Source: a virus
Virus record (IMG/VR): IMGVR_UViG_3300035138_000104
Span: 1 to 60,599 of that record
DNA length: 60,599 bases
Reading direction: 5' to 3' (one strand)
In this document: positions 1 to 60,599 of the stretch, piece by piece
How positions within the stretch are numbered: the first letter of the stretch is position 1
Layout of the letters: every line of letters starts with the position of its first letter
Translations under genes and position numbers: made by a program
The notes under the pieces: generated by a model
Told to the model about the DNA's origin: nothing
The model's input: only the letters and a program-made list of their open reading frames with translations
Databases searched by the model: none

Positions 1-127
1 TTATCAAAGATTAAATTAAATGAACCATAATAATGAATAGCATCAAGAGAATTATTTACCCATGAAGTTATATTAAGCACACACAATTCAACATTCTCTA
101 TATTGTCTATATTTATGTTATTCATGC
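1..127. repeat. Terminal direct repeat copy 1 (identical to 60473..60599); circular-assembly overlap
   Basis: Bases 1-127 match the last 127 bases of the window letter for letter, and the identity stops exactly at both window ends. Bases 1..125 duplicate the 5' end of the CDS 60163..60597. Confidence 0.95.
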
Positions 128-172
128 ATTCTCCTTTTGTTAAATGCCTAGCTGGCGTCCCTAATTAAAATT

Positions 173-205
173 GTGAGGGGGAAAGTCTTTAAAAAACCCC
201 CTCAC
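173..205 (-). terminator. Candidate terminator hairpin after the DnaB operon
   Basis: 9-bp stem GUGAGGGGG/CCCCCUCAC (173-181 with 197-205) and a 15-nt loop. On the minus strand it is followed by AAUUUUAAUU. A second 7-bp hairpin lies at 221-227/249-255. Confidence 0.35.
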
Positions 206-264
206 TTATAAAATTAGATAATAGCAGTTAAATCTTTGGGGAGGAAACCTGCTATATCTATTTA

Positions 265-561
265 TTAACTACTAAAAAAATCTTGCCTTTCTTTATCATT
301 CATCAATTTCATTTTTTTTATCAATTTAATTGCTCGTATATGTATCATTTCATCATTGCAATTCATAACCATTTCGGCAATACTATTATCATATCCTGAA
401 ATAGTCTTTTTATAAAAATATATCTTTTTTTTACATCTTCCACAAATCATATTTTGTGTTTTATTTTCTACTAAATATTTCTTTTTGCAATAGGGACATT
501 CTAATTTCATTAATGAACCATAATATATAACTTTATTTTTTAAATATGTTAGTCTGTCCAA
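265..561 (-). CDS. Small zinc-ribbon protein
   Basis: 98-aa ORF with a TTG start 8 nt after GGAGG. It has two CxxC pairs (CPYCKKKY, CGRCKKK) and is the last gene of the helicase operon. Confidence 0.65.
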   Translation of the reverse strand: MDRLTYLKNKVIYYGSLMKLECPYCKKKYLVENKTQNMICGRCKKKIYFYKKTISGYDNSIAEMVMNCNDEMIHIRAIKLIKKMKLMNDKERQDFFSS

Positions 562-1781
562 TCTTTAATCCTCCGTGTATTTTTTTGAAAAATACCTTTA
601 GAGATCCCTGTTGCCCCTTCTCTGAATTTCTCAATAATATGTTCTAAAACAACTTCGTCTTTAGTATTCATATCATTAATAATTTGATTTAATAAAATAA
701 TTCCGTCTGCGTCTTGCTCTATACTTCCACTATCTCTTAAATCTGACATGCGAGGTCTATTATCTGATCTTGATTCTGAAGCCCTATTAAGCTGATGTAA
801 CGCTATAATCGGAATTCCTAAATCCATTGCAAGTTTTTTCAATTCCCGGCTTATAAATGATACTTTCTCATACCTATTTCTGCCTTCATTAGTTTCAATA
901 AGGCCTAGATAATCTATATATATTTTTTTAATATCATATTTATCTTTCATTATTTTTGATCTTATTTTAATGCTTTCTAACATTGTAACACTATCATCAA
1001 TAATTGGGAGATTATCATATATTTTATTATATCCTTCAATATATGTTTTTTTTTCTTGATCATTCAATTTATTTAATCTTAATTTTGTACTATCAACACC
1101 ACTTGCAATACACCCCATCAATCGTAAAACCTTTTCTTTTGATGCCTCTAATGTGAATAATACTGAAAAAATATTAAAATTAATATCCTTAATCATCATA
1201 TTATATATTCTGCTACTTTTACCAATTGCAGGCCTAGCGGCAATTATAATTAAATCTCCATTTTCTAGCCCTCCATAATTATCTATATATTTGATATGAC
1301 TTTTTATTAATTTTATCTGTTTCCCTTGGCCAATATCTGTTATTATTTTCAACGCTGTATCTTGGCTATGTTTAATCTCTTTTTCATCATCGATAGAAAG
1401 ATCATGTATAATTTTTTGTAATTCTATCTTAACATCCACAATAGATGTATATTTAGATAATCTTAATTCTTTTATCTTTTTGTCCGAATATATAACTGCC
1501 CAATTAGACATTACAAAATTATAATATTGATCAAATTGATCATAATATAAAGCACTGTCATAAATTTCATAAAAATCATCTTCATTAATCTTTGTATTAT
1601 TTTTAATTAATTCTAATACGTTCTCTTTTGTAAAACCTTTTGATCGTTTCCATTCCATACTTAAAATATTATAAAGTTCGTTACATTTGGTATTAAGAAA
1701 TATATTTTTTATTATCTTTGGAAATAATTCTTGATTGTTTAAAACTATACCTAATAAACAATATTCACTATTCAAAGCCAT
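549..1781 (-). CDS. dnaB: Replicative DNA helicase, DnaB family
   Basis: 410 aa. Contains the Walker-A-like IIIAARPAIGKSS, IYIDYLGLI, and the DnaB C-terminal signature HQLNRASESRSDNRPRMSDLRDSGSIEQDADGIILL. Confidence 0.92.
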   Translation of the reverse strand: MALNSEYCLLGIVLNNQELFPKIIKNIFLNTKCNELYNILSMEWKRSKGFTKENVLELIKNNTKINEDDFYEIYDSALYYDQFDQYYNFVMSNWAVIYSDKKIKELRLSKYTSIVDVKIELQKIIHDLSIDDEKEIKHSQDTALKIITDIGQGKQIKLIKSHIKYIDNYGGLENGDLIIIAARPAIGKSSRIYNMMIKDINFNIFSVLFTLEASKEKVLRLMGCIASGVDSTKLRLNKLNDQEKKTYIEGYNKIYDNLPIIDDSVTMLESIKIRSKIMKDKYDIKKIYIDYLGLIETNEGRNRYEKVSFISRELKKLAMDLGIPIIALHQLNRASESRSDNRPRMSDLRDSGSIEQDADGIILLNQIINDMNTKDEVVLEHIIEKFREGATGISKGIFQKNTRRIKDWTD

Positions 1782-2641
1782 GACTCCTGGAATGATTTTT
1801 TAACTTCGTCAGGGATAATAACTTTTTCATAACTATTGATATTTTTTTTATTTAAAATTTGTTGTGCTTTTATGTTATCATAACTCCCATTTATTAAAGC
1901 AGGTAAAAAACCATTATCTTTTAACCATTTATTTTTAAATGCAATATTAAAAAATAATTTACATTCTTCAATAGATTTAAATTTATTTAATAATAAAGAT
2001 AGCTGTTTAAGTTGTTTATTTGATTTATATATCAAGTTATTTATTTGTTCTTGTGTATAAATTTTTAATAAAATATTATTATAAATCATTTTATAATCAT
2101 TATAATTATTTTTAATTGTTTTTTTATTAACACTTAAAGCATTTATAGTATTAACACTTAAAGCATTTGTGTCTAATTTTCCACTGTCTTGATTTTCCAC
2201 TGTCTTGATTTTGGGACTCTGGATAATATCTGTTTTATTTTTTGACCATATATAATTAATTCTTACATACCAACCAACAACTTTATTTTCTTTATTTATC
2301 CGTTTAATATTTTGTATAAGACCTATATCTTTTAAAATTTTTTTTGCTTTATAAAATTTTGTTTTACTCCATTTTAAGCCTTTCACACAATAAGTATCCG
2401 TACATTTAGGTTGATTTGTTTTTTGCCATTTTGCAGTATAATAATAAAAAGTATAAAGACCTATCAAATCTGAAGCATTACTATATTGTAAAAACTTTTC
2501 TATTGTTTCCTTGCTTAATATTACTAATTGATTCTCTAAAAAATCAAATTGATCTATTTCTTGTTTAATTGGCTCATAAGTCTCAATTTTGAATGTTTCA
2601 TTATTTGTTTTCTGAAATTCAGTTTGTTTATTTACTTCCAC
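1772..2641 (-). CDS. Putative replication initiator / origin-binding protein
   Basis: 289 aa with a GTG start 7 nt after AAGGAG. It lies directly upstream of dnaB and overlaps it. It carries two sets of tandem DNA repeats internally (2126..2212). Confidence 0.5.
   Translation of the reverse strand: MEVNKQTEFQKTNNETFKIETYEPIKQEIDQFDFLENQLVILSKETIEKFLQYSNASDLIGLYTFYYYTAKWQKTNQPKCTDTYCVKGLKWSKTKFYKAKKILKDIGLIQNIKRINKENKVVGWYVRINYIWSKNKTDIIQSPKIKTVENQDSGKLDTNALSVNTINALSVNKKTIKNNYNDYKMIYNNILLKIYTQEQINNLIYKSNKQLKQLSLLLNKFKSIEECKLFFNIAFKNKWLKDNGFLPALINGSYDNIKAQQILNKKNINSYEKVIIPDEVKKSFQESWL
2126..2212. promoter_or_regulatory. Candidate origin iterons inside the initiator gene
   Basis: ATTAACACTTAAAGCATTT occurs twice (2126-2144 and 2150-2168, 24-bp period). 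CCACTGTCTTGATTTT then occurs twice in tandem (2181-2196 and 2197-2212, 16-bp period, so the two copies are read in different codon phases). Confidence 0.5.
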
Positions 2642-2660
2642 TTTTTAACTCCTTAAAAAT

Positions 2661-2742
2661 AAAAAAAGCCCCTTATTAGAGAGATGAAAGGCTCGGACAG
2701 AGACCTAACACCCCCTAATAAGAGGCTTTTCATTCTGTCCGA
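2661..2742 (-). ncRNA. 5'-flank/apical-loop complementary RNA element, copy 1 (leader of the initiator-dnaB operon)
   Basis: RNA sense: UCGGACAGA (2742-2734) is complementary to UCUGUCCGA inside the 12-nt loop 2703-2692. The outer stem is GCCUCUUAUUAG (2726-2715) with CUAAUAAGGGGC (2679-2668), 12 bp including one G-U that would be A-C on the plus strand. A U7 run follows (2667-2661). Confidence 0.6.
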
Positions 2743-2750
2743 TACCAAAC

Positions 2751-2778
2751 ATATTATAATATTTTTTCAATTTGTCAA
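2751..2778 (-). promoter_or_regulatory. Sigma70-type promoter
   Basis: TTGACA (2778-2773), 16 nt, TAATAT (2756-2751). The predicted start is about 2744-2743, 1-2 nt before element copy 1. The -35 box contains the TGA stop of the upstream gene. Confidence 0.6.
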
Positions 2779-3203
2779 CAAAAATATTTACTATAATATT
2801 CATAATCTTTTTCTAGTAATAGTTGTTGATGCTTTTTTATAAGATCATCGTTTATCCATTTTGGAAAATCATAGTTATATAGAATATATTCTGAACAATA
2901 ATCCATTTTCAATTTTTTAAATATTATACTCATATTCTTTCTATTAATATTTATTTTATACCCTCTCCGTTGCCATTCTTCAAGATGACATAATATATAT
3001 TGTAAGTAATATTCAATATAATCTTCCCATTGTTTTATATTAGGATGATTTTTAACCGATTTTTTAGGGTTTACAAGCTTATCATTAATATTTAATAGGC
3101 TAGCTATGCCATGAATGTTTTCATAAATATTAGCTTGCAGTCTATTTCTATCTAGATAAGATGCTGATTTACAAAAATCATAATCTAATATCCAATTTTG
3201 CAT
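2775..3203 (-). CDS. Pyrimidine-dimer DNA glycosylase-like protein (DenV/Pyr_excise-like)
   Basis: 142 aa. The pattern W..D....SASYLD..RL.A...E...........NHP....W......YL......EW..RGY resembles bacterial/phage endonuclease V-type glycosylases (recognised from memory). Confidence 0.5.
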   Translation of the reverse strand: MQNWILDYDFCKSASYLDRNRLQANIYENIHGIASLLNINDKLVNPKKSVKNHPNIKQWEDYIEYYLQYILCHLEEWQRRGYKININRKNMSIIFKKLKMDYCSEYILYNYDFPKWINDDLIKKHQQLLLEKDYEYYSKYFC

Positions 3204-3223
3204 TATTATCCCTTAAAATAAAT

Positions 3224-3297
3224 TAGCCCCCCTCAGATTCGAACTGAGATTCATGAGTTTCTAAAACTCACGGCTTTACCAGTTAGCCCAGAGAGCC
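3224..3297 (-). tRNA. tRNA with anticodon UAG (Leu box) but class I shape (5-nt variable loop)
   Basis: 74 nt. Acceptor GGCUCUC/GGGGGCU (three G-U pairs), D loop with GG, anticodon stem UGAGU/ACUCA, loop UUUAGAA, T arm CUCAG-UUCGAAU-CUGAG, A73, no encoded CCA. Confidence 0.8.
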
Positions 3298-3300
3298 ATT

Positions 3301-3372
3301 GGGTATAAACGGGATTTGAACCCTGACCTTTTGATTCACAGTCAAATATGCTACCATTACAACATTTATACC
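3301..3372 (-). tRNA. tRNA-His (GUG)
   Basis: 72 nt. Acceptor GGUAUAA/UUAUACC, anticodon stem UUUGA/UCAAA, loop CUGUGAA, T loop UUCAAAU. The T stem has only three clean G-C pairs. Confidence 0.6.
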
Positions 3373-3374
3373 AT

Positions 3375-3447
3375 AAGCCTTGAATAGACTTGAACTATTA
3401 TTACAGGATTCAAAGTCCTGTGTCCTAACCAATTGGACGACAAGGCT
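3375..3447 (-). tRNA. tRNA-Gln (UUG)
   Basis: 73-nt clean cloverleaf. Acceptor AGCCUUG/CAAGGCU, D stem GUCC/GGAC, anticodon stem CAGGA/UCCUG with loop CUUUGAA, T arm AAUAG-UUCAAGU-CUAUU. Confidence 0.85.
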
Positions 3448-3449
3448 AT

Positions 3450-3522
3450 TCAGCGTGGGTGGACTCGAACCACCGACATCTTGATTCCAAGTCAAGTAGG
3501 CTACCAACTGCCCTACACACTG
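3450..3522 (-). tRNA. tRNA-Pro (UGG)
   Basis: 73 nt. Acceptor CAGUGUG/CACGCUG (C1-G72), anticodon stem CUUGA/UCAAG with loop CUUGGAA, T arm GGUGG-UUCGAGU-CCACC. Confidence 0.85.
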
Positions 3523-3525
3523 TAT

Positions 3526-3598
3526 TACTCGAGGTGAGATTCGAACTCACACTTGATGGATTTTAAGTCCACTATCTCTGCCGTCGGATTACTCGAGC
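3526..3598 (-). tRNA. tRNA with anticodon UAA (Leu box) but class I shape (5-nt variable loop)
   Basis: 73 nt. Acceptor GCUCGAG/CUCGAGU, U8, GG in the D loop, anticodon stem GUGGA/UCCAU with loop CUUAAAA, variable CAAGU, T arm GUGAG-UUCGAAU-CUCAC, A73. Confidence 0.85.
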
Positions 3599-3686
3599 AT
3601 AAAAAAGGCTTTTATCAAAAAGGTATAAGTGATCGGCAGAAAACTTACACACAAATTAATAAAAGCCTTATCCTGCCGATCTTTAT
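3599..3686 (-). ncRNA. 5'-flank/apical-loop complementary RNA element, copy 2 (inside the tRNA array)
   Basis: RNA sense: GAUCGGCAG (3681-3673) is complementary to CUGCCGAUC in the 12-nt loop UUUCUGCCGAUC (3642-3631). Inner stem GUGUAAGU/ACUUAUAC (3650-3643 with 3630-3623) includes one G-U that is A-C on the plus strand. Outer stem AAGGCUUUUAU/AUAAAAGCCUU (3669-3659 with 3615-3605), then UUUUAU. Confidence 0.6.
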
Positions 3687-3759
3687 TTGCAGGTATGGGA
3701 GTCGAACCCAATATTTCTAGCTCATGAGACTAGCGTGTAAACCGTTTCACTCACCTACA
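3687..3759 (-). tRNA. tRNA with anticodon CAU (Met or Ile2 type)
   Basis: 73 nt. Acceptor UGUAGGU/ACCUGCA, anticodon stem CUAGU/GCUAG with loop CUCAUGA, T arm UUGGG-UUCGACU-CCCAU, A73. Confidence 0.8.
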
Positions 3760-3765
3760 AACGAT

Positions 3766-3795
3766 ATCATACTAAAACCGTTGGATGTTTGTCAA
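3766..3795 (-). promoter_or_regulatory. Sigma70-type promoter of the tRNA array
   Basis: TTGACA (3795-3790), 18 nt, TATGAT (3771-3766). The 7th nt downstream is 3759, which is the first nucleotide of the CAU tRNA. Confidence 0.55.
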
Positions 3796-3812
3796 CTATT
3801 TTTTTAAATTTT

Positions 3813-4010
3813 TTATGAATCATTATAAATATCTTCAGGGACCAACATTAGAATCCCATCATCACGCCTGATCTGGAAAACTTTATCTCCAATTTCAAAA
3901 CCCGACATTTCATTTATATGAACTTTCTTTCCCCTTATGCCATCCTGAGAAATGACATAAGGTTTTTTTCGTAGTAAAATACCTCTAGGTTGATTTATAT
4001 TATTATCCAT
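3813..4010 (-). CDS. Hypothetical protein (65 aa)
   Basis: ATG at 4010 lies 6 nt after AAGGAGG. The longer track ORF (to 4040) overlaps the upstream gene and lacks an SD. Confidence 0.65.
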   Translation of the reverse strand: MDNNINQPRGILLRKKPYVISQDGIRGKKVHINEMSGFEIGDKVFQIRRDDGILMLVPEDIYNDS

Positions 4011-4968
4011 TAACTTCCTCCTTAACTTCTTCACCTTCAAACATGTTTTTTATTGTATCAATAGTCTTGTTATCATCTTTAATCTCTGGATATTCACGTC
4101 TTAAAGCTGTTTCAACTTTATAGCGTAAATGTGGATAAATCTTTAAAAAATACTGCCACCCCTTTTGATGTTGTGTTTCAATATGAGCTTCATTAGTCAA
4201 ATGCAACCAATTAGATGCGTAATCTTTTTCTTCTTCAGGATTGCCACCCATGCCACGTGCCTTAATATGACACAGTTGTCCAGATCCATCACCTATAAAA
4301 TCGCCAGTAGCTTCACAAATAGGATTTAATGATTTATATTCTGCCCCTGTAAGAACATCATCATGCAATATAATTTTATTATCATTTAATGATTGTTTCC
4401 ACTTTAGCCAATAATCATGTATTTCACCTGGATTTGTAACTGTAACACCATTGACTGACATCCGGTTAAATATCATATCAACCCATTCTGCCATTTGTTT
4501 TGTATTAAACTTACTGGTAGTCAAAATACACGTAATTATTTTTTCGCCTTCTTTATAATCCTTGACATCTATTACTCTATATTCCGACTTAAACATATTA
4601 AGAAGCTCACTTTTAATTCTCATTTCAAATCTAGGTGCTTCACTTTCTAGATCATTTTCGTAAAGTTCCTGGCTGGTAAACATATGCTCCTTACTCCCTT
4701 TCATACCAGCATTTAGCTCATTTGATTCTATCTCGTATAATGCCCACATAAGATTATTTTGATCAAGTGTTCGTTTTTTATAATGTATTTCTATTGAAAC
4801 ATCGATATCTTTTAATTCTTCTTTTTTATTCTGTATCTGGTCTAATTTATTTAATACAATAGCCATCTTTTTATAGTAGCTTTCTTTTGGTTTTAATAGT
4901 AAATATCCTTTTGGTATATTGGATTGCCAGTCCTTCGACCAATTTGCAACAAACTTAATTAATGCCAT
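4003..4968 (-). CDS. NinB-like recombination protein fused to an HNH nuclease domain
   Basis: KRTLDQNNLMWALYEIESNEL resembles the lambda NinB RSLDQNRKLWACLGDV segment. The C terminus CHIKARGMGG...NWLHLTNEAHIETQH is HNH-like. ATG at 4968 follows GGAGG. Confidence 0.6.
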   Translation of the reverse strand: MALIKFVANWSKDWQSNIPKGYLLLKPKESYYKKMAIVLNKLDQIQNKKEELKDIDVSIEIHYKKRTLDQNNLMWALYEIESNELNAGMKGSKEHMFTSQELYENDLESEAPRFEMRIKSELLNMFKSEYRVIDVKDYKEGEKIITCILTTSKFNTKQMAEWVDMIFNRMSVNGVTVTNPGEIHDYWLKWKQSLNDNKIILHDDVLTGAEYKSLNPICEATGDFIGDGSGQLCHIKARGMGGNPEEEKDYASNWLHLTNEAHIETQHQKGWQYFLKIYPHLRYKVETALRREYPEIKDDNKTIDTIKNMFEGEEVKEEVNG

Positions 4969-5078
4969 AATGCCTCCAAAATTAACCATGCACAAATAAA
5001 ACCAGTGACAATGCCAAAAATATAATATATTGCTGATGATAAAAAAATAAACAATAATATTTTATTTTTATCTTTCAT
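4959..5078 (-). CDS. Small membrane protein (39 aa)
   Basis: ATG at 5078 follows GGAGG. The hydrophobic core is ILLFIFLSSAIYYIFGIVTGFICAWLIL. This replaces the longer 4959..5261 track ORF. Confidence 0.5.
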   Translation of the reverse strand: MKDKNKILLFIFLSSAIYYIFGIVTGFICAWLILEALWH

Positions 5079-5088
5079 AACATGCCTC

Positions 5089-5289
5089 CTATAAAAAAGA
5101 TAGATCTTTAGAGTCTGTTGCAGCTGCGGTATAGCTTTTATAATTATGCCATTCACCTCCGCATTTATAGACGACAAATATCCATTTATCATTCCATGAT
5201 TTAATTCTTCCCTTTTCCCTTTTGAAAGGAGTTTTATATAAAACAAATTTACCCACATCATTATCAGTTAATGTTTTTAAGTCTATCAT
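5089..5289 (-). CDS. Hypothetical protein (66 aa)
   Basis: ATG at 5289 lies 6 nt after AAGGAG, within the co-directional gene train. Confidence 0.65.
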   Translation of the reverse strand: MIDLKTLTDNDVGKFVLYKTPFKREKGRIKSWNDKWIFVVYKCGGEWHNYKSYTAAATDSKDLSFL

Positions 5290-5301
5290 GATATTACTCC
5301 T

Positions 5302-6180
5302 TTAGATATAACTTGAACCAGTATCTCCTCTTTTAATAAATTCTTCAGAATTATTGTCTTTCCATTTTGATAATTCATTTTTCCAACAATGATCTTTCCA
5401 TTCACAATAATTACATTGCCAATCAGAATTATATTTTATTTTATTAAATTGAAATCCATTATCTTTAATCTCTCCATTTTTAATCGCCACTAAATAATCT
5501 CTTTCTGGTAAATTTTTTAATTCAACAGCTAATTCTATATCTTTTAACTTTTCAATAATTTTATTCATATCATATTCATACAATATGGTATTTGTTTTGC
5601 CATCTGCAAAAGTATTTATTACTTCAATTCCTTTTTCATGATCAATGACTTCAAACTCGCATCTATAGCCATTATCCCTTCCGAAATAACAATGATTAAA
5701 TTTTTTATTAGGAGTTAATTTTATATAAATATAAATCTGGTCAAGATAATCTTTTTTTGGTTTATTATCTTTTGATATTTTGATTATTCCCCTTCCAAAT
5801 AAAGATTTTAATTCAATTGCTTCTGAAGAATTATCTTCAAAATAAAGTATAAAATCAATTCTGCAACTGATAGGATATCTTAATCCATCAATATTAATTC
5901 TATATTTTTTTTCTTTTTCATAATTCTTCAATATTTTATTTTGAATAGGTTTTTTATTTTCAATAATATTTTTTAAAAAATTCTCAAAAATCAATTCCAT
6001 CGATCTTCCAAATTTCATTTTTAAATTATTGCCAGGTGTTCTTAAATTAGATTTTTTTTCATTAACCCAGTTATAATATTGTTGCCTTTTACAAGAAGTC
6101 AGATCACTTGCATAATGTGATTTTTTTTGATAATCTTCTGATTCAATTAACCATTCATCAAATGCTTTCATAATTATCAT
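5302..6180 (-). CDS. PD-(D/E)xK exonuclease, Cas4/RecB-like, with a C-terminal Cys cluster
   Basis: 292 aa. RIDFILYF...EAIELKS fits a D...ExK nuclease core. The C-terminal CNYCEWKDHC fits the Cas4-type Fe-S cysteines. Confidence 0.65.
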   Translation of the reverse strand: MIIMKAFDEWLIESEDYQKKSHYASDLTSCKRQQYYNWVNEKKSNLRTPGNNLKMKFGRSMELIFENFLKNIIENKKPIQNKILKNYEKEKKYRINIDGLRYPISCRIDFILYFEDNSSEAIELKSLFGRGIIKISKDNKPKKDYLDQIYIYIKLTPNKKFNHCYFGRDNGYRCEFEVIDHEKGIEVINTFADGKTNTILYEYDMNKIIEKLKDIELAVELKNLPERDYLVAIKNGEIKDNGFQFNKIKYNSDWQCNYCEWKDHCWKNELSKWKDNNSEEFIKRGDTGSSYI

Positions 6181-6614
6181 TTTTTTATCTCCTTACAAAC
6201 AAAATTTTTAATTGTAAATGTTTCCTCCTGGAAACCACATTGACCATCTTTTGTAATGCTTTTAGGGAGATCTTCTATCTTAGAATAAACAACACTGATA
6301 ACAATTAAATCCCTTATATCAATACTTTTAGATCTATATTTAATTATAGCACCTTCAAAATATGATCCAATATAAGTAATGTGATCTTTCCATTCTCCAA
6401 AGATTTCTCGCAGCATTTTTCTTATTTTTGTCAAATTTTTTGGATTATGACTATTAACTTCTAGTTGTCTATTATTCAAAAAATACAATGAAAATTCTAC
6501 TTTATTCTCTGTAATATAATTTTCAATTTTTTCTACAATAGATATTAAGCAATCTAGTTTTCCTTTAGTCTCTTTAATTTCTTCAAATAAATTATCAAAT
6601 CTAATTTTGTTCAT
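6177..6614 (-). CDS. Hypothetical protein (145 aa)
   Basis: ATG at 6614 follows GGAGGAC. It sits between the annealing-protein and exonuclease genes. Confidence 0.65.
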   Translation of the reverse strand: MNKIRFDNLFEEIKETKGKLDCLISIVEKIENYITENKVEFSLYFLNNRQLEVNSHNPKNLTKIRKMLREIFGEWKDHITYIGSYFEGAIIKYRSKSIDIRDLIVISVVYSKIEDLPKSITKDGQCGFQEETFTIKNFVCKEIKK

Positions 6615-7473
6615 TTTGTCCTCCATCTTCTAATCTTTTTATTCTTTGCATAGCCAGGCTATGTAAAGTTTCGTGAAAATCTTGCAATTTAGATAAATCA
6701 TTTTTTATGAAATTAGCATTTTTAACATAATCAACTTTTTCTTTTTCTTCAAATAAACTGACCTTATTATGCCTATTATTAAGTACCATCATAATTTGTT
6801 GATAGATAGCTTTATTTGCTTCAGGCAATTTGGTTATATCTTCCATATTAGACTTTTTATCATCTTCATATTTTTGATCTCCCCTTAGTTGCCCATCTTT
6901 ACCATATTCTTCACCATCATTTGAAAAGTCAAGTCCTAATGTTCCAATAATCAAATCGATTTTACATCTTTTCTCTGCCATTTTTACCGCACGATTTGCA
7001 CTTCCTTTAAGTGGTTTATTAGTTGTGCTATAAGTTTTTTCGTCAAATTCATAAGCACCTCGACCTTCTCCCCATGCAAATAATTTTACCACCTGTTGCT
7101 CATATTGCATGCCAACTTTCATTAAATATTGAAGTATCATCTTCAATAATTCCTGATTAATTAAATAGCCAACATAACAAACTGAAGGCTTTTTGCCTAA
7201 CATATTCCATGAATCATAATCCGGATAGAGTTTAATACGGCATTCAATTAAGCTGGCAATTTTTTCCGCACCTGGTTTTAAAAGAGTATCCCTTTTCGAA
7301 TCTGCATAACTTTTACCAAAGTCATAGTCCTTTTTTAAATTGTCTTTGATAAAAGTTTGAATTTCTTGCCGTTGCTTATTATACAGATCTAATCTTTCTT
7401 TATACATATCCCAAAGATTCTTTGGTATGGGTGGCAAATTCATTTCTTTAACAATGTTTTTTTGCTCGTCCAT
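6601..7473 (-). CDS. Putative single-strand annealing recombinase
   Basis: 290 aa with AAGGAGAG upstream. It lies next to the exonuclease as in phage two-component recombination modules. The motifs (KPGAEKIA, GEGRGAYE, ANRAVKMAEKRCKIDLI) are only loosely Rad52/ERF-like. Confidence 0.4.
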   Translation of the reverse strand: MDEQKNIVKEMNLPPIPKNLWDMYKERLDLYNKQRQEIQTFIKDNLKKDYDFGKSYADSKRDTLLKPGAEKIASLIECRIKLYPDYDSWNMLGKKPSVCYVGYLINQELLKMILQYLMKVGMQYEQQVVKLFAWGEGRGAYEFDEKTYSTTNKPLKGSANRAVKMAEKRCKIDLIIGTLGLDFSNDGEEYGKDGQLRGDQKYEDDKKSNMEDITKLPEANKAIYQQIMMVLNNRHNKVSLFEEKEKVDYVKNANFIKNDLSKLQDFHETLHSLAMQRIKRLEDGGQNEQN

Positions 7474-7616
7474 TTTTTATCTCTCCTTATTTCTTTTTTT
7501 TTATTTTTCAAATAATCAATAAGTCTATCGATTATTGTTAAAATATCATGTTTATTATGTCCTTCAAAGGCATGCTCAATATACCAACAAATAGTTTTAA
7601 AAGTCTGCAAAAACAA
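7440..7616 (-). CDS. Small protein (about 58 aa), paralog of 56455..56601
   Basis: Likely TTG start at 7616, 6 nt after AAGGAGA. The upstream part of the track ORF covers an intergenic hairpin. It shares H.KH....IID.LI.YL.NKK.EI with 56455..56601. Confidence 0.5.
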   Translation of the reverse strand: MFLQTFKTICWYIEHAFEGHNKHDILTIIDRLIDYLKNKKKEIRRDKKWTSKKTLLKK

Positions 7617-7681
7617 AAATGTTCTCCTTATTCCCAAGCACTCTCTTTCAAGAGTGCAAGGGACTAACAAGACTCTATGGC

Positions 7682-8068
7682 TCAAGGCAGGTTTAACAAA
7701 CCTTCACCTAAAGCTTTTTTTCCTTCATATTCTGCGAGTTGCCTATCGTCAATTAAACATTTATCTTCTTCGAGTTTTTTCAACTCACCGACTAACTGAT
7801 CTCTTTTTGCAATTAAATGTTCTAATGCGACTATTTCCTGGTCCATAACATAAATTTCTCTTTTAAGTTTTTTTATTTTTTCTTTTACCTTCTGGTCTTT
7901 TACAAGTATTCTTTTGACTTCTGTTACAACATCAATTACTTTATAATTTTTTTTATTTCGGGGATGTCCTTTCATGGCTTCATCATAAATATGAATTTTT
8001 TCCGCTTCTGACATTTGATCATTTAATTCAAAATCTTTTTCTCCAACAGTAAAAGTCATTTTTTTCAT
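7682..8068 (-). CDS. Hypothetical coiled-coil protein (128 aa)
   Basis: AAGGAGGG lies upstream of the ATG at 8068. The sequence is Lys/Glu-rich and helical. Confidence 0.7.
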   Translation of the reverse strand: MKKMTFTVGEKDFELNDQMSEAEKIHIYDEAMKGHPRNKKNYKVIDVVTEVKRILVKDQKVKEKIKKLKREIYVMDQEIVALEHLIAKRDQLVGELKKLEEDKCLIDDRQLAEYEGKKALGEGLLNLP

Positions 8069-8112
8069 AATAGCCCTCCTTAATTACAAAGTTATTCTTT
8101 ATATCTTTTCAT

Positions 8113-8211
8113 TCATTTTGCACTCCCTAGAGTGCATACATTTTTCTTAGTGCATATATTACAAGGAGTACTTTTTGTGTAATGAAATTGACATTGTTTT
8201 GTAAGTTTCAT
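8113..8211 (-). CDS. Cys-rich mini-protein (32 aa)
   Basis: ATG at 8211 follows AGGAGGUC. The sequence MKLTKQCQFHYTKSTPCNICTKKNVCTLGSAK has four Cys. It is below the ORF-track length cutoff. Confidence 0.4.
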   Translation of the reverse strand: MKLTKQCQFHYTKSTPCNICTKKNVCTLGSAK

Positions 8212-8268
8212 AATGACCTCCTTAAAATAATTATTAAAGAAGCCCACTTAATGAGCTTCGTAAAATAA

Positions 8269-8508
8269 TTATTCAATTTTAAATAACCTATCACGTGTTG
8301 TAATAACACATTTGCCTTCTTCAAGATTAGGAGCAAAACCCATAATATAAACCATGCCAGAATTATTTTTAGGATTTCCATTTCTTAAATATCCATCTTG
8401 TTTATATTCATCTTTAATAGGGTTCTCTTTTTCGATGTACTGTATAAGCTCATCTTTTTCAAACTCTTTTCCATTAACAATCCATTTTTCTTTTAATTCA
8501 ACAGCCAT
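8269..8508 (-). CDS. Hypothetical protein (79 aa)
   Basis: Minus-strand ORF in the early gene train with GGAGG upstream. Confidence 0.65.
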   Translation of the reverse strand: MAVELKEKWIVNGKEFEKDELIQYIEKENPIKDEYKQDGYLRNGNPKNNSGMVYIMGFAPNLEEGKCVITTRDRLFKIE

Positions 8509-8519
8509 AAATAACCTCC

Positions 8520-8729
8520 TTATTTAACACCTAAATTAAATTTATTTATGCCTTCACTTACGAAAAACATAAAATCATCCAATAAAACTTTATCTTTTTC
8601 AACTTCATAAAAAACAGGATTTTTGATTTCATCACTTATAAATAATTTGAATTTTAAAGGTAAGTTGTTATAAAAAGCATCCTCAAGATGTTTAATATAA
8701 CGCTTTGCAATATGTTGTCTTGTTAGCAT
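8520..8729 (-). CDS. Hypothetical protein (69 aa), first gene after the early promoter
   Basis: ATG at 8729 is preceded by UAGGAGGUCGAAG and lies downstream of the promoter at 8753..8780. Confidence 0.7.
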   Translation of the reverse strand: MLTRQHIAKRYIKHLEDAFYNNLPLKFKLFISDEIKNPVFYEVEKDKVLLDDFMFFVSEGINKFNLGVK

Positions 8730-8752
8730 CTTCGACCTCCTAACTACTATTA

Positions 8753-8780
8753 ATTATAGCACGCTTTTTTAATTTGTCAA
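8753..8780 (-). promoter_or_regulatory. Sigma70-type promoter with extended -10
   Basis: TTGACA (8780-8775), 16 nt, TGcTATAAT (8761-8753). A second TTGACA at 8803-8798 has no matching -10. Confidence 0.65.
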
Positions 8781-8970
8781 TGTTTTTTTATATATTTTGT
8801 CAATTTTTTTAATATTTTTTAAAAATTTTAATAAAAAGCAAATTTGCTCAAAATAAGCATTCTAAGCGTCCAAAATATTGTTTTGCCTTTCATTCTATAT
8901 AAACATATATTCCGTTTAAAATAACCCCTAAAATTTAGCGCTGAGAGCATTTTAAAAGCATAGCTGGAAT

Positions 8971-9001
8971 AAAAAAAGCGTCCTTGAATTAACAAAGACG
9001 C
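8971..9001 (-). terminator. Rho-independent terminator closing the late/lysis operon
   Basis: Minus strand GCGUCuUUG-UUAAUU-CAAgGACGC followed by U7 (8977-8971). Confidence 0.65.
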
Positions 9002-9068
9002 CCGGAGAAATAAAAAATGAAAAACATGAATGCCAATAACTTGACATTTAAGTGACTATCTCATTTTT

Positions 9069-9671
9069 TTAAAGAATTTTTCTTTTACCAAACATAAATA
9101 TCATTTCGGCTTTTACGCCAATTCCCAGATCCTCAAATGGCTTTATATAAGGACCGGTTAAAAATATTATTCTATTATTCAAAAAACTTAATACTACATC
9201 CATGCCAATAATAAGATCAAAAGATATATCATCAAAAGAATTATAAGATAATATATCTGTAAATCCACCCATTGCATAAATACCAAATCCAAAAGGTCTA
9301 TTAATTTTATTTAACATTTTACTGTTTTTTATAAGTTGGTTTTCAAGTTCAATGATTCTATTATCTTTTTCCTTAAGTATTTCATTTGTGGTTTTTTCCA
9401 GATTATCAAATTGTTTTTGCAACCTTTTTGCGAGTTCTCTATCCTTAATTATCTTTATAGTTTCCCTTATAATTTCAACTTGTTTTTGGCGTTCTTTCAT
9501 CAATTTTTCAATGCGTTTTTTATAATCAGTTCCCATTAATAAATGAGAGTTGGCTTTCAATAAATGTTTAATTTTACATTGCTGTATCTTACCTGTAATG
9601 AGGCTATAAACAAGAATAATAAAAATAATAATAATTACTACGATACTACTTCTTAATATTATTTTTCTCAA
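9069..9671 (-). CDS. Membrane-anchored coiled-coil protein (possible spanin-like lysis accessory)
   Basis: 200 aa. N-terminal TM segment SSIVVIIIIFIILVYSLI, then a long Lys/Glu-rich helix. It is the last gene of the lysis block. Confidence 0.4.
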   Translation of the reverse strand: MRKIILRSSIVVIIIIFIILVYSLITGKIQQCKIKHLLKANSHLLMGTDYKKRIEKLMKERQKQVEIIRETIKIIKDRELAKRLQKQFDNLEKTTNEILKEKDNRIIELENQLIKNSKMLNKINRPFGFGIYAMGGFTDILSYNSFDDISFDLIIGMDVVLSFLNNRIIFLTGPYIKPFEDLGIGVKAEMIFMFGKRKIL

Positions 9672-9798
9672 AATATTTCCTTATAATATCATCAGTTTGT
9701 TCTTCAGTTAAGTTCAACCTGAAGAATAATATTGCCATACAAGCAAAAAGAATAATAGTTATAAAAAATAAATCCCTGATAATTTTCAAGGTTTTCAT
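9646..9798 (-). CDS. Small membrane protein (50 aa)
   Basis: ATG at 9798 follows GAGGG. The TM segment is FFITIILFACMAILFF. It overlaps the start of 9069..9671. Confidence 0.45.
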   Translation of the reverse strand: MKTLKIIRDLFFITIILFACMAILFFRLNLTEEQTDDIIRKYFEKNNIKK

Positions 9799-9886
9799 AT
9801 CTTTACCCTCATAAAAGAGGGATTATTTTTTTATCTCAATATCAATTCCTTAAACTCTATTTTCTTAACTTTAATATATCTCATAT

Positions 9887-10120
9887 TTAATCCTTATCCT
9901 TATTAAAATATTTTAAATTTGTTATCTTATCAAATGTATTGCCACCGATAAATATTGCTGTATTTAAAAGTATTGCTGCAATTATAATACTCCCAATAAT
10001 ACTCAATACATCTGATGCTTTCCAGAGAGTTACAAAAAACATTGATGTATATATAATAGTATTTAAGATATAAGAAGTTACTTTTCTACCTCTTAATCTT
10101 GCTTTTCTACGATCTTTCAT
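9887..10120 (-). CDS. Holin candidate (77 aa, two TM segments)
   Basis: Basic N terminus followed by two hydrophobic helices. Its start overlaps the stop of the peptidase gene (ATGA). Confidence 0.5.
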   Translation of the reverse strand: MKDRRKARLRGRKVTSYILNTIIYTSMFFVTLWKASDVLSIIGSIIIAAILLNTAIFIGGNTFDKITNLKYFNKDKD

Positions 10121-10596
10121 ATTATCCCTTTCTTTTCAAAATATCTATCTAGCATGAAAGGTTCAAAAAATATACGATGTCCTATTTTTTCATTTTTCAC
10201 GAACTTGATCAAATCTTTCGCAAAATCTTCATTAAGCTGATTATCCATCATAAAAATTTCATAATGAGTATGTATCCCAGTTGCAGTTCCAGTCATTCCC
10301 TGGATAGCAATTAATTGATCTCTTTCTATATCTTCGTATCCCTTAACCAGATTTTCTTCATTATGAAAATAATTATGATATAAAGAAATACCTTTTATAT
10401 TAGACACCATTTGAACATAATTACCTTCGCCAAAATTCCCAAATTTAGATCTTCGTATAATTCCTTCATATGCACAATATACATGATGTGATTTATCGTC
10501 AACTAAATCAACACCAGTATGAAATTCTTTACCTCCATATTTAGGATGTAGTCTTGGACCAAAAGGGCTAGTCAATCTTTGTTTCAATAATTTCAT
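10117..10596 (-). CDS. M23-family peptidoglycan endopeptidase (endolysin candidate)
   Basis: 159 aa. HTGVDL (HxxxD) and GIHTHYEI (HxH) are the M23/LytM zinc motifs. AAGGAG lies upstream. Confidence 0.75.
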   Translation of the reverse strand: MKLLKQRLTSPFGPRLHPKYGGKEFHTGVDLVDDKSHHVYCAYEGIIRRSKFGNFGEGNYVQMVSNIKGISLYHNYFHNEENLVKGYEDIERDQLIAIQGMTGTATGIHTHYEIFMMDNQLNEDFAKDLIKFVKNEKIGHRIFFEPFMLDRYFEKKGII

Positions 10597-10729
10597 CTTC
10601 TATCTCCTTATGTAAATATATTTTATCATATTTATCACAATTACTGCAAGATTCTATAAGATATTTTTTTTCATCTATTAACTCAATTTCAGTATTAATA
10701 TCACCTATCTTACAGTCAGGGCATTTCAT
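10568..10729 (-). CDS. Small zinc-ribbon protein (53 aa)
   Basis: ATG at 10729 follows UGGAGGAUAAA. Contains CPDC...CSNC. Confidence 0.55.
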   Translation of the reverse strand: MKCPDCKIGDINTEIELIDEKKYLIESCSNCDKYDKIYLHKEIEDEIIETKID

Positions 10730-10730
10730 T

Positions 10731-11345
10731 TTATCCTCCATTGCCTTGTTTGTGAAAAATACAACTTTCTTTTTTAAGATATTCCAGCATTTCATTAGAA
10801 TTTTTTGATAATGTATTATATATTCTCAAACCTCCTCGTTGATGCCATTCATTTAATGGGAGAATAACTTTTGAATTATCATATAGGTTCTCTATTATCT
10901 CTGTTCCTTTTCGCATATACACATTAACAACATTTTGCTTGAATGCTATCCAATCATTTTGATTTTGATATCGGTATAAATCATTATTATGAATATATCG
11001 ATCAATGGTTATATCTTCACATGCATCACTCATAGCAATTGCAATCAGTTTATAGTATTTCACATCAGATTTTATTTTAGAATAGGGAATATCTAAATTT
11101 TTATCTTTAATAAATTCTCTCAATACAATTTCATATAAATTACATAGTTCTACTACCATTGCATTCTTCATGTCAATTGCATTATTAGTTTGTGCCTTCA
11201 CTTTTGTCATTTCTTTATTTGCCCTTGAAAATGATACCCATTTTGTTTTGACATTAATCCCACTAAATGCAACTGATAAAATTATTATCCCCATTAATAT
11301 AATTTTCCATGTATCAATATTTGTAATCCAATTAATAATCTTCAT
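10731..11345 (-). CDS. Hypothetical membrane-anchored protein (204 aa)
   Basis: N-terminal TM segment WKIILMGIIILSVAF. It sits between the fibre and lysis genes. Confidence 0.65.
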   Translation of the reverse strand: MKIINWITNIDTWKIILMGIIILSVAFSGINVKTKWVSFSRANKEMTKVKAQTNNAIDMKNAMVVELCNLYEIVLREFIKDKNLDIPYSKIKSDVKYYKLIAIAMSDACEDITIDRYIHNNDLYRYQNQNDWIAFKQNVVNVYMRKGTEIIENLYDNSKVILPLNEWHQRGGLRIYNTLSKNSNEMLEYLKKESCIFHKQGNGG

Positions 11346-11354
11346 AAAATCTCC

Positions 11355-12923
11355 TTAAAGTTCATCATCTATAGTCCATTGAAATTCAATTTTTGCTTGA
11401 GTACTTCCTCCCCCATTTGTACCTGAAACAGAAAAAGAAATGTCTGATTTTCTTTCAAATGTTGGGGTCTGGTTATCTCCTGCTGACGTTGCAATTTTAT
11501 CCTTATTTGGAACATTATCATAAGTAGTTATGGTATAATTATTAGTTCTACTAACAATTGGTAAAAATACTATTCCTTTGACTGTACGTGCTGCATTATT
11601 AAGACCATCAAGAAATAAAATATATTCTCCATCATTTGTTATTGTTCCTGGTGCAACATCAAAATTATAAGATTTTTGATAGAATCTTTTACATAGCATA
11701 ATTTCTGTTGTAAAATATCTCTGTGCATATGCTATCGCCTTATTGCCTTGAGTTAATCTTACTTTACTAATATACAATTCATCGTTAACTGAAGCGTCTG
11801 TATCATCTATCCAAAAAAATAAAGCAATATTTGTAGTAGAAGGCGTATCGAGGCTAATACCTTCTATTGTATATTCTGTCCAATTTGTTGTTAATGCTAT
11901 ATTTTCAGGTGTATTTTCATATGTCCAATTTGAAACTAATGTTGGATCTGCGCCTTCTGAACCCCATATGCTCACTACATCTGAAGTTACATTATCTAAT
12001 GCCCCATCCCAAGCTAAGACTCCAACTCTTATATTTTCTATTTCTACCCCTGATCCTGTTTTTGCCTCAAAAGCAACTGAACACGTTGAACCAATTATGT
12101 CTATTGCCTCTCTATTTTCAACTATTTGTAATATTCCAAATTTTTTATTTGCCGTAGCAACCACATGCTTCATGCTAAAAGTAGCTCCGGCCGGTGCATC
12201 TGCGCTTCTCGAAACATCGACAATATCATTTCCATCACTTAATAATATCCATCGGTCAAGAAGATATGTATCGTCATTGTTTGCCGGATCTGTTGTAGAA
12301 TCAAATGCTGATCCTCTTTGGATAATCATACCATCAGGATTGATTATATAATTTTTAAAATTCTCAATCTTAAAAGAAGAATAAGAAATTTTCTTTTTAT
12401 TATACGAATCTTCAGAATCTTCTATTAATAAAACATCATCATCCACTAAAACACTTTTAGAACTCATTGTGTTAATTTCATTTGTAACAGATTTATTCAA
12501 AGCCCCATCTTTCCCAACTAATAATTTCCAATCACTAGGACTTGATGAAGGCGTATTGCCTTGATTAGGAGATCCCCCTGTGCCTGTTAATGAAATATAA
12601 ACATCTTCATTAGAATCTCTTACAATTGAACCAATATAATATTCTTCAGTCGAAAGATATTCAGCAATACCATTCTGAAAAATATAACTTAATTGACTTG
12701 TAATCAAAAAATATAATGCGTTAATATCCTGTATTCTTGGTGGTTCATTGGCCGATGCTGTAATAGCATATAGCCCCTGTAAATACTGAGCCAAGCTTTG
12801 AATATTGTCTAAATCTTTAGTTGTAGTTGGCGCTCCAGCTGCTTCAGAACCTATTCTCCCAAATTCGCTAGTACCACCTGTCGAACCGAAAATTTTTTGT
12901 AAAACTCTAGATAATAGTGCCAT
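11355..12923 (-). CDS. Tail fibre / receptor-binding protein
   Basis: 522 aa. It is the last large structural gene after the baseplate genes and has a Gly/Ser/Thr/Asn-rich composition. Confidence 0.55.
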   Translation of the reverse strand: MALLSRVLQKIFGSTGGTSEFGRIGSEAAGAPTTTKDLDNIQSLAQYLQGLYAITASANEPPRIQDINALYFLITSQLSYIFQNGIAEYLSTEEYYIGSIVRDSNEDVYISLTGTGGSPNQGNTPSSSPSDWKLLVGKDGALNKSVTNEINTMSSKSVLVDDDVLLIEDSEDSYNKKKISYSSFKIENFKNYIINPDGMIIQRGSAFDSTTDPANNDDTYLLDRWILLSDGNDIVDVSRSADAPAGATFSMKHVVATANKKFGILQIVENREAIDIIGSTCSVAFEAKTGSGVEIENIRVGVLAWDGALDNVTSDVVSIWGSEGADPTLVSNWTYENTPENIALTTNWTEYTIEGISLDTPSTTNIALFFWIDDTDASVNDELYISKVRLTQGNKAIAYAQRYFTTEIMLCKRFYQKSYNFDVAPGTITNDGEYILFLDGLNNAARTVKGIVFLPIVSRTNNYTITTYDNVPNKDKIATSAGDNQTPTFERKSDISFSVSGTNGGGSTQAKIEFQWTIDDEL

Positions 12924-13650
12924 AAGTTAGCCACCCCCCTTGAGGAACATCCCCATATTTTATATAACCGTAAATGAAATCCGGATAAACACCGCTATAT
13001 GTTGCATAACCAAATAAATGATTTATATCTGGTGCAAAACTAACAGTGACGGCAACGCCAGCCGGTTTCGGTAGTAAATTTTCAGAAACTAAAATAGTAA
13101 CCATCCTTTCTGAAGACTCATTAAAAATATATGCTATAGACATATTTCCACGATCAATAAAATCACTAAATATAGCTTGATTTGGAAAATATTTATAGAT
13201 AAATTGATCAATTTCATAAGCTGAATGGTTTGAATTGTTTTGAATAATTCTCATTCTCATTACAAATCTAAATTCTTCATCTGTAAGTTCAAATAAAGAT
13301 TGACTAGATTCTTCATAAGTCCTTATTTGAACATCAGGCACAATAGCACCATATACAATATAATTATTAAAATCAAAGGGTGATGTATCTCCATATTCAC
13401 AATAACCCCAATAATCTCGAATAAAGGAGGTCCCTGTAATAGTTCTATCAACGTCAAGATATTTTGCAACTGTATCTTGCTGAACTCCAATTGAATCATC
13501 AATAGAAAATCCATTCTCTATATCAACTAAAAGTTCAAGTATCATTAAAATTTTTATTAGGGCTTTAATATGCTGAGGTGCTTTTTCTTTTGTTTTATAT
13601 TGTAAAATAAGTAAATTAGCATAATAAATAAGCATTTCTTCATTTGTCAT
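12907..13650 (-). CDS. Baseplate/tail-fibre-attachment protein (gpI / XkdU position)
   Basis: 247 aa, directly downstream of the J-like gene. The call rests on synteny only. Confidence 0.45.
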   Translation of the reverse strand: MTNEEMLIYYANLLILQYKTKEKAPQHIKALIKILMILELLVDIENGFSIDDSIGVQQDTVAKYLDVDRTITGTSFIRDYWGYCEYGDTSPFDFNNYIVYGAIVPDVQIRTYEESSQSLFELTDEEFRFVMRMRIIQNNSNHSAYEIDQFIYKYFPNQAIFSDFIDRGNMSIAYIFNESSERMVTILVSENLLPKPAGVAVTVSFAPDINHLFGYATYSGVYPDFIYGYIKYGDVPQGGWLTYGTII

Positions 13651-14837
13651 GTTATTGTAATCCTTGCCGTATCATTAATAAACTTATGTTTTTTAGAAGA
13701 TGGTGTTTGTGTTTCAGCCCAACTTGCCCCATCATCCGAAATCTGACATCCAGTGATAATATAATCTTCATTCAATGATTTTACAAAACTTATAATTTCA
13801 TCCGTAGAAGCATCTTTCCCCATTTCCCATAACACATATTGAACTATTTGTTGTTTCACATAAGTTGGATCATAAACACCACCTGTATAAGTTATCGAAA
13901 ATCTAATATATAAATCCTGATTTTCAACTCTATCAAACCGTATTAAAAATGTTCTATTCCTGGTACGTGGAACATAAACCTCAGTATCGCCTTTCATTCC
14001 AGATCCACTGGATTTTTTTTTATATATTGCTAAAGCAATCTCATCGTCGTCCCCACCCTCAACAATACACCATATAGAATGTGCTGGAATTCCATCACCA
14101 TCAACTGAATCTGTATCATTTTCATGAACCACTGCATCTGTCACATCATCGACATTAAGAATCGCTGCTTCAATAGAATCCAGATATCCTGATGCTGACA
14201 ATGCAACCGAGCCTCTCCTACGGCGTTTTAAATCAAAATCGCTTTCTTCATCGACTCCAACACTATTAGCTGAGCTTGTATTGGTTATTGATAATACTCC
14301 TGCAACTATTGTTACTGGCGTTGTAATAGTTAAAGGAGTAACCTCAATAATTCCGATTTCTTTTGCTCTAAATGTAAAAGTCAACTCCTCAGTTGTAGGA
14401 TGAATAATATTTTGGCTTTCAAGTAAATAAAATTCATTACCTGCATCATCTTTTACTGTATATAAATTTGTTACAGTAGGTTCAAGTTCGTCTGCCTGAT
14501 CGTCAAGCCCCACCAAATTTAGTGATCTATCTATTGTAAATGTAATATCAACATAAGTATAAGTACCTGAATTTCTTTCAATTCCATTTATACCAACTCT
14601 TTGATCCAAAATTCTTCCTTCTGCTTCGTCTGGATCAAAAGAAGTATATACTTTCTGAACTACTTCTCTAATATCTATACCACCCTGGCAATATATATTT
14701 ATAGACTGTCCATCTTGAGAATTCTGATCAACATTTATATCATCACCATAGATGTCCTTTAAATCACCTACTAATTCTTCCCTTAATTCGCTTAATGTTT
14801 TTAAGGTTAATCCGGTAGCATCTAAAACATCTGACAT
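13647..14837 (-). CDS. Baseplate J-like wedge protein
   Basis: 396 aa in the J/gp47/XkdT position between the gp25-like and gpI-like genes. Confidence 0.55.
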   Translation of the reverse strand: MSDVLDATGLTLKTLSELREELVGDLKDIYGDDINVDQNSQDGQSINIYCQGGIDIREVVQKVYTSFDPDEAEGRILDQRVGINGIERNSGTYTYVDITFTIDRSLNLVGLDDQADELEPTVTNLYTVKDDAGNEFYLLESQNIIHPTTEELTFTFRAKEIGIIEVTPLTITTPVTIVAGVLSITNTSSANSVGVDEESDFDLKRRRRGSVALSASGYLDSIEAAILNVDDVTDAVVHENDTDSVDGDGIPAHSIWCIVEGGDDDEIALAIYKKKSSGSGMKGDTEVYVPRTRNRTFLIRFDRVENQDLYIRFSITYTGGVYDPTYVKQQIVQYVLWEMGKDASTDEIISFVKSLNEDYIITGCQISDDGASWAETQTPSSKKHKFINDTARITIT

Positions 14838-14848
14838 TTTGTATCTCC

Positions 14849-15187
14849 TTAATAAATAAAATCTATATTTCCATATATAGTATAAATATTAGCTGTTATT
14901 GTAAGCTCTCTTTCTTCAATAGTGCTTTCATAAGTATTTATTTTAATAACATCCGCAGTCTGCAAAATAACTTGTTTTACATTTAGATCTAAAAAGCTTT
15001 TAGATCCTATATCTAAATAATTATTATAATCAACACCTGCATTTAAATCAAAAAAACAATCTCTTAACCATGAAGCCAATCTGGTTTTTAGATTTTGCTT
15101 TAAAGCGTCTTCGTCTTTTAGATAATCAGCTTTACCTCTTCCATATTGCCAATCTCCATTATCATCATTTCTTCTAATTATCATCAT
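14849..15187 (-). CDS. Baseplate wedge protein (gp25/gpW/XkdS position)
   Basis: 112 aa. The call rests on size and position relative to the spike and J-like genes. Confidence 0.5.
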   Translation of the reverse strand: MMIIRRNDDNGDWQYGRGKADYLKDEDALKQNLKTRLASWLRDCFFDLNAGVDYNNYLDIGSKSFLDLNVKQVILQTADVIKINTYESTIEERELTITANIYTIYGNIDFIY

Positions 15188-15987
15188 TTACCCTTTATTT
15201 GCGTACTTAAGTTATTTGTAACCGGATTACTAGCACTTTGCAATGATGTTGATGTTGAAGATGTTATTGTGCTACTTCCTGCCTGAACCCCTGCAACATC
15301 ATGAGTATGAGCCTTAATTAATGCCAAAAGAATTCCCATTGCTGTTTCAAGGCTTGTACCTAATACATAAGCCTCTGTCCCATCATTAAATGTAATATTT
15401 CCGGATGCATCTATCTTAAATTTACCTGAATTGTTTTCTATCAAGAATTCTCCTGTATCTTTCATTATTACTGAAGCATTATCATTATAAATTTTGGACT
15501 CTTTACTTTTAGTATATAATTCAAAAGGATAATCATTTGTGATAATTCTTACTTTATCACCATCCAAATCTAAAACACTATTTTTCGGATTAATCCCTAC
15601 CAATGCAAAGCCATCTGACAATGAATGTTTTCTAGTAGTATTCGGCTCGGCTAAATTCTCAGAATCCCACCATGTATCTATATCCCTATCATTAAATAAT
15701 ACCAGGCAATAATCATCTTGCTGTATAGGAAAATCAATATAAGCACCTCCGCCCTGTAAAACAAAAACCGGGCAATCAATTAATAACGGATATTCCTTTG
15801 ATTCAGTATCACTTATTTTCCTTTTCATCTGGATCTTAATAGTACAACTCTGGCTGGCTGTATCATAACTATCAATTTTTCCTACCTGGATACAATTTAT
15901 ATTGGAAAATATATCTTTTTTCAAATTTGATAACAATGTACTTAAATTAGGAGGCGACACTGTTTTTTTTATTGTTGTATCACTCAT
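15184..15987 (-). CDS. Baseplate central spike (gpV/gp45-like)
   Basis: 267 aa. The position fits, and the C-terminal AHTHDVAG looks like an HxH metal-binding apex motif. Confidence 0.5.
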   Translation of the reverse strand: MSDTTIKKTVSPPNLSTLLSNLKKDIFSNINCIQVGKIDSYDTASQSCTIKIQMKRKISDTESKEYPLLIDCPVFVLQGGGAYIDFPIQQDDYCLVLFNDRDIDTWWDSENLAEPNTTRKHSLSDGFALVGINPKNSVLDLDGDKVRIITNDYPFELYTKSKESKIYNDNASVIMKDTGEFLIENNSGKFKIDASGNITFNDGTEAYVLGTSLETAMGILLALIKAHTHDVAGVQAGSSTITSSTSTSLQSASNPVTNNLSTQIKGK

Positions 15988-16829
15988 TGTACCACCTGTA
16001 AATTTCTAGCCCCTGCATAAAGGCTAATTTTAGTATTAGACTCCCCACATTCTGCCCCTGAAATATTAATATCATGTTCAAATCCAATTATCTTATACTG
16101 CCCATTATAAATAGTAAATTTACTTTCTAATTGACAATAATAACCTATTTCAGCTTCAGGAAAAAATAAACAATCACAATCAAGAAAAGTATCCCTTCTT
16201 TTTGGTGTAGTTTTCAGTAATTGAGAATCCAAAACTATTACCTCATTTGAAATAACTTCATCATTATCTATTGCATGTATAGTCTCTTTATCAATAAACC
16301 ATTTACCATTAGTTTCCTGATCCATGACTCCCTTAACCGGTCCAAACAAAACCTTCCCTCTTTTATTTTCACCTTCACCCGGTATGCCTATTTTACCTTT
16401 AATCATCTGTGGGAATGCTTTTATTACAGTATTAATCACATTTTCTTGAGGTGTTTCCTTCTGGACAGTTTCCGAAATAAACCCATTTTGAATGGCATAT
16501 TGGCCGTCATATGCTTCAATTTGTGTGTACCATTCTGTGCCTTCTTTATAACTATAAGCTTCATACAAGTTTCCCTGAAATAAAGTTATCATTTTTTCAT
16601 AACCTGCTTTTATGGTCATTTGCCAATATTCAGTAAAAGTATATCTATCTTTATATAATTTTGCTCTATTTAGTTCTGATAAATTTATTAAAGTTAAACT
16701 TGTAGTGTTAGTCGAAGCCAGAGTATTCCTTTTTATATTACACCTCATACTAAAAGGCGGTTTTATTGTGATCAATTCATTCTGAGGAGTTAATATTTGT
16801 ATCTCATAATTTCTCATGAATCTTGCCAA
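15984..16829 (-). CDS. Baseplate hub protein (gpD/gp44/XkdQ position)
   Basis: 281 aa. The call rests on synteny downstream of the tape measure. Confidence 0.45.
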   Translation of the reverse strand: MARFMRNYEIQILTPQNELITIKPPFSMRCNIKRNTLASTNTTSLTLINLSELNRAKLYKDRYTFTEYWQMTIKAGYEKMITLFQGNLYEAYSYKEGTEWYTQIEAYDGQYAIQNGFISETVQKETPQENVINTVIKAFPQMIKGKIGIPGEGENKRGKVLFGPVKGVMDQETNGKWFIDKETIHAIDNDEVISNEVIVLDSQLLKTTPKRRDTFLDCDCLFFPEAEIGYYCQLESKFTIYNGQYKIIGFEHDINISGAECGESNTKISLYAGARNLQVVQ

Positions 16830-16830
16830 T

Positions 16831-17193
16831 TTATTCTCCCAACTCTAAAATTTCTTTTCTATCCTGATAATAACTATCTATCGAATCTTTTTCAGTATCA
16901 TCAAGAATATATATAATTACTCTTTCTGATGAAAAATCACTTATTAGAAATGGCTCAACACCATCTGCAATATAAATAAATAACCCAAAAGGCAAAAGTT
17001 TTTTATATTGATGCAACAAATTTAAACTCTGGCAAACTCTCATTCCTTTTACAATAAAATCATTAAAAGTAATATCAATGAACCACATTTGTATTGCCGG
17101 CCTATAGATTAACCGAAATTCAATTATGCCATCATTAATTGGAGTTCTCCATTTTTGAGAAGCAATTTTTTGTAATCCACTAATCTTTTTCAT
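16831..17193 (-). CDS. Tail/baseplate assembly protein (120 aa)
   Basis: Lies in the structural gene train between the tape measure and the hub. Confidence 0.4.
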   Translation of the reverse strand: MKKISGLQKIASQKWRTPINDGIIEFRLIYRPAIQMWFIDITFNDFIVKGMRVCQSLNLLHQYKKLLPFGLFIYIADGVEPFLISDFSSERVIIYILDDTEKDSIDSYYQDRKEILELGE

Positions 17194-18005
17194 AAATTTG
17201 TTCCTGTAACGCCTTCATAAAGATTTATTAATAAATCATCATCATCATCTGTGCCTTTAATTGTTCCATTATCAGATTCCTTTGTATCCTGTTGCTGATT
17301 TCTTGATGGCAATAAATCTTCATCAAAACTTACAACTGAAATTTCAGCAAATCTGGCTTCTTTCAAAGTTATAGAAATATCACAATAAGAATTAGAATCC
17401 TCACCCTGAACAAATGTAATTTCCTGGATAAGCATATTCTCAAAATATGCAAAAGGCGTTTGCACTTTTAACAAACTTCTATTGTCTTTCAATGCTTTTA
17501 ATTCATTATATGCCACTTGCTGTAAAGTCTTTGATTGTCCATCCCCTGAAAATGACTTCACAATATTAGTAGTCTTTTGAACTATCTGTTTAACAAAATT
17601 ATTATTTTTCTGTATCTCTCCTAATAAGTTCTGTTGTTTTTGTAATTCCTGTGGTGAATAATCTCCTAAATAAGCATCAACGACTGATAAAGAACCTGAA
17701 AAAAAGTTTAGATCTGCTCCAAATCCTGTAGGTTTTTTCCATACTAATTCACCTACAAAACCACTTAAAGTAATTTCAATAGGTCTATCAACAATATGAT
17801 CATTAACAAAAGAATTATTTTCCATATAATGATCTGTAATATCACTTGATAATCTTACCTGTTCGCTTTTAGGTATATCAAAAACCCATCCATTTATTCC
17901 CTCAGCGTGTTTAGGTGATACAATTGCAGCAACCTTGCTATTAAGGTATGATCCTGCATTAAGTGACATTTGAACTCTTTCAGGTGTTATCAATCCAAGA
18001 CTCAA
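17190..18005 (-). CDS. Tail protein (DNA-circulation / XkdP position)
   Basis: 271 aa, immediately after the tape measure gene. Confidence 0.4.
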   Translation of the reverse strand: MSLGLITPERVQMSLNAGSYLNSKVAAIVSPKHAEGINGWVFDIPKSEQVRLSSDITDHYMENNSFVNDHIVDRPIEITLSGFVGELVWKKPTGFGADLNFFSGSLSVVDAYLGDYSPQELQKQQNLLGEIQKNNNFVKQIVQKTTNIVKSFSGDGQSKTLQQVAYNELKALKDNRSLLKVQTPFAYFENMLIQEITFVQGEDSNSYCDISITLKEARFAEISVVSFDEDLLPSRNQQQDTKESDNGTIKGTDDDDDLLINLYEGVTGTNL

Positions 18006-19415
18006 TTATTCACCTCCTAATTCATCATCTGCCTGATTAATAGCTTTTTGTTGTTTTTCTGTTATTTTCTTGGCTAATTTTTCTTCATCCATTTTCTCAT
18101 TAGTATATACATCAACTCTTGTATTATAATTATTTTCTATATTTCCTTTCTGCTTTTTTTCTATTAATAAATTTCCTAATCCTTCAATACCCTGTAAACT
18201 AAGCATAAAAGGATTCTTTTTCATCCATTTTATATAATTTTCAAATATTTCTTTAGGGTCACTTCCAAAAAAATCTTTTAATCCTTCCTTCATAGATTTA
18301 AAAGCACCTTTAAAATCATGTTTTGTTAATTTAATAATAGCATCAATCGCATCCCTTATAAGCTCAAATAAAGTTTTAAGGTCATTAAATCCCTCATATA
18401 TGCCACTGGTAAATTTTTTCATTAATTTTTCTAATTCAGGAAATTGTTTTAACATAATTCCAAATAAAGATTTTTTCCCTTGGGAAAATCTATATAAGTC
18501 CTCAATAACCGCTATAAGTAAAATAACTCCTGCAACTATTGTCATAAGAGGCAAATTCATCAAAGTAAAAACACCTAATAATATTAACATTGCATTTTTC
18601 CATCCAATAGTAGATCTCACAATCTTATCAATTGCTTCCGCAGTTCTTATTATTGCTCTTATAATTCTTGTCACCCAATCAAATAGTTTTTTTATACCTT
18701 CAATTAATCCCTGTTTATTTTGCCGTATCCATATCATTATCTGTTTATTAATCTTGATTATACTTGGTGCTAAATTAGCAGCAATCATGCCTTTAAGATA
18801 ATTAATCGCACTTCCCAATTGTTTTGACGAAGCTCTGGCTTTATCAATCATATCAACTGCACCTTTTGGAATAATAAACGCCCCTTTTGCAAGGGCATCG
18901 AATTTTGTTTTGGATAACTCTAATACCTGGATTAAATCTTTACTTACACCCATTTGCTCAAGGACATTTTTTTTCATCCCTTGAGATAAACCTTTTGTTT
19001 TCTCTCTTAACTGTTCTAAAATATCAAAAGCATTTTGTCTTGGATCTATCCCTAATAATTGATAACCTGAAATATTGCCTTGACCAAGTTTAAGTTTTTC
19101 CTGATTGCTTACAATGGCCTTTATAGACTCTGCGACTGCTTTACCTGAATTATTAGTTTCGTCCGCTACACTTTGCCATCTTTGAAGTTTTTCAATAGAT
19201 AACCCAGTCTCAGTATTAAATTGCTTTAAAGCAAATGAGGTTTGAATAGCACTATCCATAAGTTTTTTAATACCATAAGAAAAAGCTGCCACTCCGATAG
19301 AAGCGACACCTAAACCTATTTTAATGCCTTTTAATTGGTCGAGAAAAGATTGAGCTTTTTTTGAACTACCACCAGTATCTAAGCCTATTCTGGCAAATAA
19401 TGTCGCTATATTCAC
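18006..19415 (-). CDS. Tape measure protein
   Basis: 469 aa with a GTG start. It follows the chaperone frameshift pair. It is helical, with a central hydrophobic block (LILLGVFTLMNLPLMTIVAGVILLIAVI). Confidence 0.7.
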   Translation of the reverse strand: MNIATLFARIGLDTGGSSKKAQSFLDQLKGIKIGLGVASIGVAAFSYGIKKLMDSAIQTSFALKQFNTETGLSIEKLQRWQSVADETNNSGKAVAESIKAIVSNQEKLKLGQGNISGYQLLGIDPRQNAFDILEQLREKTKGLSQGMKKNVLEQMGVSKDLIQVLELSKTKFDALAKGAFIIPKGAVDMIDKARASSKQLGSAINYLKGMIAANLAPSIIKINKQIMIWIRQNKQGLIEGIKKLFDWVTRIIRAIIRTAEAIDKIVRSTIGWKNAMLILLGVFTLMNLPLMTIVAGVILLIAVIEDLYRFSQGKKSLFGIMLKQFPELEKLMKKFTSGIYEGFNDLKTLFELIRDAIDAIIKLTKHDFKGAFKSMKEGLKDFFGSDPKEIFENYIKWMKKNPFMLSLQGIEGLGNLLIEKKQKGNIENNYNTRVDVYTNEKMDEEKLAKKITEKQQKAINQADDELGGE

Positions 19416-19663
19416 TTTGTTTTCCTGTTTATTTCTATATAAACGTCCTCATAATCGATTAAGAACTTATTATATTCAAGTGCTGCTAATACATAGTCAA
19501 CACGTCCTTTCAGGACTTTTTCGGGATTGCCTTCATAAAAGCCGGTTTTTGATACCCTTAAAGCAACTACCATTCTATCGCTGGCATTTATTTCGACTTT
19601 AGGAAGTTTTCTATCTTCTCCCCGATTCCCGTGAACGAGGAAAAGACTTTTGCGAAAAAAGGG
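19412..19663 (-). CDS. -1 frame extension of the tail assembly chaperone (gpGT-type product)
   Basis: The -1 frame stays open from the slippery run at 19663-19654 to the TGA at 19414-19412. That TGA overlaps the tape measure GTG. Confidence 0.55.
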   Translation of the reverse strand, partial: PFFRKSLFLVHGNRGEDRKLPKVEINASDRMVVALRVSKTGFYEGNPEKVLKGRVDYVLAALEYNKFLIDYEDVYIEINRKTK

Positions 19664-20010
19664 ATAAGATTAACCCTTAAGACTTCAAACATAATAGGAT
19701 AATAATATTGTCTATTATTAACATCATCAAAAAAATCTCTATTAATTTTATCCGTTCCCAAAACTGCCCTTTCTGCACATATAAAAAGACAATTTCTTAT
19801 AGCCTTTGAACTATCAATTGACAAAATTGCATTCAAAACTCCTGCCAAATCTTCACTTGCCAGTTCTTTTTTAAACACATCCCCTTCCAATAATTCTCCG
19901 GATAGGCTTATTTTACCCTCTCTTACCGCTATCTCAATGGCATCTTTCAAATCCATAGCCTCGTCAAAAGATGCCGGAGTTATTTTTAACTCTTTACCTG
20001 CAATATTCAT
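19588..20010 (-). CDS. Tail assembly chaperone (gpG position)
   Basis: 140 aa, between the tube and tape measure genes. Confidence 0.65.
   Translation of the reverse strand: MNIAGKELKITPASFDEAMDLKDAIEIAVREGKISLSGELLEGDVFKKELASEDLAGVLNAILSIDSSKAIRNCLFICAERAVLGTDKINRDFFDDVNNRQYYYPIMFEVLRVNLIPFFAKVFSSFTGIGEKIENFLKSK
19654..19663 (-). promoter_or_regulatory. Candidate -1 programmed frameshift slippery run
   Basis: RNA sense C CCU UUU UUC. It contains both C_CCU_UUU and U_UUU_UUC heptamers in the zero frame of 19588..20010. Confidence 0.5.
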
Positions 20011-20031
20011 TTTTATTCTCCTCTAAAATAA

Positions 20032-20484
20032 TTATGATTCTATTCTGTCAGTATTAGCAAATAATATTGTCCACACGCATATCGCCTGATCTATATTTCC
20101 TTCTACATTTTCAGTTACAACTGGATATTTTTGAATTATTCCACCATTAAATTTATAAATATCTTTGGTGACGTTCCCTTTCCCATCACCGACATTTTTA
20201 ATGAATTCAGATTCCATTAGGACAAAAGATGCTGGATCTTGTTTATACAAAATAAGTTTTGAATTAAAAAACTTATCATCAGGCGATCCCCTTAAGACTC
20301 TTACAGTAGCAACTGCCTGACTTCCAGTTGAATTATATGCATAAAGCACATTGCCATTTTTACCGACTTTTCCTTCTACCAGATTATTAGGAAAGTCAAT
20401 GCTTACAACATCACCATCCCCTAAATCTTTTAAAACTCTATCATCAATTATGCTGGTATCTTTACCAGTTAAAACAACACTCAT
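20032..20484 (-). CDS. Tail tube protein
   Basis: 150 aa, directly downstream of the sheath gene. Confidence 0.65.
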   Translation of the reverse strand: MSVVLTGKDTSIIDDRVLKDLGDGDVVSIDFPNNLVEGKVGKNGNVLYAYNSTGSQAVATVRVLRGSPDDKFFNSKLILYKQDPASFVLMESEFIKNVGDGKGNVTKDIYKFNGGIIQKYPVVTENVEGNIDQAICVWTILFANTDRIES

Positions 20485-20496
20485 TTAATTACCTCC

Positions 20497-21987
20497 TTAC
20501 GCTTCAATTAGTACTATAACATCTGAAGAATGAATAGCACCGCTTGATTTCGCTGCTATTTGAACTACAGGGGCCACCCTGGCTTCTCTTACAGTTTGGC
20601 TCTGTAATGCTACTGGACTTGAATATATAAAATATCCATAATCTGAAATATTTCTTATATGGTCCTCAGGATCTCCAAAAGTTGTAGAACTATTCCATGT
20701 ACCAGGTGCGAAAGCACCATTAGTTACAAATAATCCCATAACCTTTCGATAAGCCCCCTTCAGTCCGTCCATACCTTCTTCAGTTTGTGGTATTTTAGTA
20801 TTAGTCTGTGCAAGATAATTAAACCCTGCCACCTGTAATCTTAATCTTAATGCAAGCTGAATATAAATAGCGTCAAAATAACCATTCTGCCCGGATGTAA
20901 AAACCTTAGCAATTCCAAAATCAGCTAATACATCAACACCGTTATTCTTTGCAGAATCAAGATAAGTCTGTCCTGTACTTCCTGCAAATATAGGATCAGC
21001 ATCTAACCCTGTGATATCTTTAAGATGCATGGTATGAACTGAATTCGATGCATCAAAGTTTATGCTTAATCCTCTTGATGCATAAGCAGCTGCAAAATCT
21101 AGCGCATCATTTTCAGAGTTACTATAAAATAAACATCTGGTATGAGTATAACCTGAACCCATAAGAGTAGAAAAAATCCCTGTAATATCCGCAGTCAAAT
21201 TAGATCCTACAAAAAGCATTTTGTCATAACATTGTATTAATGCTGCCAATTCTGTTAAATTATCATCTGTCTGTTTTTCATTAAGGATAATTCCAAAATA
21301 TTCTAAAAAATTTACAGTTCTTAAAACTGCATCTTTTACCCTTTCAACACCTGCATCCGAACCTGTCGCACTTCCTGATATAAATACCAGTGGACTTAAT
21401 TCTGTTCCATCATATGTACTTACACCTGAATCAATCGCAATACTTTTACTTGCTCCTGTTGCAATAGTTTTTAATGTGACAACTGCTGAAGATATATCAC
21501 CACTTACGGTAAAAACCAATCCTGCTGCTGTAACTGCCGTACTATTAAGGCTCGTTAAAATAGTTGTCATATCAGTAGTATCAATTTCACCAATATCAAG
21601 ACTAGTAACTGCCCCTCCATCAACTGCTACTTTAATATAATAATCATCCGCAGTTAAAGAAGTAAAATTAACAACACTTGTACCAACAATAGTTGCTGGT
21701 TGAGCTGCCGCTGTTTGATTTCTAGGTATGATTACAAGGAAACCACTACCTGTAAGAATATTAGGTACTTGCTGAAATACCTTTACTGCCAGCCTATAAG
21801 TCTCTGAAGTACTCCCAAAATCACTTGCTACACCTGTAGGATCAAGATATATCCCATAATCCCCATATGTAGCAGATAAAGGCTCTTCGTCTGTAAATAA
21901 TGCCAAAGCGGATGTATTAGCATTTGCAAGACCTCTTAAGGCTGCTAAAATAAAAACTCTAATTACATTTGCAATACTTAAACTCAT
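20497..21987 (-). CDS. Contractile tail sheath protein
   Basis: 496 aa, at the head of a sheath-tube-chaperone-tape measure series. GGAGGUAAUUAA precedes the downstream tube gene. Confidence 0.7.
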   Translation of the reverse strand: MSLSIANVIRVFILAALRGLANANTSALALFTDEEPLSATYGDYGIYLDPTGVASDFGSTSETYRLAVKVFQQVPNILTGSGFLVIIPRNQTAAAQPATIVGTSVVNFTSLTADDYYIKVAVDGGAVTSLDIGEIDTTDMTTILTSLNSTAVTAAGLVFTVSGDISSAVVTLKTIATGASKSIAIDSGVSTYDGTELSPLVFISGSATGSDAGVERVKDAVLRTVNFLEYFGIILNEKQTDDNLTELAALIQCYDKMLFVGSNLTADITGIFSTLMGSGYTHTRCLFYSNSENDALDFAAAYASRGLSINFDASNSVHTMHLKDITGLDADPIFAGSTGQTYLDSAKNNGVDVLADFGIAKVFTSGQNGYFDAIYIQLALRLRLQVAGFNYLAQTNTKIPQTEEGMDGLKGAYRKVMGLFVTNGAFAPGTWNSSTTFGDPEDHIRNISDYGYFIYSSPVALQSQTVREARVAPVVQIAAKSSGAIHSSDVIVLIEA

Positions 21988-22469
21988 TGTTCTATAACCT
22001 CCTGCCGTCTGAATTTATCGTAATAATCTATACTTGTCTGTTTTTCACGTATGCTCGAAACAACACAAGAAATTCTAAATCTATTTAAACCTGAACTCGC
22101 CTCAACCAAGCTTAAATCCAGGATATCAGTCATTCTAAATATCTTCATTTGATATAATTCCTGTTGTTGAATTGAATAAGTTGAAGTTAAAGCCATTACA
22201 ACTTCTTCTTTCCTTTCAACCGCCTCTCTATTTTTAGATGTTATATTTATATCAACAGTAGTATGAGTAACAACTCTCTTTATTTCAACATCGTTTTCAT
22301 AATCAAACTTATTTGTACTTGCCACTATTTTTGGACTTCTTATTCTAACAGTAATATAATAACTTCTATCTGAAGGTGGTGTCCAGTTTTGATTGCCAAC
22401 CACCATACGACCATTTGGAGTACCCATTTCATGCTGTATCACATTACAAACTAATTTATCTACTTCCAT
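21984..22469 (-). CDS. Tail completion / neck protein (161 aa)
   Basis: Lies between the connector genes and the sheath. The call rests on synteny only. Confidence 0.4.
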   Translation of the reverse strand: MEVDKLVCNVIQHEMGTPNGRMVVGNQNWTPPSDRSYYITVRIRSPKIVASTNKFDYENDVEIKRVVTHTTVDINITSKNREAVERKEEVVMALTSTYSIQQQELYQMKIFRMTDILDLSLVEASSGLNRFRISCVVSSIREKQTSIDYYDKFRRQEVIEQ

Positions 22470-22478
22470 ATAACCTCT

Positions 22479-22826
22479 TTAAGCAGTTGAAGGCATAAAA
22501 GCCTCAACGCATTCATAATGATAAAAACCTGATACTTTCCAATCATGTATAGCCATAGCCTGAAAATTTTTATCATCAATAACAATCCAATCTTTTATTT
22601 TTAATTTCAAGGAACTGTCAACCCATATATCCCACCATATCCATTGCCTATCTTCTTCTGGTTTTTTATCAACTCTCTGAGGCGGAGTCGGTTGATAATT
22701 TACTCTGGCTGTCACCGGATCATTAGCAGTCAAAACAGTTTCAAAATCAACAGTAGTTTCCGAATAAGAAATAACTGTTTTTCTTTTTGTCCATCCTTTT
22801 AAAGCACCTCTCATATTGGGAAACAT
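22479..22826 (-). CDS. Head-tail joining protein (115 aa)
   Basis: Connector-region position only. Confidence 0.4.
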   Translation of the reverse strand: MFPNMRGALKGWTKRKTVISYSETTVDFETVLTANDPVTARVNYQPTPPQRVDKKPEEDRQWIWWDIWVDSSLKLKIKDWIVIDDKNFQAMAIHDWKVSGFYHYECVEAFMPSTA

Positions 22827-22828
22827 TA

Positions 22829-23269
22829 TTAATCCTTAAATTTTTTTACTCTTGCTCTTATTATTTGATCTTCCATAACATCTAAATCTTCAATACCTTT
22901 CATATATCTTCTTGTATCACCTTTTATTACTGGCCTTTTTAAAAAATCCTTTTTCTTATAATCTCCTTCGGGATATAGTCTGTCTAAATAATCAATAGCC
23001 TGCTTTCTTTGCCTTCTTACTATATCTAACCTTTTGCTTAATTCTTTATCTGGCAATTTGTCAAAATAAGCCTGACTACTTTTCTGTTGCTCAGGTGTCA
23101 TTTTAGTTAAATCTTTAGGGTATAAAGGATATTGTTCTTCTTTTTCCTTACTTTTTCCACGTTTCACAGTTACCCATTCCCCACCTTCTTTTTTGTATTG
23201 CTGGCCTCCCCACGTTCTCATAGTCCCTTCGGGCAATGCCTTCGCATTATATTTCCATAGTTTACTCAA
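22829..23269 (-). CDS. Hypothetical virion-module protein sharing an N-terminal motif with 41109..41873
   Basis: 146 aa. GTMRTWGGQQYKKEGGEWVTVKRGKSKEKEE aligns with GEVHTWADGSQHKKTSEGWVAVTRGKGKEKIE of the other protein. Confidence 0.6.
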   Translation of the reverse strand: MSKLWKYNAKALPEGTMRTWGGQQYKKEGGEWVTVKRGKSKEKEEQYPLYPKDLTKMTPEQQKSSQAYFDKLPDKELSKRLDIVRRQRKQAIDYLDRLYPEGDYKKKDFLKRPVIKGDTRRYMKGIEDLDVMEDQIIRARVKKFKD

Positions 23270-23820
23270 TATTTTCCTCCTACTTTTGAAGTTATTGTTC
23301 GCCTTAAATCACCCTGATCTTTAAGTATCCCTTCACCTTCTTTATTAGCAATTGTTACAGGATGTAAAGGTTGCCAGTTTCCAAAACCTGCGGTATCAAA
23401 AGCCTCTTGAATAACCCCTTCACATGCAATCCCTACTTCCTGCAGAAACTTAACTGCCGTTTTTTCATTAACAAGCAAAGGAAATCTAGCCTCTAACTGT
23501 TTAGTAATCTTTTTCTCATTCACCTCAATAGGCATCAAAATAAAACTTCTTTGTGGTATATGCACATATTTTGTTTTTGGGTTTAAATTTATTCCTATAT
23601 AATGCAAAAATGATCTCATTTTTGGAGTTACTTCTATATCCGCACCAAACTCATGAACTGCCCCTATAGATGCAATGGATATATCTTTACTTTTACCCTC
23701 TGTTGTTTTTTCTCCTTTTTCATCACCTAAAATGCCTACATCACAAAAAAGTTTACTATTTAAACATTTAATCAGATTTTCTAATTTTGTAAAATCAGCT
23801 TTAACATTAACATTTTTCAT
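23266..23820 (-). CDS. HK97 gp10-like head-tail connector/tail completion protein
   Basis: 184 aa. The AVHEFG motif is typical of the HK97 gp10 family, and the position in the connector block fits. Confidence 0.5.
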   Translation of the reverse strand: MKNVNVKADFTKLENLIKCLNSKLFCDVGILGDEKGEKTTEGKSKDISIASIGAVHEFGADIEVTPKMRSFLHYIGINLNPKTKYVHIPQRSFILMPIEVNEKKITKQLEARFPLLVNEKTAVKFLQEVGIACEGVIQEAFDTAGFGNWQPLHPVTIANKEGEGILKDQGDLRRTITSKVGGKY

Positions 23821-24245
23821 GGAGTAGTTTTCCCCTCAACTGCATAAGCAGCGCCTATACAATATGGTTTAATCATTTGAAGATATTTTAATCCAAAGGA
23901 AGTAGTAGCATATATAGACAATTCCGAGTTGCTCACCCAATCTGGAATTTGTAGGCTTTCACTCATTCCACCAACAGATCTACTACTTTGAATAAAATTC
24001 GCCTGTGGTCCCATTCCCTGTTCATCATAATTAAGTTGACAAAAATGTGCGGACAGATAATAAAATGCTATTTCTGAAGGATTAATGCCATTTTCATCTG
24101 TAGGAAGTAAGTCTTGATTAAAAACTGTAAGTGCGTCATTTATGGCATTTTGAACATCTGTATCTGATACCTGGTCAGTTTCATTGCCAAATATGAAGTT
24201 TTTTGTAAATCTGGTTTTGAATTCTTCAACAGTTATGGTAGTCAC
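23817..24245 (-). CDS. Head-tail adaptor protein (142 aa)
   Basis: First gene after the capsid terminator. The call rests on position only. Confidence 0.4.
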   Translation of the reverse strand: MTTITVEEFKTRFTKNFIFGNETDQVSDTDVQNAINDALTVFNQDLLPTDENGINPSEIAFYYLSAHFCQLNYDEQGMGPQANFIQSSRSVGGMSESLQIPDWVSNSELSIYATTSFGLKYLQMIKPYCIGAAYAVEGKTTP

Positions 24246-24262
24246 TTAATATCTCCTTATTT

Positions 24263-24289
24263 CAAAAAGAGGGGATTTTGTCCCCTCTT
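24263..24289 (-). terminator. Rho-independent terminator after the major capsid gene
   Basis: Minus strand AGAGGGGA-CAAAA-UCCCCUCU followed by UUUUU (8-bp G/C-rich stem 24268-24275 with 24281-24288). Confidence 0.75.
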
Positions 24290-24310
24290 GTATAAAAATA
24301 TTTATCTCAT

Positions 24311-25303
24311 TTAATACGAGAAATATAATACTTCTGGCTTTCTACTAATAAGAACACCTGAATATTGTCCATAAGCAGCCTGAGACCACTGAAGTTCATT
24401 CATAGTTTGAGGTCTAAGCATAGTCAAATCAACTGGAATTGACATACTTAAAGTATCAGGATCATTTCTATAAAGAATATATCTCTGTTTGTTTATACCT
24501 CTTGCTGTATTTCTAGCAGCCTCACAATATGCTAAAGGCAATATTTTAAAGTTCTCATTTCTGGTAGCTTTCTTAAAAGCATTAAGTAAATACTCTATTT
24601 GAGAAATATTAGGATAAGTTGAACTTACAGGAACAACAAGACCTAAATAATCACTTGTTGGCATTACAAAAGTGTCTGGAACTGCGGTTTCATTACAATT
24701 AGTATTATAAGCTGCCAGTATTCCACCAACAAAAGTTGCAAATTCTGAAGCACTCATTGTATTAATCGCCTTTGTGATTAAAGTAGTATTATCAGTAATT
24801 TCACTATCATTAAGTAATCCTGTCATTGTACTTATAATCGGATGTCCTAAAAAGCAGACTTCCTGAATACCAATATCCCAAACTTCTTTAAGCGATTTAA
24901 GTTTTGATTCAACTACATCCCATTTATTAAGCATTGCTGCCTGTTTAATTTCAAGAATTGTCCAGTTTGTAGATTTAGCCCAAAATTGCGTTGGCATTCT
25001 TAATGGACTTAAAGCTGTGTCAACATTAGAGATTTTTGTGTTAGCATTTGCATTATTAATATCACCCTGAAAAAATCCACCATCTGTGGTGAAAGTTAAA
25101 TTCTGAACGATCTCGTCTGCATATGCAGCATCCCCAACATCAACTGGAACATAATCCGCAGGGGCAATCTTATAAAATTTTTGCTCAAGAACCTTATCTC
25201 TAAGATAAGTCAGAGTATCAATTATAATTTTGAAACCAGTGCTATTAGGATCTACTGCACCGTTCGCATTATAAAGTATGCTGTCTAAAATAGTTTTACT
25301 CAT
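24311..25303 (-). CDS. Major capsid protein
   Basis: 330 aa. It follows the scaffold-like and decoration-like genes and is followed by a strong terminator. GGAGGUAAGAU lies upstream. Confidence 0.7.
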   Translation of the reverse strand: MSKTILDSILYNANGAVDPNSTGFKIIIDTLTYLRDKVLEQKFYKIAPADYVPVDVGDAAYADEIVQNLTFTTDGGFFQGDINNANANTKISNVDTALSPLRMPTQFWAKSTNWTILEIKQAAMLNKWDVVESKLKSLKEVWDIGIQEVCFLGHPIISTMTGLLNDSEITDNTTLITKAINTMSASEFATFVGGILAAYNTNCNETAVPDTFVMPTSDYLGLVVPVSSTYPNISQIEYLLNAFKKATRNENFKILPLAYCEAARNTARGINKQRYILYRNDPDTLSMSIPVDLTMLRPQTMNELQWSQAAYGQYSGVLISRKPEVLYFSY

Positions 25304-25314
25304 ATCTTACCTCC

Positions 25315-25797
25315 TTAAGTTCCTGTACCTGCATCTGTAATTCTTACACGGATAAGCTGTCCATTAGATCCCTTATCGAGAGCAAACCCGAATTCTTGAT
25401 AACCATCAACCTTTGTCATTACCTGTCCAGGTGTCGCTAATACAAGAGCTACTCTTGCACCTCTTAATATTGCGCCAGAGCATTCCATATATATGACTGC
25501 TCCTTCACCTGCTATCTCAACAACATCGCCAACGGCTGAGGTATTGTTTTTTGTTCTTGCAACCTTAGCACCAAAAATAATATCGTTATTTCCAGTTCTT
25601 TTACCTATGATAGGTAAACCAGCTGCATCATTCGCACCCAAGTCTTTTAATAATACACCTTCACCTGCCAGTAATGTATTCCCTTCAGTGTCCTGTGGAT
25701 CATACCTACAAGATAATACAAATGGGTTAGGATTTGTTTGAAGGTCTAATTGACCAGGATAAGCGGTTGGACTGAATTGATTTGTGTATAAACTCAT
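25315..25797 (-). CDS. Head decoration/cement-like protein
   Basis: 160 aa, Gly/Ala-rich, sitting between the scaffold-like gene and the capsid gene. Confidence 0.45.
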   Translation of the reverse strand: MSLYTNQFSPTAYPGQLDLQTNPNPFVLSCRYDPQDTEGNTLLAGEGVLLKDLGANDAAGLPIIGKRTGNNDIIFGAKVARTKNNTSAVGDVVEIAGEGAVIYMECSGAILRGARVALVLATPGQVMTKVDGYQEFGFALDKGSNGQLIRVRITDAGTGT

Positions 25798-26861
25798 TCT
25801 TTTACCTCCTTGCCTGATCCGTATTTTTGTTTACCTTTGTTAATTCTGTCAACTTTTGAATTTACTATTAACTTTACATTTGCACAGGATTCTTTAATAG
25901 AATTATTCAAAGCTTTAAAATTATCATTAGGTTTTTTTGAATTTTCTTTCTGTGCCTTTTCATCAACAGTCTCTTCCATTGTTGTATCTGTTGGAAGCTC
26001 AGCATTAGCCTTTGATGCTCGCCTTTGATAAGACGCAATCAATTCACTTGCTAGAACTTTTTCACCATCGCCAATATCAATTTCATCTTCAGGATTAATC
26101 ACATTATTGCCTTCTTCGCCTGTTTCATCTTTAACTTTTTCCTCTTTATAAGCAGTAATGACTTCAGAAAGAGGAACTTGCTCGCCTTCTATTTCAAGAA
26201 TAGCATCATCCATATTTACTTTTTCTTCCTCAACGATTTCATCTTCAGGTTTTTTCTCAGTTTCAGCGTCTATATTGTTTTTAAAAAGGTGAAAGATCTT
26301 TTTCTTTTTTTTCATCGAATCCTCCTTTGAATTCTGATAAATACTCAATACCTTTTCTGACATAGAATTATGGAAGCTGGAATCTAATTCATAGATTTTT
26401 GCAAACTCATATCTAGGTTTTTCAACAATTGCCATATGTGTATATACGCCATCAATAACTTCTTCATCGTAGGGTATTCCATGCCATACATCGCCCCTAT
26501 CAGTCTTTGTTGGCATGTATGCACATGAAGCAGAATAACCTTGTTTGATATTCTTTTTTGTGTCTAAATCCCAAATAATAACGTCTGCATAACCCCTTCC
26601 ATTATCTAGCCATCCATAGTTATAAACAACGCCGTCTGCTAAGGCTTGCTTCTCTGCATCGGACAATTTAAAAGCTTCTTCAGGCTCTAAATCTTTGTGC
26701 AACCTGTTAATAACAGGTTTACCAATGAAAGAAGACATCATTCGATCTAATGCGTCCCTTGACACAAACACCGTACCTTGATCAACGTCCTCATAACTAA
26801 TTATTCCAGGCTCGATAAATTCAATTCTGTACCTCTGAGGGTATTTTTCTAAATCTGGCAT
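25794..26861 (-). CDS. Prohead scaffold/protease-like protein
   Basis: 355 aa, first gene of the late operon. It has a globular N-terminal half and a highly acidic/Lys-rich C-terminal half (EDEIVEEEKV..., EEKVKDETGEEG). It resembles the DUF2213-type phage family (from memory). Confidence 0.5.
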   Translation of the reverse strand: MPDLEKYPQRYRIEFIEPGIISYEDVDQGTVFVSRDALDRMMSSFIGKPVINRLHKDLEPEEAFKLSDAEKQALADGVVYNYGWLDNGRGYADVIIWDLDTKKNIKQGYSASCAYMPTKTDRGDVWHGIPYDEEVIDGVYTHMAIVEKPRYEFAKIYELDSSFHNSMSEKVLSIYQNSKEDSMKKKKKIFHLFKNNIDAETEKKPEDEIVEEEKVNMDDAILEIEGEQVPLSEVITAYKEEKVKDETGEEGNNVINPEDEIDIGDGEKVLASELIASYQRRASKANAELPTDTTMEETVDEKAQKENSKKPNDNFKALNNSIKESCANVKLIVNSKVDRINKGKQKYGSGKEVKE

Positions 26862-26928
26862 TTTCGCCTCTTTTAATTTAATCTAATTTCAATATATAAT
26901 ATATTTTACGCTTAATGAAACAAAACTG

Positions 26929-26957
26929 TTGACATTGCAACTTCGTAATATTATAAT
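26929..26957 (+). promoter_or_regulatory. Perfect-consensus sigma70 promoter of the plus-strand operon
   Basis: TTGACA (26929-26934), exactly 17 nt, TATAAT (26952-26957). GAAGGAAG SD, then ATG at 26990. Confidence 0.8.
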
Positions 26958-26989
26958 GTTCTTATATTAAAATATTGAAGGAAGTAAAC

Positions 26990-27145
26990 ATGGCATTTGA
27001 TTATATTAATTTATTGATTAAAGATGAAATCTTATATGTTAAAATACTTGAGAAATATTTTGAAGAAAAAAAACATAATAGGAAAATAACTAAAATTGAT
27101 ATTGTCGAAAGATTATTAAGAAAAGGATTGGAAAATGAAAAATAA
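26990..27145 (+). CDS. Small protein (51 aa)
   Basis: First ORF after the consensus promoter and SD. Its stop overlaps the next start. Confidence 0.55.
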   Translation: MAFDYINLLIKDEILYVKILEKYFEEKKHNRKITKIDIVERLLRKGLENEK

Positions 27146-27389
27146 ATCAATACCACCTAAACCAATCCCAACTCCAATTAGAAAAGTTAATGAAGGATTT
27201 AATTTCAATTGGATTAGAGCATTTATTAAAAAAATAACCACTCCAAAATCTAAAAGAAAATTAGTATCTGTCAAAGAAGTAAAAGAGATTTATAAAGGAT
27301 TTTCCAAAAATCAGCTTATAAGAGTAATAATCCGACTATCTCAAGAAAATGCCATGTTAAGATATAAAAAAGGAATGATAAGAAAATGA
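27135..27389 (+). CDS. Basic small protein (84 aa)
   Basis: Translationally coupled ORF. The N terminus is Lys/Pro-rich. Confidence 0.6.
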   Translation: MKNKSIPPKPIPTPIRKVNEGFNFNWIRAFIKKITTPKSKRKLVSVKEVKEIYKGFSKNQLIRVIIRLSQENAMLRYKKGMIRK

Positions 27390-27559
27390 TCAAATATTTT
27401 TTAAAAAGGCAAAACGATGCCGAATTTAAAGAAGTTGCCAGATCTGAATATCTTCATCATCAAAAACAAGCTGGATATTATGTTGGTAACATGATATTAC
27501 GCAGCTTCCATGATAGAGACCAAAATATATCAGGCCAGGCAAAGGAAATTAAAAAATGA
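27386..27559 (+). CDS. Small protein (57 aa)
   Basis: ATGA overlap with the upstream stop. It is below the track cutoff. Confidence 0.5.
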   Translation: MIKYFLKRQNDAEFKEVARSEYLHHQKQAGYYVGNMILRSFHDRDQNISGQAKEIKK

Positions 27560-27645
27560 AAGATAACACCGCCTTTGCAATTTTTATTATAGTTATGTTT
27601 ATCATAGCTGTTTTATTATTATTTTTAGCAAAAATATTATTTTAA
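27556..27645 (+). CDS. Hydrophobic mini-protein (29 aa)
   Basis: ATGA overlap. MKDNTAFAIFIIVMFIIAVLLLFLAKILF is a single TM helix. Confidence 0.4.
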   Translation: MKDNTAFAIFIIVMFIIAVLLLFLAKILF

Positions 27646-27657
27646 GGAGAAATAAAA

Positions 27658-27957
27658 ATGAAAGCAATCAAAATTGATAAATACCAAAAAGTAGGTGACT
27701 TGGAATATTCAATAAAACTCAATGTAAAGTTAACATTTTGGCTAGCCGTGAAATTACGTATCGCCGGTATTTATAATCTTTTAGACGCAGAAGAACATAA
27801 ACCAATCCATAAACAAACAAATATATATCATAATGCCAATAGAATTGATACTTCTAATTTAAAATCTGGACAAGCAATTAGTAATGATTCAGAATTAAAA
27901 TTGGCTAAAAAATTAGAAAAAGACTTATTAAATAAAAGAGGAAGAAGATTCAAATAA
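27658..27957 (+). CDS. Hypothetical protein (99 aa)
   Basis: AAGGAG lies 8 nt upstream. Its 3' end overlaps the 3' end of the convergent gene 27950..28639 by 8 bp. Confidence 0.6.
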   Translation: MKAIKIDKYQKVGDLEYSIKLNVKLTFWLAVKLRIAGIYNLLDAEEHKPIHKQTNIYHNANRIDTSNLKSGQAISNDSELKLAKKLEKDLLNKRGRRFK

Positions 27958-28639
27958 ATCTAACTTTCAAAGGTTTTTCAAATCCATAGACTGGCCTTCT
28001 GGAAAACATATAATTCCCTGAATAATCTGTAATCACATAAGAAAGATTCTTATAGCAAAAAATAGACTTATATTCTATATCAAAATCATTAAACTTATGA
28101 ACTAATTCATCTAATACGAATATGCAATTACTCTCAGTCATTGCGATTAAAGTATATCCTTTAGATTTAGCCATGGTTTTTAATGCCAAAGCAGAACAAC
28201 CAAAATTACTATTTTTCTTGGCTATCATGTTCATGAAAGGTGGAATTGTAGGGTTATATTCACAAATAAGCACTCTGGGGCGTGATTTTAAGTCCTTTAG
28301 TATAAAATAATCATTTCCGTCTATATCAATGCTTAGAAGGTCAATTTTAGTGTATCTGTTGATAATATCCGCATTCTTGACCCATTCATTGACAGCAATA
28401 CAATCATACCATCTAATATTACGTTCCAATTCATCAAACTTTTTTTTATTGCCTTCTATTAGAATGGCTTTCCATCCATTACGATATAAATTACAAACAT
28501 TAGAATAATGAACGCCATCCCATGAACCGAGATCAATACATACATTATGCCTTATTTTTATAATTTGAAATATCTTGGCGATTATGCCATCTTCCCCGAA
28601 TTGAGAATAAACATTAAATCCAAAATCTGATAATTTCAT
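27950..28639 (-). CDS. SAM-dependent methyltransferase (FkbM-like)
   Basis: 229 aa. YSQFGEDGII...CIDLGSWDG N-terminal pattern, then ...LSIDIDGNDYFIL. Confidence 0.55.
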   Translation of the reverse strand: MKLSDFGFNVYSQFGEDGIIAKIFQIIKIRHNVCIDLGSWDGVHYSNVCNLYRNGWKAILIEGNKKKFDELERNIRWYDCIAVNEWVKNADIINRYTKIDLLSIDIDGNDYFILKDLKSRPRVLICEYNPTIPPFMNMIAKKNSNFGCSALALKTMAKSKGYTLIAMTESNCIFVLDELVHKFNDFDIEYKSIFCYKNLSYVITDYSGNYMFSRRPVYGFEKPLKVRFI

Positions 28640-28643
28640 TTAT

Positions 28644-30311
28644 TTATCCCTCATAATCTAATAATTTTAATTCATTTTTTAATAATTTTTTATTACAGTT
28701 AAAATAATTTTCTACATCTTTAATATCGATATCCAATTCTTCAGAACATTCTTTTATATCTTTTACCCATTTATTTAATCGTGCCATTTCGATGTTAAAC
28801 TTTTTCATAAACTCTTGATTTATCTTACAATGAATATTTCCATTTTTATAAGCTCGGACTCGCATGAATTCTTTATCAAGCAACTTGTCATAATAAAAAA
28901 TATTTTCTTCACCTGGTTGCCATTCAAAATTAAAACTGCTCTCAATATTTTCAAACCCTAAATTATTAGCAACTGTTGAAATATCATTTATGAAAGTATG
29001 TACATCCTTATAAAGTCCGTTTGAATAATCATAGCTTCTATACCCAGATTCATCAAAACAAGAATATCTTCTAAATACTAATCTATAATCTAATTTAAAA
29101 TGAGTTTGTTTAAATTTCTGAAATCTCCATCCATCTTCAACTAACTTCTTATTAGATTTATAAAGTCTAATATTTTCTTTATCTGCCATTTCAAAATATA
29201 CATCCTTAAGCTGTTCATCTATATATATATTTGCATTCTTTAAAACCCATATAATTAAAGCGTAAGCATTTTGTCTTGTAAAATCAATATTAGTTTGACT
29301 ATGTAATTTATCTAAAATAATTTTTCGACTTTTTGATGTTAATTTTTCAGTAATTTTATTTAAATTATCAAATAATTCTTTCCAATATAGATTTTTTAAT
29401 CCTTTTATTTTTTCTTTCAATCCTGATTTTAGGTTGCCTAAATTAACTCCCATTTCTTTAAATAGTTCAGCACCTATATTTTCAAGTTGTTTATAAGTAT
29501 TCAATAATTTTTCTAAATCTTTTTGATACAATTCTTCTAATGCTTCAATTATATTGCCTTGAATTAATTGTTTAATATTTTCTTTTTTCTCTTGTTCAGT
29601 TTTATAATTCCAATCCTTTTTTTTATCAGCATTTATCTTAAAATTTTCTTCAAACCAGATGTCAAATGGATCAGTTTTTTCTTTTTTGAAATCTATTTTT
29701 ACTATATCTATTTTAGCCCTTGATTCTCGATATTCAGAATTTAAAAAATCATCTGAATAAATAATTTGATATTTATTATCTTTAATTTTCCCGACATCGT
29801 CTACATATTTATTTAGTCTCTTATTTAATATATTTAATATTTCTTGATCCTCTTTCCAACGTTCAGGAATTATCAAATATATTACTTTACAATTAGCTTC
29901 TTTAAGAATTTTTAAAGTCCATTCTTTAAACTCTTTATAAGGCGGATTACAAAAAATAACATCAACTTTTTTATCAATTAATGTTTGCTTTAAAAAATCC
30001 GTTCCTATTATAATTATATCACTTGGCATACTATCGATTAATATTTTTGATTTTTCAATAGCAAATTTATCTATATGAGTTTTCGATGTGTATTCATCTT
30101 TTGGTTTTGGAAATAAATCTTCAAAAAGTTGAAAAACATTTCCATTTCCTGCTCCGATATCTAGCATAGAAAAATTTTCAACCATCCCTGTATAATCTTT
30201 TTTATCTTTAATATAATCATAAAAAATTGTTTCAATCATTCTTTTCGTTGTTGGATACCACTCAAAATCTTCATTATTTTCTTTTAATTTAAATAATAAA
30301 TCCTGCGTCAT
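28644..30311 (-). CDS. Amino (N6-A/N4-C) DNA methyltransferase with a long uncharacterised C-terminal region
   Basis: 555 aa. Motif I MLDIGAGNGNV and motif IV FCNPPY lie in the first ~150 aa. No motif is recognised in the remaining ~380 aa. Confidence 0.7.
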   Translation of the reverse strand: MTQDLLFKLKENNEDFEWYPTTKRMIETIFYDYIKDKKDYTGMVENFSMLDIGAGNGNVFQLFEDLFPKPKDEYTSKTHIDKFAIEKSKILIDSMPSDIIIIGTDFLKQTLIDKKVDVIFCNPPYKEFKEWTLKILKEANCKVIYLIIPERWKEDQEILNILNKRLNKYVDDVGKIKDNKYQIIYSDDFLNSEYRESRAKIDIVKIDFKKEKTDPFDIWFEENFKINADKKKDWNYKTEQEKKENIKQLIQGNIIEALEELYQKDLEKLLNTYKQLENIGAELFKEMGVNLGNLKSGLKEKIKGLKNLYWKELFDNLNKITEKLTSKSRKIILDKLHSQTNIDFTRQNAYALIIWVLKNANIYIDEQLKDVYFEMADKENIRLYKSNKKLVEDGWRFQKFKQTHFKLDYRLVFRRYSCFDESGYRSYDYSNGLYKDVHTFINDISTVANNLGFENIESSFNFEWQPGEENIFYYDKLLDKEFMRVRAYKNGNIHCKINQEFMKKFNIEMARLNKWVKDIKECSEELDIDIKDVENYFNCNKKLLKNELKLLDYEG

Positions 30312-31111
30312 TTATTTAACTCCATTTGATGCTTAAGATTTGATATATTTGTGCCTTCAGTTGAAATATAAGTATCAACTGCATGTTTTAAATTATGCTG
30401 CTTTTCTCTAAGATTTCTAAAATCCTGAGAAAGTATTTCATGTTCTTTTTCTAAACGCAAATAATCATCTATCAATTTATTGAGTAACTCAAAACCATGG
30501 TAAAATGGGATTGTCTTAATTTGCCAATTCTCCCAAATCCAATCTATCTTATAAGTAAGTTGATGTGTTTCACTTAAAACATTACAGAATTTATCCTTAT
30601 ATTTATCAAACTTTTTATCAATATGATGGAATTGAACCTGGATATTATCAATTACTAACTGTAAGTTATTTTTAATTATATCGTCTAAAATATAATATTC
30701 AGCCCCTTCCACATTAAGTTTAAGCAGATCTATTTTTGTAATCTCATTTTCTTTAAAAAATTCACTTAATTTTTTCATTTCCACATAGAAAGCACTCTCT
30801 AAGTCTACTCGAAAGATTGATGAAGAATCATCTTTTAATTGTATAGGTGTCAACTCTTCTTTATTATGTAATCCAAAATTATATAAATGGATTTTATTAT
30901 TCTCTGCAAACTTATCACATAATAAGTTAAAAAAATCTGGAATAGGCTCAAAAGCATAAATATTACATTTATATTTACTATATATTTTTTCAATAAATTC
31001 ACCTTTATACGCCCCTACATCAAAAACAATGGAATCTTCATTCAATGGATAATCAAGTCTTAATGTGTTATTTCCATCAAAAATATCATTCCATATATAA
31101 AATTTGCCCAT
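30308..31111 (-). CDS. FkbM-family methyltransferase
   Basis: 267 aa. FDVGAYKGEF and LNVEGAEYYIL patterns. Confidence 0.6.
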   Translation of the reverse strand: MGKFYIWNDIFDGNNTLRLDYPLNEDSIVFDVGAYKGEFIEKIYSKYKCNIYAFEPIPDFFNLLCDKFAENNKIHLYNFGLHNKEELTPIQLKDDSSSIFRVDLESAFYVEMKKLSEFFKENEITKIDLLKLNVEGAEYYILDDIIKNNLQLVIDNIQVQFHHIDKKFDKYKDKFCNVLSETHQLTYKIDWIWENWQIKTIPFYHGFELLNKLIDDYLRLEKEHEILSQDFRNLREKQHNLKHAVDTYISTEGTNISNLKHQMELNK

Positions 31112-31827
31112 TAATATTCACCCCACTTATCATTAAATATAAGTTTCCCTTTCCTGATAAACTCTTGCTCTTGATCCCATAAAAACTTATTTTGTGTATG
31201 ATATTCCCTATTTATTGGACAATGCCACAAATGAATATGATTTATTGAGCGATCAAATATAATTTTATTTCCATATTTTTCCAATCTCAAATTTATACTT
31301 TTATCTTCCGCAGCATACCCCAAATAATATTCGCTCCATCCTTTTATATCAATAACAGACTGAGTATGGAATAAGCCTATTCCATGAGCTTCACCTGTTG
31401 GATGCTGTTTAAACTTATCAGCAATGATTAACAAATCATCATAATTACCTGAATAATATTCCATAGGCATTGCTATATTGCGAGGAATCACCCGAACCGG
31501 TTTATTCTGTATATGTGAAATAATTCGTTTAATATAATCCTTTGGATAAACAAGGTCTATATCTGAAAAACAAAAATAATCATAATCCTTTAAATAATAT
31601 TTCACCATATAATTCATTAAAAGTGATTTATTAAAGTATTTATTATAAGGTTTATGAATATAAACAATTTTATCATGATCAATAATATCAATATCTTCTT
31701 TAGATGCATTTAAGATAAATATCTTATCAGCTTGTAATAAAATAGAATTTAATGAGCAATTGAAGCGTCTCATTGCATTAGGAAGGGAATCTATTTTAAA
31801 GTTTATAACATAAAGTATTGGTATCAT
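31111..31827 (-). CDS. GT-A fold glycosyltransferase (GT2 / beta-4-GalT-like)
   Basis: 238 aa. FSDIDLVYP (DxD) and GWSEYYLGYAAEDKSINLRL (a WGxEDxD-like region). Confidence 0.55.
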   Translation of the reverse strand: MIPILYVINFKIDSLPNAMRRFNCSLNSILLQADKIFILNASKEDIDIIDHDKIVYIHKPYNKYFNKSLLMNYMVKYYLKDYDYFCFSDIDLVYPKDYIKRIISHIQNKPVRVIPRNIAMPMEYYSGNYDDLLIIADKFKQHPTGEAHGIGLFHTQSVIDIKGWSEYYLGYAAEDKSINLRLEKYGNKIIFDRSINHIHLWHCPINREYHTQNKFLWDQEQEFIRKGKLIFNDKWGEY

Positions 31828-32741
31828 TTTTTATATTTTTTATACTCTTTCATCTGTTCTTTGGTAAGCCCCTTATTCCAAGCAGTTAATCCTCTATAAT
31901 TTCCTCTACCTCTTTTCCATCCCATTTTTATATAATAATCTAATTCTTCTATTTTAATTATCATGTCAATATTATCTTTATAAATCCATCTTCTATTTTT
32001 ATTTTTAATTTTTAATCTAGCTATTGTTTTTTCTGAATGATGTTTACCATACATATGATTATTTTTTCCACTATTGGACAAACTATTTTTAAAATTAGCC
32101 AATAAAGAATGACCTCGTCGCCAACCTTGATCAATATATTCTTTTAATTCATTTTTTTTTATATATTTTTCCTTATCGTTTTTATTAATACATATTAATT
32201 TTTTCTTAGCATTGCTTATATTCTTTCTATGTTCTTTTGAAAATTTTTTTCCTTTAAAATAACCTATATGCCCCATCAAAGCTTTACTTATCTTTTTTCT
32301 TGATTCTGAATATTTTCTCATATGATTGTTGTCGCCTCTGATTTTATCGCCTTTCCCATAATTAGGATTATTTTTACCTTTATTACTTAATTTTCCTTCT
32401 TTAAATAATTTCTTTAGTGATTCACTATTTTTTTTATTATGTTCTTTAGTTTTTGGGATTCCTTTTAATAAATCACCTATACCTTCACCGCCTTTGGTTA
32501 TATTATAGCCATTAGGGGAAATACTATTATAATATTTAATCCAGCCTTTCTCTCTTTCATCTAATATAGTTTTATTTAATATATTATTTTCTAATATATC
32601 TTTTTTAAAATTTTCCTTTCCATATTTTTTAATGGCTAATTTAATTAATTTCCCAGAACCATAATAATTATTATTATTTTTAGAATCTTGCCCTATATAT
32701 ATTTTCCCATTTATTAAATTAGTTGTTTTATAAATTATCAT
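31824..32741 (-). CDS. GIY-YIG homing endonuclease with NUMOD3-like repeats
   Basis: 305 aa. IIYKTTNLINGKIYIGQ...YYGSG at the N terminus, then repeated GKNNPNYGK and GKNNHMYGKHHSEKT motifs. Confidence 0.8.
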   Translation of the reverse strand: MIIYKTTNLINGKIYIGQDSKNNNNYYGSGKLIKLAIKKYGKENFKKDILENNILNKTILDEREKGWIKYYNSISPNGYNITKGGEGIGDLLKGIPKTKEHNKKNSESLKKLFKEGKLSNKGKNNPNYGKGDKIRGDNNHMRKYSESRKKISKALMGHIGYFKGKKFSKEHRKNISNAKKKLICINKNDKEKYIKKNELKEYIDQGWRRGHSLLANFKNSLSNSGKNNHMYGKHHSEKTIARLKIKNKNRRWIYKDNIDMIIKIEELDYYIKMGWKRGRGNYRGLTAWNKGLTKEQMKEYKKYKK

Positions 32742-33286
32742 TATTTTGCGACCAATAAATCAGATTTAAATAATAATTCATCTTTTCTGTAAGAATCTTC
32801 ATATATGAATTCAAAATATGGATCAATTTTCATCAATTTTGATTTGATATCAGATAAATCAAAATCACAATTTTCAGATTTTTTCCAACATCTTAGATCA
32901 TCTATTATTATTATATCACCTTTTTCATAAAATTTGGAAATAATCTCTAATTCATCCATTAAAGGATTAGGTTTTTCTCCATAAACAGTTGTGCCTCCAC
33001 TATCATGTGCATCTAAAAAATATGTTATTTTAAAAGAAGAATAAATCCTATATTTTGAAATTATATTTCCTAATAATTTAGTAGAATCTCCAAGAAGAAT
33101 ATCAACTTTAATATTATGATGAAATCTTTTTTTACAAGTTATATATAATTGAGTTGATAATTCTATAGAATGTATTCTATTAAATTTAGAATCCAAAGCT
33201 GCTTGAATTCCGTCTCCAATTAAACTCCCAGTCTCCACAAACACATCATTTTTATACTTACTTAATATTTCACTATTTATTGGCAT
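32741..33286 (-). CDS. Hypothetical protein (possible methyltransferase-like fold)
   Basis: 181 aa. VETGSLIGDG Gly-rich loop and IIIIDD. The resemblance is weak. Confidence 0.35.
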   Translation of the reverse strand: MPINSEILSKYKNDVFVETGSLIGDGIQAALDSKFNRIHSIELSTQLYITCKKRFHHNIKVDILLGDSTKLLGNIISKYRIYSSFKITYFLDAHDSGGTTVYGEKPNPLMDELEIISKFYEKGDIIIIDDLRCWKKSENCDFDLSDIKSKLMKIDPYFEFIYEDSYRKDELLFKSDLLVAK

Positions 33287-33920
33287 TATTTTTCTCCTTT
33301 CTTAAAATAAATGATACTCTCGTACCTCTTATATAATAAGCCTCATATAAAGCCTTGTTTTCTTCTATTATCTGATAAATAGCTTTTTGAACACCATCCA
33401 TCAATGTATCATGCCATATAATGACTTTTGGGTTAGATTTTAAGGCGTTTATAGAATCCACATAACAAAACTCATAATTATGCCTACCGTCAATATACCA
33501 GGCATCAATTGGGTAATATGGTGAAAAATCAAAATCTTTTGAGTTTCCAAATAATTGAGTATAAGTAAATTCGCATCGTTCACCTACTTTTCCTTCTGGT
33601 TTTTCACTATTCCAATTTAAATAGACATCTTTAGTTTCATCATATCTGACCGGTAAATCAAGTGAATATACTTGTTTACCTTGCATAGCATTACAAATAA
33701 TTCTAGTCCCCTCTCCTAAGTGAGTTCCTATCTCACAAAATGACTGAGGATTTACTTCCCTAATTATTCCATGTAAAGCCAAATAATCCTCTTTAAAGCC
33801 TTCACATCCCATGAAATCCCTATATATTAAAGCATCATGCATATATTTATCAAAATAGCTTAATGATAATAATTCAAAATATTTTGGGTTTATATTAATA
33901 TATTTTTGTCTATTATCCAT
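33273..33920 (-). CDS. Class I SAM-dependent O-methyltransferase-like protein
   Basis: 215 aa. FCEIGTHLGEGT (motif I) and DGRHNYEFCYVD...IIWHD. Confidence 0.5.
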   Translation of the reverse strand: MDNRQKYININPKYFELLSLSYFDKYMHDALIYRDFMGCEGFKEDYLALHGIIREVNPQSFCEIGTHLGEGTRIICNAMQGKQVYSLDLPVRYDETKDVYLNWNSEKPEGKVGERCEFTYTQLFGNSKDFDFSPYYPIDAWYIDGRHNYEFCYVDSINALKSNPKVIIWHDTLMDGVQKAIYQIIEENKALYEAYYIRGTRVSFILRKEKNNANK

Positions 33921-34294
33921 TATTTTTCTTTTATTTCATAGCCAATAATATTTTCTGCTATATTTTCAGATATTTTAATTAATACATTAGCCGGTAATTT
34001 ATCTTTTAAATATCCAATAATTTCTTTTTCTAATTCAAAATTTATATCTTCTAGTATTAAAAAAATAGTAGATGTATCCCTATTGACAACAATAGTTATT
34101 GAATCAAACCAATATTGAACCAATACAAAATATGCTATATTATATATAGTGCAGAATTTTGAATTAAATTTTTCATTAAAATTATTAGATAAAATTTCAT
34201 CTTTACAAAAAGTATAAACCTCAATGTTATTTATTTTTATATCAAAATATTTAAAAAATAATTTTTTAATGATTTTTTTTAAAAATTTTACCAT
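33920..34294 (-). CDS. Hypothetical protein (124 aa)
   Basis: ORF in the island gene train with no recognised motif. Confidence 0.6.
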   Translation of the reverse strand: MVKFLKKIIKKLFFKYFDIKINNIEVYTFCKDEILSNNFNEKFNSKFCTIYNIAYFVLVQYWFDSITIVVNRDTSTIFLILEDINFELEKEIIGYLKDKLPANVLIKISENIAENIIGYEIKEK

Positions 34295-34686
34295 TTTTTC
34301 TCCTCTAAAATTTTTGTCGTTGATATATCAGGTGTTCTAGGTAAAATAACAATATCTGGATAATCAAAAGGCTTCATGTTATTTTGCCCAACTGATTTTA
34401 TCCATAAATCCACCATTTGAAGATAAGGTGTCATGTCTAAAGTATCAACTACAATTACTTTATCAGCATATGGCATTACATTATCAATTCTTACAAATAA
34501 AGGATCAATAGGCCTATCCTGCCCTTTTTGAACTTTTACAATATAATCTGTTACAACTGCCACGATTAGATAATCACAATGTTTTCTGCATCGTTTTAAA
34601 AATATTCTATGCCCTTTATGGAATAAATCAAATGTGCCGGTTGTTAATGCTAGTTTCATATCACCCCCATTGTTCAGCCATTGCAT
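34288..34686 (-). CDS. Cytidylyltransferase-family protein (TagD-like)
   Basis: 132 aa. TTGTFDLFHKGH carries the HxGH nucleotidyltransferase signature and is closest to the TagD GTFDLLHxGH form. Confidence 0.7.
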   Translation of the reverse strand: MQWLNNGGDMKLALTTGTFDLFHKGHRIFLKRCRKHCDYLIVAVVTDYIVKVQKGQDRPIDPLFVRIDNVMPYADKVIVVDTLDMTPYLQMVDLWIKSVGQNNMKPFDYPDIVILPRTPDISTTKILEEKKW

Positions 34687-35233
34687 CAGCTATACCCTGA
34701 AATGTTCGGCTTCTATCTTTTGAATTTCTAGGCATTTTGTACCATCCTGAAGTATATCTAAACCCATTTTCTGTTATAATATAAGTTAATTCAACTTCTT
34801 TTGTTTTTTGGAGCAAAGGTAAATTTTTTAACCATAAACAAGTTTTTTTTGAATAATCATGCCCAAAATAATATGGTTGTATAATCTGATTATAATTTGG
34901 TAAATTTGCCATTTTAGATGGTATTGGATTTTCTATGCATATTTTTTCTATATTAGCATTATATAATTTCATAAAAAATGTTTTCGATATTTTAATATTT
35001 TCATTTTGATTTTCTATTTTGTTTAATCTTGATCTATTTCTACATAAATAAGTACATGGAGGATGGGCAACCATTAAATCCCAATCATTATCTAATATTT
35101 CTAAAACATCACTTTTAATATGTTGCCCCGGTATTTCAGTATCTAATAAATCACATGACCAGGCATCATGTCCACGTTTCCTAAAAGCCTCCCTTATAAT
35201 ACCAGAAAACTCACATGCTATTAAAACTTTCAT
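34661..35233 (-). CDS. Short C5-cytosine DNA methyltransferase-like protein
   Basis: 190 aa. IACEFSGIIREAF (FxG loop), HPPCTYL (ProCys motif), CIENPIPS (ENV-like). Confidence 0.5.
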   Translation of the reverse strand: MKVLIACEFSGIIREAFRKRGHDAWSCDLLDTEIPGQHIKSDVLEILDNDWDLMVAHPPCTYLCRNRSRLNKIENQNENIKISKTFFMKLYNANIEKICIENPIPSKMANLPNYNQIIQPYYFGHDYSKKTCLWLKNLPLLQKTKEVELTYIITENGFRYTSGWYKMPRNSKDRSRTFQGIADAMAEQWG

Positions 35234-35838
35234 TTATTTTCCTTTTTCTCAATTCTCCAATCATGCCCATATCTAAACTCACAAAATCGATCTGGTTTGT
35301 GCGGACACGGTAAAGATAAATTGCCTATTTTAGATTTATCCAAAGGGAATAAATATTCAACTGGAAAATGCTTCCCTTTATTTTCATCTTTGCCCTGAAT
35401 ATATTGTTTACGGTATAAACAAGCTGTATTATATTGCCATCTATCCTCTTGCCAGATTTCTTTAAATGGCATGATTTGAACATCCCATGCAAAGATATCC
35501 ACATGAAGTTCATTTATTCTGCTATAATCTAATCGTAAAAAATTAGGATAGAACCAACTTACTAGATGGAATCCCATCAAACGAAATTCATCGCTTAAGC
35601 ATAATAGTTTATCTAAATCCTGCCTTAGTATACCAATATCGCAATCATCGTCATAGGGTATTATTTGCCCCTGTCTTATACTTCCAAGCAATGTGCCATA
35701 ATCAATCCAATATAATATATTATGCTTTCTAAATACGATATCTATAGCAGATAATAGTTTCATAAGATTGTTTTTGCAGCATTCATTTAATGGGAATCCT
35801 TTTTGTATATCGCACTTTTTAGTATCTTTATTACACAT
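35230..35838 (-). CDS. LicD-family phosphotransferase
   Basis: 202 aa. WIDYGTLLGSIRQGQIIPYDDDCDIGI matches the LicD/fukutin-type signature. Confidence 0.7.
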   Translation of the reverse strand: MCNKDTKKCDIQKGFPLNECCKNNLMKLLSAIDIVFRKHNILYWIDYGTLLGSIRQGQIIPYDDDCDIGILRQDLDKLLCLSDEFRLMGFHLVSWFYPNFLRLDYSRINELHVDIFAWDVQIMPFKEIWQEDRWQYNTACLYRKQYIQGKDENKGKHFPVEYLFPLDKSKIGNLSLPCPHKPDRFCEFRYGHDWRIEKKENK

Positions 35839-35848
35839 TTTAAATTGC

Positions 35849-36130
35849 TTATAACCTTATATTTTCTTTTAAGTTATTCAAATTATTAATACAAGACTCT
35901 AACGATCCGTTAAAATTCTTTAATTTGTCACCTAAAACAGTTCCACATCCTTCTGATAATTTGGAGTCTAATTTTTCAGTTGGATATTCTTCAATAATAT
36001 CAGCACATCGTTTTCTTAAAGAATTAATAGCATGATCCAATTTTTCTAAATGCTCACCAATTAAACGCACCTCACGCCCTATTTCATATTCTATTCGTTC
36101 TTTCTCATCAGTTTTTTCTAACTCATACAT
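35849..36130 (-). CDS. Hypothetical helical protein (93 aa)
   Basis: ORF in the island gene train. Confidence 0.6.
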   Translation of the reverse strand: MYELEKTDEKERIEYEIGREVRLIGEHLEKLDHAINSLRKRCADIIEEYPTEKLDSKLSEGCGTVLGDKLKNFNGSLESCINNLNNLKENIRL

Positions 36131-36175
36131 ATTTAATCTCCTAAAAAAAATATATTTTTAACCATTAACAATGGT

Positions 36176-36991
36176 TTATCCCTCAATAAACTCAACTTTA
36201 CTCTCAATATGGCAAGAGTTGCCGTTAAATATTTCAAGTTTACTATAATCAATAACATAGCCATCTAAATATTTATAATTCAAAAACTCCGCAGGTATTC
36301 TTCCGTGCCTATTCTTATTATCCATTTGCACCCGATTTATAGGCAAATTTACAATCTTAGGTTCATCAAAGCCCATCATTAAATATCTAGCATAAGGCAT
36401 TATACGAGCAAAAAAGCCCTCAAGTGTATTGGGGGATCTAAACTCAAACTTCTTAATATAAGGCAGAATAAAGTCCGTCTCATATAAATTAAAATCCAAA
36501 CTGAATGGATAAGTCCAGTCCCCTTCTTCTCCCTCGGTCCAATTCCACAAATTATAATCCGCACCCTTGATTAAAAGCGGCCGGGATATAAATCTATTCT
36601 GTGTATAACAATAAGAAATATTCTTACCGAGCCTTAATGACAAAGTAATTATCTCAGGGCGTTGCTTAAAGAAATCAACCTCTTTACATTGCAAATCAAA
36701 ATCACGAATAAAAACATCATCATCAGTCCCAAATATAACAAGTTCTTTACTTGTATCTATGCAATTAATAACATTCTGTCTAAATGTCACTTGTTTGACA
36801 AACTCAATATTACCCTTACATTCATTTTTAAGCTTATTATATCCAGCTTCAAAACTATCATTAGAATAAGTATAAATAACCTTAATCTCCTGGTTATCAA
36901 AATCATTCCAATGCATTTTCATGGATCTTAATAACAATTCTAATTGACAAGGTCTATTAAAACTAAAAATTATTATATTTGCTTTATTCAT
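36176..36991 (-). CDS. Putative GT-A glycosyltransferase
   Basis: 271 aa. N-terminal IIIFSFNRPCQLELLLRSM and FGTDDDVF. Confidence 0.45.
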   Translation of the reverse strand: MNKANIIIFSFNRPCQLELLLRSMKMHWNDFDNQEIKVIYTYSNDSFEAGYNKLKNECKGNIEFVKQVTFRQNVINCIDTSKELVIFGTDDDVFIRDFDLQCKEVDFFKQRPEIITLSLRLGKNISYCYTQNRFISRPLLIKGADYNLWNWTEGEEGDWTYPFSLDFNLYETDFILPYIKKFEFRSPNTLEGFFARIMPYARYLMMGFDEPKIVNLPINRVQMDNKNRHGRIPAEFLNYKYLDGYVIDYSKLEIFNGNSCHIESKVEFIEG

Positions 36992-37054
36992 TATACAACT
37001 CCAAAAAAATTTAATTTAATAAAATATAATTTAATATAAAGTAAGCCGACAAAA

Positions 37055-37690
37055 TTATATTTTTCTATCTTCTAAGACTATAGAATAATCAAGGCTCTTT
37101 TGCATTATATAAGAAAAGCCTGTCCTCTGTGTTATTTGACGAGGATTCATGCAAAAACTCTTTTTATATTGTTCCTGGATTAAAAAGCTCAATAATACAT
37201 CGTATTGAGTATTAACCTCCTTAAACTGCAATATCTGATTATAGATGCTAGAATTAACGCAATAAGCATGTGTAGTATAACATCTATAAACACGCATTAT
37301 ATCTTTATTATAAATATCGTAATGATGCCCTGAATTAACATTCAAGTTGCCACCAAAATAAAATAAATGCCAATCTCCATTTAATATGAAATCTTTTACC
37401 ATTCCCAATTTTTCTAAAAAAGTATCTTTTATATTTATATCATCTTCAAATATACATACTCTATCAATGCCGTTCTCTTTGCATTGTTCAATAATAGCCA
37501 AATGTGACAATTTACATCCAGCCTCACGATCTTGTAATGTTTGACCGTTATTTACTTTAATGCCTTCAAATATAATATAATCGGATATCCCAATTTTAGC
37601 AAGTTGTTTTTTTGCATGTTCAAGGCGTTCAGCATGTTCAGGGAGATTGATCAAATATACAACTGGAAATAATTGATTAAAATTGAACAT
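37055..37690 (-). CDS. Glycosyltransferase family 25-like
   Basis: ATG at 37690 follows GGAG. VYLINLPEHAERLEHAKKQL, CKLSHLAI, IFEDD. Confidence 0.6.
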   Translation of the reverse strand: MFNFNQLFPVVYLINLPEHAERLEHAKKQLAKIGISDYIIFEGIKVNNGQTLQDREAGCKLSHLAIIEQCKENGIDRVCIFEDDINIKDTFLEKLGMVKDFILNGDWHLFYFGGNLNVNSGHHYDIYNKDIMRVYRCYTTHAYCVNSSIYNQILQFKEVNTQYDVLLSFLIQEQYKKSFCMNPRQITQRTGFSYIMQKSLDYSIVLEDRKI

Positions 37691-37833
37691 TCTTTTTTCT
37701 CCGTATTGATTTAAACTTAATATATTTAAGCCGTCCACAATTTTTACATATCTTAGATTCTTCTATACCTATAATATCTTTCGAAAAATATTTGATTTCG
37801 TTAATTTTTTTACTCCAAACATGTAAACACATA

Positions 37834-38532
37834 TTACCTCTGAGTTTCATTCAACCTATACGCCGAATTATTCTTGCCTATATGCTGAAAATAATTATCG
37901 GTAAAATAAGCAATCTTAAGTCCTTTTCCTGCAACCTGGCAGGCATAATTGAACTCAAAACCGAATATATCTTCTCTAAAGCGCAAATTATTTTCTTTTA
38001 GCTTTTTGACATTGATTAAGCTAGGATTCAAAGTGAACCCTGGAAATGCTGGTCTGCCTAGACTATCAACTGATTTGACATTATAGTCATATTTTATATA
38101 TTTTTTATTGCCTAATTTTAAAGTCTTTTGCCCTATTGCTGTTATATCAGCTTTACGGTGGTATTGGACCTGGACAACATTATCATGCTTATTAAATATC
38201 TGAAACGCAGTTTTAATGAAATTATCAGACTTAACGCACTCCCAATCGTCCTCACATAAGAACAAATAATCATTAGATACTAGATTAAATAAAACATTCA
38301 TAGATTTTGGATGCGACTTATATTCTGTTTTATTCACAAATATTAATGGCTTGCCTAATTTTTTTAATAGTCCCATCATTAAAATAATATCTGGTAATTC
38401 TGAATTATCGTCTATCAATATTATTTCTGATACCAGATCCCATTCCTTAAAGTTCTTCAATAATGAATTGAATGTTTTTAAAAATAAGTTATATCGTTTG
38501 CATGTAATAAAGCCTAATGAAATTTTTAACAT
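37834..38532 (-). CDS. Glycosyltransferase family 2-like
   Basis: 232 aa. ILIDDNS (DxD-type) and LCEDDW. Confidence 0.6.
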   Translation of the reverse strand: MLKISLGFITCKRYNLFLKTFNSLLKNFKEWDLVSEIILIDDNSELPDIILMMGLLKKLGKPLIFVNKTEYKSHPKSMNVLFNLVSNDYLFLCEDDWECVKSDNFIKTAFQIFNKHDNVVQVQYHRKADITAIGQKTLKLGNKKYIKYDYNVKSVDSLGRPAFPGFTLNPSLINVKKLKENNLRFREDIFGFEFNYACQVAGKGLKIAYFTDNYFQHIGKNNSAYRLNETQR

Positions 38533-38858
38533 TATTTTTTATCCTTATTGTCTAATATCTCAATAAGTTCCTCTTGTAATTCTATTATTTCTTTACATTT
38601 AGCCAGCATTTCTTCATCGTCCCTAGTTGTAAAAAATGAACTATCCCTTAAAACATTTCTTATTTCTTCTTCCCTTGATAACTTTATATGATTCCATCTT
38701 TTCCAATCATTTAAAATTAATTTTTTTATCCTACCCCATTTATCTTGTTTTTTGTTATTACTATATAATATATTTCTTATCCTATATGCTACATCAGGAG
38801 TGAATAATAGTAATTTATGTGAAAATTCTTCACTTATTTGTTCTTTGTCTTCTTTCAT
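38532..38858 (-). CDS. Hypothetical protein (108 aa)
   Basis: ORF in the gene train. Its stop overlaps the next start. Confidence 0.6.
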   Translation of the reverse strand: MKEDKEQISEEFSHKLLLFTPDVAYRIRNILYSNNKKQDKWGRIKKLILNDWKRWNHIKLSREEEIRNVLRDSSFFTTRDDEEMLAKCKEIIELQEELIEILDNKDKK

Positions 38859-38872
38859 CCTTTTTCCCCTTT

Positions 38873-39085
38873 TTATTCATCCGTGATCTCGCTAATATCA
38901 TTTTCTTCATCTAATAATAATTCAGCTTCTAAATTTTTATAATAATTAGAATCATATATTTTTTTTGACTTTTCTTTAAATTTTTTTTCAGCTTTTTTAA
39001 TTGCTTCTACATCATTTTTAGCAATGACATAACATCTTACAAAAGACGCCCCCATCCATCCATTTGTCACACAATATACTCTCAT
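38873..39085 (-). CDS. Hypothetical protein (70 aa)
   Basis: ORF in the gene train with GGAG upstream. Confidence 0.6.
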   Translation of the reverse strand: MRVYCVTNGWMGASFVRCYVIAKNDVEAIKKAEKKFKEKSKKIYDSNYYKNLEAELLLDEENDISEITDE

Positions 39086-39105
39086 TTTTTATCTCCTGCT
39101 ATTAT

Positions 39106-39411
39106 TCATAATTTTATTTTTAAAGATGCTGGTACTCCATAAATTTTATCTTCATATAAGTTAAAACAACGTTTATCTAAAATTAAAATTTTATTTTCAA
39201 AAGGATGTTTTTTATAGACATATTTACAGGTTTCAAAAGCATATATTTCTTCATCTTTAATCTTTCGCAAATATTTATCTAATAATTTTCTTTTTAATTC
39301 ATCTTGTTTTCTTAAACTCTTATAAAGTTTAATAGAATCAATCCACGATTGATAATCAAAATAGGTTAAAGTTGTAGCTTCGTTTATTTGATTGCTATTT
39401 ATATTATTCAT
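39106..39411 (-). CDS. Hypothetical protein, paralog of 52915..53268
   Basis: 101 aa. ETCKYVYKKHPFENKILILDK matches ETCKYVYTLHPFEKDKLIILDK in the other copy. Confidence 0.65.
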   Translation of the reverse strand: MNNINSNQINEATTLTYFDYQSWIDSIKLYKSLRKQDELKRKLLDKYLRKIKDEEIYAFETCKYVYKKHPFENKILILDKRCFNLYEDKIYGVPASLKIKL

Positions 39412-39560
39412 AACCCACCTGAGATCATATCATGACAACCATCGCATATTATTATTTTATCACCTGTTGATGGTAAATAATTATTTTTGGTTAATCGATC
39501 TTTTTTGAATATAACTTCACACATTTGGCATTGATATTCATTGTCTTTAGCATTATTCAT
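39408..39560 (-). CDS. Small zinc-ribbon protein (50 aa)
   Basis: ATG at 39560. CQMC...CDGC. It has ATGA-type overlaps with both neighbours and is below the track cutoff. Confidence 0.5.
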   Translation of the reverse strand: MNNAKDNEYQCQMCEVIFKKDRLTKNNYLPSTGDKIIICDGCHDMISGGL

Positions 39561-39765
39561 TATTAATGCCCTCAATTCTTTTTCTTAAAGCAGCAATATC
39601 TTTATATATCTCTGCCAAGTGAAAAGATGATATCCTTCTATATTCTTTCAATATCTCTTCAAAGGGCGGATTAAATAACATAATAGATTTAAGCTGTCTG
39701 TTTTTTTCTTTCGCATCTTCCCAATTTTTATTAAGCTCGTCAAATATTTGTTTTTGTGATTTCAT
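39553..39765 (-). CDS. Hypothetical protein (70 aa)
   Basis: ORF in the gene train. Confidence 0.6.
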   Translation of the reverse strand: MKSQKQIFDELNKNWEDAKEKNRQLKSIMLFNPPFEEILKEYRRISSFHLAEIYKDIAALRKRIEGINNE

Positions 39766-39944
39766 TTTTTTAATTCCTTTAAAAGTTCTTTTGTTATTTT
39801 ATTTCTTTCTTGCAAAACTTCTTTTAATATTTTCATTGACACTTGTATATATATGCTTCCATCATAATCATTACAAACATATATATCTATATTATCACCA
39901 TTAAGTTCAATAAAGTCTTTTTGTGCAGTGTACCATTTGCTCAT
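39762..39944 (-). CDS. Hypothetical protein (60 aa), first gene after leader element copy 3
   Basis: AAGGAGAAAUAAG precedes the ATG at 39944. Confidence 0.6.
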   Translation of the reverse strand: MSKWYTAQKDFIELNGDNIDIYVCNDYDGSIYIQVSMKILKEVLQERNKITKELLKELKK

Positions 39945-39957
39945 CTTATTTCTCCTT

Positions 39958-40036
39958 AAAATAAAAAAGACTTTCTGAAGGATGGGAACTGCGAGCTACC
40001 CATTTAACCCTGTCAAAAAGTCTTTTTCTCGCAGTT
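39958..40036 (-). ncRNA. 5'-flank/apical-loop complementary RNA element, copy 3 (leader of the glycan island operon)
   Basis: RNA sense: AACUGCGAG (40036-40028) is complementary to CUCGCAGUU in the 12-nt loop UAGCUCGCAGUU (39998-39987). Inner stem AUGGG/CCCAU. Outer stem AAAAAGACUUU/AAAGUCUUUUU (40027-40017 with 39974-39964), then UAUUUU. Confidence 0.6.
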
Positions 40037-40043
40037 AATATAG

Positions 40044-40071
40044 ATTATACTGCAATATTTTTATTTGTCAA
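40044..40071 (-). promoter_or_regulatory. Sigma70-type promoter
   Basis: TTGACA (40071-40066), 16 nt, TATAAT (40049-40044). The predicted start is about 40039-40036, at the first nucleotides of element copy 3. Confidence 0.7.
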
Positions 40072-40078
40072 ATATTTT

Positions 40079-41101
40079 TTATAAAATAATCGGTTTTTTA
40101 ACACACCTGCAAAAAAACTCTAATCCTGGTTTTGTCACTGGCGCACCTATAGCAGCCCTACTTTTCCATTTATTATTCTTAACATCCTCCAGAGTATCAG
40201 CATAAACCGAATCATCATTGAACTTGCAAAACTTCTTATGAAGCACGTAATGATTTCCATGCCCCTTGCTTGGATCAGGATATTTCCCGGATGGATCACC
40301 CACCACACGATAATCATCCATTGTCAACCACTGATAAACATGTATACCTGCATCTGTAAATCTGGAAGTCGATAGATCAGAATAGAAAAGCGTTGTTTCC
40401 TGCCTGGCCAAGAATCTAGCCTTTGACTTACTCGTCTCAAACTCTGTCTGTATAGCTTCGATCATCTTTTGTCTATTATAGCCCTCATATGTCATTTTGG
40501 AAACCATTTCTCTCAGCCTCTCAACCTGCTTAGTATCCCAACAGTCCGGATCTAACTCATTAACAATTGACAGTTCCATATTTTTATTATATTGCTCAAC
40601 CATTTGCTGCCTGATATAATCATTAGGAGTATATCGAATACCTAGATCGATTCGTTCTTTATTCAATACACTGTCCATTTCCTTTGATACGCTATCAATA
40701 TTAAAATCAATACCCCTTATTTTATCTTTTGATGTGTTCGCAATATTATCAATAACGGTTTTCATCCTGGAATGTAATTGTCTGGCTTTTTCATTAACAA
40801 TGACAGAAGCTGATAATATATCTTTTGGGATTAATGTCTTATCCTTGATCTTCCATCGTTTAGTATATTTATTAAACTTAGCAAACTTTCTTAACTCATT
40901 AGATACCTTCATATTAAAGACGCCGTATATTTCATCACCCTGAAATACTACACGTCCTTTATTAATAGCATTTATTACATCATTAGTGGAATTATAAAGC
41001 GGTTCTTTGAATAGTTCTAAGATTGGTTCAAAATATGTTTTATAGAAATAATCCCTGAGCTGTTCCTCAATATCTGAATACCATGATTGTTTTATTCGCA
41101 T
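40079..41101 (-). CDS. Head morphogenesis protein, Mu F / SPP1 gp7 family
   Basis: 340 aa. It sits in the portal-proximal head block, and its C-terminal FFCRCV resembles the H.NCRC motif of the family. Confidence 0.65.
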   Translation of the reverse strand: MRIKQSWYSDIEEQLRDYFYKTYFEPILELFKEPLYNSTNDVINAINKGRVVFQGDEIYGVFNMKVSNELRKFAKFNKYTKRWKIKDKTLIPKDILSASVIVNEKARQLHSRMKTVIDNIANTSKDKIRGIDFNIDSVSKEMDSVLNKERIDLGIRYTPNDYIRQQMVEQYNKNMELSIVNELDPDCWDTKQVERLREMVSKMTYEGYNRQKMIEAIQTEFETSKSKARFLARQETTLFYSDLSTSRFTDAGIHVYQWLTMDDYRVVGDPSGKYPDPSKGHGNHYVLHKKFCKFNDDSVYADTLEDVKNNKWKSRAAIGAPVTKPGLEFFCRCVKKPIIL

Positions 41102-41108
41102 TTAAAAT

Positions 41109-41873
41109 TTATTGACCTTTTAATTTTTCCTCAAAATATAATTCTAAAAATTGACTAAAATTATCCGTTGGATTTTCTTCATAAAGTTTGTCTAGTTTTT
41201 TATTTGCTTCATGTAATTGACCTTTATCCACTCCAATAATTTTAGGCACAAATTCATAATCAGTTTCATCAGATAATAAATCAGCCGCTAATAATGCTTT
41301 CATTATTTCTTTTTCATTATTCTTATAATATGGTGGGATTAATAATCCTTTAAAGTTCCATTTTTTTAAACCAGCTTCGTCATAAGATGTTTTTTTAGGT
41401 GTCCCTCCTTTCCATCCTACATCCCCCCATTCATGAAAATCAACATCTTCTTTTGGTGCTTCTAAAATAGTAAAAACATTATTCCCTAATTTTTCTAAAA
41501 ATTTAGTACTTCCATCAATACTACTTGTAGATAAATATTCTCCTGCACTTCCATTTTGCCATTCCCATAAATCTTTTAACCCATCAAATGTCGTTGAATG
41601 AATATAAATATTTTCAGGAGAAATGTTTAAACCTTCAGATATTTTTGATTTTAATTCTTTTTGATCAGAAGAATCCATAAACTTTTTTTTATCTTTTTCT
41701 ATCTTTTCTTTTCCTTTCCCTCTTGTAACTGCAACCCAACCTTCACTCGTTTTTTTATGCTGGCTTCCATCAGCCCAAGTATGAACTTCACCTATTTTTG
41801 CAGGTTCAGCATTATAATGATAAATATTCGGCTTTTTCTTCCGATAAACTAATATTCGTTTTTTTATTGCCAT
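41109..41873 (-). CDS. Hypothetical virion-module protein sharing an N-terminal motif with 22829..23269
   Basis: 254 aa, immediately upstream of the MuF-like gene. The shared N-terminal segment is TW..G.Q.KK....W V.V.RGK.KEK. Confidence 0.6.
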   Translation of the reverse strand: MAIKKRILVYRKKKPNIYHYNAEPAKIGEVHTWADGSQHKKTSEGWVAVTRGKGKEKIEKDKKKFMDSSDQKELKSKISEGLNISPENIYIHSTTFDGLKDLWEWQNGSAGEYLSTSSIDGSTKFLEKLGNNVFTILEAPKEDVDFHEWGDVGWKGGTPKKTSYDEAGLKKWNFKGLLIPPYYKNNEKEIMKALLAADLLSDETDYEFVPKIIGVDKGQLHEANKKLDKLYEENPTDNFSQFLELYFEEKLKGQ

Positions 41874-42178
41874 TATATTTCTTCCATGTTTAAAATATCA
41901 TCCATTTCTTTTTTTGTCAGTAAACAATCTTTATCCTCAGTAGTTGGGATGTCTTCAGTCGAAGGCACATCTTGATCTTCAGTAGTTGGAATAGTTATAA
42001 AATCTAATTCGCATTCATTTACCCATTCTTTTCTAATTATACCTGTATTATCAAGATATTCAACCTCAATTTGAATATTTATATTTCTAGAATCGAAAAG
42101 AATTCTTGAAACAATGCCTTCAATATTATATTCTTTTATAATACATGCTTGGCATAAATTAAATTTACATTTTCTCAT
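41873..42178 (-). CDS. Hypothetical acidic protein (101 aa)
   Basis: C-terminal PTTED/PSTED short repeats. Confidence 0.6.
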   Translation of the reverse strand: MRKCKFNLCQACIIKEYNIEGIVSRILFDSRNINIQIEVEYLDNTGIIRKEWVNECELDFITIPTTEDQDVPSTEDIPTTEDKDCLLTKKEMDDILNMEEI

Positions 42179-42753
42179 TATTTTCCTCCTTCTATCATTG
42201 CTAATTTATCATAATAGTCGTCCAGTTCACTAAGGTGATCCTTTGAGATTTTCTCTGCAATCATTTCAGCATAAGGACTATTAACATCGATGTGTTCTTT
42301 CTCGACCTCTATGCCTTTACGCAATTGATCCTCAGGGAAATCCTCTTTCCCAACAGACAAACCACCCTGCATAATAGTATCATAAAACTTTTTATAATCG
42401 ATTTCTTGATTTTGCTTATTAACCGCACCCCAAGCTCTTTTGGCTGCTTCTTCTTTGCTCATTCCCTTCTTACGATATTGGGCATAAACATCAGCTAATA
42501 AATCAGCTTTTTCTTTTGGAAGATCCCCTGGTTCTGGACTCTCAAAACCTTTCACTGTTTTAGCATTATCCGCATACCTATAAATAGTTTTCTTATGTCT
42601 ATAGACTGTCACTTCATTTTTTTTAGTCTGTGTTTCAAACATACCAAAAGCCTTACCCTGAGCCTGTTTATCTGTTAGCCCTTCTTTCTTTAAAATAGGT
42701 ATTGCTCTTGATACATAATCTTCTTTACTTTCTCCTGGTTTCACCTTTGGCAT
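42178..42753 (-). CDS. Hypothetical head-module protein (191 aa)
   Basis: N-terminal KPGESKEDYVSRAIP and C-terminal EKEH...DHLSELDDYYDKL patterns are common in phage head modules (from memory). Confidence 0.5.
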   Translation of the reverse strand: MPKVKPGESKEDYVSRAIPILKKEGLTDKQAQGKAFGMFETQTKKNEVTVYRHKKTIYRYADNAKTVKGFESPEPGDLPKEKADLLADVYAQYRKKGMSKEEAAKRAWGAVNKQNQEIDYKKFYDTIMQGGLSVGKEDFPEDQLRKGIEVEKEHIDVNSPYAEMIAEKISKDHLSELDDYYDKLAMIEGGK

Positions 42754-42763
42754 AACAACCCCT

Positions 42764-44572
42764 TTATAAATTTATATTTTGAATAACTGCGATTTCTAAA
42801 TTTCCTATCTCAATATAATCACCACTTTCTAGCAATTCATCAGAAGGGAAATTAAATTTAATATATTTATTTTTAATTTTCATTTCAATGTAACTTGGTT
42901 TATATCCTTCTTCATATCTCAAAGATATTTCAATATATCCATCAGTTAAAACAGTATATTCCTCATATTCCTCAACAATTATAGTTTTTAATCCATGTGT
43001 CCATGTTTCCCTATAATAGATTATATCATCATCTATTCCCTCAAGAGTATCCCTTAAATTACCATAAATAAATATTTCTTTTATTGTTGGTGCTATTCCT
43101 GAAAAATTATATGTAATTACATCAGTATCAAGATAAGGGGTAATAGTTCCATCACCTGAATGTAAAAAAGTAATTGGCAAGAATGTTTTTCCATTTCCCT
43201 CTGTTAATAGAGATTCTTTTTGTGCTAATATTTCAGATACAGTCATTGCCTTTGTATAATCAATCGTATCTGTTGTGATCCATTCACCGTCAAAATAATA
43301 ATAATCGGAATTTAATTTTATCAATCTTTTAACTGCATCATTCCCTTCTAATGTATCTAATGTTTCAACCCAATTCATTAACCCATCAGTTTTAAATCCT
43401 GAATTTGGGTAAAAATAAGGATTATCAGTTGAATATCCTATATCTACATTTAAATTTGCTGTTAATTCACTAACAGATCCCTGCGTATTTGAATCGAAAA
43501 AAACAATAGTAAATTGACCATATTTTTCACCGACTACAGGAAGTGTATCACAATGACTATTAAAATCACTCAAATTAGTATATTCAGTATAAGAATCACT
43601 AGAGATCCCCCACTCACTCCCTGTCCAATATAATTTATTGCCAGACCTTCCTATTTCCAATAATATTCCTATCTCTCCTGTATAAGTTATAGACAATGAA
43701 TTAAATAATTTTATACTTCCGTCTCCAATATGTTCCATTTCAGGAAAAACACAAACACTTTTTAAATAAGCTTTCTCATAAAAATCAGACCAATCAGGAG
43801 AATAATTTGATGAATGCTGTAATGTAGAAAAAACAGCTATATCATAAATTTTAAAGGCTGTAGATGCTCCCCCACCAAGTCTAAATAGTGATGGGGCTGA
43901 CATTGATAATGACCCTGTATCAGAATCTTGTAATTGCCCATTTATGAAAAAATAAGCATGAGAATTTGTCCAGTTTACTGCAAAATTGTAAATAGATGCA
44001 GCATTTGGAGTCCAGACAAAACTCATATTATAAATTATAATACCAGAAGCATTTGTAATATAACATTGAATTAAGTTGGTATTATGTGCAATATAAACTC
44101 TATTTGTAGTATTAGGACTAGTTTGAATAATATATTGAACAGATGGCGCATTGCCAGTATAATTGAATGACATCCTTATTTGAATACAACCAGAATTTGC
44201 TACGTTTGAAAAATTATCAATTGGGAATTCTTCATAACCGTCTAATAAATCTAAATATCCATCATGCACACTTGCATTTCCCCCAAGTGTACCTGTTAAT
44301 GTTCCATTTCCCCAACTTCCATTTTCATCAACTTCATAACTAGCATAGAAATCACAATCTGTAGGACGCTTATCTGTTTGTCTGAATAGAGAAGTTAAAA
44401 ACTCTACTAAACCACTATCATAAGTAAAATCAGTATCATCCTCACAATCTTCTGTAAAATCAACATTGTCTTGTTGTAACTTTAAATTAAATTTACTTGC
44501 TGATATTTCTATTTTATTCGAGTCTGAAACTGTATAATTGCCTTCCGTTATATAAGGATATGTTTGTATCAT
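42764..44572 (-). CDS. Large virion-associated protein (602 aa), possibly lectin/LamG-like
   Basis: Long beta-rich Asn/Ser/Thr/Tyr-rich ORF in the head block. The fold assignment is uncertain. Confidence 0.35.
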   Translation of the reverse strand: MIQTYPYITEGNYTVSDSNKIEISASKFNLKLQQDNVDFTEDCEDDTDFTYDSGLVEFLTSLFRQTDKRPTDCDFYASYEVDENGSWGNGTLTGTLGGNASVHDGYLDLLDGYEEFPIDNFSNVANSGCIQIRMSFNYTGNAPSVQYIIQTSPNTTNRVYIAHNTNLIQCYITNASGIIIYNMSFVWTPNAASIYNFAVNWTNSHAYFFINGQLQDSDTGSLSMSAPSLFRLGGGASTAFKIYDIAVFSTLQHSSNYSPDWSDFYEKAYLKSVCVFPEMEHIGDGSIKLFNSLSITYTGEIGILLEIGRSGNKLYWTGSEWGISSDSYTEYTNLSDFNSHCDTLPVVGEKYGQFTIVFFDSNTQGSVSELTANLNVDIGYSTDNPYFYPNSGFKTDGLMNWVETLDTLEGNDAVKRLIKLNSDYYYFDGEWITTDTIDYTKAMTVSEILAQKESLLTEGNGKTFLPITFLHSGDGTITPYLDTDVITYNFSGIAPTIKEIFIYGNLRDTLEGIDDDIIYYRETWTHGLKTIIVEEYEEYTVLTDGYIEISLRYEEGYKPSYIEMKIKNKYIKFNFPSDELLESGDYIEIGNLEIAVIQNINL

Positions 44573-44575
44573 TAG

Positions 44576-44788
44576 TTACTCCAATTTTAATAATACTGAA
44601 TTTGGAATTAAGACTTGATCATTATCATCTAATTTTCCATTTACCCCTGTCTGCAAAACAACATAATTAGGATTATTTTTATCAATCCTTACACAGACGT
44701 TACCATTATAAATAAAAACCCCTTTTTCAACAGTAGAAAAATCAACTGTTGTCTGCATATCATTCTCAACTACAATAGATTGTGCCAA
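44576..44788 (-). CDS. Hypothetical protein (70 aa)
   Basis: ORF in the gene train. Confidence 0.6.
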   Translation of the reverse strand: MAQSIVVENDMQTTVDFSTVEKGVFIYNGNVCVRIDKNNPNYVVLQTGVNGKLDDNDQVLIPNSVLLKLE

Positions 44789-44800
44789 AATTAACTCCTT

Positions 44801-45052
44801 TTAATGAACAATCTTTTTCTCTTCCTCTGGTTTTGTCATTTCGGTTATCTCTATATCTGCGGTTTTATCAAATATTAATATCCTGGCTGGAAAGAATATC
44901 ATCTTTAAATTAGATCTTATCATTTCTAAGTTCTCCCTTTTAATCTCGGATAATCTTTCAACCTTTAATATAACCGTAGAATGAGGATAAACCTCTGTAA
45001 CTTTAACAGAATCTAAGTCTATCTCTTGTCCATCGTCTAAAATTAGTTTCAT
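44801..45052 (-). CDS. Hypothetical protein (83 aa)
   Basis: ORF directly after the portal gene. Confidence 0.6.
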   Translation of the reverse strand: MKLILDDGQEIDLDSVKVTEVYPHSTVILKVERLSEIKRENLEMIRSNLKMIFFPARILIFDKTADIEITEMTKPEEEKKIVH

Positions 45053-45053
45053 T

Positions 45054-46505
45054 TTATTTCTCCTTATTAAAAATATTATTAAAAAACTTCTTTACCTTTG
45101 AATTAGGCATATCTGGAACTTCAGGTGTTTGCTGCTTTTTTCGATAAACACTGACTGTATTCTGTTGTTCCTGATCAACACCTTCCTGAAAATTAGGCTC
45201 TGGCTTCTCTGGTACATATCCGACATCTATTCCTATTATACCTTCTTTCTGTCCCCATGAAACCGCTTTATCCATACCAATAGCGCCTCTATCATACCAC
45301 CCCCAAATTCTTTGAGTTTTACTGGTGGCAATCTGTTCTTCCTGTTCTGCCGACATTATCCTTAAAGGTGGAAAAGTAATCTCATATTGAGGTACATCAC
45401 CATGAACTATCTGAAATGCCATATCAATCAATATAGGCAAAGTATCATATTTTAACGGTTCTCTGATTTCACTTTCAACCATACTGTTATAATTTTCAAG
45501 ATCATCTTCACCCGAATTAAACCCAGCTGCCGACATACCAAATAATTTAGTCATAGGGAAATTTATTGCAGCTGCTATACCCATTCTATTTTGATTCATT
45601 ACTTCAGCCAACCCGGCAAAAGACAAACTCTTTTGATCAAACTTATCCTGAGCATCCAATAATAAAGCATTAAGATAACTCTTGATTTCATTAACCGCCT
45701 GTATTCTTGTTTGTATATTTCTGGTCCCCCCGACTGTTGCCAGTTTATTTGCAAGTCCCTGTATATAGTAAACATCGATTTTACTCTCGTCTAATATTTC
45801 ATATAAAACATCCTGAGTCTTAAGATATAAATTAAGATCTCTTATAATCCTTTCACCTTCAGACATTCCCCATCCTCTAAGTTGTCTTGCAAGATAATGA
45901 GGTGCTTCTTCTCCTCTACCTATTAATACCCTTGATTTATGTATTTTTCTTCCGAATATAAAGAAATGTTCCAAATCTCCAACATCATAAGAAATATTAT
46001 CAAGATAATCAAAGGGCATCTTTGTTGAAGATAACTGCCATCTGTCAACTGCATAAAATCTTAATGGCCCATTCTTAAGTTCTTTTATATTTAATTCTTC
46101 TTCAGGATTCTGATTTGTATTTATTATCAAAGCACTACCACCGAATAATCGCTTCCAAATTAAAAACTGTCTGGTATTAGAAAATAACTTATACTTTCTA
46201 AACCACTTGAATACCTTATCAATATCTTCTTTCGATGCTTCATCAGAATCTATCTCAAAGCCTTTTGACAATGCATCACAAACAGGTAATCTAATAACTC
46301 TCTGGAATATACCGTTACCTGCGAATAAATAAGACAATACTATCCAATTTAAAGTAAGTAATGCATAATTATTATCACCTTGAATTGTTGCATATGTTGA
46401 CAAAGTCGATCCGCCACCTGTGAATGATTGCCACTGATTTATCGTAGTAGCCAAGTCAGCTAAACTGTTGGCTATAATTTTACTGGTTGATCTATTTTTA
46501 GACAT
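45054..46505 (-). CDS. Portal protein
   Basis: 483 aa, the second gene after the large terminase. The size and position are typical for a portal. Confidence 0.65.
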   Translation of the reverse strand: MSKNRSTSKIIANSLADLATTINQWQSFTGGGSTLSTYATIQGDNNYALLTLNWIVLSYLFAGNGIFQRVIRLPVCDALSKGFEIDSDEASKEDIDKVFKWFRKYKLFSNTRQFLIWKRLFGGSALIINTNQNPEEELNIKELKNGPLRFYAVDRWQLSSTKMPFDYLDNISYDVGDLEHFFIFGRKIHKSRVLIGRGEEAPHYLARQLRGWGMSEGERIIRDLNLYLKTQDVLYEILDESKIDVYYIQGLANKLATVGGTRNIQTRIQAVNEIKSYLNALLLDAQDKFDQKSLSFAGLAEVMNQNRMGIAAAINFPMTKLFGMSAAGFNSGEDDLENYNSMVESEIREPLKYDTLPILIDMAFQIVHGDVPQYEITFPPLRIMSAEQEEQIATSKTQRIWGWYDRGAIGMDKAVSWGQKEGIIGIDVGYVPEKPEPNFQEGVDQEQQNTVSVYRKKQQTPEVPDMPNSKVKKFFNNIFNKEK

Positions 46506-46514
46506 ATAATCCCC

Positions 46515-46730
46515 TTATCTAAAATATAAAACGTTTTTCTGATTTCTCCGATTATTTTTGTTAATGCATATAGAACAATAAATATGACTTGCTGCTATTT
46601 TACGAAATGATTTCTTTTCTTTTCCACATGCTTCACATATTAATGGATATGTTATGACTTTTTCTTCAATCTTTTTTCTTTTCTTTCTTATTCTTTTAGT
46701 CTTTTTTGGTGCTTTTTTCTTTTTTGCCAT
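46515..46730 (-). CDS. Highly basic zinc-ribbon protein (71 aa), apparently leaderless
   Basis: MAKKKKAPKKTKRIRKKRKK then CEAC...CSIC. There is no SD, and the ATG lies 5 nt after the -10 box. Confidence 0.6.
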   Translation of the reverse strand: MAKKKKAPKKTKRIRKKRKKIEEKVITYPLICEACGKEKKSFRKIAASHIYCSICINKNNRRNQKNVLYFR

Positions 46731-46735
46731 AATTC

Positions 46736-46765
46736 ACTATACAATAATTAAGGATTATTTGTCAA
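46736..46765 (-). promoter_or_regulatory. Sigma70-type promoter giving a leaderless mRNA
   Basis: TTGACA (46765-46760), 18 nt, TATAGT (46741-46736), then GAAUU and ATG (46730). Confidence 0.6.
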
Positions 46766-46771
46766 TAAAAT

Positions 46772-48316
46772 TTAAACATCCCAGATAGATAAATTAAGAT
46801 TAACCTCAGCCCTGCCTATCATATAAGCTTCAGCTATATTTGGAGATTTACTTTTAGCTTTTTTATCAATAATTATCTTTCCACTTGCTGTTAATTTTTG
46901 TAAAGGCTGAGATAATTCACTCATAAATTTATTAAATAGTGGATGGTCAATCATTTGACTAAAATCTATTAATTTCGTAGCATCATGTTGTTCTTTGTTC
47001 ATATAATGATATGTTTGAAGAAATTCGTCTCTTATTTTATAATAAGCTTGAGACTTAGCGTTTTCGAAAAAGTCTTTATTTGGCCTTTTCTCATCAAAAT
47101 CATAATCGTCAGGCCTAATAACTTTTCCAGACGCAGCCCAGCCAATAATCCTTATACTTAAAGCTTTTTTGTTATTTAGTTCATCTTTCCTTAATTCATC
47201 TAAAATTACATTTAATCCGGCTTTTATTCCGGTCCCTACACCTATATTATCATAACGGAATTCATCACAATCAAATTCTATTGCTCTATAGAAAGCCTTA
47301 CGTGCCGTTTCATTAGGATCTGGACTGGACCATTCTTCTAAATGCAATAAAGTATTGCCATTCATAATACATAAAGCGTTAGTATCAGTACCTTCATCTG
47401 CAACATCAAGGCTAGCAATCCTTTTACCTATTATACCCACATTACAAACTTTTGCTAAATGCGTCCATTCCGCAGGTATCAATATATTCTCAACACTGGC
47501 CAAAGGATTTCTTTCTATCTCTCTTCTAAAAATATGAATAAGCCCACTTGCATAATACTTTTTCCGTTCAGACTCAAACCATTCCTGAGTATGTCTAGGA
47601 TTCTCCCACCAATCAAACGTAAATATAGGTAATTCTCCGGATACAATTTTTTGATAAAATAATGTCGCTGTTCCTGCATGTGTTGATATATCTATTTTAC
47701 AATCACTAGACTTTGACATTGCAGCTTCTATTGATTCAGCCTGCTCATAAAAAGCCGATTCATCTTTAAAGATTATTGTTTGTCTATCACCTCTTAATGG
47801 ATTATCTCCTGATGCCCCTACGATTACAGATTTAGTTTCATAATTAGTTATAAGCATTAATTTAGTTTCGACTGATTGTTTATACATATTTGGAAGATTA
47901 TCTATTATAAAAACAGCTTTTTCAAATAAAGTTCCCATCTTCCCAATAGTATGACATTCACTTGCCTTATATGTAAAAAAAGCTATAGATACATTATTCC
48001 TAAATAATAATAAAAAAATAGAAAATGCAATAAAACACCATGTAGCCCCTACATCACGGCATTTATCAACGCATCCGTCTTCCTGGTTTTGATATCGGGT
48101 AAATAACCATTTAATAAAATCTATTTGTTTTGGATATAATTCAAAGGGTATTATTTTATGCCCAGATAATCTAGGATCATAAGTGAAGCAGAAACGATTT
48201 ATAAAATCAATACAGGAATCGACTTCGTTATAGGGGACCGAGTATAATGTTTTATAATGATTAAGTAGCTCTTTGTCTAATAAGGTTTTAATGCGTTCTT
48301 TAAACGGAATCAGCAT
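46772..48316 (-). CDS. terL: Terminase large subunit
   Basis: 514 aa. KCRDVGATW (terminase-type Walker A variant), IIFKDESAF (Walker B), and a nuclease-half acidic motif LDVADEGTDTNAL. It lies downstream of the small subunit. Confidence 0.8.
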   Translation of the reverse strand: MLIPFKERIKTLLDKELLNHYKTLYSVPYNEVDSCIDFINRFCFTYDPRLSGHKIIPFELYPKQIDFIKWLFTRYQNQEDGCVDKCRDVGATWCFIAFSIFLLLFRNNVSIAFFTYKASECHTIGKMGTLFEKAVFIIDNLPNMYKQSVETKLMLITNYETKSVIVGASGDNPLRGDRQTIIFKDESAFYEQAESIEAAMSKSSDCKIDISTHAGTATLFYQKIVSGELPIFTFDWWENPRHTQEWFESERKKYYASGLIHIFRREIERNPLASVENILIPAEWTHLAKVCNVGIIGKRIASLDVADEGTDTNALCIMNGNTLLHLEEWSSPDPNETARKAFYRAIEFDCDEFRYDNIGVGTGIKAGLNVILDELRKDELNNKKALSIRIIGWAASGKVIRPDDYDFDEKRPNKDFFENAKSQAYYKIRDEFLQTYHYMNKEQHDATKLIDFSQMIDHPLFNKFMSELSQPLQKLTASGKIIIDKKAKSKSPNIAEAYMIGRAEVNLNLSIWDV

Positions 48317-48317
48317 T

Positions 48318-48950
48318 TTATATTTTCTTATTTATTTTACTTTGTATTTCGTGATAAGCCTTTTCAGCCTCTTCTTCTGTTAAGCTCTCAAAGTTTACAG
48401 CGCCGATTCTCTTGCCTTTTGACGTAAAATCTATATTCTGTGTTAATAACTTCATATACATAGAAAGCTTTTCAAGAGCATTCTCTCTATTAGCAAGCTT
48501 TACTTTCGTTATCTTTTTGCCTAACCGATTATATGTCGTCTCTATCCCATCAATACATTTAGTTAACTTACCAAGATCATCAAGCTTTCCTGTCTTCTCA
48601 AGCTTTAAATTACCTTCTTTATCAAGAATATCTTCAGTATTATAAAAAGCCCTAAGCTTATACATTTGTATAATTTCATATTCTAAGGTGTCTTTATAGT
48701 CTGATATTATCTCGTCAAGATAATCTTTAATAGCAGCCTTTACGTTAGAGTTTGCAAGCAATTTACTCGCATCAGTTCTGGCGGTATCATAATTTTGTGT
48801 TAAATTTAACTTTAAATATGCTTGTGTACCATTAAAACCATTGTTTACATATTCTGCTATAAATATTCTTTGATTATCTGTAATTTTGGTATTGGTTAAT
48901 AAACTAGATAAATCCTCAGTTGTAGGAATAGCCACCTTGTTGTCACTCAT
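48318..48950 (-). CDS. terS: Terminase small subunit
   Basis: 210 aa. ITDNQRIFIAEYVNNGFNGTQAYLK...ASKLLANSNVKAAIKD matches the Terminase_2-type N-terminal pattern. Confidence 0.8.
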   Translation of the reverse strand: MSDNKVAIPTTEDLSSLLTNTKITDNQRIFIAEYVNNGFNGTQAYLKLNLTQNYDTARTDASKLLANSNVKAAIKDYLDEIISDYKDTLEYEIIQMYKLRAFYNTEDILDKEGNLKLEKTGKLDDLGKLTKCIDGIETTYNRLGKKITKVKLANRENALEKLSMYMKLLTQNIDFTSKGKRIGAVNFESLTEEEAEKAYHEIQSKINKKI

Positions 48951-48956
48951 AATTAA

Positions 48957-48985
48957 ATATTAGCCCTTTTGTTATGGTTTGTCAA
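48957..48985 (-). promoter_or_regulatory. Sigma70-type promoter giving a leaderless terS mRNA
   Basis: TTGACA (48985-48980), 17 nt, TAATAT (48962-48957), then UUAAUU and ATG (48950). There is no SD. Confidence 0.65.
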
Positions 48986-49135
48986 CTATTTATGTTCAGA
49001 AAGCCATTTTTCATATTTAAACGGATTATTATTATAATTCCAAAATATTTCAAGTATTTCCCTTAATGAATAATATGATAAATCGATTTTATTTTTCTTT
49101 ATATCATTTAAAAATGCATCCCAAATTGTTGGCAT
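48986..49135 (-). CDS. Small protein (49 aa)
   Basis: ATG at 49135. Its TAG stop abuts the -35 box of the terS promoter. It is below the track cutoff. Confidence 0.4.
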   Translation of the reverse strand: MPTIWDAFLNDIKKNKIDLSYYSLREILEIFWNYNNNPFKYEKWLSEHK

Positions 49136-49136
49136 T

Positions 49137-49304
49137 TTATTTCTTCCTAACCTGTTTAATATCCATTTTAAATTTGACTTTAAGAAGCTTACTTACGATT
49201 ATACATATCCATTTTGCAATAAACCAGCGTACTTTTTTAAACCTAGCACCAATGATCTTGCAAGTAACTTCGACTTGAACTACAATTTTACCTTTTCCTT
49301 TCAT
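49137..49304 (-). CDS. Small basic protein (55 aa)
   Basis: ATG at 49304 follows GGUGAGGA. It is below the track cutoff. The antisense track ORF 49066..49278 is rejected. Confidence 0.4.
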   Translation of the reverse strand: MKGKGKIVVQVEVTCKIIGARFKKVRWFIAKWICIIVSKLLKVKFKMDIKQVRKK

Positions 49305-49307
49305 TCC

Positions 49308-49817
49308 TCACCCCTCAATTTTAATAGATCCTTTATAGAACTCAAAATTATAGAATATATCATTAGGTGATTGCAAACTGGTATCATAGTCAACTTTGCA
49401 TTTCATACCGCCTGCCAATAAACTATCACCAACCACTTCACTACAAATAACCCATTCGTCACTTTCAAATCTGTTGTCTTTTATTCTTCGTAATCTTTCT
49501 ATCCCGGACCACCAGGCTTCAATATTGCCTAAACTATAACCTTTTGTATCTCTTAATATTTGTAATGCACGATATATTCCTTTTTCCATGTTATTCCATT
49601 TAGGACGCTTAACTAAAATATATTCACCTAACTTTAAATCCTGTTCTTTAAATGTCAGATCAATTAATCCTATATTTCTTGGACGTATTTCTAATGCAAC
49701 ATTATCAGCTATAACGATTTCAACATGGTTGAAAGGCCCAGTAGTCCGATTTTTTATTATATTCGCTATAGGCCCTATTTCGGAATAAAATAATATATCA
49801 CCTTTTTTAGCTTCCAT
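49308..49817 (-). CDS. Papain-like (NlpC/P60 or YiiX/C92-type) peptidase
   Basis: 169 aa. GDILFY...FNHVEIV...WVCSEVV pattern. Confidence 0.5.
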   Translation of the reverse strand: MEAKKGDILFYSEIGPIANIIKNRTTGPFNHVEIVIADNVALEIRPRNIGLIDLTFKEQDLKLGEYILVKRPKWNNMEKGIYRALQILRDTKGYSLGNIEAWWSGIERLRRIKDNRFESDEWVICSEVVGDSLLAGGMKCKVDYDTSLQSPNDIFYNFEFYKGSIKIEG

Positions 49818-50019
49818 CTTTAGACTCCTTTTTACAACCTTCTAATCTATATTCTAAAAATTTATATTCCCCAATTAACCATTCAACAAAATCAGAAGAG
49901 TAAACCATACTATTATTTAATTCCCATACCGCAATATCATTTATAATATCCTGTAAAGGGATCTTTGTCTTTTTACCTGTTTTCTCTTCATATATTTCTT
50001 CTAATGTTTTTGGTGGCAT
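49807..50019 (-). CDS. Hypothetical protein (70 aa)
   Basis: ORF in the gene train with GGAG upstream. Confidence 0.6.
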   Translation of the reverse strand: MPPKTLEEIYEEKTGKKTKIPLQDIINDIAVWELNNSMVYSSDFVEWLIGEYKFLEYRLEGCKKESKDGS

Positions 50020-50067
50020 TTTTTAACTCCTTTAAAACTTCTTTCGATAAATAACTATCATCTGGCA

Positions 50068-50202
50068 TTATTTATTCCTATTTTTTATTTTGCTAATATA
50101 ATCATTATTAATTTTAGACAAATTTATATCACTTGAATCAATTCCAAACGGGTACTCTTTTTTAAATATTTCTATAACTTCATTCTCTTCGATTATTTTC
50201 AT
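50068..50202 (-). CDS. Small protein (44 aa)
   Basis: ATG at 50202 follows GAGGUGA. It is below the track cutoff. Confidence 0.4.
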   Translation of the reverse strand: MKIIEENEVIEIFKKEYPFGIDSSDINLSKINNDYISKIKNRNK

Positions 50203-50216
50203 ATATCACCTCATTG

Positions 50217-50492
50217 TTATTTAAAATAAATTGCATATACACAATTATTTACTTTTAAATCTGTTTTCATACCATCAAAAACAAAATCAGTTTTAATCCA
50301 TTTTTTAATAATCACTGGAGAATCTTTTTTATATCCATTTCTAAATATTATATTATTAAATCTTTTATGTTCAGTGCTTTGAACTAATCTACTATGCCAA
50401 TAAGGAGTGACTTCTCTATATTCAATATTTTTTTCGCCTGATTTAATTTTATCAAACCATTCCTTTTTTACTATTAAATATAAATCCTTCAT
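50217..50492 (-). CDS. ASCH-domain-like protein
   Basis: 91 aa. KKEWFDKIKSGEKNIEYREVTPYW resembles the ASCH N-terminal pattern (..sG.KtiE.R). Confidence 0.55.
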   Translation of the reverse strand: MKDLYLIVKKEWFDKIKSGEKNIEYREVTPYWHSRLVQSTEHKRFNNIIFRNGYKKDSPVIIKKWIKTDFVFDGMKTDLKVNNCVYAIYFK

Positions 50493-50512
50493 TCTTTCAC
50501 CTCATATATAAT

Positions 50513-50715
50513 AATAGTTGCTATGGTAAGATTCGATTCTTACAATAAGCACCTAGACAGCGAAACGTTTCAAATATGCTTCTAGGCCTGCGTTCAAGCA
50601 CTTCCTAATGGCTTATTTTTCCCGTCTATAAGTTTGTGTTATGGGCATCCAGTTGCCTACTGGCATAACAACTTATTTCTTAAGGGCGTCTCTATTCCGC
50701 CACATAGCAACTATT
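50513..50715 (-). ncRNA. Candidate ~200-nt multi-helix structured RNA in the ASCH gene leader
   Basis: 13-bp closing helix (50513-50525 with 50703-50715) around four arms. These are hairpin 50526-50543; helix 50544-50550/50611-50617 with inner 50552-50557/50581-50586; stacked helices 50628-50634/50670-50676, 50638-50643/50664-50669 and 50649-50653/50659-50663; and hairpin 50685-50688/50698-50701. The region is visibly more G+C-rich than its surroundings. The strand is inferred from context only. Confidence 0.5.
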
Positions 50716-50718
50716 TAT

Positions 50719-51117
50719 TTAATATTTTAATTCAATTTTTATTCTTTGTCCATATGCCGACCAACCAATTTTAGAATCCTTTGTAACAATTCGATTAAAC
50801 TGTTGACTATTCTTAATTTTAAAGCTTTCTTTGTCGAAATCGTCCACTTGAAAATTAAACACAAATGGGCAACAGCATAATTTCTTTTCATCTAAGTTAT
50901 ATACAATTAAATAAATCTCTTGATCTTCCAATATATATTGAGATAGATCAATAATTTGTTCTTCTGTAGGTACTTCGCCTTCATATATCAATACTGTTGT
51001 TAATTTTTTCTCTTGAATAATTGTTTTATCGTCTTTGCCATCGTCACCGTCCTCACTTTGCTGTAAAGGGCAACTTATTAACATAATACTTAGTAAAATT
51101 AAAATAAAATACTTCAT
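50719..51117 (-). CDS. Lipoprotein (132 aa)
   Basis: Signal peptide ending in the lipobox LISC. Confidence 0.65.
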   Translation of the reverse strand: MKYFILILLSIMLISCPLQQSEDGDDGKDDKTIIQEKKLTTVLIYEGEVPTEEQIIDLSQYILEDQEIYLIVYNLDEKKLCCCPFVFNFQVDDFDKESFKIKNSQQFNRIVTKDSKIGWSAYGQRIKIELKY

Positions 51118-51287
51118 TTTTTCTCCTTTTCTATAAAATATTTAATAATTTTTTTCCATTCTTTTTTAATTTCATTTTGAACATTAAGATCAATTTCATA
51201 CCATTCATCCCCTAATCCTGAACGATCTGCAATATCAGAAATTATAGCACTAATAATTTTATCTATTGTCTTATCAGATATCTTCAT
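51114..51287 (-). CDS. Small protein (57 aa)
   Basis: ATG at 51287 follows AGGAG. It has ATGA overlaps with both neighbours and is below the track cutoff. Confidence 0.5.
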   Translation of the reverse strand: MKISDKTIDKIISAIISDIADRSGLGDEWYEIDLNVQNEIKKEWKKIIKYFIEKEKK

Positions 51288-51532
51288 TCTTTATTCTCCT
51301 TAATTTTTATTAGTTTAAATTTATCGCCTACTTTATAACTTTCTTCAAAAGTATAAAAGTAATAATTTACACCATCCGCATCTTTTAAATAAACTTTTTT
51401 TCTAAATTCATTTTTTATACCCTTAATCTTAATAATACAATATTCTTCATCAAATTTAATATGCTTTTCAAAAATTGGTTCACAACTAACCAACATAATA
51501 AATACCAATAAAATAAATAATAATTTTTTCAT
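51284..51532 (-). CDS. Lipoprotein (82 aa)
   Basis: Signal peptide MKKLLFILLVFIMLVSC with the lipobox LVSC. Confidence 0.65.
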   Translation of the reverse strand: MKKLLFILLVFIMLVSCEPIFEKHIKFDEEYCIIKIKGIKNEFRKKVYLKDADGVNYYFYTFEESYKVGDKFKLIKIKENKE

Positions 51533-51762
51533 TTATTTTCCTTTAACTTTAATTTTTTAAATAATTTAATAATTTTAATAGTAAAATAAATAAGTCCAAA
51601 AATATACCAAGAAATTGTAAAACTAATGAATAATGTTCGCCCTATCTCACCAGCATCAATAGTAATCTTGAGAATCCACATAAACATGAATAAAAGAATT
51701 AAATATGCTATTCCTACTAAAACATAAAGAATACAAATAATCATAAAATCCTTTTTCTTCAT
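51529..51762 (-). CDS. Integral membrane protein (77 aa)
   Basis: Two long hydrophobic segments. Confidence 0.6.
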   Translation of the reverse strand: MKKKDFMIICILYVLVGIAYLILLFMFMWILKITIDAGEIGRTLFISFTISWYIFGLIYFTIKIIKLFKKLKLKENK

Positions 51763-51790
51763 TTATTCTCCTTTAAATCCTTTAATTGTT

Positions 51791-52543
51791 TTATAAAGTA
51801 GGCACTTTCCCAAAAGTGCTATTAGCAAAAGGATTACGTAAATGCCCATTTATTTTTAATTCAATATCTAAATGCGTGCCGTAACCTTCCTCTCGTTCAT
51901 ATTCTGTTATTTCTCGCCATATTTCTTGATTATCATCCCATGTGGCACATCTTCCAGAGTTACCAATATAAGCAATCTCTTGATCTTTCTTTATATATTC
52001 ACCCTCTAAAACAAAAATCTGGCTTAAATGTGAATATCTTATCTCTACCTTTTCTATTTTTGGCTTACCTTTTATCAATTCCATTAAAACTAATCCTTTA
52101 AGGACTATATAATTCCCGTATATATCAGAATATCCAACTTCCTCAATTTTACCAAAAAACCCTCCGTTTACAGTAATGTCCATTTCAGCCTTCCAATCTG
52201 TGCTTTTAGAATCCTCCATTTCTCCATTTATATACCTTACCCCTGTTTCACTTGTAATATACCCGTTCTCTATAGGTTTAGCCAATTCTTTATGTTTCCA
52301 TTTATATTGCTTTATGTTATGTTCTTTTTTATATTTTCTTGCTATTTCTAAAGCATTCTCATCAACAGGTAACCCCTTTCCCCCAATTGCAAATATATTA
52401 TCTTTAAGCTTTTTATTCTCTTTCTGCACTTGCGTTAATCTATACTTATAATTTCCTATACTTATATCAAACTGAAAAATCAATACAAGTACAAATATCA
52501 TAAATAACATTTTGCTTAACGTTAAATAATACTTTAATGTCAT
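51791..52543 (-). CDS. Membrane-anchored M23-like peptidase
   Basis: 250 aa. N-terminal TM segment, and C-terminal IGNSGRCATW...GTHLDIEL that resembles the M23 GxSGxSTGPHLHFE region. Confidence 0.55.
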   Translation of the reverse strand: MTLKYYLTLSKMLFMIFVLVLIFQFDISIGNYKYRLTQVQKENKKLKDNIFAIGGKGLPVDENALEIARKYKKEHNIKQYKWKHKELAKPIENGYITSETGVRYINGEMEDSKSTDWKAEMDITVNGGFFGKIEEVGYSDIYGNYIVLKGLVLMELIKGKPKIEKVEIRYSHLSQIFVLEGEYIKKDQEIAYIGNSGRCATWDDNQEIWREITEYEREEGYGTHLDIELKINGHLRNPFANSTFGKVPTL

Positions 52544-52546
52544 GGC

Positions 52547-52918
52547 TTAACTCCTTAATAATTCTGAATTTTCATATATATTGCCGATTAATTCAATTTC
52601 TTCAGAACAGCCTAAATAATCAATAGAAGTAAAAAGACTGGGATTTTCTGTTTTTTGTTCAATCCACCTGCAATGTAAATTTACAGTATCAAAAAATGAT
52701 TCAATTATTCCTATACCATATTCTCCAATTGAATTATAATATTTTATAATATCGCCTTCATATATTTCTTTGCCGTTTTTATCTTTTAAATCAATGTATT
52801 GCATTAAAATATCTTCGTCATCTTCTGACATCATATTCATTGTTAATTCTCTCAATCTATCAGGATATATCATATCTTTTGTTGATTTATGCCAACATCT
52901 AAATTTAATTTCTCTCAT
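52547..52918 (-). CDS. YopX-like protein
   Basis: 123 aa. The MREIKFRCWHKSTKDMIY start is typical of the YopX family. Confidence 0.6.
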   Translation of the reverse strand: MREIKFRCWHKSTKDMIYPDRLRELTMNMMSEDDEDILMQYIDLKDKNGKEIYEGDIIKYYNSIGEYGIGIIESFFDTVNLHCRWIEQKTENPSLFTSIDYLGCSEEIELIGNIYENSELLRS

Positions 52919-53268
52919 TTATTCCCTCTAAAAATGTATTGTGATACATAACCCATGGGCTGATATAATTTAATTGGCGCATACAACGGTTTTATTTCAG
53001 TCATCGATTTATCTAAAATAATAAGTTTATCTTTTTCAAAAGGATGCAAAGTATAAACATATTTACATGTTTCAACCCTATCAATTTCTTTTTTAACCAA
53101 TTTCATTAAAAACTTTTTTAATAAATATTCTTTTAAATCTATTTGATTCTTTTTTTGGTAATATGATTGACAAAAATTATTAAAATCTTCTACGTCAAAT
53201 TTTCCCATATTCGAGGTGAATATATTATGATTATTTTGTTTGATATGTGCTAGTTTTTTCTCTAACAT
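52915..53268 (-). CDS. Hypothetical protein, paralog of 39106..39411, apparently leaderless
   Basis: 117 aa. Shares the ETCKYVY..HPFE motif. There is no SD, and the ATG lies 8 nt after a TATAAT box. Confidence 0.65.
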   Translation of the reverse strand: MLEKKLAHIKQNNHNIFTSNMGKFDVEDFNNFCQSYYQKKNQIDLKEYLLKKFLMKLVKKEIDRVETCKYVYTLHPFEKDKLIILDKSMTEIKPLYAPIKLYQPMGYVSQYIFRGNK

Positions 53269-53276
53269 TGTTGTTT

Positions 53277-53305
53277 ATTATACGTTAATTTTGTTTTTAT
53301 TACAA
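53277..53305 (-). promoter_or_regulatory. Sigma70-type promoter giving a (near-)leaderless mRNA
   Basis: TTGTAA (53305-53300), 17 nt, TATAAT (53282-53277), then AAACAACA and ATG (53268). Confidence 0.55.
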
Positions 53306-53321
53306 GTTTTTTCTTTGGTTT

Positions 53322-53528
53322 TTAATAGCCGTTGCCGTTGCCGTCGCCGTCGCTGTAACCGTAGCCGTTGCCGTCGCCGTAGCCGTCGCCGTAGCCGTCG
53401 CCGTAGCCGTAGCCGTTGCCGTTGCCGTAGCCGTTGCCGTAGCCGTCGCCGTAGCCGTCGCCGTAGCCGTAGCCGTCGCCGTTGCCTAAATTGCTTTGTC
53501 CTTCTTCATTTATAAAACTTTTTTCCAT
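53322..53528 (-). CDS. (Gly-[Asp/Asn/Tyr])27 repeat peptide (68 aa)
   Basis: ATG at 53528 follows GAGGAAGAGG. A 14-aa N-terminal segment MEKSFINEEGQSNL is followed by 27 dipeptide units G-D, G-N or G-Y (one S-D). Confidence 0.6.
   Translation of the reverse strand: MEKSFINEEGQSNLGNGDGYGYGDGYGDGYGNGYGNGNGYGYGDGYGDGYGDGNGYGYSDGDGNGNGY
53325..53486. repeat. 27 tandem hexamers GT[ACT]GCC (G+C-rich island)
   Basis: Direct reading of 53325-53486 gives 27 consecutive 6-nt units. Only three deviate from GT[ACT]GCC (ATAGCC, GTCGCT, GTAACC). Confidence 0.9.
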
Positions 53529-53839
53529 GCCTCTTCCTCGCAATTTATTAATAAAATTGTTGTAAGATAATCAAATTCGACCACTCCATAACATTTATCA
53601 AGCACAGTTTTTGAAGTTTTCCCTTTTGCCAATTCACCTAGCCCTTTTTCTGTTCCCCATGATCTAATTATATAAGCATTATATAATTTACAATCATTCC
53701 CTTTTCTTTCAAATCTACCTATTACAACCCATCCTCTTTGTAATACTACAATTTTAATAGGACTTTCAATATTATTTTCTTGTAACTCAGAATAATATTT
53801 TTTCCCATTAATTGTTATAACGTCTAAATTTTGTTCCAT
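53510..53839 (-). CDS. Hypothetical protein (109 aa)
   Basis: AUAGGAG lies upstream. Its 3' end overlaps the start of the repeat peptide gene. Confidence 0.65.
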   Translation of the reverse strand: MEQNLDVITINGKKYYSELQENNIESPIKIVVLQRGWVVIGRFERKGNDCKLYNAYIIRSWGTEKGLGELAKGKTSKTVLDKCYGVVEFDYLTTILLINCEEEAWKKVL

Positions 53840-53887
53840 AAAATTACTCCTATATATTAAATATAATTCAACTCCTTATATAAATTA

Positions 53888-53960
53888 TAGGCACGGTAGG
53901 ATTCGAACCTACGATGTAACTTAATGCAAACTAGTATGACTCAAGCCTTTGTCCATGCCT
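53888..53960 (-). tRNA. Degenerate tRNA-like element (UGC at the anticodon position)
   Basis: 73 nt. Good acceptor stem AGGCAUG/CGUGCCU and T arm GUAGG-UUCGAAU-CCUAC. The D stem is displaced and has 3 bp (GAC/GUC), and the anticodon stem is weak (ACUAG/UAAGU with an A-A mismatch). Confidence 0.4.
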
Positions 53961-54070
53961 ATAACAAAAGGGATAAGGAGAAAATTTATTACAAGAAATT
54001 ATCATGAAAAAAAGTCTTATAAAAGATGTTGATAAGAAAGATTGCATTCAAAACTCCTTATCCCTAAAAA

Positions 54071-55015
54071 TTATTCTTCATATGCCCAAACATCATTATA
54101 CCACATATTATTTTGACTTACACTTCCAGCTATTATCAATAATTTTCCATCAAAAACCACAGCTGATAATGACGCTCTTTTGCCCCAAGGAATATCCCCT
54201 AATTGACTCCAACTTGAACCATTCCAAACATATACATCGTTGCCTACATTATCTTCAGAACAATCTGGTTCATGCCATTCCATAGTATTCTGAATAACTC
54301 CGCCTATAAGATACATATTATCATTATATACGACAAGCCCACTTCTAGCCCTTTCATAGATAGAATTTGAACTTGCTTGAATCCAATTATATCCGCCATC
54401 TGTACTATAATAAGCATCATCTCTAAGATAATAAGTACCGACTCCATAATTACCACCAATAACCCATATTTTCCCGTCTTGGTCTTTTGCAGAAATATGA
54501 TTACATCTTCCACCCCAGCTTGCATGTTCTACTAATCGAGTAAGGACTGTCCCGTTAAATGACCATACGTCATCAGCATCCCAATACTGAGTTTTTTCTG
54601 CGTTGCAACAATACCCACCAATAATGAGGATTTGACTCTCAGATATTTTCACGATTGTATGTCCAGCCCTACGGCCAAGGGAAGAAGAACCAGAAAAACA
54701 ATCCCAATAATAGCCATCTATACTATACCATATATCTGAAGCAAGAGTCCCCGATTCAGTACATCCTCCAAAAAGCCAGTATTTCCCTTGAAAATATACT
54801 ACTGCATGAGAACGCCTATAACACCAAGGATTATTCCCACCTGTATCCACTTTTTTTTGTATCCATATTCCACCATCATTGCTTTCCCAGACATAATTAT
54901 GAAAATCATTATTATGTCCTCCAATTTTCACTAATTTTGTGCCATTGTTGACAACAATATTAGATGTCTCGTCTGCAGGGAAATTAGCATTCCCTGTTAA
55001 TTTTGTCCAACTCAT
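54071..55015 (-). CDS. Kelch-repeat beta-propeller protein
   Basis: 314 aa. Repeated units contain GG(x)n...W..Y/W signatures (KIGGHNN...VWESNDGGIW, LFGGC...IWYSIDGYYW, IIGGY...VWSFNG, VIGGNYG...AYYSTDGGYNW, LIGGV...VYVWNGSSW, IIAGS...VWAYEE). Confidence 0.65.
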   Translation of the reverse strand: MSWTKLTGNANFPADETSNIVVNNGTKLVKIGGHNNDFHNYVWESNDGGIWIQKKVDTGGNNPWCYRRSHAVVYFQGKYWLFGGCTESGTLASDIWYSIDGYYWDCFSGSSSLGRRAGHTIVKISESQILIIGGYCCNAEKTQYWDADDVWSFNGTVLTRLVEHASWGGRCNHISAKDQDGKIWVIGGNYGVGTYYLRDDAYYSTDGGYNWIQASSNSIYERARSGLVVYNDNMYLIGGVIQNTMEWHEPDCSEDNVGNDVYVWNGSSWSQLGDIPWGKRASLSAVVFDGKLLIIAGSVSQNNMWYNDVWAYEE

Positions 55016-55016
55016 A

Positions 55017-55181
55017 TTACTCTCTCCTCATTATAATAAAAAAATTATATATACCAGTAATTAAAATATTGCCAATAATTAAACATCCCAATATAACTTT
55101 AAAATTATGTTTTAAATACATTCCTAGTATAATTATACAAAAAATAAGCAATAAAATCAAACATATTACAATTTTTTTCAT
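55017..55181 (-). CDS. Small membrane protein (54 aa)
   Basis: ATG at 55181 overlaps the upstream stop (ATGA). It has two hydrophobic segments and is below the track cutoff. Confidence 0.5.
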   Translation of the reverse strand: MKKIVICLILLLIFCIIILGMYLKHNFKVILGCLIIGNILITGIYNFFIIMRRE

Positions 55182-55882
55182 TTAATTTTCTCCAAAAATT
55201 CAAGTAATTCTTTTGCCTGTATTGAATCGAAAAAATTAGCATTATCTCTAATATTTTTTAACCATTCAATATATTTTCTAGGTGGCTTTTTTTGTTTTAA
55301 TTGTTTTAAATTATCTATAATACAAATTTCACATTGATTTTCTATTAAATCTTGAATACAATTATCTTCAGAACAATCACAGATTAAATTTTTTATTTTC
55401 TGTTTAAAAGTTTCTAGTTCATTATCTTTCTCTTTTATTATTTGTTCGATTGCCTGTTGAAATAATTTTATCTGCTCTAAATGCTCCCCTAAGCAAATAA
55501 AAGTTTGATCCTGTATATTGTATAAAAGTTTTTCTAAATCTTCATTTCTCAAATAATGAATATCAAACATCGTATAATTATATTTCCTTGCCTCTTCTAG
55601 CTTATCAACCTTCTTTTCTACGATACATATATCATCAACGTTTATGTTTTCTACTTTTGGTTTTTGAATTTTCTTGAACATTGCATTATTCTGACAAGAT
55701 TCGCAAATTATAGTATTATAATTATTACAATCTAAGCATTCTTTAAGTTTCGAATCTTGCTGTTCATTATCTTTTATATATCCTAATTTTTGCCATCTTT
55801 TTATTATCATATCAAACCAATATTCATTTATCATTTCATTTAAACTGCTTAATAATTTTTGTGCTTCTTTCTTTTCTATCAT
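55178..55882 (-). CDS. Cys-rich coiled-coil protein (234 aa)
   Basis: CLDCNNYNTIICESC and CDCSEDNC...CEIC clusters flank a helical middle. Confidence 0.65.
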   Translation of the reverse strand: MIEKKEAQKLLSSLNEMINEYWFDMIIKRWQKLGYIKDNEQQDSKLKECLDCNNYNTIICESCQNNAMFKKIQKPKVENINVDDICIVEKKVDKLEEARKYNYTMFDIHYLRNEDLEKLLYNIQDQTFICLGEHLEQIKLFQQAIEQIIKEKDNELETFKQKIKNLICDCSEDNCIQDLIENQCEICIIDNLKQLKQKKPPRKYIEWLKNIRDNANFFDSIQAKELLEFLEKIK

Positions 55883-55886
55883 TTAT

Positions 55887-56054
55887 TTACCCCTTGATTT
55901 CATTATATTTTTCATATTTTTCTTGTGCTAATTTCAATGCGTCAAGCGGATTATTAGGATTACATTTAGCCGCGTACTCTAATTCTTTACTTGAAGCATT
56001 GTCAATATTTCCTCCATATTTTTCTAATAATTTATAATAAGTAAACCAACCCAT
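55887..56054 (-). CDS. Small protein (55 aa)
   Basis: ATG at 56054 lies 8 nt after AAGGAG. It is below the track cutoff. Confidence 0.5.
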   Translation of the reverse strand: MGWFTYYKLLEKYGGNIDNASSKELEYAAKCNPNNPLDALKLAQEKYEKYNEIKG

Positions 56055-56059
56055 CTTAT

Positions 56060-56458
56060 TTACTCCTTAGTTTTTGATAATAGTTGTTTCCCCCCTGTAA
56101 CCCAGCAAGATTTACATTCTGGACTATCTTTAGAATTACAACTATCACAATCGATATGAAAAGTAATTATATTATCTAAATATTCTTTCAATTCCTTTTT
56201 TTCTTGTTGTAGTTGTTCGTTTTGTTTTTGTTCGTATCCCAGTTGCTCTCTTAACTCTTTTAATATTTGTTTAGCTCTTACAAGATTTTCTGTTGTGTTT
56301 TTATTTTGTTTTTCTAATGCTTCGACTTTTGGAATATATAAACCTAATACTTGAGAAATTAATATTATTGAAACGTTTCCCAAGCCAGCTCCTTTTTCGT
56401 TCAAAAATTTAAATATTTCTTTTGGTAAATTATTGTTCATATTCTCTGATAATTTCAT
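56060..56458 (-). CDS. Cys-rich coiled-coil protein (132 aa)
   Basis: Helical Gln/Glu/Lys-rich segment followed by CDSCNSKDSPECKSCW. Confidence 0.65.
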   Translation of the reverse strand: MKLSENMNNNLPKEIFKFLNEKGAGLGNVSIILISQVLGLYIPKVEALEKQNKNTTENLVRAKQILKELREQLGYEQKQNEQLQQEKKELKEYLDNIITFHIDCDSCNSKDSPECKSCWVTGGKQLLSKTKE

Positions 56459-56601
56459 TTCTTTCCCCTTTTTATCTCATGCTTTTTATTGCTAAGATAT
56501 ATAATTAGTTTATCTATTATTTCTATTTTTGTATGTTTATAGTGATGATCTAATACTTCATCGATAAAAAACATAATATTCTTTACTTCTAAGTTTATCA
56601 T
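56455..56601 (-). CDS. Small protein (48 aa), paralog of 7440..7616
   Basis: DEVLDHHYKHTKIEIIDKLIIYLSNKKHEI aligns with EHAFEGHNKHDILTIIDRLIDYLKNKKKEI. It has ATGA overlaps with both neighbours. Confidence 0.5.
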   Translation of the reverse strand: MINLEVKNIMFFIDEVLDHHYKHTKIEIIDKLIIYLSNKKHEIKRGKK

Positions 56602-56822
56602 TTTTCATTCCATTCACTGCAAAAGGCTATCTTTATATCCCCATATTGCTGAATTAAACAATTAGAACAATGATCCTTTAATTTGCAATTCTGACAAGTC
56701 ATCTTTTCTAGTTCGGATAATACCCATCGTAAAGCATCAACTTTACCCTGAATATAGCCACCATCAATATGAGGCTTATTTATTTTTTTTATTTCCTCTT
56801 CAATTTTTTCTTTTAATGTCAT
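56598..56822 (-). CDS. Cys-rich small protein (74 aa)
   Basis: CQNCKLKDHCSNC...FC cluster. Confidence 0.65.
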   Translation of the reverse strand: MTLKEKIEEEIKKINKPHIDGGYIQGKVDALRWVLSELEKMTCQNCKLKDHCSNCLIQQYGDIKIAFCSEWNEK

Positions 56823-56835
56823 AATTGCTCCTTAA

Positions 56836-57063
56836 TTAATATTCTGAATCTATCTCTATACTATTACTAGCAACTGGTTTTATTTTTAAATGTCTACTTC
56901 CACTTATTACTCTCAATATTATCCTATTGTCCTTTAACTCTATTGAATATCTTATATTATTATTATCAAGTAATTCTATTGATAGATTTTCAGGATTATC
57001 ATTAGTAAATAAAATGCCTTTATTCTCTACCATTTCAAGAATATCACCTATTATTATTTTCAT
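56836..57063 (-). CDS. Hypothetical protein (75 aa)
   Basis: ATG at 57063 follows AGAGGAGAAAUAAA. The longer track ORF (to 57111) would run into the RNA element. Confidence 0.6.
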   Translation of the reverse strand: MKIIIGDILEMVENKGILFTNDNPENLSIELLDNNNIRYSIELKDNRIILRVISGSRHLKIKPVASNSIEIDSEY

Positions 57064-57112
57064 TTTATTTCTCCTCTTTCTTAATATCCCCCTGCCGTCC
57101 ATTACAGACAAT

Positions 57113-57192
57113 GAAAGGCTTTAATAAAAGAGCCGGCCGATCGAAGTAAGCCGGTTTAAACTCTTTTACTAAAGCCTTCCTTATCTTCGATC
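57113..57192 (-). ncRNA. 5'-flank/apical-loop complementary RNA element, copy 4
   Basis: RNA sense: GAUCGAAG (57192-57185) is complementary to CUUCGAUC in the 12-nt loop UUACUUCGAUCG (57149-57138). Inner stem CCGGC/GCCGG. The 20-bp outer stem (57180-57161 with 57132-57113) contains two G-U pairs that would be A-C on the plus strand. No U tract follows. Confidence 0.6.
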
Positions 57193-57200
57193 TATTAATA

Positions 57201-57228
57201 AGTATAGCTCAATTTTTAAATTTTTCAA
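57201..57228 (-). promoter_or_regulatory. Sigma70-type promoter
   Basis: TTGAAA (57228-57223, containing the TGA stop of the upstream ORF), 16 nt, TATACT (57206-57201). The predicted start is about 57194-57193, 1-2 nt before element copy 4. Confidence 0.55.
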
Positions 57229-57371
57229 TTATTTTCTTCTTTTTTTTCACTTTTTTCAAATTTTTTTCTGACACATTCAAAACATAAACCGTCAGTATCT
57301 TTTATAAAAGTATCCGGAATTCCCTTTGAACACCCTTTACATTTCACTAAATTAAGTTTCATATCATTCAT
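57225..57371 (-). CDS. Small zinc-ribbon protein (48 aa)
   Basis: CKGC...CFEC. It is below the track cutoff. Confidence 0.5.
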   Translation of the reverse strand: MNDMKLNLVKCKGCSKGIPDTFIKDTDGLCFECVRKKFEKSEKKEENN

Positions 57372-57379
57372 TCCATCTT

Positions 57380-57901
57380 CTAAAAAATATCACCGACAGC
57401 CATCATTTTCTTTTGAAGTTTCAAATGGCTATCGGTTTTAACAACTCCTTTATAAATATAATACATTGATATTAACATCATATAGGCATCGCATTCATCG
57501 GTCGATTCAAAAGATTTATTATAGAACTTATTAACTGCTTCAATGTAGACCTTCGCCTTTTGTTTTTTTGGCAGTTCTAATTTAACCATTGCCTGCCAGG
57601 TCGAAGGATTAACCTTAATGATTTTAATATTCTGATTATATAAAGCTAACAATATAATTCCTTTTACTTCAGCCAATGCAGTTATTGATCTGGAATTACC
57701 AATTGAAAAAGGATAATCCTCTAAAAAGGCAACTTCAATTTTATTGTCCAAGCATAAATCAGTTATTCTAATATAAATATGTTGATACTTCTCATTATCA
57801 TTATTCAATTTTGTAGTTGTAATCGTCTCATGATATTCTTTATTAGTCTTAATATAAATGCCTATATGTGCCTTCGCACTATCAATACTTATTATATTCA
57901 A
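57380..57901 (-). CDS. RuvC-like Holliday junction resolvase
   Basis: 173 aa. IISIDSAKAHIGI (first catalytic Asp), AFLEDYPF, and C-terminal DECDAYMM fit the RuvC-fold acidic tetrad. Confidence 0.65.
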   Translation of the reverse strand: MNIISIDSAKAHIGIYIKTNKEYHETITTTKLNNDNEKYQHIYIRITDLCLDNKIEVAFLEDYPFSIGNSRSITALAEVKGIILLALYNQNIKIIKVNPSTWQAMVKLELPKKQKAKVYIEAVNKFYNKSFESTDECDAYMMLISMYYIYKGVVKTDSHLKLQKKMMAVGDIF

Positions 57902-57913
57902 AGTTATCTCCTG

Positions 57914-58303
57914 TCAAAATGGGACATCATCATCATTTGAAGATGAATCTTCCACATCTTTGCTTTTAGATACTGACGATAAAAATTGCACTGAATTTGC
58001 TGTTATTTCAACCTTCGATCTAGTTTGACCAGATGCCTTATCCTGCCATCTATTTTGCCTTAGAACTCCATTAATAGCAACCTGGCTGCCTTTTTTCAAA
58101 TATTTTTCACAATTAATAGCCTGATTTCCCCACACAGTAATATCAAAAAAATTAGCATATTCTTTTCTTTCATCCCCTTGAGTATAACTATCATTATTTG
58201 CTATAGAAAACTTTGCAACTGCCTTACCTGAGCTGGTGTACTTAATTTCTGGTGGTTTAACTAATCTTCCGATTAAAAAAACATGATTCAAATCTTTAGC
58301 CAT
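57914..58303 (-). CDS. ssb: Single-stranded DNA-binding protein
   Basis: 129 aa. OB-fold start LNHVFLIGRLVKPPEIKYTSSGKAVAKFSIA and the acidic tail DDDVPF. Confidence 0.9.
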   Translation of the reverse strand: MAKDLNHVFLIGRLVKPPEIKYTSSGKAVAKFSIANNDSYTQGDERKEYANFFDITVWGNQAINCEKYLKKGSQVAINGVLRQNRWQDKASGQTRSKVEITANSVQFLSSVSKSKDVEDSSSNDDDVPF

Positions 58304-58725
58304 TATTTTTCTCCTTCAGGATCTTCAATTTCTGGCTCGGTATCATCTTTACCATCAAATAATTCTTCATTGATTTTTTCCATGAAAAGACTTACATCAT
58401 TATATCTAAGTTTAACTAAATCAATTTCTTTTTCTTTATCATACAATTGTTCCAAGATCAAACTTAACTTATCGCCATTTCTTAAGCGTCTGAATTTAAT
58501 ATCAAATACTTCAAACACACTATCTACAACTATTATATCTTTTTGATTTTCTGGTGGTATTTTTTGTGTAATCTTAACTTTTACATTGTCACCCCTAAAT
58601 TCAATCAACTCTCTTTCAACGTCTAAGTCTTCCTGGCATTCTAAGACTACTCTTAATTTATTCCCATTTGCAAGCCGTCTTACAGATAAATCAAATAATT
58701 CAAAAACTCCATCAAATGTATTCAT
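58303..58725 (-). CDS. Hypothetical protein with an internal duplication and an acidic tail (140 aa)
   Basis: FELFDLSVRRLANGNKLRVVLE... is repeated as FEVFDIKFRRLRNGDKLSLILE.... The C terminus is DDTEPEIEDPEGEK. Confidence 0.65.
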   Translation of the reverse strand: MNTFDGVFELFDLSVRRLANGNKLRVVLECQEDLDVERELIEFRGDNVKVKITQKIPPENQKDIIVVDSVFEVFDIKFRRLRNGDKLSLILEQLYDKEKEIDLVKLRYNDVSLFMEKINEELFDGKDDTEPEIEDPEGEK

Positions 58726-58753
58726 TCTTTTTCTCCTTAAATTTATTTTAACC

Positions 58754-59647
58754 TTACTCGGTTAATTGCTTTTTAAAGGCATTACAGGTATGATTATAAT
58801 CTATATCTGCATGCCTATCTGTTTTACTTTCACCAATAAAAGCACATTGAATTTTTACTTTCTCTCCATCATGAAAGTTCATATGTTGCATATTAACGCA
58901 ATTATAGCATTTATTTTCATTTTTTGCTAATCGATAATGATATTTTCTTTTTACCAGTAAAAAAGGTGATATACCCATTCTATGAGCTTCTGCACTTATC
59001 TTTTCGTAATTGATCTTCATTTCGTCCTCCATAATTTTTTCCTGTTTCCCACTTATTGCATATTCCTGGACATCCATAATATAAGTTTTCCAATAATTCT
59101 TATTCCAAGACATATCCCATATAAACCACCCAGTTACAATCCCACCGCAATAAAACTTTCCGTCCTCTCGTAAAGGATACCTATAATCAACCATTCTGTT
59201 AAAAATATGTATTTCTCTTAAATGTTTCCATATTCCGTTTTCATTTCTTTTGTAGGCCCCGAAATAATTAGTTCTTGCAATAAAGGCGAATTTATCTTTT
59301 ACTACTTCCTTTGCTTTCATTACGAAAGCATCAAATAAACTGAAGGGTGGATTTGTAATTATTATATCATATTTTTTATTTTCTTTTAAAAAATCTTTTG
59401 TTATGCCATCCGAAAATGAAATATATTTATCATAAAAATCAACAACAGAAAAATATTCTTTCAAAATATCAACTATAGCACCCTTGCCACATGCGACCTC
59501 GCCTACATATTTATCAAGATTAAATATTTCTAATTCCATCAATTTTCTAGTTAAAATATAAGGAGTCTCATACATATCATCTTTTGATTTTCTAGCCATA
59601 TAATCTCTACCCATTTTTTCTCTCCAAATAACACTCGCATTTTGCAC
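58754..59647 (-). CDS. Amino DNA methyltransferase (NPPF) with a Cys-rich C-terminal domain
   Basis: 297 aa. EVACGKGAIVD (motif I) and IIITNPPF (motif IV). The C terminus carries CYNC...C...C. Confidence 0.7.
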   Translation of the reverse strand: MQNASVIWREKMGRDYMARKSKDDMYETPYILTRKLMELEIFNLDKYVGEVACGKGAIVDILKEYFSVVDFYDKYISFSDGITKDFLKENKKYDIIITNPPFSLFDAFVMKAKEVVKDKFAFIARTNYFGAYKRNENGIWKHLREIHIFNRMVDYRYPLREDGKFYCGGIVTGWFIWDMSWNKNYWKTYIMDVQEYAISGKQEKIMEDEMKINYEKISAEAHRMGISPFLLVKRKYHYRLAKNENKCYNCVNMQHMNFHDGEKVKIQCAFIGESKTDRHADIDYNHTCNAFKKQLTE

Positions 59648-59674
59648 ATATATAATAATGACCTTCTTTTTCTT

Positions 59675-59944
59675 TCATTTAATTATTTCTTCCCATTTTT
59701 TATTGTAATATTTTTCGATAATATTAATAGATTTTTCAGAGCAAAATTCATTATTATAATAATAATGTTTAACTTCATCTAACAGAGCCTCAGCCATTTC
59801 TTCCTGTAATTCTGCTTCTTTTTTGAGATCGGATAATATCCAATCATAAGTATCAAAAGGTTCACAAAATATCTTTCTATTTATTCCAGCTTCATTTAAA
59901 CTTTGTTCATTCTTTTTTATCTTTTCAATTATATCTTTTAACAT
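59675..59944 (-). CDS. Hypothetical protein (89 aa)
   Basis: ORF in the gene train. Confidence 0.6.
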   Translation of the reverse strand: MLKDIIEKIKKNEQSLNEAGINRKIFCEPFDTYDWILSDLKKEAELQEEMAEALLDEVKHYYYNNEFCSEKSINIIEKYYNKKWEEIIK

Positions 59945-59965
59945 ACTATTACTCCTTATATCATC

Positions 59966-60166
59966 TTATTTTTCCTGCTTTTCTATTAATTGCGCGATTC
60001 TTTGTAATGCTAATAATTTATCTGATATTTTATCAGATTCGTTGCTTTCTTTTAATAATAATCTATCCATTTTATTTATCTTTATTCCTATCATTTCCAA
60101 ATCAGATATTATAATAATAATTTTATTTTCTAATCTTACATTATCCTTATATTCTTGATATTTCAT
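59966..60166 (-). CDS. Hypothetical protein (66 aa)
   Basis: ORF in the gene train. Confidence 0.6.
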   Translation of the reverse strand: MKYQEYKDNVRLENKIIIIISDLEMIGIKINKMDRLLLKESNESDKISDKLLALQRIAQLIEKQEK

Positions 60167-60597
60167 ACTATATCCTTTTTATATAAAATAATAGTTTCAT
60201 TAAATTTTTTTCTATTATATAATGAAATAAAAGGACACTTAAAATTATATTTCTTATATACTTTTATCGCCGTATTAGTTAATTGTTTAACTGTATTAAA
60301 TCGAATAGTTTTACATTTATTTTCTTTCCATAAATTTAAATGGATTCCTGCTGTTTGATCTTTTTCATCTAAAATTTCAGCTTCTTTTTTAGATAAAATT
60401 CTTTTTAACTCAATCTTGTTTTTTACATAAAATCCCCAAGCTCTATTATCTATATTATCTATATTTATAGATTTATCAAAGATTAAATTAAATGAACCAT
60501 AATAATGAATAGCATCAAGAGAATTATTTACCCATGAAGTTATATTAAGCACACACAATTCAACATTCTCTATATTGTCTATATTTATGTTATTCAT
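60163..60597 (-). CDS. Hypothetical protein (144 aa) spanning the assembly junction
   Basis: The start at 60597 corresponds to position 125 of the duplicated end. AAAGGAG (139-133) precedes that ATG in the circular molecule. Confidence 0.65.
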   Translation of the reverse strand: MNNINIDNIENVELCVLNITSWVNNSLDAIHYYGSFNLIFDKSINIDNIDNRAWGFYVKNKIELKRILSKKEAEILDEKDQTAGIHLNLWKENKCKTIRFNTVKQLTNTAIKVYKKYNFKCPFISLYNRKKFNETIILYKKDIV

Positions 60598-60599
60598 GC
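60473..60599. repeat. Terminal direct repeat copy 2 (identical to 1..127)
   Basis: See the feature at 1..127. Confidence 0.95.

Follow-up and report, generated by a model that had tools for sequence, protein, structure and literature searches.

Results

A terminator-like hairpin between a promoter and the replication operon

The element described here lies in the genome of an uncultured, myovirus-like phage of ~60.5 kb; the whole stretch of DNA that we analyzed, 60.6 kb in length, is referred to as the window. On the minus strand, a 289-aa gene overlaps a clear DnaB gene (dnaB, 1781–549), and genes for SSB and RuvC are found further along this replication operon, SSB far downstream of the element. 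Because it overlaps a clear DnaB gene, the 289-aa gene may reasonably be labeled replisome organizer-like. The term "initiator," used in an earlier note on this DNA, finds support in the adjoining DnaB and in some relatives of the protein that carry PF09524/TIGR02220, a phage replication-module C-terminal domain, but the protein has no match of its own in Pfam, PHROG, NCBIfam or PDB. The minus-strand leader of the replication genes lies just 3′ of a promoter, and the RNA predicted to be released from it is ~82 nt long. The features of this leader, copy 1 of the element, are the following:

2778–2751 (−), promoter: TTGACA at 2778–2773, 16-nt spacer, TAATAT at 2756–2751
2742–2734 (−), segment X, UCGGACAGA: 5′-proximal strand of the long-range helix, from about +2
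2733–2727 (−), A-rich linker AUGAAAA, between X and the terminator base
2726–2668 (−), long hairpin: ~17-bp outer stem, UU/UU internal loop, inner AGG/CCU stem, 12-nt apical loop
2703–2692 (−), apical loop UCUCUGUCCGAG: 12 nt, closed by AGG/CCU
2701–2693 (−), segment X′, UCUGUCCGA: loop positions 3–11, 1 nt from the inner-stem 3′ arm
2667–2661 (−), U7 tract: intrinsic-terminator-like signal
2654–2639 (−), ribosome-binding site AAGGAG (2654–2649) and GTG start (2641–2639) of the 289-aa replisome organizer-like gene

We verified the coordinates and sequences of copy 1 base by base. The complementarity between the nonamer and the loop, the promoter, the stem, the U7 tract and the AAGGAG-GTG signal that the earlier note had described are all real, as is the location between a σ70-type promoter and the replication operon. 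UCGGACAGA (2742–2734) and UCUGUCCGA (2701–2693) are exact complements on the minus strand, and exact matches to the 9-mer number only two in the 60.6 kb, a single one on each strand, separated by 41 nt (UCCCUCAGA is an example of a mutated form of this X). The TTGACA hexamer includes the TGA stop (2777–2775) of an upstream Pyr_excise/DenV-like ORF (2775–3203), and transcription is predicted to start at A2743; an alternative −10 hexamer, a perfect TATAAT at 2758–2753, would have a spacer of 14 nt.

The hairpin, ~58 nt in size and followed by U7, lies 48 nt past the stop codon of the DenV-like gene. Its outer-stem arms are GCCUCUUAUUAG/CUAAUAAGGGGC; the stem had been put at 12 bp and does exist, but it is longer in the MFE structure (~17 bp plus an inner 3 bp), where the 12-nt loop can be closed by a further 3 bp, CUC/GAG. 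With a GGGGC stem base and U7 directly 3′, copy 1 has the G+C-rich stem and immediate U-tract, on the transcribed strand, of an intrinsic terminator. Its position between a promoter and the first gene gives it the layout of an attenuator, and the same is true of copies 3 and 4 described below.

For the copy 1 region, the folding energy is −42.4 kcal/mol (z = −7.5), a stability that none of 200 shuffles reached; the hairpin alone folds at −30 to −33 kcal/mol. Three G·U pairs form in the hairpin on minus-sense RNA and the opposite strand is ~12 kcal/mol worse, in keeping with the proposal that the element is a minus-sense RNA; across the copies, G·U pairs make the plus-strand folds 4–12 kcal/mol weaker. 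In the released RNA, the AUGAAAA linker is predicted to be able to pair with the U-tract. One part of the original description did not survive. A second complementary block (B:B′, AUGAAAAGC/GCCUUUCAU) pairs at only 8 of 9 positions, with one A·C mismatch, is absent from the other copies and cannot coexist with X:X′; its complementarity is largely a matter of A-tract and U-rich composition, and we rejected it.

Four copies of the architecture in one genome

The architecture is present four times in the window, always on the coding strand, consistent with the earlier suggestion of a family defined by a common 5′-flank/loop arrangement. The other copies are as follows:

3795–3766 (−), copy 2 promoter: TTGACA-18-TATGAT, ahead of tRNA-Met
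3685–3600 (−), copy 2 element: occupies the slot between tRNA-Met (3760–3686) and tRNA-Leu (3599–3525)
3681–3673 and 3639–3631 (−), copy 2 X (GAUCGGCAG) and X′ (CUGCCGAUC): 12-nt loop UUUCUGCCGAUC
3667–3607 (−), copy 2 hairpin: then U6 at 3606–3601
40071–39958 (−), copy 3 element with promoter: perfect TTGACA-16-TATAAT at 40071–40044
40035–40028 and 39995–39988 (−), copy 3 X (ACUGCGAG) and X′ (CUCGCAGU): 12-nt loop UAGCUCGCAGUU
40024–39969 (−), copy 3 hairpin: then U6, then the ribosome-binding site of a small accessory gene run
57228–57105 (−), copy 4 element with promoter: TTGAAA-16-TATACT at 57228–57201
57192–57185 and 57146–57139 (−), copy 4 X (GAUCGAAG) and X′ (CUUCGAUC): 12-nt loop UUACUUCGAUCG
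57178–57117 (−), copy 4 hairpin: weak U-tract, UUUCAUUGU

Copies 1, 3 and 4 have σ70-like promoters with an identical 16-nt spacer and an identical 8-nt gap between the −10 hexamer and X, and we saw no conserved DNA motif shared among these three promoters. Copy 2 starts 4 nt 3′ of a tRNA 3′ end. The X sequences of the four copies are unrelated; X:X′ consists entirely of Watson–Crick pairs (8–9 bp), and in all four copies the partner of X is positions 4–11 of the 12-nt loop. Neither X nor X′ has a perfect partner elsewhere in the genome, such that each copy complements only itself.

The outer stems of the four copies are 14–21 bp long, compared with ~1 weak match (a 7-bp stem) per shuffled strand in our architecture scan. 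Loop geometry is constant among long-form members (2–4 U-rich nt, an X′ of 8–10 nt and 0–1 nt before the inner 3′ arm), and every long-form hairpin contains a hinge-like internal loop, often of 5–6 nt and on the 5′ side only. The spacer from X to the hairpin base is 4–7 nt, and the inner stem and X:X′ together come to roughly the length of the outer stem. Operon-end terminators of the same phage are short, with 5–6-nt loops and no 5′ complement. X:X′ is the only conserved extra feature of the leaders: in the four paralogues and four relatives, there is no conserved core beyond the U-rich start of the loop (MAFFT gives four invariant columns, all T). The elements thus lack the conserved ligand-binding core nucleotides of a riboswitch, and they have no Rfam match. 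Across the whole window, Rfam 15 at the gathering threshold returned only tRNAs; at E ≤ 10, positions 2600–3800 gave sub-threshold noise (PyrR, sau-19 and Phe_leader, E ~1) and no C4.

Covariation and enrichment of the flank–loop pairing

Among GenBank phages there was no match to the locus (megablast) or to the initiator-like protein (tblastn), even at E = 1. Conservation was assessed in related phage loci, and the design recurs even in distant phages. The covariation in both paralogues and orthologues indicates that the nonamer–loop pairing is under selection. As judged from their sequences, what the relatives conserve is the pairing of X with X′ and not its sequence. Locus L158, whose initiator is 66% identical, has a similar outer stem and a different X:X′ (AAAGCGUUAC/GUAACGCUUU), and L004 and L129 have a common outer stem and different X:X′ helices. 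An independent MAFFT alignment of kissing-loop orthologues (set A2) gives 100% pairing in the long-range helix, and 2 of its 7 pairs carry compensatory changes in both strands. Across eight long-form members, which were selected for complementarity, 70 of 70 cells are paired, a result matched by 0 of 1000 partner shuffles. This count was made in Python on hand-curated blocks, with the alignment tool applied only to the close orthologue set A2; MAFFT alignments of the paralogues (A1), of copy 1 with L158 (A3) and of N-padded blocks were mis-registered. Covarying pairing between a loop and a strand outside the hairpin is the signature of an H-type pseudoknot, and it is present here.

Flank–loop complementarity exceeds chance. 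In an unbiased set of 220 terminator-like hairpins from related phage loci, a flank–interior match of at least 9 nt occurs in 8.6%, as against 0.9% for mismatched flank–hairpin pairings (p ~1e-9), and reversed-flank controls reach at least 9 nt in only ~1% of terminator-like hairpins. Similarly, 15 of 46 terminator-containing initiator leaders carry a complement of at least 8 nt, compared with 2 of 46 in each control.

Predicted order of folding

The idea of competing folds is borne out, at the level of prediction, by folding of nascent prefixes, in which a domain closed by X:X′ alternates with the terminator. In the four copies and the orthologue L158, X:X′ closes the MFE structure (P = 0.98–1.0; 0.98 for copy 1) until the 3′ arm emerges, and the domain that it closes encloses the 5′ arm of the terminator. 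At full length, the nested MFE structure of all five is the terminator, which is 13–17 kcal/mol more stable than the best nested fold retaining X:X′. With so large a difference in stability, X:X′ might be displaced quickly on refolding and have little effect.

ViennaRNA folding considers nested structures only, with pseudoknots outside the model. Within the nested model, the X:X′ domain comes early and the terminator late, but the long-form and kissing variants might hold both helices as a pseudoknot. In the compact relatives L082, L124 and L157, the linkers of the X-Y-X′-Y′ arrangement are 0–6 nt, which leaves too little room for both helices to form completely. Exclusion is not universal, however: L133 and L134, which have long linkers, and the kissing-loop relatives (A2) are sterically able to hold both. 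We also considered an "insulator" role, in which upstream RNA sequesters X and only local transcripts read through, and rejected it as inconsistent across copies: with the upstream RNA included, P(X:X′) stays at ~1 in copies 1 and 2 and falls only in copies 3 and 4.

Read-through and candidate regulators

No promoter was found between copy 2 and the five downstream tRNAs, or between copy 1 and dnaB; thus, read-through has to happen. Promoter-like hexamers are no commoner in this AT-rich sequence than in shuffles, and one perfect promoter (8780–8753) has no element. On the plus strand, no promoter-like site scoring at least 9/12 faces copies 1, 3 or 4 or lies downstream of them. A leader peptide was rejected as an explanation: copies 1 and 3 contain AUG-started ORFs ending at the UAA of UAAGGAG, but copies 2 and 4 have no ORF, there is no convincing Shine–Dalgarno sequence, and no leader ORF is conserved across the copies. 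Neither an antiterminator-like family nor a recognizable RNA-binding regulator was found among the proteins scanned, and no nut box, boxA/boxB or two-hairpin put fold was seen at the leaders.

Discussion

The established properties of the element, namely its anatomy, its recurrence in the window and in relatives, the covariation of X:X′, its strand specificity and its predicted folding order, are consistent with a model of promoter-proximal attenuation in which copy 1, like the three other leaders, contains its own pre-emptor helix, X:X′. We give this model about an even chance of being correct. More generally, the design of the leader probably decides between an early stop and reading on. We infer that the U-tract hairpin terminates transcription in the host, that X:X′ lowers rather than raises termination and that the read-through switch is regulated.

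According to the attenuator model, a host-type RNA polymerase would initiate at about A2743, and X, the first nine bases after +1, would remain unpaired until X′ emerges ~40 nt later. X and X′ would then pair, and the domain so closed would take in the complete terminator 5′ arm, folded in part on itself; transcription of the 3′ arm and U7 would come only later. For termination, the more stable long hairpin would have to form in the face of the X:X′ domain, with a mere 4–7 nt between that domain and the hairpin base. Because the 3′ arm comes later and must compete with this pre-formed, short-spacer domain, X:X′ could act as a pre-emptor. As an antiterminator, it would allow a fraction of polymerases to enter the replication operon (the organizer-like gene, dnaB and later SSB and RuvC), with the ~82-nt RNA released by the remainder. 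Termination would be favored by any factor that blocks X:X′ or slows its formation, and a protein, polymerase speed and the released leader RNA acting in trans are all candidates.

Alternatively, X:X′ might form together with the hairpin as a tertiary clamp, the hairpin bending at its internal loop so that X:X′ stacks on the inner stem and buries the 5′ nucleotide. The resulting compact, nuclease-resistant leader could stabilize the read-through mRNA from its 5′ end, persist as a stable RNA of ~82 nt or nucleate a large-looped terminator. The constant loop geometry is that of an H-type stack, every long-form member has the hinge, the outer stem roughly matches the inner stem plus X:X′ in length across a 4–7-nt linker, and with X beginning at +2 only ~1 nucleotide would be unpaired at the 5′ end; the kissing-loop relatives are also sterically compatible with a formed terminator. 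However, the compact relatives, with linkers of 0–6 nt, cannot hold both helices, and stabilizing an mRNA needs only a simple 5′ hairpin and no U-tract. Constitutive termination would moreover leave the five tRNAs of copy 2 and the replication genes of copy 1 without a route to expression, and we regard a clamp as possible but fairly unlikely. Some observations do go against an attenuator: the U-tract of copy 4 is poor, the loop geometry and hinge suit a stable stacked pseudoknot coexisting with the hairpin, the terminator is much the more stable fold, and some relatives can hold both helices. It is more doubtful that a phage or host factor uses the leader as a handle, as in lambda N/nut or the Q/pR′-tR′ 6S RNA, with termination as the default and operons switched in a temporal program by a protein that reads the X:X′/inner-stem shape or the promoter-proximal complex. 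A strong promoter and a strong predicted terminator do lie within ~85 nt at the head of four transcription units, the operon of the element-free promoter at 8780–8753 could encode such a factor, and the retention of shape but not sequence fits shape recognition. Against this, the scanned proteins include no antiterminator-like family, nothing resembles a nut box, the three promoters have no DNA motif in common, and wholly different sequences between copies are hard to reconcile with sequence-specific protein binding.

Plasmid and P4 control RNAs are located ahead of replication genes, as is copy 1, and the leader might likewise target itself in the manner of P4 CI or P1/P7 c4 RNA. The released ~82-nt RNA, with X′ shown in its loop and X as a free tail, would pair in trans with nascent X before that transcript's own X′ is made, eliminating the pre-emptor and increasing termination in a dosage-dependent negative feedback; the four circuits would stay orthogonal through their different X sequences. 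Each copy can indeed address only itself, X differs per copy, and X is free during ~40 nt of transcription. Nevertheless, we find this improbable: cis pairing is far ahead in local concentration, the loop is partly closed in the MFE structure, no consistent YUNR-like loop motif is present, Rfam C4 does not match, and, unlike in P1 and P4, no complementary target lies downstream of the element. Countertranscript attenuation of the pT181/pIP501 type, in which a plus-strand antisense RNA would bind the leader and force the terminator to form, would suit an element upstream of a replication initiator-like gene whose hairpin and bordering A and U tracts have an approximate symmetry that lets them fold on the plus strand too. 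The absence of a convergent plus-strand promoter of at least 9/12 in or downstream of copies 1, 3 and 4, the position of copy 2 within a tRNA array and the 4–12 kcal/mol that G·U pairs cost the plus-strand folds make it highly improbable. We assign an equally small probability to the reading that the flank–loop complementarity is due to chance and that the hairpin simply terminates the upstream gene or acts in DNA as an inverted repeat, for instance as a protein-binding site or an origin. The hairpin does follow the DenV-like stop codon by 48 nt, promoter-like hexamers are as common in shuffles of this AT-rich sequence, and the element adjoins replication genes. This reading is strongly disfavored by the uniform loop size and register of the four copies, the covariation in paralogues and orthologues, the enrichment (p ~1e-9), the strand-specific G·U pairs and U-tracts, the identical promoter-to-X spacing in three copies and the lack of a common sequence for a protein to read.

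Read as attenuators, the leaders would share several properties with classical leader attenuators and ON-type riboswitch platforms, such as the pbuE adenine riboswitch and the pT181 "preemptor." These include the position between promoter and first gene, an earlier alternative structure around the 5′ arm of a terminator that is more stable but forms only if that structure is absent or displaced, and an outcome of either a short terminated RNA or read-through, which in our case is predicted. In contrast, the pre-emptor strand here pairs with the apical loop of the terminator and not with its 5′ arm; we found no ligand core or conserved nucleotides and no sign of a leader peptide, an antisense promoter or a known protein site; and four orthogonal copies occur in one genome. 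A recent study reported that structures positioned upstream of a terminator, across a short spacer, reduce termination although they have no sequence in common with it, in a manner that depends on spacer length (Bushhouse, Fu and Lucks, bioRxiv 2026, 10.64898/2026.06.17.733018). Our element has in common with this "tug-of-war" antitermination a stable structure on a short spacer (here 4–7 nt) at the terminator base. Their structures are wholly upstream and consist of a ligand-stabilized or fixed pseudoknot or hairpin, whereas here one competing strand is the terminator's own loop, the 5′ arm is enclosed, and there is no evident ligand.

Phage leaders offer further parallels. P4 CI RNA and P1/P7 c4 RNA (Rfam C4, RF01695), small antisense RNAs derived from leaders, also have loops complementary to short sites in the same leader, and they govern whether transcription ends prematurely before it reaches replication or anti-repressor genes. 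Our element has no covariance-model match to C4, its complement lies only upstream in cis with no downstream target, its 3′ end is a predicted intrinsic terminator and not a product of RNase P/PNPase processing, and action in trans is only a candidate. As in lambda pR′-tR′ (6S RNA)/Q, lambda N/nut and HK022 put, a constitutive promoter at the head of an operon is closely trailed by a terminator that would yield a short RNA unless read through; unlike in those systems, no Q-binding-like shared promoter motif, boxA/boxB or two-hairpin put fold was seen, and what is conserved is intramolecular pairing with the loop of the terminator. The T4-type gene 32 operator likewise combines a 5′-terminal pseudoknot, an unstructured A/U-rich tract and the ribosome-binding site of a replication-related operon. 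In our case, however, the pseudoknot involves a terminator hairpin ending in a U-tract, four unrelated operons begin with such an element, and the SSB gene is located far downstream.

Our search of the full-text open-access literature on terminator-loop, kissing and pseudoknot phage leaders turned up no account of the motif. Control of read-through by the pairing, if real, would represent a new way to build a transcriptional switch, in which terminator and antiterminator share no nucleotides, and it would add natural examples to the recent claim that nearby structure suppresses intrinsic termination without sequence overlap. Specificity would reside in a freely rewritable 8–10-bp helix, such that four independent copies can coexist in one genome, and RNA engineering would gain orthogonal, protein-free attenuators. 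Such a switch would also bear on the timing of early, replication and accessory operons in phages without recognizable regulators. Because the motif marks the starts of transcription units, it could be used in annotating uncultured phage dark matter.

A broader and more speculative possibility, which we consider unlikely as a whole, is that these leaders exemplify a widespread, ligand-free "loop-capture" antiterminator. The 5′ end of the transcript would grip its terminator at the apical loop, ahead of synthesis of the 3′ arm, and would prevent the hairpin from being completed by mechanical or steric strain through the very short spacer, not by competition for nucleotides. The elements would then be modular, orthogonal promoter–attenuator cassettes of uncultured phages, possibly infecting CPR/Patescibacteria, and the released leader might feed back in trans on its own locus in a P4-like dosage control of replication genes. 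Relatives were binned with Patescibacteria, Omnitrophota and other MAGs, and the best match of the capsid protein is to Bdellovibrio phage phi1422 (38% identical).

Four copies of one leader architecture

A scan of the window for hairpins whose interior is complementary to a segment on their 5′ side returned four copies (c1 to c4) on the coding strand, with outer stems of 14–21 bp, against about one marginal match per strand in shuffled sequence. We call the 5′-proximal segment X, its complement in the apical loop of the terminator-like hairpin X′, and the long-range helix between them X:X′.

Copies of the element in the window
2742-2661, minus strand: c1, heading the replication genes (organizer-like, DnaB and, further on, methylase, SSB and RuvC)
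3681-3600, minus strand: c2, heading a tRNA array
40035-39958, minus strand: c3, heading an accessory block inserted within the head module
57192 to ~57105, minus strand: c4, heading small genes that lead to terminase and portal

The geometry of the copies is nearly constant: the loop is always 12 nt and begins with U, X′ occupies positions 4–11, 0–1 nt separates the end of X′ from the 3′ arm of the inner stem, and X:X′ comprises 8–9 pairs, all Watson-Crick. The X sequences themselves are unrelated (UCGGACAGA, GAUCGGCAG, ACUGCGAG and GAUCGAAG), and no other perfect partner of any X or X′ from the four copies was found anywhere in the genome. Sigma70-type promoters precede c1, c3 and c4, that of c3 being a perfect TTGACA-16-TATAAT; in all three the spacer is 16 nt, the −10 hexamer lies exactly 8 nt from X, and X starts at about +2, preceded by a conserved UA. 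Copy c2 starts 4 nt past the 3′ end of tRNA-Met, a gap too short to hold a promoter, and occupies the slot ahead of five further tRNAs. The terminators at operon ends, one behind the capsid gene (24290-24269) and the other behind the tail/lysis block (9003-8976), are short hairpins of the classical type; they have 5–6-nt loops and no 5′ complement. Only promoter-proximal positions therefore have the elaborate form.

The tRNA array (3223-3760, minus strand) comprises six genes, Met-CAT, Leu-TAA, Pro-TGG, Gln-TTG, His-GTG and Leu-TAG, with gaps of 2–3 nt except for the 86-nt slot after tRNA-Met that houses c2. From a promoter at 3795-3766 (minus strand), transcription is predicted to begin at or near the first base of tRNA-Met.

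Anatomy of c1

An earlier note had described c1 as a member of a family of such elements, and the recurrence of its architecture in c2, c3 and c4 bears this out. On rechecking against the sequence, all coordinates that it gave for c1 were correct.

Features of c1
2778-2773, minus strand: −35 hexamer TTGACA, overlapping the TGA stop of a DenV-like gene
2756-2751, minus strand: −10 hexamer TAATAT, 16-nt spacer from TTGACA, 8 nt further to X
2742-2734, minus strand: X, UCGGACAGA, followed by AUGAAAA and then the long hairpin
2726-2668, minus strand: long hairpin with 12-nt apical loop UCUCUGUCCGAG, U7 directly after
2701-2693, minus strand: X′, UCUGUCCGA, exact complement of X inside the apical loop
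3′ of the U7, minus strand: AAGGAG and the GTG of a 289-aa gene, which overlaps dnaB

Base-by-base comparison of UCGGACAGA with UCUGUCCGA upheld the proposed exact complementarity, and the 9-mer has two exact occurrences in the genome, one on each strand. The region has a folding energy of −42.4 kcal/mol (z = −7.5). A minus-sense RNA had also been proposed, in agreement with three G·U pairs in the hairpin on the minus strand and a much poorer plus-strand fold. A second pair of blocks, AUGAAAAGC and GCCUUUCAU, said to be complementary as well, matches at 8 of 9 positions and is imperfect by one A·C; it has no counterpart in c2–c4 and is mutually exclusive with X:X′.

The phage and the leaders of its relatives

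A 127-nt exact direct repeat joins the window ends (1-127 = 60473-60599), and the genome is complete, circular or terminally redundant, at ~60,472 bp (~60.5 kb). Its G+C content is 29.5%, and essentially all genes lie on the minus strand. Because it encodes portal, large terminase, major head protein, tail sheath, tape measure protein and tail fibres, we regard this phage as myovirus-like. At the DNA level nothing similar was found among GenBank phages, and the capsid protein is at most 38% identical to that of any cultured phage; a 64-kb IMG/VR relative (L001) is 99% identical. The sole region with plus-strand coding potential (27250-27960; ORF 27658-27957), a long stretch without minus-strand genes, is flanked by the accessory block on one side and the scaffold/capsid genes on the other; it is a possible divergent regulatory region.

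The 289-aa protein encoded after c1 itself matched no protein family. Since some homologues carry PF09524/TIGR02220 and the gene overlaps dnaB, it is probably replisome-organizer-like. Homologues are confined to metagenomes and MAG bins (Patescibacteria/CPR, Omnitrophota, Bacteroidota and others).

In 46 of 127 non-redundant loci, the 450 nt upstream of the initiator homologue contain a terminator-like hairpin. Complements of at least 8 nt between flank and hairpin interior occurred in 15 of these 46 leaders, against 2 with the flank reversed and 2 with the 3′ flank. Across 220 sense-strand terminator-like hairpins collected without bias, complements of at least 9 nt were present in 8.6% of pairings between cognate partners and in 0.9% of those between non-cognate ones (Fisher p ~1e-9). 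In a block alignment curated by hand from eight long-form members, X:X′ is paired in 70/70 cells, a figure that speaks to register and covariation and not to discovery statistics, the members having been chosen for complementarity.

The closest informative relative, L158 (initiator 66% identical), has the promoter type of c1 and an outer stem resembling that of c1 (AAAAGCCUUUAUAGC...GCUAUAAAGGCUUUUUUU); its loop of 14 nt, UUUG+GUAACGCUUU, is complementary to the 5′-end AAAGCGUUAC. Relative to c1, the predicted helix is retained and its sequence swapped. Loci L004 and L129 have the outer stem AAUCCGCAG...CUGCGGAUU in common and differ in X:X′, and L160 has a canonical copy with a 12-nt loop (UUC+GUAACCUG+U) as well as another variant before its initiator. 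In five orthologous leaders (L026, L029, L032, L034 and L077), X forms part of a 5′ hairpin loop that is predicted to contact the terminator apical loop. On a MAFFT alignment of the five, every cell of this kissing helix is paired (100%, against 27–47% in all slid controls), and 2 of its 7 pairs are altered on both sides (A-U to G-C and U-A to C-G).

Compact relatives (L124, 3500-3570; L157, 3366-3430; L082, 2843-2920; L079, ~100-153) consist of two interleaved perfect complements, X-Y-X′-Y′, of 9–14 nt each with linkers of 0–6 nt, an arrangement that reads alike on either strand. They resemble the motif reduced to a minimal two-state form.

A model for read-through, and its alternatives

The competing folds envisaged in the earlier note are reproduced by a nested energy model. 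In this model, as soon as X′ has been made, X:X′ closes a domain in the minimum free energy (MFE) fold of the nascent RNA in c1–c4 and L158 (P = 0.98–1.0). The domain contains the partly self-folded 5′ arm of the terminator and lasts through at least 14 nt of further transcription; in the full-length RNA the minimum is the terminator hairpin. The best nested fold retaining X:X′ is less stable than the terminator by 13–17 kcal/mol, and any effect would therefore be kinetic. Only 4–7 nt separate X from the hairpin base. With so short a spacer and a straight, fully zipped hairpin of 20–26 bp, X could not remain docked on the loop, and either the basal pairs (those critical for termination) or X:X′ would have to yield unless an internal loop bends sharply. 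In L082, L124 and L157, the X-Y-X′-Y′ order with 0–6-nt linkers would certainly make the two helices mutually exclusive.

There is no alternative promoter for the tRNAs after c2 or the replication genes after c1; read-through would be needed for both, and X:X′ is the sole conserved extra feature. In experiments, termination was suppressed by stable structures that were separated from the terminator by a short spacer on its upstream side and did not overlap it in sequence (bioRxiv 10.64898/2026.06.17.733018). Given this precedent, the folding order, the sterics and the necessity of read-through, we favour, at about an even chance, a model in which X:X′, as a pre-emptor (antiterminator) built into the leader, sets or gates read-through. 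The hairpin with its U-tract presumably terminates transcription in the phage's host, X:X′ would act against that termination, and a regulatory input may act on the element.

The constant loop geometry, the hinge found in every long-form member and the existence of kissing variants speak for a pseudoknot clamp, in which both helices coexist and the 5′ end is buried, stabilising the leader or nucleating the terminator; we consider this possible but rather unlikely. Antitermination dependent on a factor is more doubtful still, as no regulator was found among the proteins scanned. A P4- or P1-like feedback, with the leader RNA acting in trans after its release, seems improbable given that no downstream target and no C4-type covariance-model match were found, and control by a countertranscript, for which no antisense promoter was found, is very improbable indeed. 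Chance or a DNA-level repeat can be ruled out for practical purposes: recurrence, covariation, strand-specific G·U pairs and fixed promoter spacing all oppose it.

With X:X′ as a pre-emptor, the element would in function be a leader attenuator, an established kind and the assignment that we favour. In described attenuators, however, the competing strand pairs with a terminator arm, whereas here it pairs with the apical loop. We found neither a conserved core nor a ligand pocket, no leader peptide or antisense RNA, and no protein site, and the element is a repeated cassette whose helix sequence differs from copy to copy, widespread in leaders of uncultured phages, chiefly before one replisome-organizer family. 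No Rfam 15 family matches it, and we found no published description in the open-access literature.

Other features of the window

A perfect TTGACA-16-TATAAT promoter with a flagged upstream TG (extended −10) at 8753-8780 (minus strand) leads directly into an RBS without a leader hairpin, a strong promoter lacking the attenuator element. It heads an operon (8729-4003) of NinB-like and YqaJ-like genes and unknowns.

At ~50510-50720 (minus strand), a ~200-nt intergenic stretch of higher G+C with a long-range closing stem (GUUGCUAUG...CCAUAGCAAC; MFE −60.1 kcal/mol, z = −3.5; no Rfam match) is a candidate structured non-coding RNA, and promoter-like TGGACA-17-TAAAAT lies upstream (50752-50724, minus strand). 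A tRNA-like sequence at 53888-53960 (minus strand), within intergenic 53840-54070, combines an acceptor stem of 7 bp with a perfect T-arm (GUAGGUUCGAAUCCUAC); its D/anticodon region is aberrant, ARAGORN does not call it, and its Rfam tRNA score of 23.9 bits is under the gathering score of 29 (E = 0.087).

Three intergenic promoter-like sites on the minus strand (48985-48948, TTGACA-17-TAATAT; 46765-46728, TTGACA-18-TATAGT; 53305-53266, TTGTAA-17-TATAAT) have a −10 hexamer that stops only 5–8 nt short of the ATG of the next ORF, a gap that suggests leaderless mRNAs. Finally, a repeat of 12-nt period at 53302-53510 (GGC-GAC/AAC/TAC on the minus strand) encodes a tail rich in Gly-Asp/Asn/Tyr at the C terminus of a small protein.

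What the first reader, a model, noticed from the sequence alone, without database searches (positions are those of the whole stretch)
3599..3686. Family copy 2 sits inside the tRNA array, between the CAU tRNA and the other five tRNAs
Five nt after the discriminator base of the CAU tRNA comes GAUCGGCAG (3681-3673). It is perfectly complementary to CUGCCGAUC in the 12-nt loop UUUCUGCCGAUC (3642-3631). The loop is closed by the 8-bp stem GUGUAAGU/ACUUAUAC, which has one G-U that would be A-C on the plus strand. This is nested in the outer stem AAGGCUUUUAU/AUAAAAGCCUU. The outer stem ends in a U run only 2 nt before the first base of the UAA tRNA. Here the free 5' end would be made by tRNA 3' processing rather than by transcription initiation. 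That suggests the proximity of the flank to an RNA 5' end is the conserved property. If the outer stem terminates transcription, it would gate expression of five of the six tRNAs.
Basis: seen in the sequence. Interest (0 to 1): 0.7.

Follow-up and report, generated by a model that had tools for sequence, protein, structure and literature searches.

The report
Terminator switch RNA inside tRNA array
The 86-base spacer in this phage's tRNA operon is one of four copies of an undescribed RNA element, a terminator hairpin whose tip base-pairs with the start of the RNA, and it probably sets how much transcription passes into the genes behind it.

Summary
Every helix and coordinate named for 3599-3686 (minus strand) is present. 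tRNA predictors and Rfam do not explain the spacer.

It belongs to a real family. The window holds four copies (about 2744, 3685, 40036 and 57193), all on the coding strand. Three start at the predicted +1 of sigma-70-like promoters and end just before a ribosome-binding site. I found 14 more candidate examples in 11 related uncultured phage contigs, mostly upstream of replication genes.

Each has a long terminator-like hairpin plus U-run. The hairpin's apical loop is complementary to a segment upstream. This pairing covaries completely: 97% of cells pair against 42% in shuffles, and the combined shuffle p is 2.6e-14. No unpaired nucleotide is conserved.

In nascent-transcript folds the 5'-end/loop helix forms first and encloses the terminator's 5' arm. 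With a 0-6 nt linker it cannot coexist with the full terminator.

Best reading (inferred, untested): a leader attenuator with a non-overlapping, pseudoknot-type antiterminator. In the tRNA array it would throttle five tRNAs and a repair gene. That gate is probably leaky, because this copy has the smallest energy gap (4 kcal/mol). The signal, if there is one, is unknown.

Novelty: new variant of a known kind.

The parts
3766..3795 (-). Sigma-70-like promoter of the tRNA operon (TTGACA-18-TATGAT). The predicted +1 coincides with the first base of tRNA-Met.
   Evidence: 11 of 12 matches; sequence.
3686..3760 (-). tRNA-Met (anticodon CAT), directly upstream of the element. No encoded CCA.
   Evidence: 45.6 bits.
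3673..3681 (-). Segment A (GAUCGGCAG): the 5' flank that pairs with the apical loop.
   Evidence: (p = 0.004).
3656..3669 (-). B, the 5' arm of the outer (terminator) stem: AAGGCUUUUAUUAA.
   Evidence: 14 bp.
3643..3650 (-). C, the 5' arm of the inner stem: GUGUAAGU.
3631..3642 (-). Apical loop UUUCUGCCGAUC. It has 3 unpaired nt, then A' (CUGCCGAUC, 3639-3631), which abuts the 3' arm of the inner stem with 0 nt between.
3623..3630 (-). C', the 3' arm of the inner stem: ACUUAUAC. One G-U pair makes the helix strand-specific.
3599..3618 (-). B', the 3' arm of the outer stem (UUGAUAAAAGCCUU, 3618-3605), followed by the U-run UUUUAU (3604-3599).
3223..3599 (-). The five downstream tRNAs: Leu-TAA, Pro-TGG, Gln-TTG, His-GTG and Leu-TAG, 2 nt apart. 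They lie behind the terminator-like hairpin. The ORF 2775-3203 (pyrimidine-dimer glycosylase family) follows with no terminator between.
2655..2778 (-). Family copy c2744. Promoter TTGACA-16-TAATAT; A 2742-2734; outer stem 2730-2711 / 2683-2664; A' 2701-2693; U-run; then the ribosome-binding site of the replication-organiser-like gene and DnaB.
39958..40071 (-). Family copy c40040. Promoter TTGACA-16-TATAAT; A 40036-40028; outer stem 40027-40013 / 39978-39964; A' 39995-39987; U-run; ribosome-binding site.
57115..57228 (-). Family copy c57193. Promoter TTGAAA-16-TATACT; A 57192-57185; outer stem 57178-57161 / 57132-57115; A' 57146-57139. Its U-run is weak (UUUCAUUGU).

Best explanation
The spacer is a cis-acting transcription attenuator of a previously undescribed design. 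It is one member of a lineage-specific family of phage leader RNAs.

The outer stem plus U-run is an intrinsic terminator. The first-transcribed segment (A) is complementary to the terminator's own apical loop (A').

On the nascent RNA, A:A' forms before the 3' arm of the terminator is made. It closes a loop that holds the terminator's 5' arm. From the conserved loop geometry, it probably stacks on the inner stem as a pseudoknot with the RNA's 5' end at the helical junction.

Only 0-6 nt join A to the base of a 14-25 bp stem, so this fold and the complete terminator cannot coexist in one molecule. The 5'-end/loop helix therefore acts as an antiterminator that shares no nucleotides with the terminator stem. 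The balance between the two folds sets read-through.

In the tRNA array the element sits between tRNA-Met and five tRNAs plus a DNA-repair gene, and would set their expression relative to tRNA-Met. RNase Z and RNase P cuts would also release it as an RNA of about 86 nt.

Shown: the sequence anatomy, covariation, strand specificity, promoter-proximal position and the order of predicted folds.

Inferred: that termination occurs, that A:A' suppresses it, and the three-dimensional arrangement.

Unknown: what modulates the switch, if anything. No conserved unpaired nucleotides exist that could bind a ligand or a sequence-specific protein.
For: 1. Anatomy. The 14-bp stem ends in GCCUU and is followed by UUUUAU. 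9 of the first 10 family members carry a run of 6-7 U right after the stem.

2. Family. There are four copies in the window, all on the coding strand in intergenic leaders. Three are directly behind sigma-70-like promoters and directly before ribosome-binding sites. Further examples occur in L215, L216 (three), L217, L218, L299 (two), L300 and L301, with candidates in L303, L304, L306 and L324. Most lie upstream of replication genes.

3. A:A' covaries.
- There are 18 different sequences. 97.2% of cells pair against 41.7% in shuffles, and against 32-53% when the partner is slid. All 8 pairs show all four Watson-Crick types.
- Per-element shuffle p values run from 0.0004 to 0.044, and the Fisher combined p is 2.6e-14 for the first ten.

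4. Strand specificity. The sense fold is 6-18 kcal/mol more stable than the antisense fold in 10 of 10 elements. The sense fold has 2-9 G-U pairs and the antisense fold 0-1.

5. Order of folds. Before the 3' arm is transcribed, the minimum-energy fold contains A:A' in 8 of 10 elements. At full length the terminator fold wins by 4.2 kcal/mol in c3685 and by up to 14.6 kcal/mol in the others.

6. Geometry. The linker from A to the outer stem is 0-6 nt. A' abuts the inner stem's 3' arm (0-1 nt) and has 1-4 nt on its 5' side in 7 of 8 elements. A starts 6-8 nt after the -10 hexamer.

7. Lineage-specific. In 2.6 Mb of unrelated viral contigs, only 3 of 139 long U-run hairpins have such a complement, against 4 decoys.

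8. Conservation in the 97-99% relative.
- c3685 has 0 changes in 86 nt, against 6 in about 150 nt upstream. c57193 is unchanged.
- c40040 has a single change, and it falls in the unpaired loop. The sequence diverges completely right after the U-run.

9. Precedent. RNA structures placed a few nt upstream of an intrinsic terminator suppress termination without sequence overlap, depending on a short spacer (bioRxiv 10.64898/2026.06.17.733018).
Against: - There is no experimental evidence. Neither termination nor read-through has been measured, and the host is unknown.
- The hairpins are atypical terminators. Their stems are 14-25 bp and their apices 16-44 nt. Surveyed terminators have stems of about 7-9 bp and loops of 3-5 nt (PMC10325885). 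The simple terminator scan did not list them.
- c57193 lacks a good U-run.
- In the kissing-type relatives (L216, L299a) the linker is 10-28 nt. There the loop contact and the terminator could coexist, so steric exclusion is not universal.
- No sensor or regulator was identified. A built-in antiterminator with no input seems purposeless unless it only tunes read-through or tells transcripts apart.
- The A and A' segments counted were chosen by their complementarity.
- The examples L303-L324 came from a loose descriptor that is not enriched overall: 8 hits against 3 decoys on the sense strand, and 7 against 12 on the antisense strand.
Confidence: 0.45

Rival explanations
1. Stability and processing module rather than a transcription switch. 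The element exists to give RNAs base-paired ends. Pairing of the first nucleotides shields the 5' end from 5'-end-dependent RNases, and the stem plus U-tail shields the 3' end. This would yield a stable leader RNA of about 85 nt (cut out by RNase Z and RNase P in the tRNA array) or a stabilised mRNA 5' end. The U-run hairpin would simply be its 3' end.
For: - A begins at the predicted +1, so it has 0-2 unpaired 5' nt.
- In L216 and L299a the transcript starts with a hairpin.
- In the array the flank lies 4 nt after the tRNA 3' end and the U-run lies 2 nt before the next tRNA, so tRNA processing would release a discrete RNA.
- T4 also carries small RNAs of unknown function, RNAC and RNAD (PMC9697503). 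That they lie beside its tRNA genes is from my own knowledge.
- That 5'-terminal helices stabilise bacterial RNAs is established knowledge, also from my own memory.
Against: - In the full-length minimum-energy fold the 5' segment is single-stranded.
- With a 0-6 nt linker it cannot reach the loop of its own completed hairpin. 5' protection therefore exists only in the non-terminator fold.
- This reading does not explain why the partner of the 5' end must be the terminator apex.
- No conserved sequence suggests a trans-acting function.
Confidence: 0.2
2. Trans-acting antisense RNA of the P1/P7 c4 kind. The processed spacer RNA would use its exposed loop (UCUGCCGAUC) as a seed against other transcripts. 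The upstream complement would be a competing or decoy site.
For: - The loop has a 7-nt complement (CGGCAGA) in the D region of the adjacent tRNA-Leu(TAA), and a 6-nt core (CGGCAG) in the c57193 leader.
- c4 RNA is released by RNase P and has loops complementary to sites on its own transcript. This is from my own knowledge; RNase P reviews listed mention c4.
Against: - Other genome matches to A or A' are scattered 7-8-mers inside coding regions, as expected by chance.
- Each copy has its own private A/A' code. That fits cis pairing.
- Rfam gives no c4 match at E <= 10.
Confidence: 0.07
3. Self-assembly. Terminated RNAs have a free 5' tail and a free complementary loop. They would pair between molecules, head to tail, with the intermolecular helix stacking between one unit's inner stem and the next unit's outer stem. 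This would build RNA multimers.
For: - Pairing in cis is sterically excluded once the terminator has folded, but pairing in trans is not (geometry: linker 0-6 nt, 0-1 nt between A' and the inner stem).
- Natural RNA homo-oligomers have recently been described (abstract of PMC12990946).
Against: - There is no direct evidence.
- Covariation cannot separate cis from trans pairing.
- The cis helix is predicted to form first on the nascent chain.
- The kissing-type relatives do not need trans pairing.
Confidence: 0.03
4. Ordinary spacer or terminator hairpin with an incidental complement, or a DNA-level inverted repeat such as a protein-binding site, a recombination site or an origin.
For: - Inverted repeats are common in AT-rich phage DNA.
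- The loose descriptors give background hits.
- A:A' uses only Watson-Crick pairs, so it could also form in DNA.
Against: - The complement recurs with different sequences in all 18 elements examined, 4 of them candidates from a loose descriptor.
- Stems B and C contain 2-9 G-U pairs on the sense strand only.
- Every copy is on the coding strand between a promoter and a ribosome-binding site.
- The architecture is absent from 2.6 Mb of unrelated contigs.
Confidence: 0.03

Closest known systems
Terminator/antiterminator attenuators (expression platforms of riboswitches, T-box, trp- and pyr-type leaders)
   Same: - It is a 5' leader.
- It has an intrinsic terminator.
- An earlier-transcribed alternative helix precludes the terminator, and the outcome is decided during transcription.
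   Different: - The antiterminator's 3' strand lies in the terminator's apical loop, not in its 5' arm. Exclusion is steric or topological, not competition for the same bases.
- It has no aptamer, no consistent leader peptide and no conserved protein site.
- Its 5' strand is the very first nucleotides of the transcript.
'Tug-of-war' antitermination (Bushhouse, Fu and Lucks, bioRxiv 10.64898/2026.06.17.733018)
   Same: - A folded RNA structure a few nt upstream of a terminator suppresses termination.
- There is no sequence overlap, and the effect depends on a short spacer.
- Natural cases occur mainly in Gram-positive bacteria.
   Different: - In that system the upstream structure is an independent, ligand-stabilised aptamer. 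Here the upstream helix is built with the terminator's own loop, so it is a pseudoknot.
- No ligand pocket is evident.
Cis-acting antiterminator RNAs of mobile elements (HK022 put, pLS20 conAn2, Tn916 canT)
   Same: - They are promoter-proximal RNAs of a phage or mobile element.
- They let that element's own transcripts pass terminators.
- In Tn916 a terminator insulates replication genes from outside read-through (PMC11658703, PMC8191782, PMC9378689).
   Different: - Those RNAs act on RNA polymerase and work processively on distant terminators.
- They are larger or have conserved features.
- They do not themselves contain the terminator.
Long-stem intrinsic terminators such as TerR of pLS20 (PMC10325885)
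   Same: The stems are unusually long: 15 bp in TerR and 14-25 bp here, against an average of 7-9 bp.
   Different: - TerR is a simple hairpin at an operon end, and its length gives resistance to antitermination.
- Here the hairpins are at operon starts and carry a nested apex that pairs upstream.
T4 RNAC/RNAD and the P1/P7 c4 RNA (phage small RNAs linked to tRNA-type processing)
   Same: - They are non-tRNA structured RNAs co-transcribed with tRNA genes or processed like them.
- c4 has loops complementary to sites on its own transcript.
- RNAC and RNAD have unknown functions (PMC9697503).
   Different: - No sequence or Rfam relation was found.
- c4 targets a downstream ribosome-binding site in trans-like fashion.
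- The element here also occurs in ordinary mRNA leaders.

Membership tests
Intrinsic (Rho-independent) terminator | A G+C-containing stem immediately followed by a U-rich tract. | tested here: met
   The 14-bp stem ends in GCCUU and UUUUAU follows. 9 of the first 10 family members have a run of 6-7 U.
Intrinsic (Rho-independent) terminator | Compact hairpin, typically with a stem of about 7-9 bp and a loop of 3-5 nt. | tested here: not met
   The apical region is 37 nt and holds a nested 8-bp hairpin. The consensus scan with loops of 3-8 nt did not list it. Typical sizes are from PMC10325885.
Intrinsic (Rho-independent) terminator | RNA 3' ends are produced at the U-tract by RNA polymerase alone. 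| not testable with these tools
   Needs in vitro transcription or 3'-end mapping.
Terminator/antiterminator attenuator | An earlier-transcribed helix that is mutually exclusive with the terminator. | tested here: met
   The nascent minimum-energy fold contains A:A' in 8 of 10 elements. A fold with A:A' enforced excludes the terminator. A linker of 0-6 nt makes coexistence sterically implausible (inference).
Terminator/antiterminator attenuator | The antiterminator shares nucleotides with the terminator stem. | tested here: not met
   A' lies wholly in the apical loop, 3639-3631.
Riboswitch or ribozyme | Conserved unpaired core nucleotides, or a match to a curated model. | tested here: not met
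   There is no Rfam match at gathering scores or at E <= 10 beyond generic hairpin hits. No sequence is conserved among the family members.
Tug-of-war antitermination | A stable structure within a few nt upstream of the terminator's 5' arm, with no sequence overlap. | tested here: met
   The linker is 0-6 nt in the 8 window-type elements.
Tug-of-war antitermination | The upstream structure is an autonomous ligand-binding aptamer. | tested here: not met
   The upstream helix is made with the terminator loop, and no conserved pocket exists.
tRNA or tRNA-like RNA | A cloverleaf detected by ARAGORN or by Rfam RF00005. | tested here: not met
   Searches find nothing in 3600-3685.
Processive antiterminator RNAs (put, EAR, conAn2, canT) | Modifies RNA polymerase so that it reads through distant terminators. 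| not testable with these tools
   Only context is shared (promoter-proximal, in a mobile element). There is no Rfam EAR match.
P1/P7 c4 antisense RNA | Match to the Rfam c4 model, and targets on its own transcript that overlap a ribosome-binding site. | tested here: not met
   No c4 hit at E <= 10. No complement to A' at downstream ribosome-binding sites.

The most novel reading that the evidence does not exclude
The element is a terminator that tells transcripts apart by where they started. The antiterminating pseudoknot needs the RNA's 5' terminus to sit at the junction between the A:A' helix and the inner stem.

- Transcripts born at the cognate promoter have A at +1. In the tRNA operon, A follows an autonomously folding, removable tRNA. 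These transcripts unlock the terminator and read through.
- Transcripts arriving from upstream carry a 5' extension. In some copies this extension also pairs with A. They fail to form the pseudoknot and are stopped.

This would be a protein-free insulator placed downstream of its own promoter. It would protect replication genes, and here a tRNA set, from outside read-through.
Probability: 0.2. Interest if true: 0.8.

Novelty: new variant of a known kind. Interest (0 to 1): 0.62.

Why it matters
If confirmed, this would be a natural, recurrent example of an antiterminator that shares no nucleotides with its terminator. It would work through a pseudoknot built from the transcript's first nucleotides and the terminator's own loop. 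That mechanism has only just been proposed from synthetic constructs and a subset of ZTP riboswitches.

It would also explain how an uncultured group of low-G+C phages organises its transcription units: a promoter, then a self-unlocking terminator, then the ribosome-binding site, often in front of replication genes.

It would show that a phage can meter part of a tRNA array independently of the first tRNA.

The private, fully covarying 'address' of each copy makes the hypothesis directly testable with compensatory mutants. The design is compact enough to be useful as a synthetic insulator.

Tried and rejected
1. Sequence-pattern scans for homologues.
- GATCG-N-GATAAGG-N-CGATC gave 120 or more chance hits in viral contigs.
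- AAGGCTTT-N-CGATC-N-AAAGCCTT found only the 97% relative, plus an unrelated 72-nt repeat family.
- The family has no conserved sequence, so relatives had to be reached through neighbouring proteins.

2. Other collection searches.
- The metagenome-contig scan with DnaB, and the scan with a conserved hairpin pattern, found nothing.
- GenBank phages hold no close relative. Only tRNA matches appeared, and terminase identity is at most 34%.

3. Rfam, at gathering scores and at permissive thresholds, explains neither copy.

4. Leader peptides. c2744 and c40040 contain short ORFs that end at the UAA before the ribosome-binding site, but c3685 and c57193 have none. I rejected this as a common mechanism (from the sequences).

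5. A trans-acting partner or master regulator complementary to several A or A' segments was not found.

6. Antisense promoters reading into the elements were not found.

7. An 'anti-antiterminator', meaning RNA upstream of +1 that is complementary to A. It is significant only in c2744, c40040 and L217 (p = 0.001-0.03) and absent in 7 of 10. I kept it only as partial support for the novel reading.

8. A phage antiterminator, repressor or integrase. None was recognised among the roughly 40 proteins screened. The screen was not exhaustive.

9. General phage feature. No enrichment in 2.6 Mb of unrelated contigs, and no overall enrichment of the loose descriptor in 79 more distant replication-protein loci.

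10. I did not build a covariance model. The members differ too much in length and layout for a gapless automatic alignment.

Full report
**Context.** The window is a circularly assembled contig of 60,472 bp; bases 1-127 repeat at 60473-60599. It has 29.5% G+C. It is a phage genome:
- terminase, portal-region and head genes, SSB, a RuvC-like protein, a NinB-like protein, DnaB and a DNA methyltransferase are present;
- nearly all ORFs lie on the minus strand.

No cultured phage is close. Terminase identity is at most 34%, and DNA matches are to tRNAs only. One IMG/VR contig (IMGVR_UViG_3300037297_000231) is a 97-99% mosaic relative.

**The observation.** ARAGORN and Rfam find six tRNAs on the minus strand. 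tRNA-Met(CAT) lies at 3686-3760. After an 86-nt gap come Leu(TAA), Pro, Gln, His and Leu(TAG) at 3223-3599, spaced by 2 nt.

- GAUCGGCAG at 3681-3673;
- its perfect complement in the 12-nt loop at 3642-3631;
- the 8-bp inner stem with one G-U;
- the outer stem, which extends to 14 bp;
- UUUUAU, which runs up to the next tRNA.

The region folds far better than shuffles (-30.6 kcal/mol, z = -5.4). Neither tRNA predictors nor Rfam, even at E <= 10, account for it.

A sigma-70-like promoter (TTGACA-18-TATGAT, 3795-3766) places the predicted start at the first base of tRNA-Met. No terminator separates the last tRNA from the next ORF, which belongs to the pyrimidine-dimer glycosylase family.

**The family in the window.** Structure-based scans and inspection of all intergenic regions found three more copies on the same strand.

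| Copy | A | A' |
|---|---|---|
| c2744 | UCGGACAGA | UCUGUCCGA |
| c40040 | AACUGCGAG | CUCGCAGUU |
| c57193 | GAUCGAAG | CUUCGAUC |

Each has the same order of parts:
- segment A;
- a linker of 0-6 nt;
- the 5' arm of a long outer stem (14-20 bp);
- an inner stem;
- a loop with 2-3 unpaired nt, then A', then 0-1 nt;
- the two 3' arms;
- a U-run, which is weak in c57193.

Each sits just behind a strong promoter-like site, and A starts 7-8 nt after the -10 hexamer, which is at the predicted +1. c2744 and c40040 end directly before a ribosome-binding site. In c57193 about 30 nt intervene.

With a stem of at least 8 bp and an A of at least 8 nt, the window yields these four copies with hairpin energies of -25 to -39 kcal/mol. 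All are on the coding strand. Markov shuffles give only weak hits.

**The family elsewhere.** Exact-pattern scans failed because the copies share no sequence. Relatives were reached through DnaB and the replication-organiser-like protein that follows c2744.

Their leaders carry the same architecture with unrelated sequences:

| Locus | A / A' | Note |
|---|---|---|
| L217 | CAGGUGUGC / GCACACCUG | |
| L300 | AAAGCGUUAC / GUAACGCUUU | A starts 6 nt after the -10 |
| L299b | ACAGGUUAC / GUAACCUGU | |
| L301 | CUACAAUGAA / UUCAUUGUAG | |
| L215 | CAACAUAA / UUAUGUUG | |
| L218 | CUGGUAAA / UUUACCAG | |

There is also a 'kissing' variant in L216 (three copies) and L299a. In it, A lies in the loop of a 5'-terminal hairpin. 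A' lies at the top of the terminator, next to a small tetraloop hairpin.

Four further candidates lie upstream of replication-protein genes in IMG/VR contigs: L303, L304, L306 and L324. The loose descriptor that found them is not enriched over decoys overall.

In 2.6 Mb of unrelated viral contigs the architecture is not enriched: 3 of 139 long U-run hairpins, against 4 decoys. The element is therefore specific to this lineage. It is not a generic property of AT-rich phage DNA.

**Evidence for an RNA structure.**
- For the first ten elements, the chance of the observed complement between the 45 nt upstream and the apical region is 0.0004-0.044 each. The combined p is 2.6e-14.
- Across 18 elements the eight central A:A' pairs are 97.2% paired, against 41.7% after shuffling and 32-53% when slid. 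Every pair shows all four Watson-Crick types. One caveat applies: these segments were chosen by complementarity, so one search is the fairer test.
- Sense-strand folds are 6-18 kcal/mol more stable than antisense folds in all ten. They have 2-9 G-U pairs, against 0-1. This argues for RNA on the coding strand and against a DNA-level repeat.
- No unpaired nucleotide is conserved. That argues against an aptamer, a ribozyme or a sequence-specific protein site.
- In the 97-99% relative, c3685 is unchanged over 86 nt while the roughly 150 nt upstream carry six changes, about p = 0.03. c57193 is unchanged.
- c40040 has one change in that relative, in an unpaired loop base. Homology ends right after the U-run. 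The promoter-plus-element unit therefore behaves as a module boundary.

**How it most likely works.** Before the 3' arm of the outer stem exists, the minimum-energy fold of the nascent RNA contains A:A' in 8 of 10 elements. That helix encloses the terminator's 5' arm. At full length the terminator fold is favoured by 4.2 kcal/mol in c3685 and by up to 14.6 kcal/mol in the others.

In nested-structure terms the two folds are exclusive. In three dimensions I also infer exclusion, from standard pseudoknot stereochemistry (my own knowledge):
- A' abuts the inner stem's 3' arm, and only 1-4 nt lie on its other side.
- This is the geometry expected if A:A' stacks on the inner stem, with the short segment crossing the deep groove and the RNA's 5' terminus at the junction.
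- From that position a 0-6 nt linker cannot reach the base of a 14-25 bp outer stem.

The 5'-end/loop helix would therefore oppose completion of the terminator without sharing bases with it.

This matches a recently reported principle. [quoted passage not shown]

I therefore read the family as leader attenuators with a built-in, non-overlapping antiterminator. c3685 would throttle five tRNAs and the downstream repair gene relative to tRNA-Met. Its gate is probably the leakiest, because it has the smallest energy gap.

Termination itself, the effect of A:A', and any modulating signal remain untested.

**What the tRNA context adds.** In the other window copies A is the first thing transcribed. 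Here tRNA-Met occupies +1 and A follows 4 nt after it. A tRNA folds on its own and is cut away, so A is again free of upstream competitors.

This leads to the most novel reading that is not excluded. Only transcripts that begin at the cognate promoter could form the pseudoknot and pass. Read-through from upstream would be stopped.

There is partial support. RNA just upstream of +1 can pair with A in c2744, c40040 and L217 (p = 0.001-0.03), but not in seven others.

There is also a conceptual precedent in Tn916. There a terminator insulates replication genes and a cis RNA lets the element's own transcripts through (PMC11658703).

**Rivals.**
- A stability and processing role (paired 5' and 3' ends, a discrete excised RNA of about 86 nt) fits the end positions. 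It does not explain why the partner of the 5' end is the terminator apex.
- A c4-like trans-acting RNA has only 6-7-nt chance-level targets.
- Intermolecular head-to-tail pairing of terminated RNAs is geometrically possible but has no support.
- A chance or DNA-level repeat is contradicted by the covariation, the G-U asymmetry and the consistent placement.

**Comparison with known systems and verdict.** The element works like a terminator/antiterminator attenuator and like 'tug-of-war' antitermination, but it fails a defining feature of each:
- it has no shared nucleotides with the terminator stem;
- it has no autonomous aptamer.

It is not a member of any Rfam family. Its stems are far longer than typical terminators. 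The nearest case is the 15-bp TerR stem, which confers resistance to antitermination (PMC10325885).

I classify it as a new variant of a known kind. The structural facts are solid, the mechanism is inferred, and the interest is moderate to high.

Noticed in passing
window 50500-50725 (-); also L299:3085-3175, L299:~8265-8345, L215:599-725: A second conserved leader RNA family lies behind promoters. A closing stem, UAGUUGCUAUG...CAUAGCAACUA, starts about 2-4 nt after the predicted +1 and ends just before a ribosome-binding site. It encloses a class-II-tRNA-like D arm (GUGGCGGAAUAGAGACGCC), a T-arm-like hairpin (GUAAGAAUCGAAUCUUAC) and an insert of variable size (80-190 nt overall). Rfam gives no match even at E <= 1, and ARAGORN does not call it.
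   Followed up: partly
window 53888-53960 (-) and 53964-54065 (-): A degenerate tRNA-like sequence. The acceptor and T arms match Rfam tRNA at 23.9 bits, below the cutoff of 29, and the D and anticodon arms do not fit. ARAGORN does not call it. It is preceded by a perfect 12-nt long-range inverted repeat, AGGGAUAAGGAG...CUCCUUAUCCCU. This repeat would pair the Shine-Dalgarno region of a possible 38-codon ORF with its own coding sequence.
   Followed up: partly
window 48950-48985 (-) and 46730-46765 (-): Two strong promoter-like sites, TTGACA-17-TAATAT and TTGACA-18-TATAGT, have an ATG only 5-6 nt after the -10 hexamer. This suggests leaderless mRNAs for the 210-aa ORF just upstream of the large terminase and for a 71-aa ORF.
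   Followed up: no
window 165-205 (-); L217:~4175-4215: A hairpin, GUGAGGGGG-UUUUUUAAAGACUUU-CCCCCUCAC, lies downstream of the DnaB operon. It is conserved in a 55%-identity relative, with a compensatory change in the stem (GAGAGGG/CCCUCUC) and a nearly identical 14-15-nt loop. No U-run follows. Its function is unknown.
   Followed up: no
L121:6192-6583 compared with window 3199-3816: The 97% relative keeps the promoter, the tRNA-Met region, the spacer element, tRNA-Leu(TAA) and tRNA-Leu(TAG). It lacks Pro, Gln and His. Its tRNA-Met copy has an acceptor-stem mismatch and a change at position 37, and ARAGORN no longer calls it. It also carries an insertion of about 600 bp just upstream of the promoter.
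   Followed up: partly
window 3571-3577 and 3634-3640 (-): The spacer's loop (UCUGCCG) is complementary to CGGCAGA in the D region of the adjacent tRNA-Leu(TAA). The c57193 leader contains GACGGCAG downstream of its hairpin. This may be chance.
   Followed up: partly
window 53302-53510: A 12-bp-period tandem array (GCCGTn repeats, about 12 or more copies) lies inside a small ORF region.
   Followed up: no
L299:3975-4170: A roughly 200-nt array of hexamer repeats, (GGTCT[A/G/T])n, lies in an intergenic region of a related phage contig.
   Followed up: no
window 26861-27950: This is the only stretch of about 1.1 kb without minus-strand ORFs. It holds two small plus-strand ORFs (84 and 99 aa) with no Pfam match. 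It may be a divergent regulatory region.
   Followed up: no
window 39958-39963 / L382:~4140: Homology with the close relative breaks exactly after the U-run of copy c40040. The promoter-plus-element cassette is therefore shared, while the downstream cargo genes differ.
   Followed up: partly

Follow-up and report, generated by a model that had tools for sequence, protein, structure and literature searches.

A glycosyltransferase- and methyltransferase-rich island in the head gene module of an uncultured phage and its tentative role in virion glycosylation

Why would a phage carry a 12-kb block of predicted glycan-synthesis and methylation genes in the middle of its head-morphogenesis module? 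The question was raised by a first-pass annotation of the window, i.e., the whole 60,599-nucleotide stretch of DNA analysed here (IMG/VR virus record IMGVR_UViG_3300035138_000104), which is the complete, ~60.6-kb genome of an uncultured phage with a 127-bp overlap between its termini. This annotation placed about 25 co-directional genes at 27950..39944 and suggested that they serve the virion. The block is real and its genes do share one direction, but ORF calling yields 22 ORFs, all on the minus strand and tightly packed, and the true insertion is larger (26862..40078, ~13 kb), adding a plus-strand cassette at 26975..27957. The island takes up about 20% of the 60-kb genome and is its lowest-GC 12-kb stretch. 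It encodes four GT-A-fold glycosyltransferases (GTs), one LicD/FKRP-like and one TagD-like enzyme, three to four O-methyltransferase-like proteins, two DNA-methyltransferase-like proteins, and one GIY-YIG homing endonuclease; the enzyme-family assignments made at first pass are all upheld by HMM, PDB or fold evidence.

The insertion is flanked by a MuF-like head gene (40079..41101, minus strand; phrog_324 and other minor-head families) and the scaffold gene (25794..26861, minus strand; DUF2213/Pa193_gp24 match), and the major capsid protein (MCP) is encoded at 24311..25303 (minus strand; phrog_264, 8e-43). The MuF-to-scaffold gap is 44-1,840 bp in 27 relatives versus 13.2 kb here, in agreement with the earlier claim that these genes are normally adjacent; judging from this synteny, the junction is ancestrally contiguous and the island was inserted there. 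Glycan genes occupy this junction in every sampled relative whose scaffold is at least 47% identical, and retention of the island extends to clade members with MCPs only 53-55% identical. Orthologous island genes are common to the window, L001/L002, and the JGI 3300075153/L010/L076 lineage; in a third lineage, the GT2, GT25, GT-A, GT7, two FkbM-type and 32741-type methyltransferase genes occur in the same order at 53-76% identity. By contrast, L027/L078 and L077 encode mostly non-orthologous GTs at this junction, including fused proteins of 1,041 and 1,079 amino acids with four to five GT domains, along with radical-SAM/SPASM enzymes, for which peptides are the best-known substrates, and the L079 island contains GT-A, methyltransferase and GT7 genes. 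Every island-bearing relative whose sequence spans the junction keeps multiple GT domains together with methyltransferases or radical-SAM enzymes. At the same time, gene indels in the island are frequent between relatives that are 96-99% identical elsewhere, and the island-less relatives L025 and L035 have inserts of 1.6-1.8 kb at the same place.

As had been proposed, the island possesses a promoter and a leader RNA of its own. A perfect sigma-70-type promoter (TTGACA, 16 nt, TATAAT; 40044..40071, minus strand) follows the MuF stop codon and precedes the island; the 60.6-kb genome contains just three such 12/12 consensus matches. The promoter is identical in a 96%-identical relative, and L027, a distant relative, also has a TTGACA box at this junction. 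Between this promoter and the first gene, a 66-nt terminator-like hairpin with a U-rich 3' side is predicted (39963..40028, minus strand; dG -28.1 kcal/mol, z -3.2, with 0 of 200 shuffles folding as well), which matches no Rfam family; in the close relative, it shows one substitution and is directly followed by a 700-bp insertion carrying a YopX gene. Another perfect match (26929..26957, plus strand, 12/12) drives the plus-strand cassette toward the island and has an equivalent in L027 and L010, so that two of the three perfect promoters of the genome flank the insertion.

All island enzymes are encoded on the minus strand. Four of the four or five GTs originally counted are confirmed. The 37834..38532 gene encodes a GT2-family enzyme (PF00535, 2e-7, 31.5 bits versus a cut-off of 23.3) with orthologues in relatives that are 39-81% identical, and the 37055..37738 gene, which probably starts at the ATG at 37690, encodes a GT25-family enzyme (PF01755, 5e-15; phrog_2835, “glucosyltransferase”, 2e-10). 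The product of 36176..36991 has no Pfam or PHROG match; its AF2 model (pLDDT 94.4) identifies SpsA, GnT-I, POMGnT1 and TarP in a Foldseek search with the probability of 1.0, which places it in a large GT-A-fold family (4,913 representative clusters) that lacks a Pfam model and contains an invariant D90-D91. The product of 31111..31827 is a GT7/GT2-like (beta-1,4-galactosyltransferase-like) GT of the GT-A fold (beta4GalT1 structures, 3.5e-5); its own Pfam matches are below the cut-off, and an orthologue matches PF02709 (Glyco_transf_7C).

The LicD-like and TagD-like assignments hold as well. The product of 35230..35838 is a LicD/FKRP-family phospho-alcohol (CDP-alcohol-dependent) transferase (PF04991, 5e-16) that aligns with human FKRP (1.6e-10), including the DxD and HxD (HVD) motifs; the match to the NCBIfam cholinephosphotransferase Mf1 (5e-16) is below the equivalog cut-off. 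The 34288..34686 gene encodes a cytidylyl/adenylyltransferase with the HxGH motif (PF01467, 6e-11; TagD, 1coz, 1.3e-10 over the full length), for which the substrate is putative given that all NCBIfam matches are below the equivalog cut-offs. This protein is only 56% identical in a relative that is otherwise 97-99% identical, and the LicD/cytidylyltransferase block shows presence/absence and allele swaps between close relatives. In a relative without the 34661 gene, the LicD and nucleotidyltransferase genes are adjacent.

Instead of the four or five FkbM or O-methyltransferase genes proposed at first, three or four are found, with unequal support. The 30308..31111 gene encodes a clear FkbM-family O-methyltransferase (PF05050, 7e-17; TIGR01444, 1e-20, above the cut-off), whereas the last gene of the operon (27950..28639), although 74-99% conserved in relatives, shares with it only a partial FkbM motif (PF05050, 1.4e-6, residues 93-137 only). 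The 33273..33920 product is a class I SAM methyltransferase close to the cut-off (Methyltransf_24, PF13578, 9e-6, 26.9 versus 26.3 bits); other members of this family are encoded by the phage glycan islands L012, L016 and L018 and by a cellular O-polysaccharide cluster (L065), where a rhamnosyl O-methyltransferase matches it. The 32741..33286 gene has no direct Pfam match and probably encodes a small O-methyltransferase, as suggested by the ETGxxxGxG and DAH motifs, weak matches of the family profile to YrrM (1e-3) and COMT (7e-3), and Methyltransf_24 matches for 4 of 45 homologues; E18, T19, G20, D92 and H94 are invariant.

The two DNA-methyltransferase-like genes noted at first pass are an N6-adenine type at 28644..30311 (MTS and DUF4942, NPPY motif; phrog_799) and one with a PPC motif at 34661..35233 (phrog_757, 1e-50). 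The former is missing from the close relative, and a third relative has instead two separate genes, one for an N6_N4_Mtase and one for a DUF4942 protein; the latter is missing from the close relative L001 and present in L010. To these can be added a GIY-YIG/NUMOD3 homing endonuclease (31824..32741; phrog_314, 1e-28; NUMOD3, 3e-13), a selfish cargo gene that the initial gene list lacked; the close relative has no endonuclease at this position and a different, Seg-like one elsewhere in the island. We propose that the DNA methyltransferases and the endonuclease are unrelated cargo of the same permissive site.

Given these gene contents, we tentatively suggest that 26862..40078 is an accessory operon whose products glycosylate virion proteins. 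The island would have been acquired once, at the MuF-scaffold junction, by the ancestor of a low-GC myovirus clade, and its ~22 genes would be transcribed from the host-type sigma-70 promoter. No TM-like segments are found in any island protein, and Wzx, Wzy, an ABC exporter, a polyprenyl-phosphate transferase, a Gtr protein, and, more generally, a flippase, a polymerase or a priming transferase were not detected across the complete genome, all of which favours this reading. Because all products appear soluble, the chemistry would be cytoplasmic: the four GTs could build a short oligosaccharide from host nucleotide sugars, the FkbM, Methyltransf_24 and COMT-like enzymes could O-methylate its sugars, and the TagD-like enzyme could make a CDP-alcohol, most likely CDP-glycerol, from which the LicD/FKRP-like enzyme would move the phospho-alcohol onto the glycan. 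We infer the reaction order, the identities of the sugars and of the alcohol and, most of all, the acceptor, which would be at least one virion protein accumulating in the cytoplasm, be it a capsid, decoration or tail subunit. The description of the island as a near self-sufficient kit was overstated since, the cytidylyltransferase aside, sugar-nucleotide synthesis, a priming enzyme and an exporter are all absent. The argument from position and co-orientation does not hold either: the island is indeed co-oriented with the virion genes, but this is uninformative because the whole genome save the cassette is on the minus strand, and position is a weak functional clue because the site also gathers DNA methyltransferases, homing endonucleases and small genes of unknown function, which vary between relatives that are 96-99% identical. 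Other evidence counts against virion glycosylation: compared to island-less relatives, the MCP is not extended at its C-terminus and lacks a Ser/Thr-rich, acceptor-like tail, and the perfect host-type promoter is moron-like and could allow early action. The context of the GT-A family, which is common in large aquatic phages, bears on both sides. In an unrelated T4-like phage, a homologue heads a 10-kb GT/methyltransferase/sugar island that begins only one DUF7487/Mom-like gene downstream of the gp23 capsid gene, in favour of the virion; in other large phages, the family is mostly not beside head genes, and in Pseudanabaena minima (L065) it forms one domain of a multi-GT protein encoded in an O-polysaccharide cluster of the Wzm/Wzt type, together with GT2-FkbM, RMNT_CmcI/Methyltransf_24, other methyltransferases and an epimerase, against it.

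We only slightly favour virion glycosylation over remodelling of the host envelope, itself a serious possibility, whereby the soluble GTs, methyltransferases and LicD/cytidylyltransferase pair would modify a host surface glycan. The acceptors would be lipid A-core or undecaprenyl-PP-linked O-polysaccharide or capsule intermediates at the cytoplasmic face, export would proceed via the host MsbA or Wzm/Wzt and WaaL, and the altered or methyl/phospho-capped glycan would stop superinfection or the sticking of progeny to debris. The bacterial GT25 and LicD enzymes that have been characterised use lipooligosaccharide (LOS) or teichoic acid as acceptors, and LOS is decorated by soluble or peripheral enzymes, among them LicD and the GT25 members Lic2A, LgtB and LpsA, which fits this alternative and counts against a virion acceptor; the Wzm/Wzt cluster homologues of GT-A, FkbM and Methyltransf_24 fit it equally well. 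It is further compatible with early expression from the autonomous promoter, with the turnover of the LicD/cytidylyltransferase block, as expected of host-strain adaptation, and with the Gram-negative hosts of the MCP relatives. Proven seroconversion modules, however, all include membrane, flippase or priming components to our knowledge, and here these are absent. No integrase was detected in the complete genome, so lysogenic conversion is unlikely, and slow replacement of the existing LPS layer would bring a lytic phage little gain. That four to five GT activities are retained by non-orthologous replacement, down to 53% MCP identity, also fits variable host acceptors poorly, as do the SPASM partners in sister islands, whose best-known substrates are peptides. 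Host-surface modification is the role favoured in publications on similar clusters in cyanomyoviruses (PMC12801897) and on licD+ispD in gut phages (PMC8008677).

An unlikely third reading is that the junction merely tolerates insertions, and that glycan enzymes with differing targets, DNA methyltransferases, homing endonucleases and small host-takeover genes gathered there with no single product or pathway. The heterogeneous content, the low GC, the fast indel turnover, the endonucleases that differ in kind and place, and the inserts in L025 and L035 are what such a hot spot would produce; against it stand the collinear GT/FkbM/32741-type core, the GT and methyltransferase or radical-SAM combination in all island-bearing relatives, and the adjacency of LicD and nucleotidyltransferase genes in the relative without 34661, as a working pair predicts. 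Glycosylation of modified phage bases which, with the two DNA methyltransferases, would counter restriction is very improbable. Phage GTs do glycosylate 5-hmC or 5-hmU DNA (PMC12619734, citing Pyle 2024), and two DNA-methyltransferase-like genes lie inside the island. Nevertheless, in line with the first-pass annotation, neither a thymidylate-synthase-like hydroxymethylase nor a nucleotide kinase nor any further base-modifying enzyme could be detected in the complete genome, and the DNA methyltransferases are the most dispensable island parts. We also know of no DNA substrates for the LicD and FkbM families.

Virion glycosylation would parallel the mycobacteriophage loci that combine an O-methyltransferase with tandem GTs. 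Capsid and tail-tube proteins are the targets wherever a phage system with several soluble GTs and an O-methyltransferase has been proven (PMC11600133, citing Freeman 2023). The cluster O and F1 loci (Freeman et al. 2023, as summarised in PMC11600133 and PMC11256854) are similarly accessory, limited to some lineages, and cytoplasmic in their chemistry. The glycans are demonstrated there and predicted from genes here; tblastn with four of the island enzymes (GT-A, LicD, GT25 and FkbM) detects no mycobacteriophage homologues, and the present island belongs to a myovirus with a likely Gram-negative host, exceeds those loci in size (four GTs, three to four methyltransferases, the LicD/cytidylyltransferase pair), and lies inside the head-assembly module with its own sigma-70 promoter and an MCP that lacks an acceptor tail. 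Chloroviruses and mimiviruses encode their own virion-glycan machinery, e.g., the multidomain A064R of PBCV-1, likewise with multiple GT-A-type GTs and sugar methyltransferases that work in the cytoplasm and use no lipid carrier; the fused multi-GT proteins of L027 and L077 recall this arrangement, but those are eukaryotic giant viruses with no demonstrated homology, and the acceptor in the phage is putative.

The “cell-wall synthesis and modification”/LPS clusters of the T4-like cyanomyoviruses S-SCSM2R, S-SCSM1 and P-SSM2 (PMC12801897) resemble the island in their many GTs (GT2 and GT25 among them), their TagD-type cytidylyltransferase and their methyltransferases, all with predicted functions, and come from aquatic lytic phages in which GT-A homologues are common. 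They differ in residing in hyperplastic regions of genomes of at least 170 kb with sugar-nucleotide enzymes alongside, unlike a defined head-module junction in a 60-kb genome without such a pathway. The two-gene licD + ispD insertion of “Flandersviridae” gut phages (PMC8008677) is also a mobile accessory cassette of some members only that pairs a LicD-family transferase with a nucleotidyltransferase; the partner there is IspD-type, in the replication module and without GTs or methyltransferases, whereas here it is TagD-type within a GT/methyltransferase operon. Bacterial ABC-transporter-dependent O-polysaccharide clusters such as L065 have the novel GT-A domain, GT2, FkbM and Methyltransf_24/rhamnosyl O-methyltransferase in common with the phage, from which Wzm/Wzt, the priming transferase, the ligase and the sugar-nucleotide enzymes are missing. 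Morons of temperate phages are autonomous, promoter-bearing insertions between structural genes, as is the island; however, the latter comprises 13 kb and 22 genes rather than one or two, its hairpin is 5' of the genes and not a 3' terminator, and neither an integrase nor a repressor was detected.

The remaining genes are small. Six ORFs (60, 70, 55, 101, 70 and 108 amino acids; 38532..39944, minus strand) have a single family match, that of 38873..39085 to phrog_11304 (unknown function); the 55-aa protein contains a CxxC...CxxC pattern, and other genes take the place of the 38532..39411 ORFs in the close relative. No function is assigned to the 93-aa protein encoded at 35849..36130 (minus strand), which is 100% conserved in the close relative, or to the 124-aa protein at 33920..34294 (minus strand, 17% GC). 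The convergent cassette, which contains the only plus-strand genes of the genome, consists of five small ORFs (56, 84, 57, 29 and 99 amino acids) without family matches, the last of which overlaps the final island gene by 8 bp; wherever an island-bearing relative has sequence at this place, homologues of the cassette are found.

The first-pass annotation held that the MuF-like head gene (40079..41101) and the scaffold gene (25794..26861) are normally adjacent and have been split in the window, and the synteny of relatives gathered from IMG/VR and the JGI metagenomes agrees with this. In the 27 loci that contain both genes and encode a scaffold protein at most 40% identical to that of the window, the MuF and scaffold matches are separated by 44-1,837 bp (less than 500 bp in 21 of the 27), against 13.2 kb in the window. 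Glycan genes occupy this junction in every sampled relative with a scaffold at least 47% identical. The junction spans 13.1 kb in a genome that is 96-99% identical to the window (L001/L002), 9.3 kb in a third lineage at 53-76% protein identity (JGI 3300075153, L010, L011 and L076), and 4.8 kb and 7.5 kb in the sister genomes L027/L078 and L077, respectively; L079 is a fragment. The presence of glycan genes wherever scaffold identity reaches 47%, combined with the contiguous junction at 40% or less, suggests that the island was acquired once and then long retained. The island is the lowest-GC 12-kb stretch of the genome (26.8% vs 30.3%), and its GC3 is near that of the structural genes, which suggests that it is old and has ameliorated to the phage base composition. 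A search for att-like direct repeats around the insertion gave just chance AT-rich matches, and a 19-nt perfect inverted repeat at the insertion is merely a shared ribosome-binding region. With a fixed insertion site and island-less outgroups in which the MuF-scaffold junction is contiguous, this clade is a clean comparative system.

The region 27950..39944 consists of 22 closely spaced ORFs, all on the minus strand. The enzyme families originally assigned to these genes by motif are all borne out by HMM, structure and profile matches; the gene list missed a GIY-YIG/NUMOD3 homing endonuclease (31824..32741). Four of the products are glycosyltransferases (GTs). The protein encoded at 37834..38532 matches the GT2 profile PF00535 above the cut-off (2e-7), that at 37055..37738 belongs to GT25 (5e-15), and that at 31111..31827 is GT7-like, with matches to beta-1,4-galactosyltransferase structures (3.5e-5) and an orthologue that matches Glyco_transf_7C. 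The fourth (36176..36991), which no Pfam, PHROG or NCBIfam model matches, is predicted to adopt the GT-A fold: a Foldseek search started with its AlphaFold model (pLDDT 94.4) identifies SpsA, GnT-I, POMGnT1 and TarP with the probability of 1.0, and the protein contains an invariant DD pair. In a set of 1.84 billion representatives, its family (alignment A1) comprises 4,913 clusters at E<=1e-3 and 2,873 at the stricter E<=1e-30. The members are stand-alone proteins or domains of larger proteins (up to 1,384 aa), including multi-GT proteins, and come from phages, cyanobacteria, Variovorax and others. The analysis thus brings to light a GT-A family, with about 4,900 sequence clusters, for which there is no curated model.

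The LicD family protein (35230..35838; PF04991, 5e-16) aligns with human FKRP through the catalytic DxD and HVD motifs. One gene away, 34288..34686 encodes a predicted cytidylyl/adenylyltransferase for which TagD is the best full-length match, with scores far below the cut-off of every NCBIfam equivalog (g3p_cytidyltrns, RfaE domain II); in the relative that lacks the intervening 34661 gene, the two genes directly adjoin. As in known pairs of LicD and a nucleotidyltransferase, a catalytic domain with acidic motifs and a neighboring candidate CDP-alcohol-making enzyme are both present in the window; the alcohol may be glycerol, ribitol or choline, or the enzyme may instead use heptose-1-P. The methyltransferases range from a solid FkbM family member (30308..31111) to a Methyltransf_24 protein barely past the cut-off (33273..33920), a protein with weak but consistent matches to COMT/YrrM-type profiles (32741..33286), and one that shares only the FkbM core motif (27950..28639). 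Two further genes are DNA-methyltransferase-like, namely 28644..30311 (MTS and DUF4942, with an NPPY motif) and 34661..35233 (phrog_757, 1e-50).

Comparison of the islands reveals a conserved core as well as flux. The two DNA-methyltransferase-like genes, the homing endonuclease and three small ORFs are additional in the window when it is compared with L001/L002, which instead have genes for YopX and a Seg-like endonuclease as well as unknown genes that occupy about 1.5 kb between GT25 and GT-A. The TagD-like protein and the 32741 methyltransferase are only 56% identical between these two otherwise 96-99% identical genomes, which implies allele replacement. The third lineage keeps the same order of GT2, GT25, GT-A, the 32741-type methyltransferase, GT7, the phrog_757 gene, DUF4942, FkbM and the FkbM-like gene, and is missing the block of LicD, the TagD-like gene, 33920, 33273 and 35849. 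In L027/L078 (L027 3712..7834) and L077 (4895..9470), the multi-gene island is replaced by a single 1,041- or 1,079-aa protein with four to five GT domains, in which a Gly_transf_sug domain is combined with three GT2 domains and a GT7C region; a radical-SAM/SPASM enzyme comes next. L077 additionally encodes a separate GT2, a methyltransferase and a five-TM coiled-coil protein directly after MuF. About four GT activities, together with modifying enzymes, are thus kept at this site even where the genes themselves are replaced by non-orthologous ones. Altogether, at least five versions of the island can be distinguished, with 22 separate genes at one extreme and a single fused multi-GT protein at the other.

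An exact 127-bp direct repeat at the two ends of the window (1..127 and 60473..60599) shows that the assembly is circular and complete, at about 60,472 bp; the same genome was recovered also as a Logan contig and a JGI contig, and the source samples are SRR11698124 and JGI 3300037297. It is a myovirus genome with a GC content of 29.6% that encodes terminase, portal, the MuF-like protein, a DUF2213/Pa193_gp24-type scaffold, a decoration protein (25315..25797) and a DUF2184-type major capsid protein (MCP; 24311..25303), along with an E217/Pam3-like sheath and baseplate, an M23 peptidase, DnaB, SSB and six tRNAs; no DNA polymerase family was detected in it. Among 50,697 deposited phages, no close relative was found, nor did the island yield a megablast match. 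The MCP shares 38% identity with its counterpart in Bdellovibrio phage phi1422 and about 24% with those of Proteus, Pasteurella and Aggregatibacter phages; the structural relatives point only to Gram-negative hosts. Two Peptidase_M23-type proteins are encoded on the minus strand, one after the tail genes (10117..10596) and one among the early genes (51791..52543). The presumed early genes also include one for a 314-aa Kelch/beta-propeller repeat protein (54071..55015, minus strand), which is unusual for a phage of this size.

The sequence accords with the earlier proposal that the island has its own promoter and leader RNA. Perfect TTGACA-N16-18-TATAAT matches occur three times in the genome, with about 0.2 expected by chance from the base composition, and two of the three bracket the insertion. 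The match at 40071..40044 points into the island, and after it comes a 66-nt hairpin whose 3' side is U-rich (dG -28.1, z -3.2); both elements are conserved in the 96-99% identical relative, and the TTGACA box after MuF is found also in L027. The hairpin matches no Rfam family at the gathering or E-value threshold and does not recur elsewhere in the genome. It could terminate the upstream portal-MuF unit, attenuate the island transcripts or stabilize them. The second perfect promoter (26929..26957) drives a plus-strand cassette that extends to 27957, the only exception to the minus-strand orientation of all other genes. The cassette contains five small ORFs (56, 84, 57, 29 and 99 aa), including a very basic 84-aa protein (23 K+R vs 4 D+E) and a hydrophobic 29-aa peptide (27556..27645), runs convergent to the island and overlaps its last gene by 8 bp. 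Cassette homologues and the promoter are found in every island-bearing relative with sequence there. The cassette might serve in regulation, insulate transcription or yield a membrane-active peptide, but its proteins show no family matches. A moron would have its own promoter and terminator and lie between genes of a late operon; the island has a perfect promoter, its sole terminator-like hairpin lies in the 5' leader, and its 3' end meets the convergent cassette. The third perfect promoter is at 8780..8753 (minus strand); two 11/12 matches, also on the minus strand, are located upstream of the six-tRNA array 3223..3760 (3766..3795) and of a small gene that lies between those for terminase and portal (46736..46765). 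Together with the two island promoters, these three are the strongest host-type promoters of the genome. In L001, a 700-bp insertion straight after the leader hairpin (9613..10313) carries the YopX gene and a T-loop-like stretch, GGTTCGATTCC, for which Rfam reports a 17-nt tmRNA fragment (15.5 bits) and ARAGORN calls no tRNA.

Judging by their families, the island enzymes would act in the cytoplasm and use host nucleotide sugars to assemble a short glycan that is O-methylated and carries a phospho-alcohol, a prediction that is well supported. As the acceptor of this glycan, a virion protein is our tentative choice, held with somewhat less than even confidence. Several features favor a virion target: the components are all soluble (no island protein contains a TM-like segment), with no lipid-carrier machinery among them; the island has been kept throughout the clade, in a phage that appears to be lytic; and the sister islands encode fused multi-GT enzymes with SPASM partners. 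In a precomputed Pfam annotation of almost the whole genome, with the structural genes at 22.9-26.2 kb annotated separately, there is no flippase, polymerase, ABC exporter, polyprenyl-phosphate transferase, Gtr protein or sugar-nucleotide enzyme. The only proven phage precedent for tandem GTs with an O-methyltransferase modifies capsid and tail-tube proteins (PMC11600133). The mycobacteriophage system resembles the window in that soluble GTs are clustered with an O-methyltransferase (here, four GTs and three to four methyltransferase-like genes in one operon); in the mycobacteriophage system, the glycans are covalently attached to capsid or tail-tube subunits. Structural proteins of glycosylating phages have a C-terminal tail as the acceptor region; in the window, the C-termini of the MCP and the decoration protein are neither longer nor richer in Ser/Thr than those of island-less relatives, and the MCP ends 4-5 residues earlier. 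Position and co-orientation with virion genes, previously advanced as evidence for virion glycosylation, carry little weight, since almost all genes of this phage run in one direction and the insertion site has gathered unrelated cargo as well.

Remodeling of the host envelope is a credible if somewhat doubtful alternative. It is compatible with the autonomous host-type promoter and with the LOS/LPS pedigree of GT25 and LicD, and similar phage clusters have been interpreted as host-surface modification loci (PMC12801897, PMC8008677). Cellular homologues point the same way: in the Pseudanabaena minima chromosome, GT-A is the N-terminal domain of a 1,166-aa GT in a Wzm/Wzt O-polysaccharide cluster that also encodes a rhamnosyl O-methyltransferase, a GT2-FkbM fusion, other methyltransferases and an epimerase. 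The exporter and the priming transferase present beside this homologue, however, are not found in the window. Likewise, no Pfam family of the Gtr/Oac seroconversion systems (GtrA flippase, GtrB bactoprenol GT, GtrC/acyltransferase) is detected; such systems also go with a temperate lifestyle, and a search of the whole window for integrase families found none, an absence that is not absolute because many ORFs are unannotated. A cargo hot spot without a unified function would accord with the unrelated genes gathered at the site but is unlikely. DNA modification is highly improbable, even with two DNA-methyltransferase-like genes in the island, given that no base-activating enzyme was detected genome-wide. 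The genome annotation contains no match to a thymidylate-synthase-like hydroxymethylase or a related enzyme, as the first-pass annotation anticipated; the 250-aa ORF 51791..52543 is M23-like rather than thymidylate-synthase-like.

Returning to a virion acceptor, the full scenario would be that an aquatic myovirus clade, probably with Gram-negative hosts, carries, within the head-assembly operon, a heritable, diversifying locus that coats capsid or tail proteins with a methylated, phospho-glycerol-capped oligosaccharide, via a LicD/FKRP-like transferase acting on a protein-linked glycan, with fused four-GT and SPASM radical-SAM enzymes in the sister phages. This scenario in its entirety is rather doubtful; if true, it would extend virion glycosylation beyond actinobacteriophages and giant viruses for the first time and provide the first phage particle decorated with a phospho-alcohol. 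A virion acceptor would have consequences for the stability of the phage particle, its adsorption to particles or mucus, and the masking of receptors; a host envelope acceptor would mean that strictly lytic phages rebuild LPS during infection. Clusters of GTs and methyltransferases as such are already known in phages. They are common in aquatic phages, and we are aware of none with an experimentally known target. The new aspects are that a 60-kb myovirus has this insertion at a fixed position within its head-assembly module; that convergent host-type promoters and a conserved antisense cassette bracket it; that an FKRP-like LicD and a TagD-like enzyme are set as a pair among four GT-A enzymes; and that the island is retained across the clade with non-orthologous replacement.

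A 602-aa acidic all-beta protein is encoded between portal and MuF (42764..44572, minus strand). Its AF2 model (pLDDT 89) consists of ConA/LamG-type lectin jelly rolls and resembles botulinum-toxin receptor-binding domains, a sialidase lectin domain and CBMs; homologues carry PF13385. The protein appears to be diversifying, given that it is 68% identical in a relative whose adjoining genes are 95-99% identical. It is absent from the island-less relatives and L027, and occurs in unrelated phages, once by a GT9/methyltransferase/APS-kinase cluster (L019); hence, it does not strictly co-occur with the island.

Among the 50,697 deposited phage records, tblastn detects the GT-A family in one 735-kb megaphage only and LicD almost nowhere, and finds no mycobacteriophage homologues of the four proteins queried, GT-A, GT25, FkbM and LicD. 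The viral GT-A homologues are mostly on large aquatic phage contigs, in some of which the gene stands alone; in a 332-kb phage, it is within a GT6/GT4/methyltransferase island. An unrelated T4-like phage (L012, 5998..20798 of a 235-kb contig, GCA_964520455.1; also L013) contains a glycan island of at least 10 kb that is headed by a GT-A homologue and begins one DUF7487/Mom-like gene downstream of the gp23 capsid gene. Besides this homologue, the island encodes FkbM, two GT10 proteins, a Caps_synth GT, methyltransferases, Methyltransf_24, GT2, E1_dh/transketolase, an epimerase and DegT.
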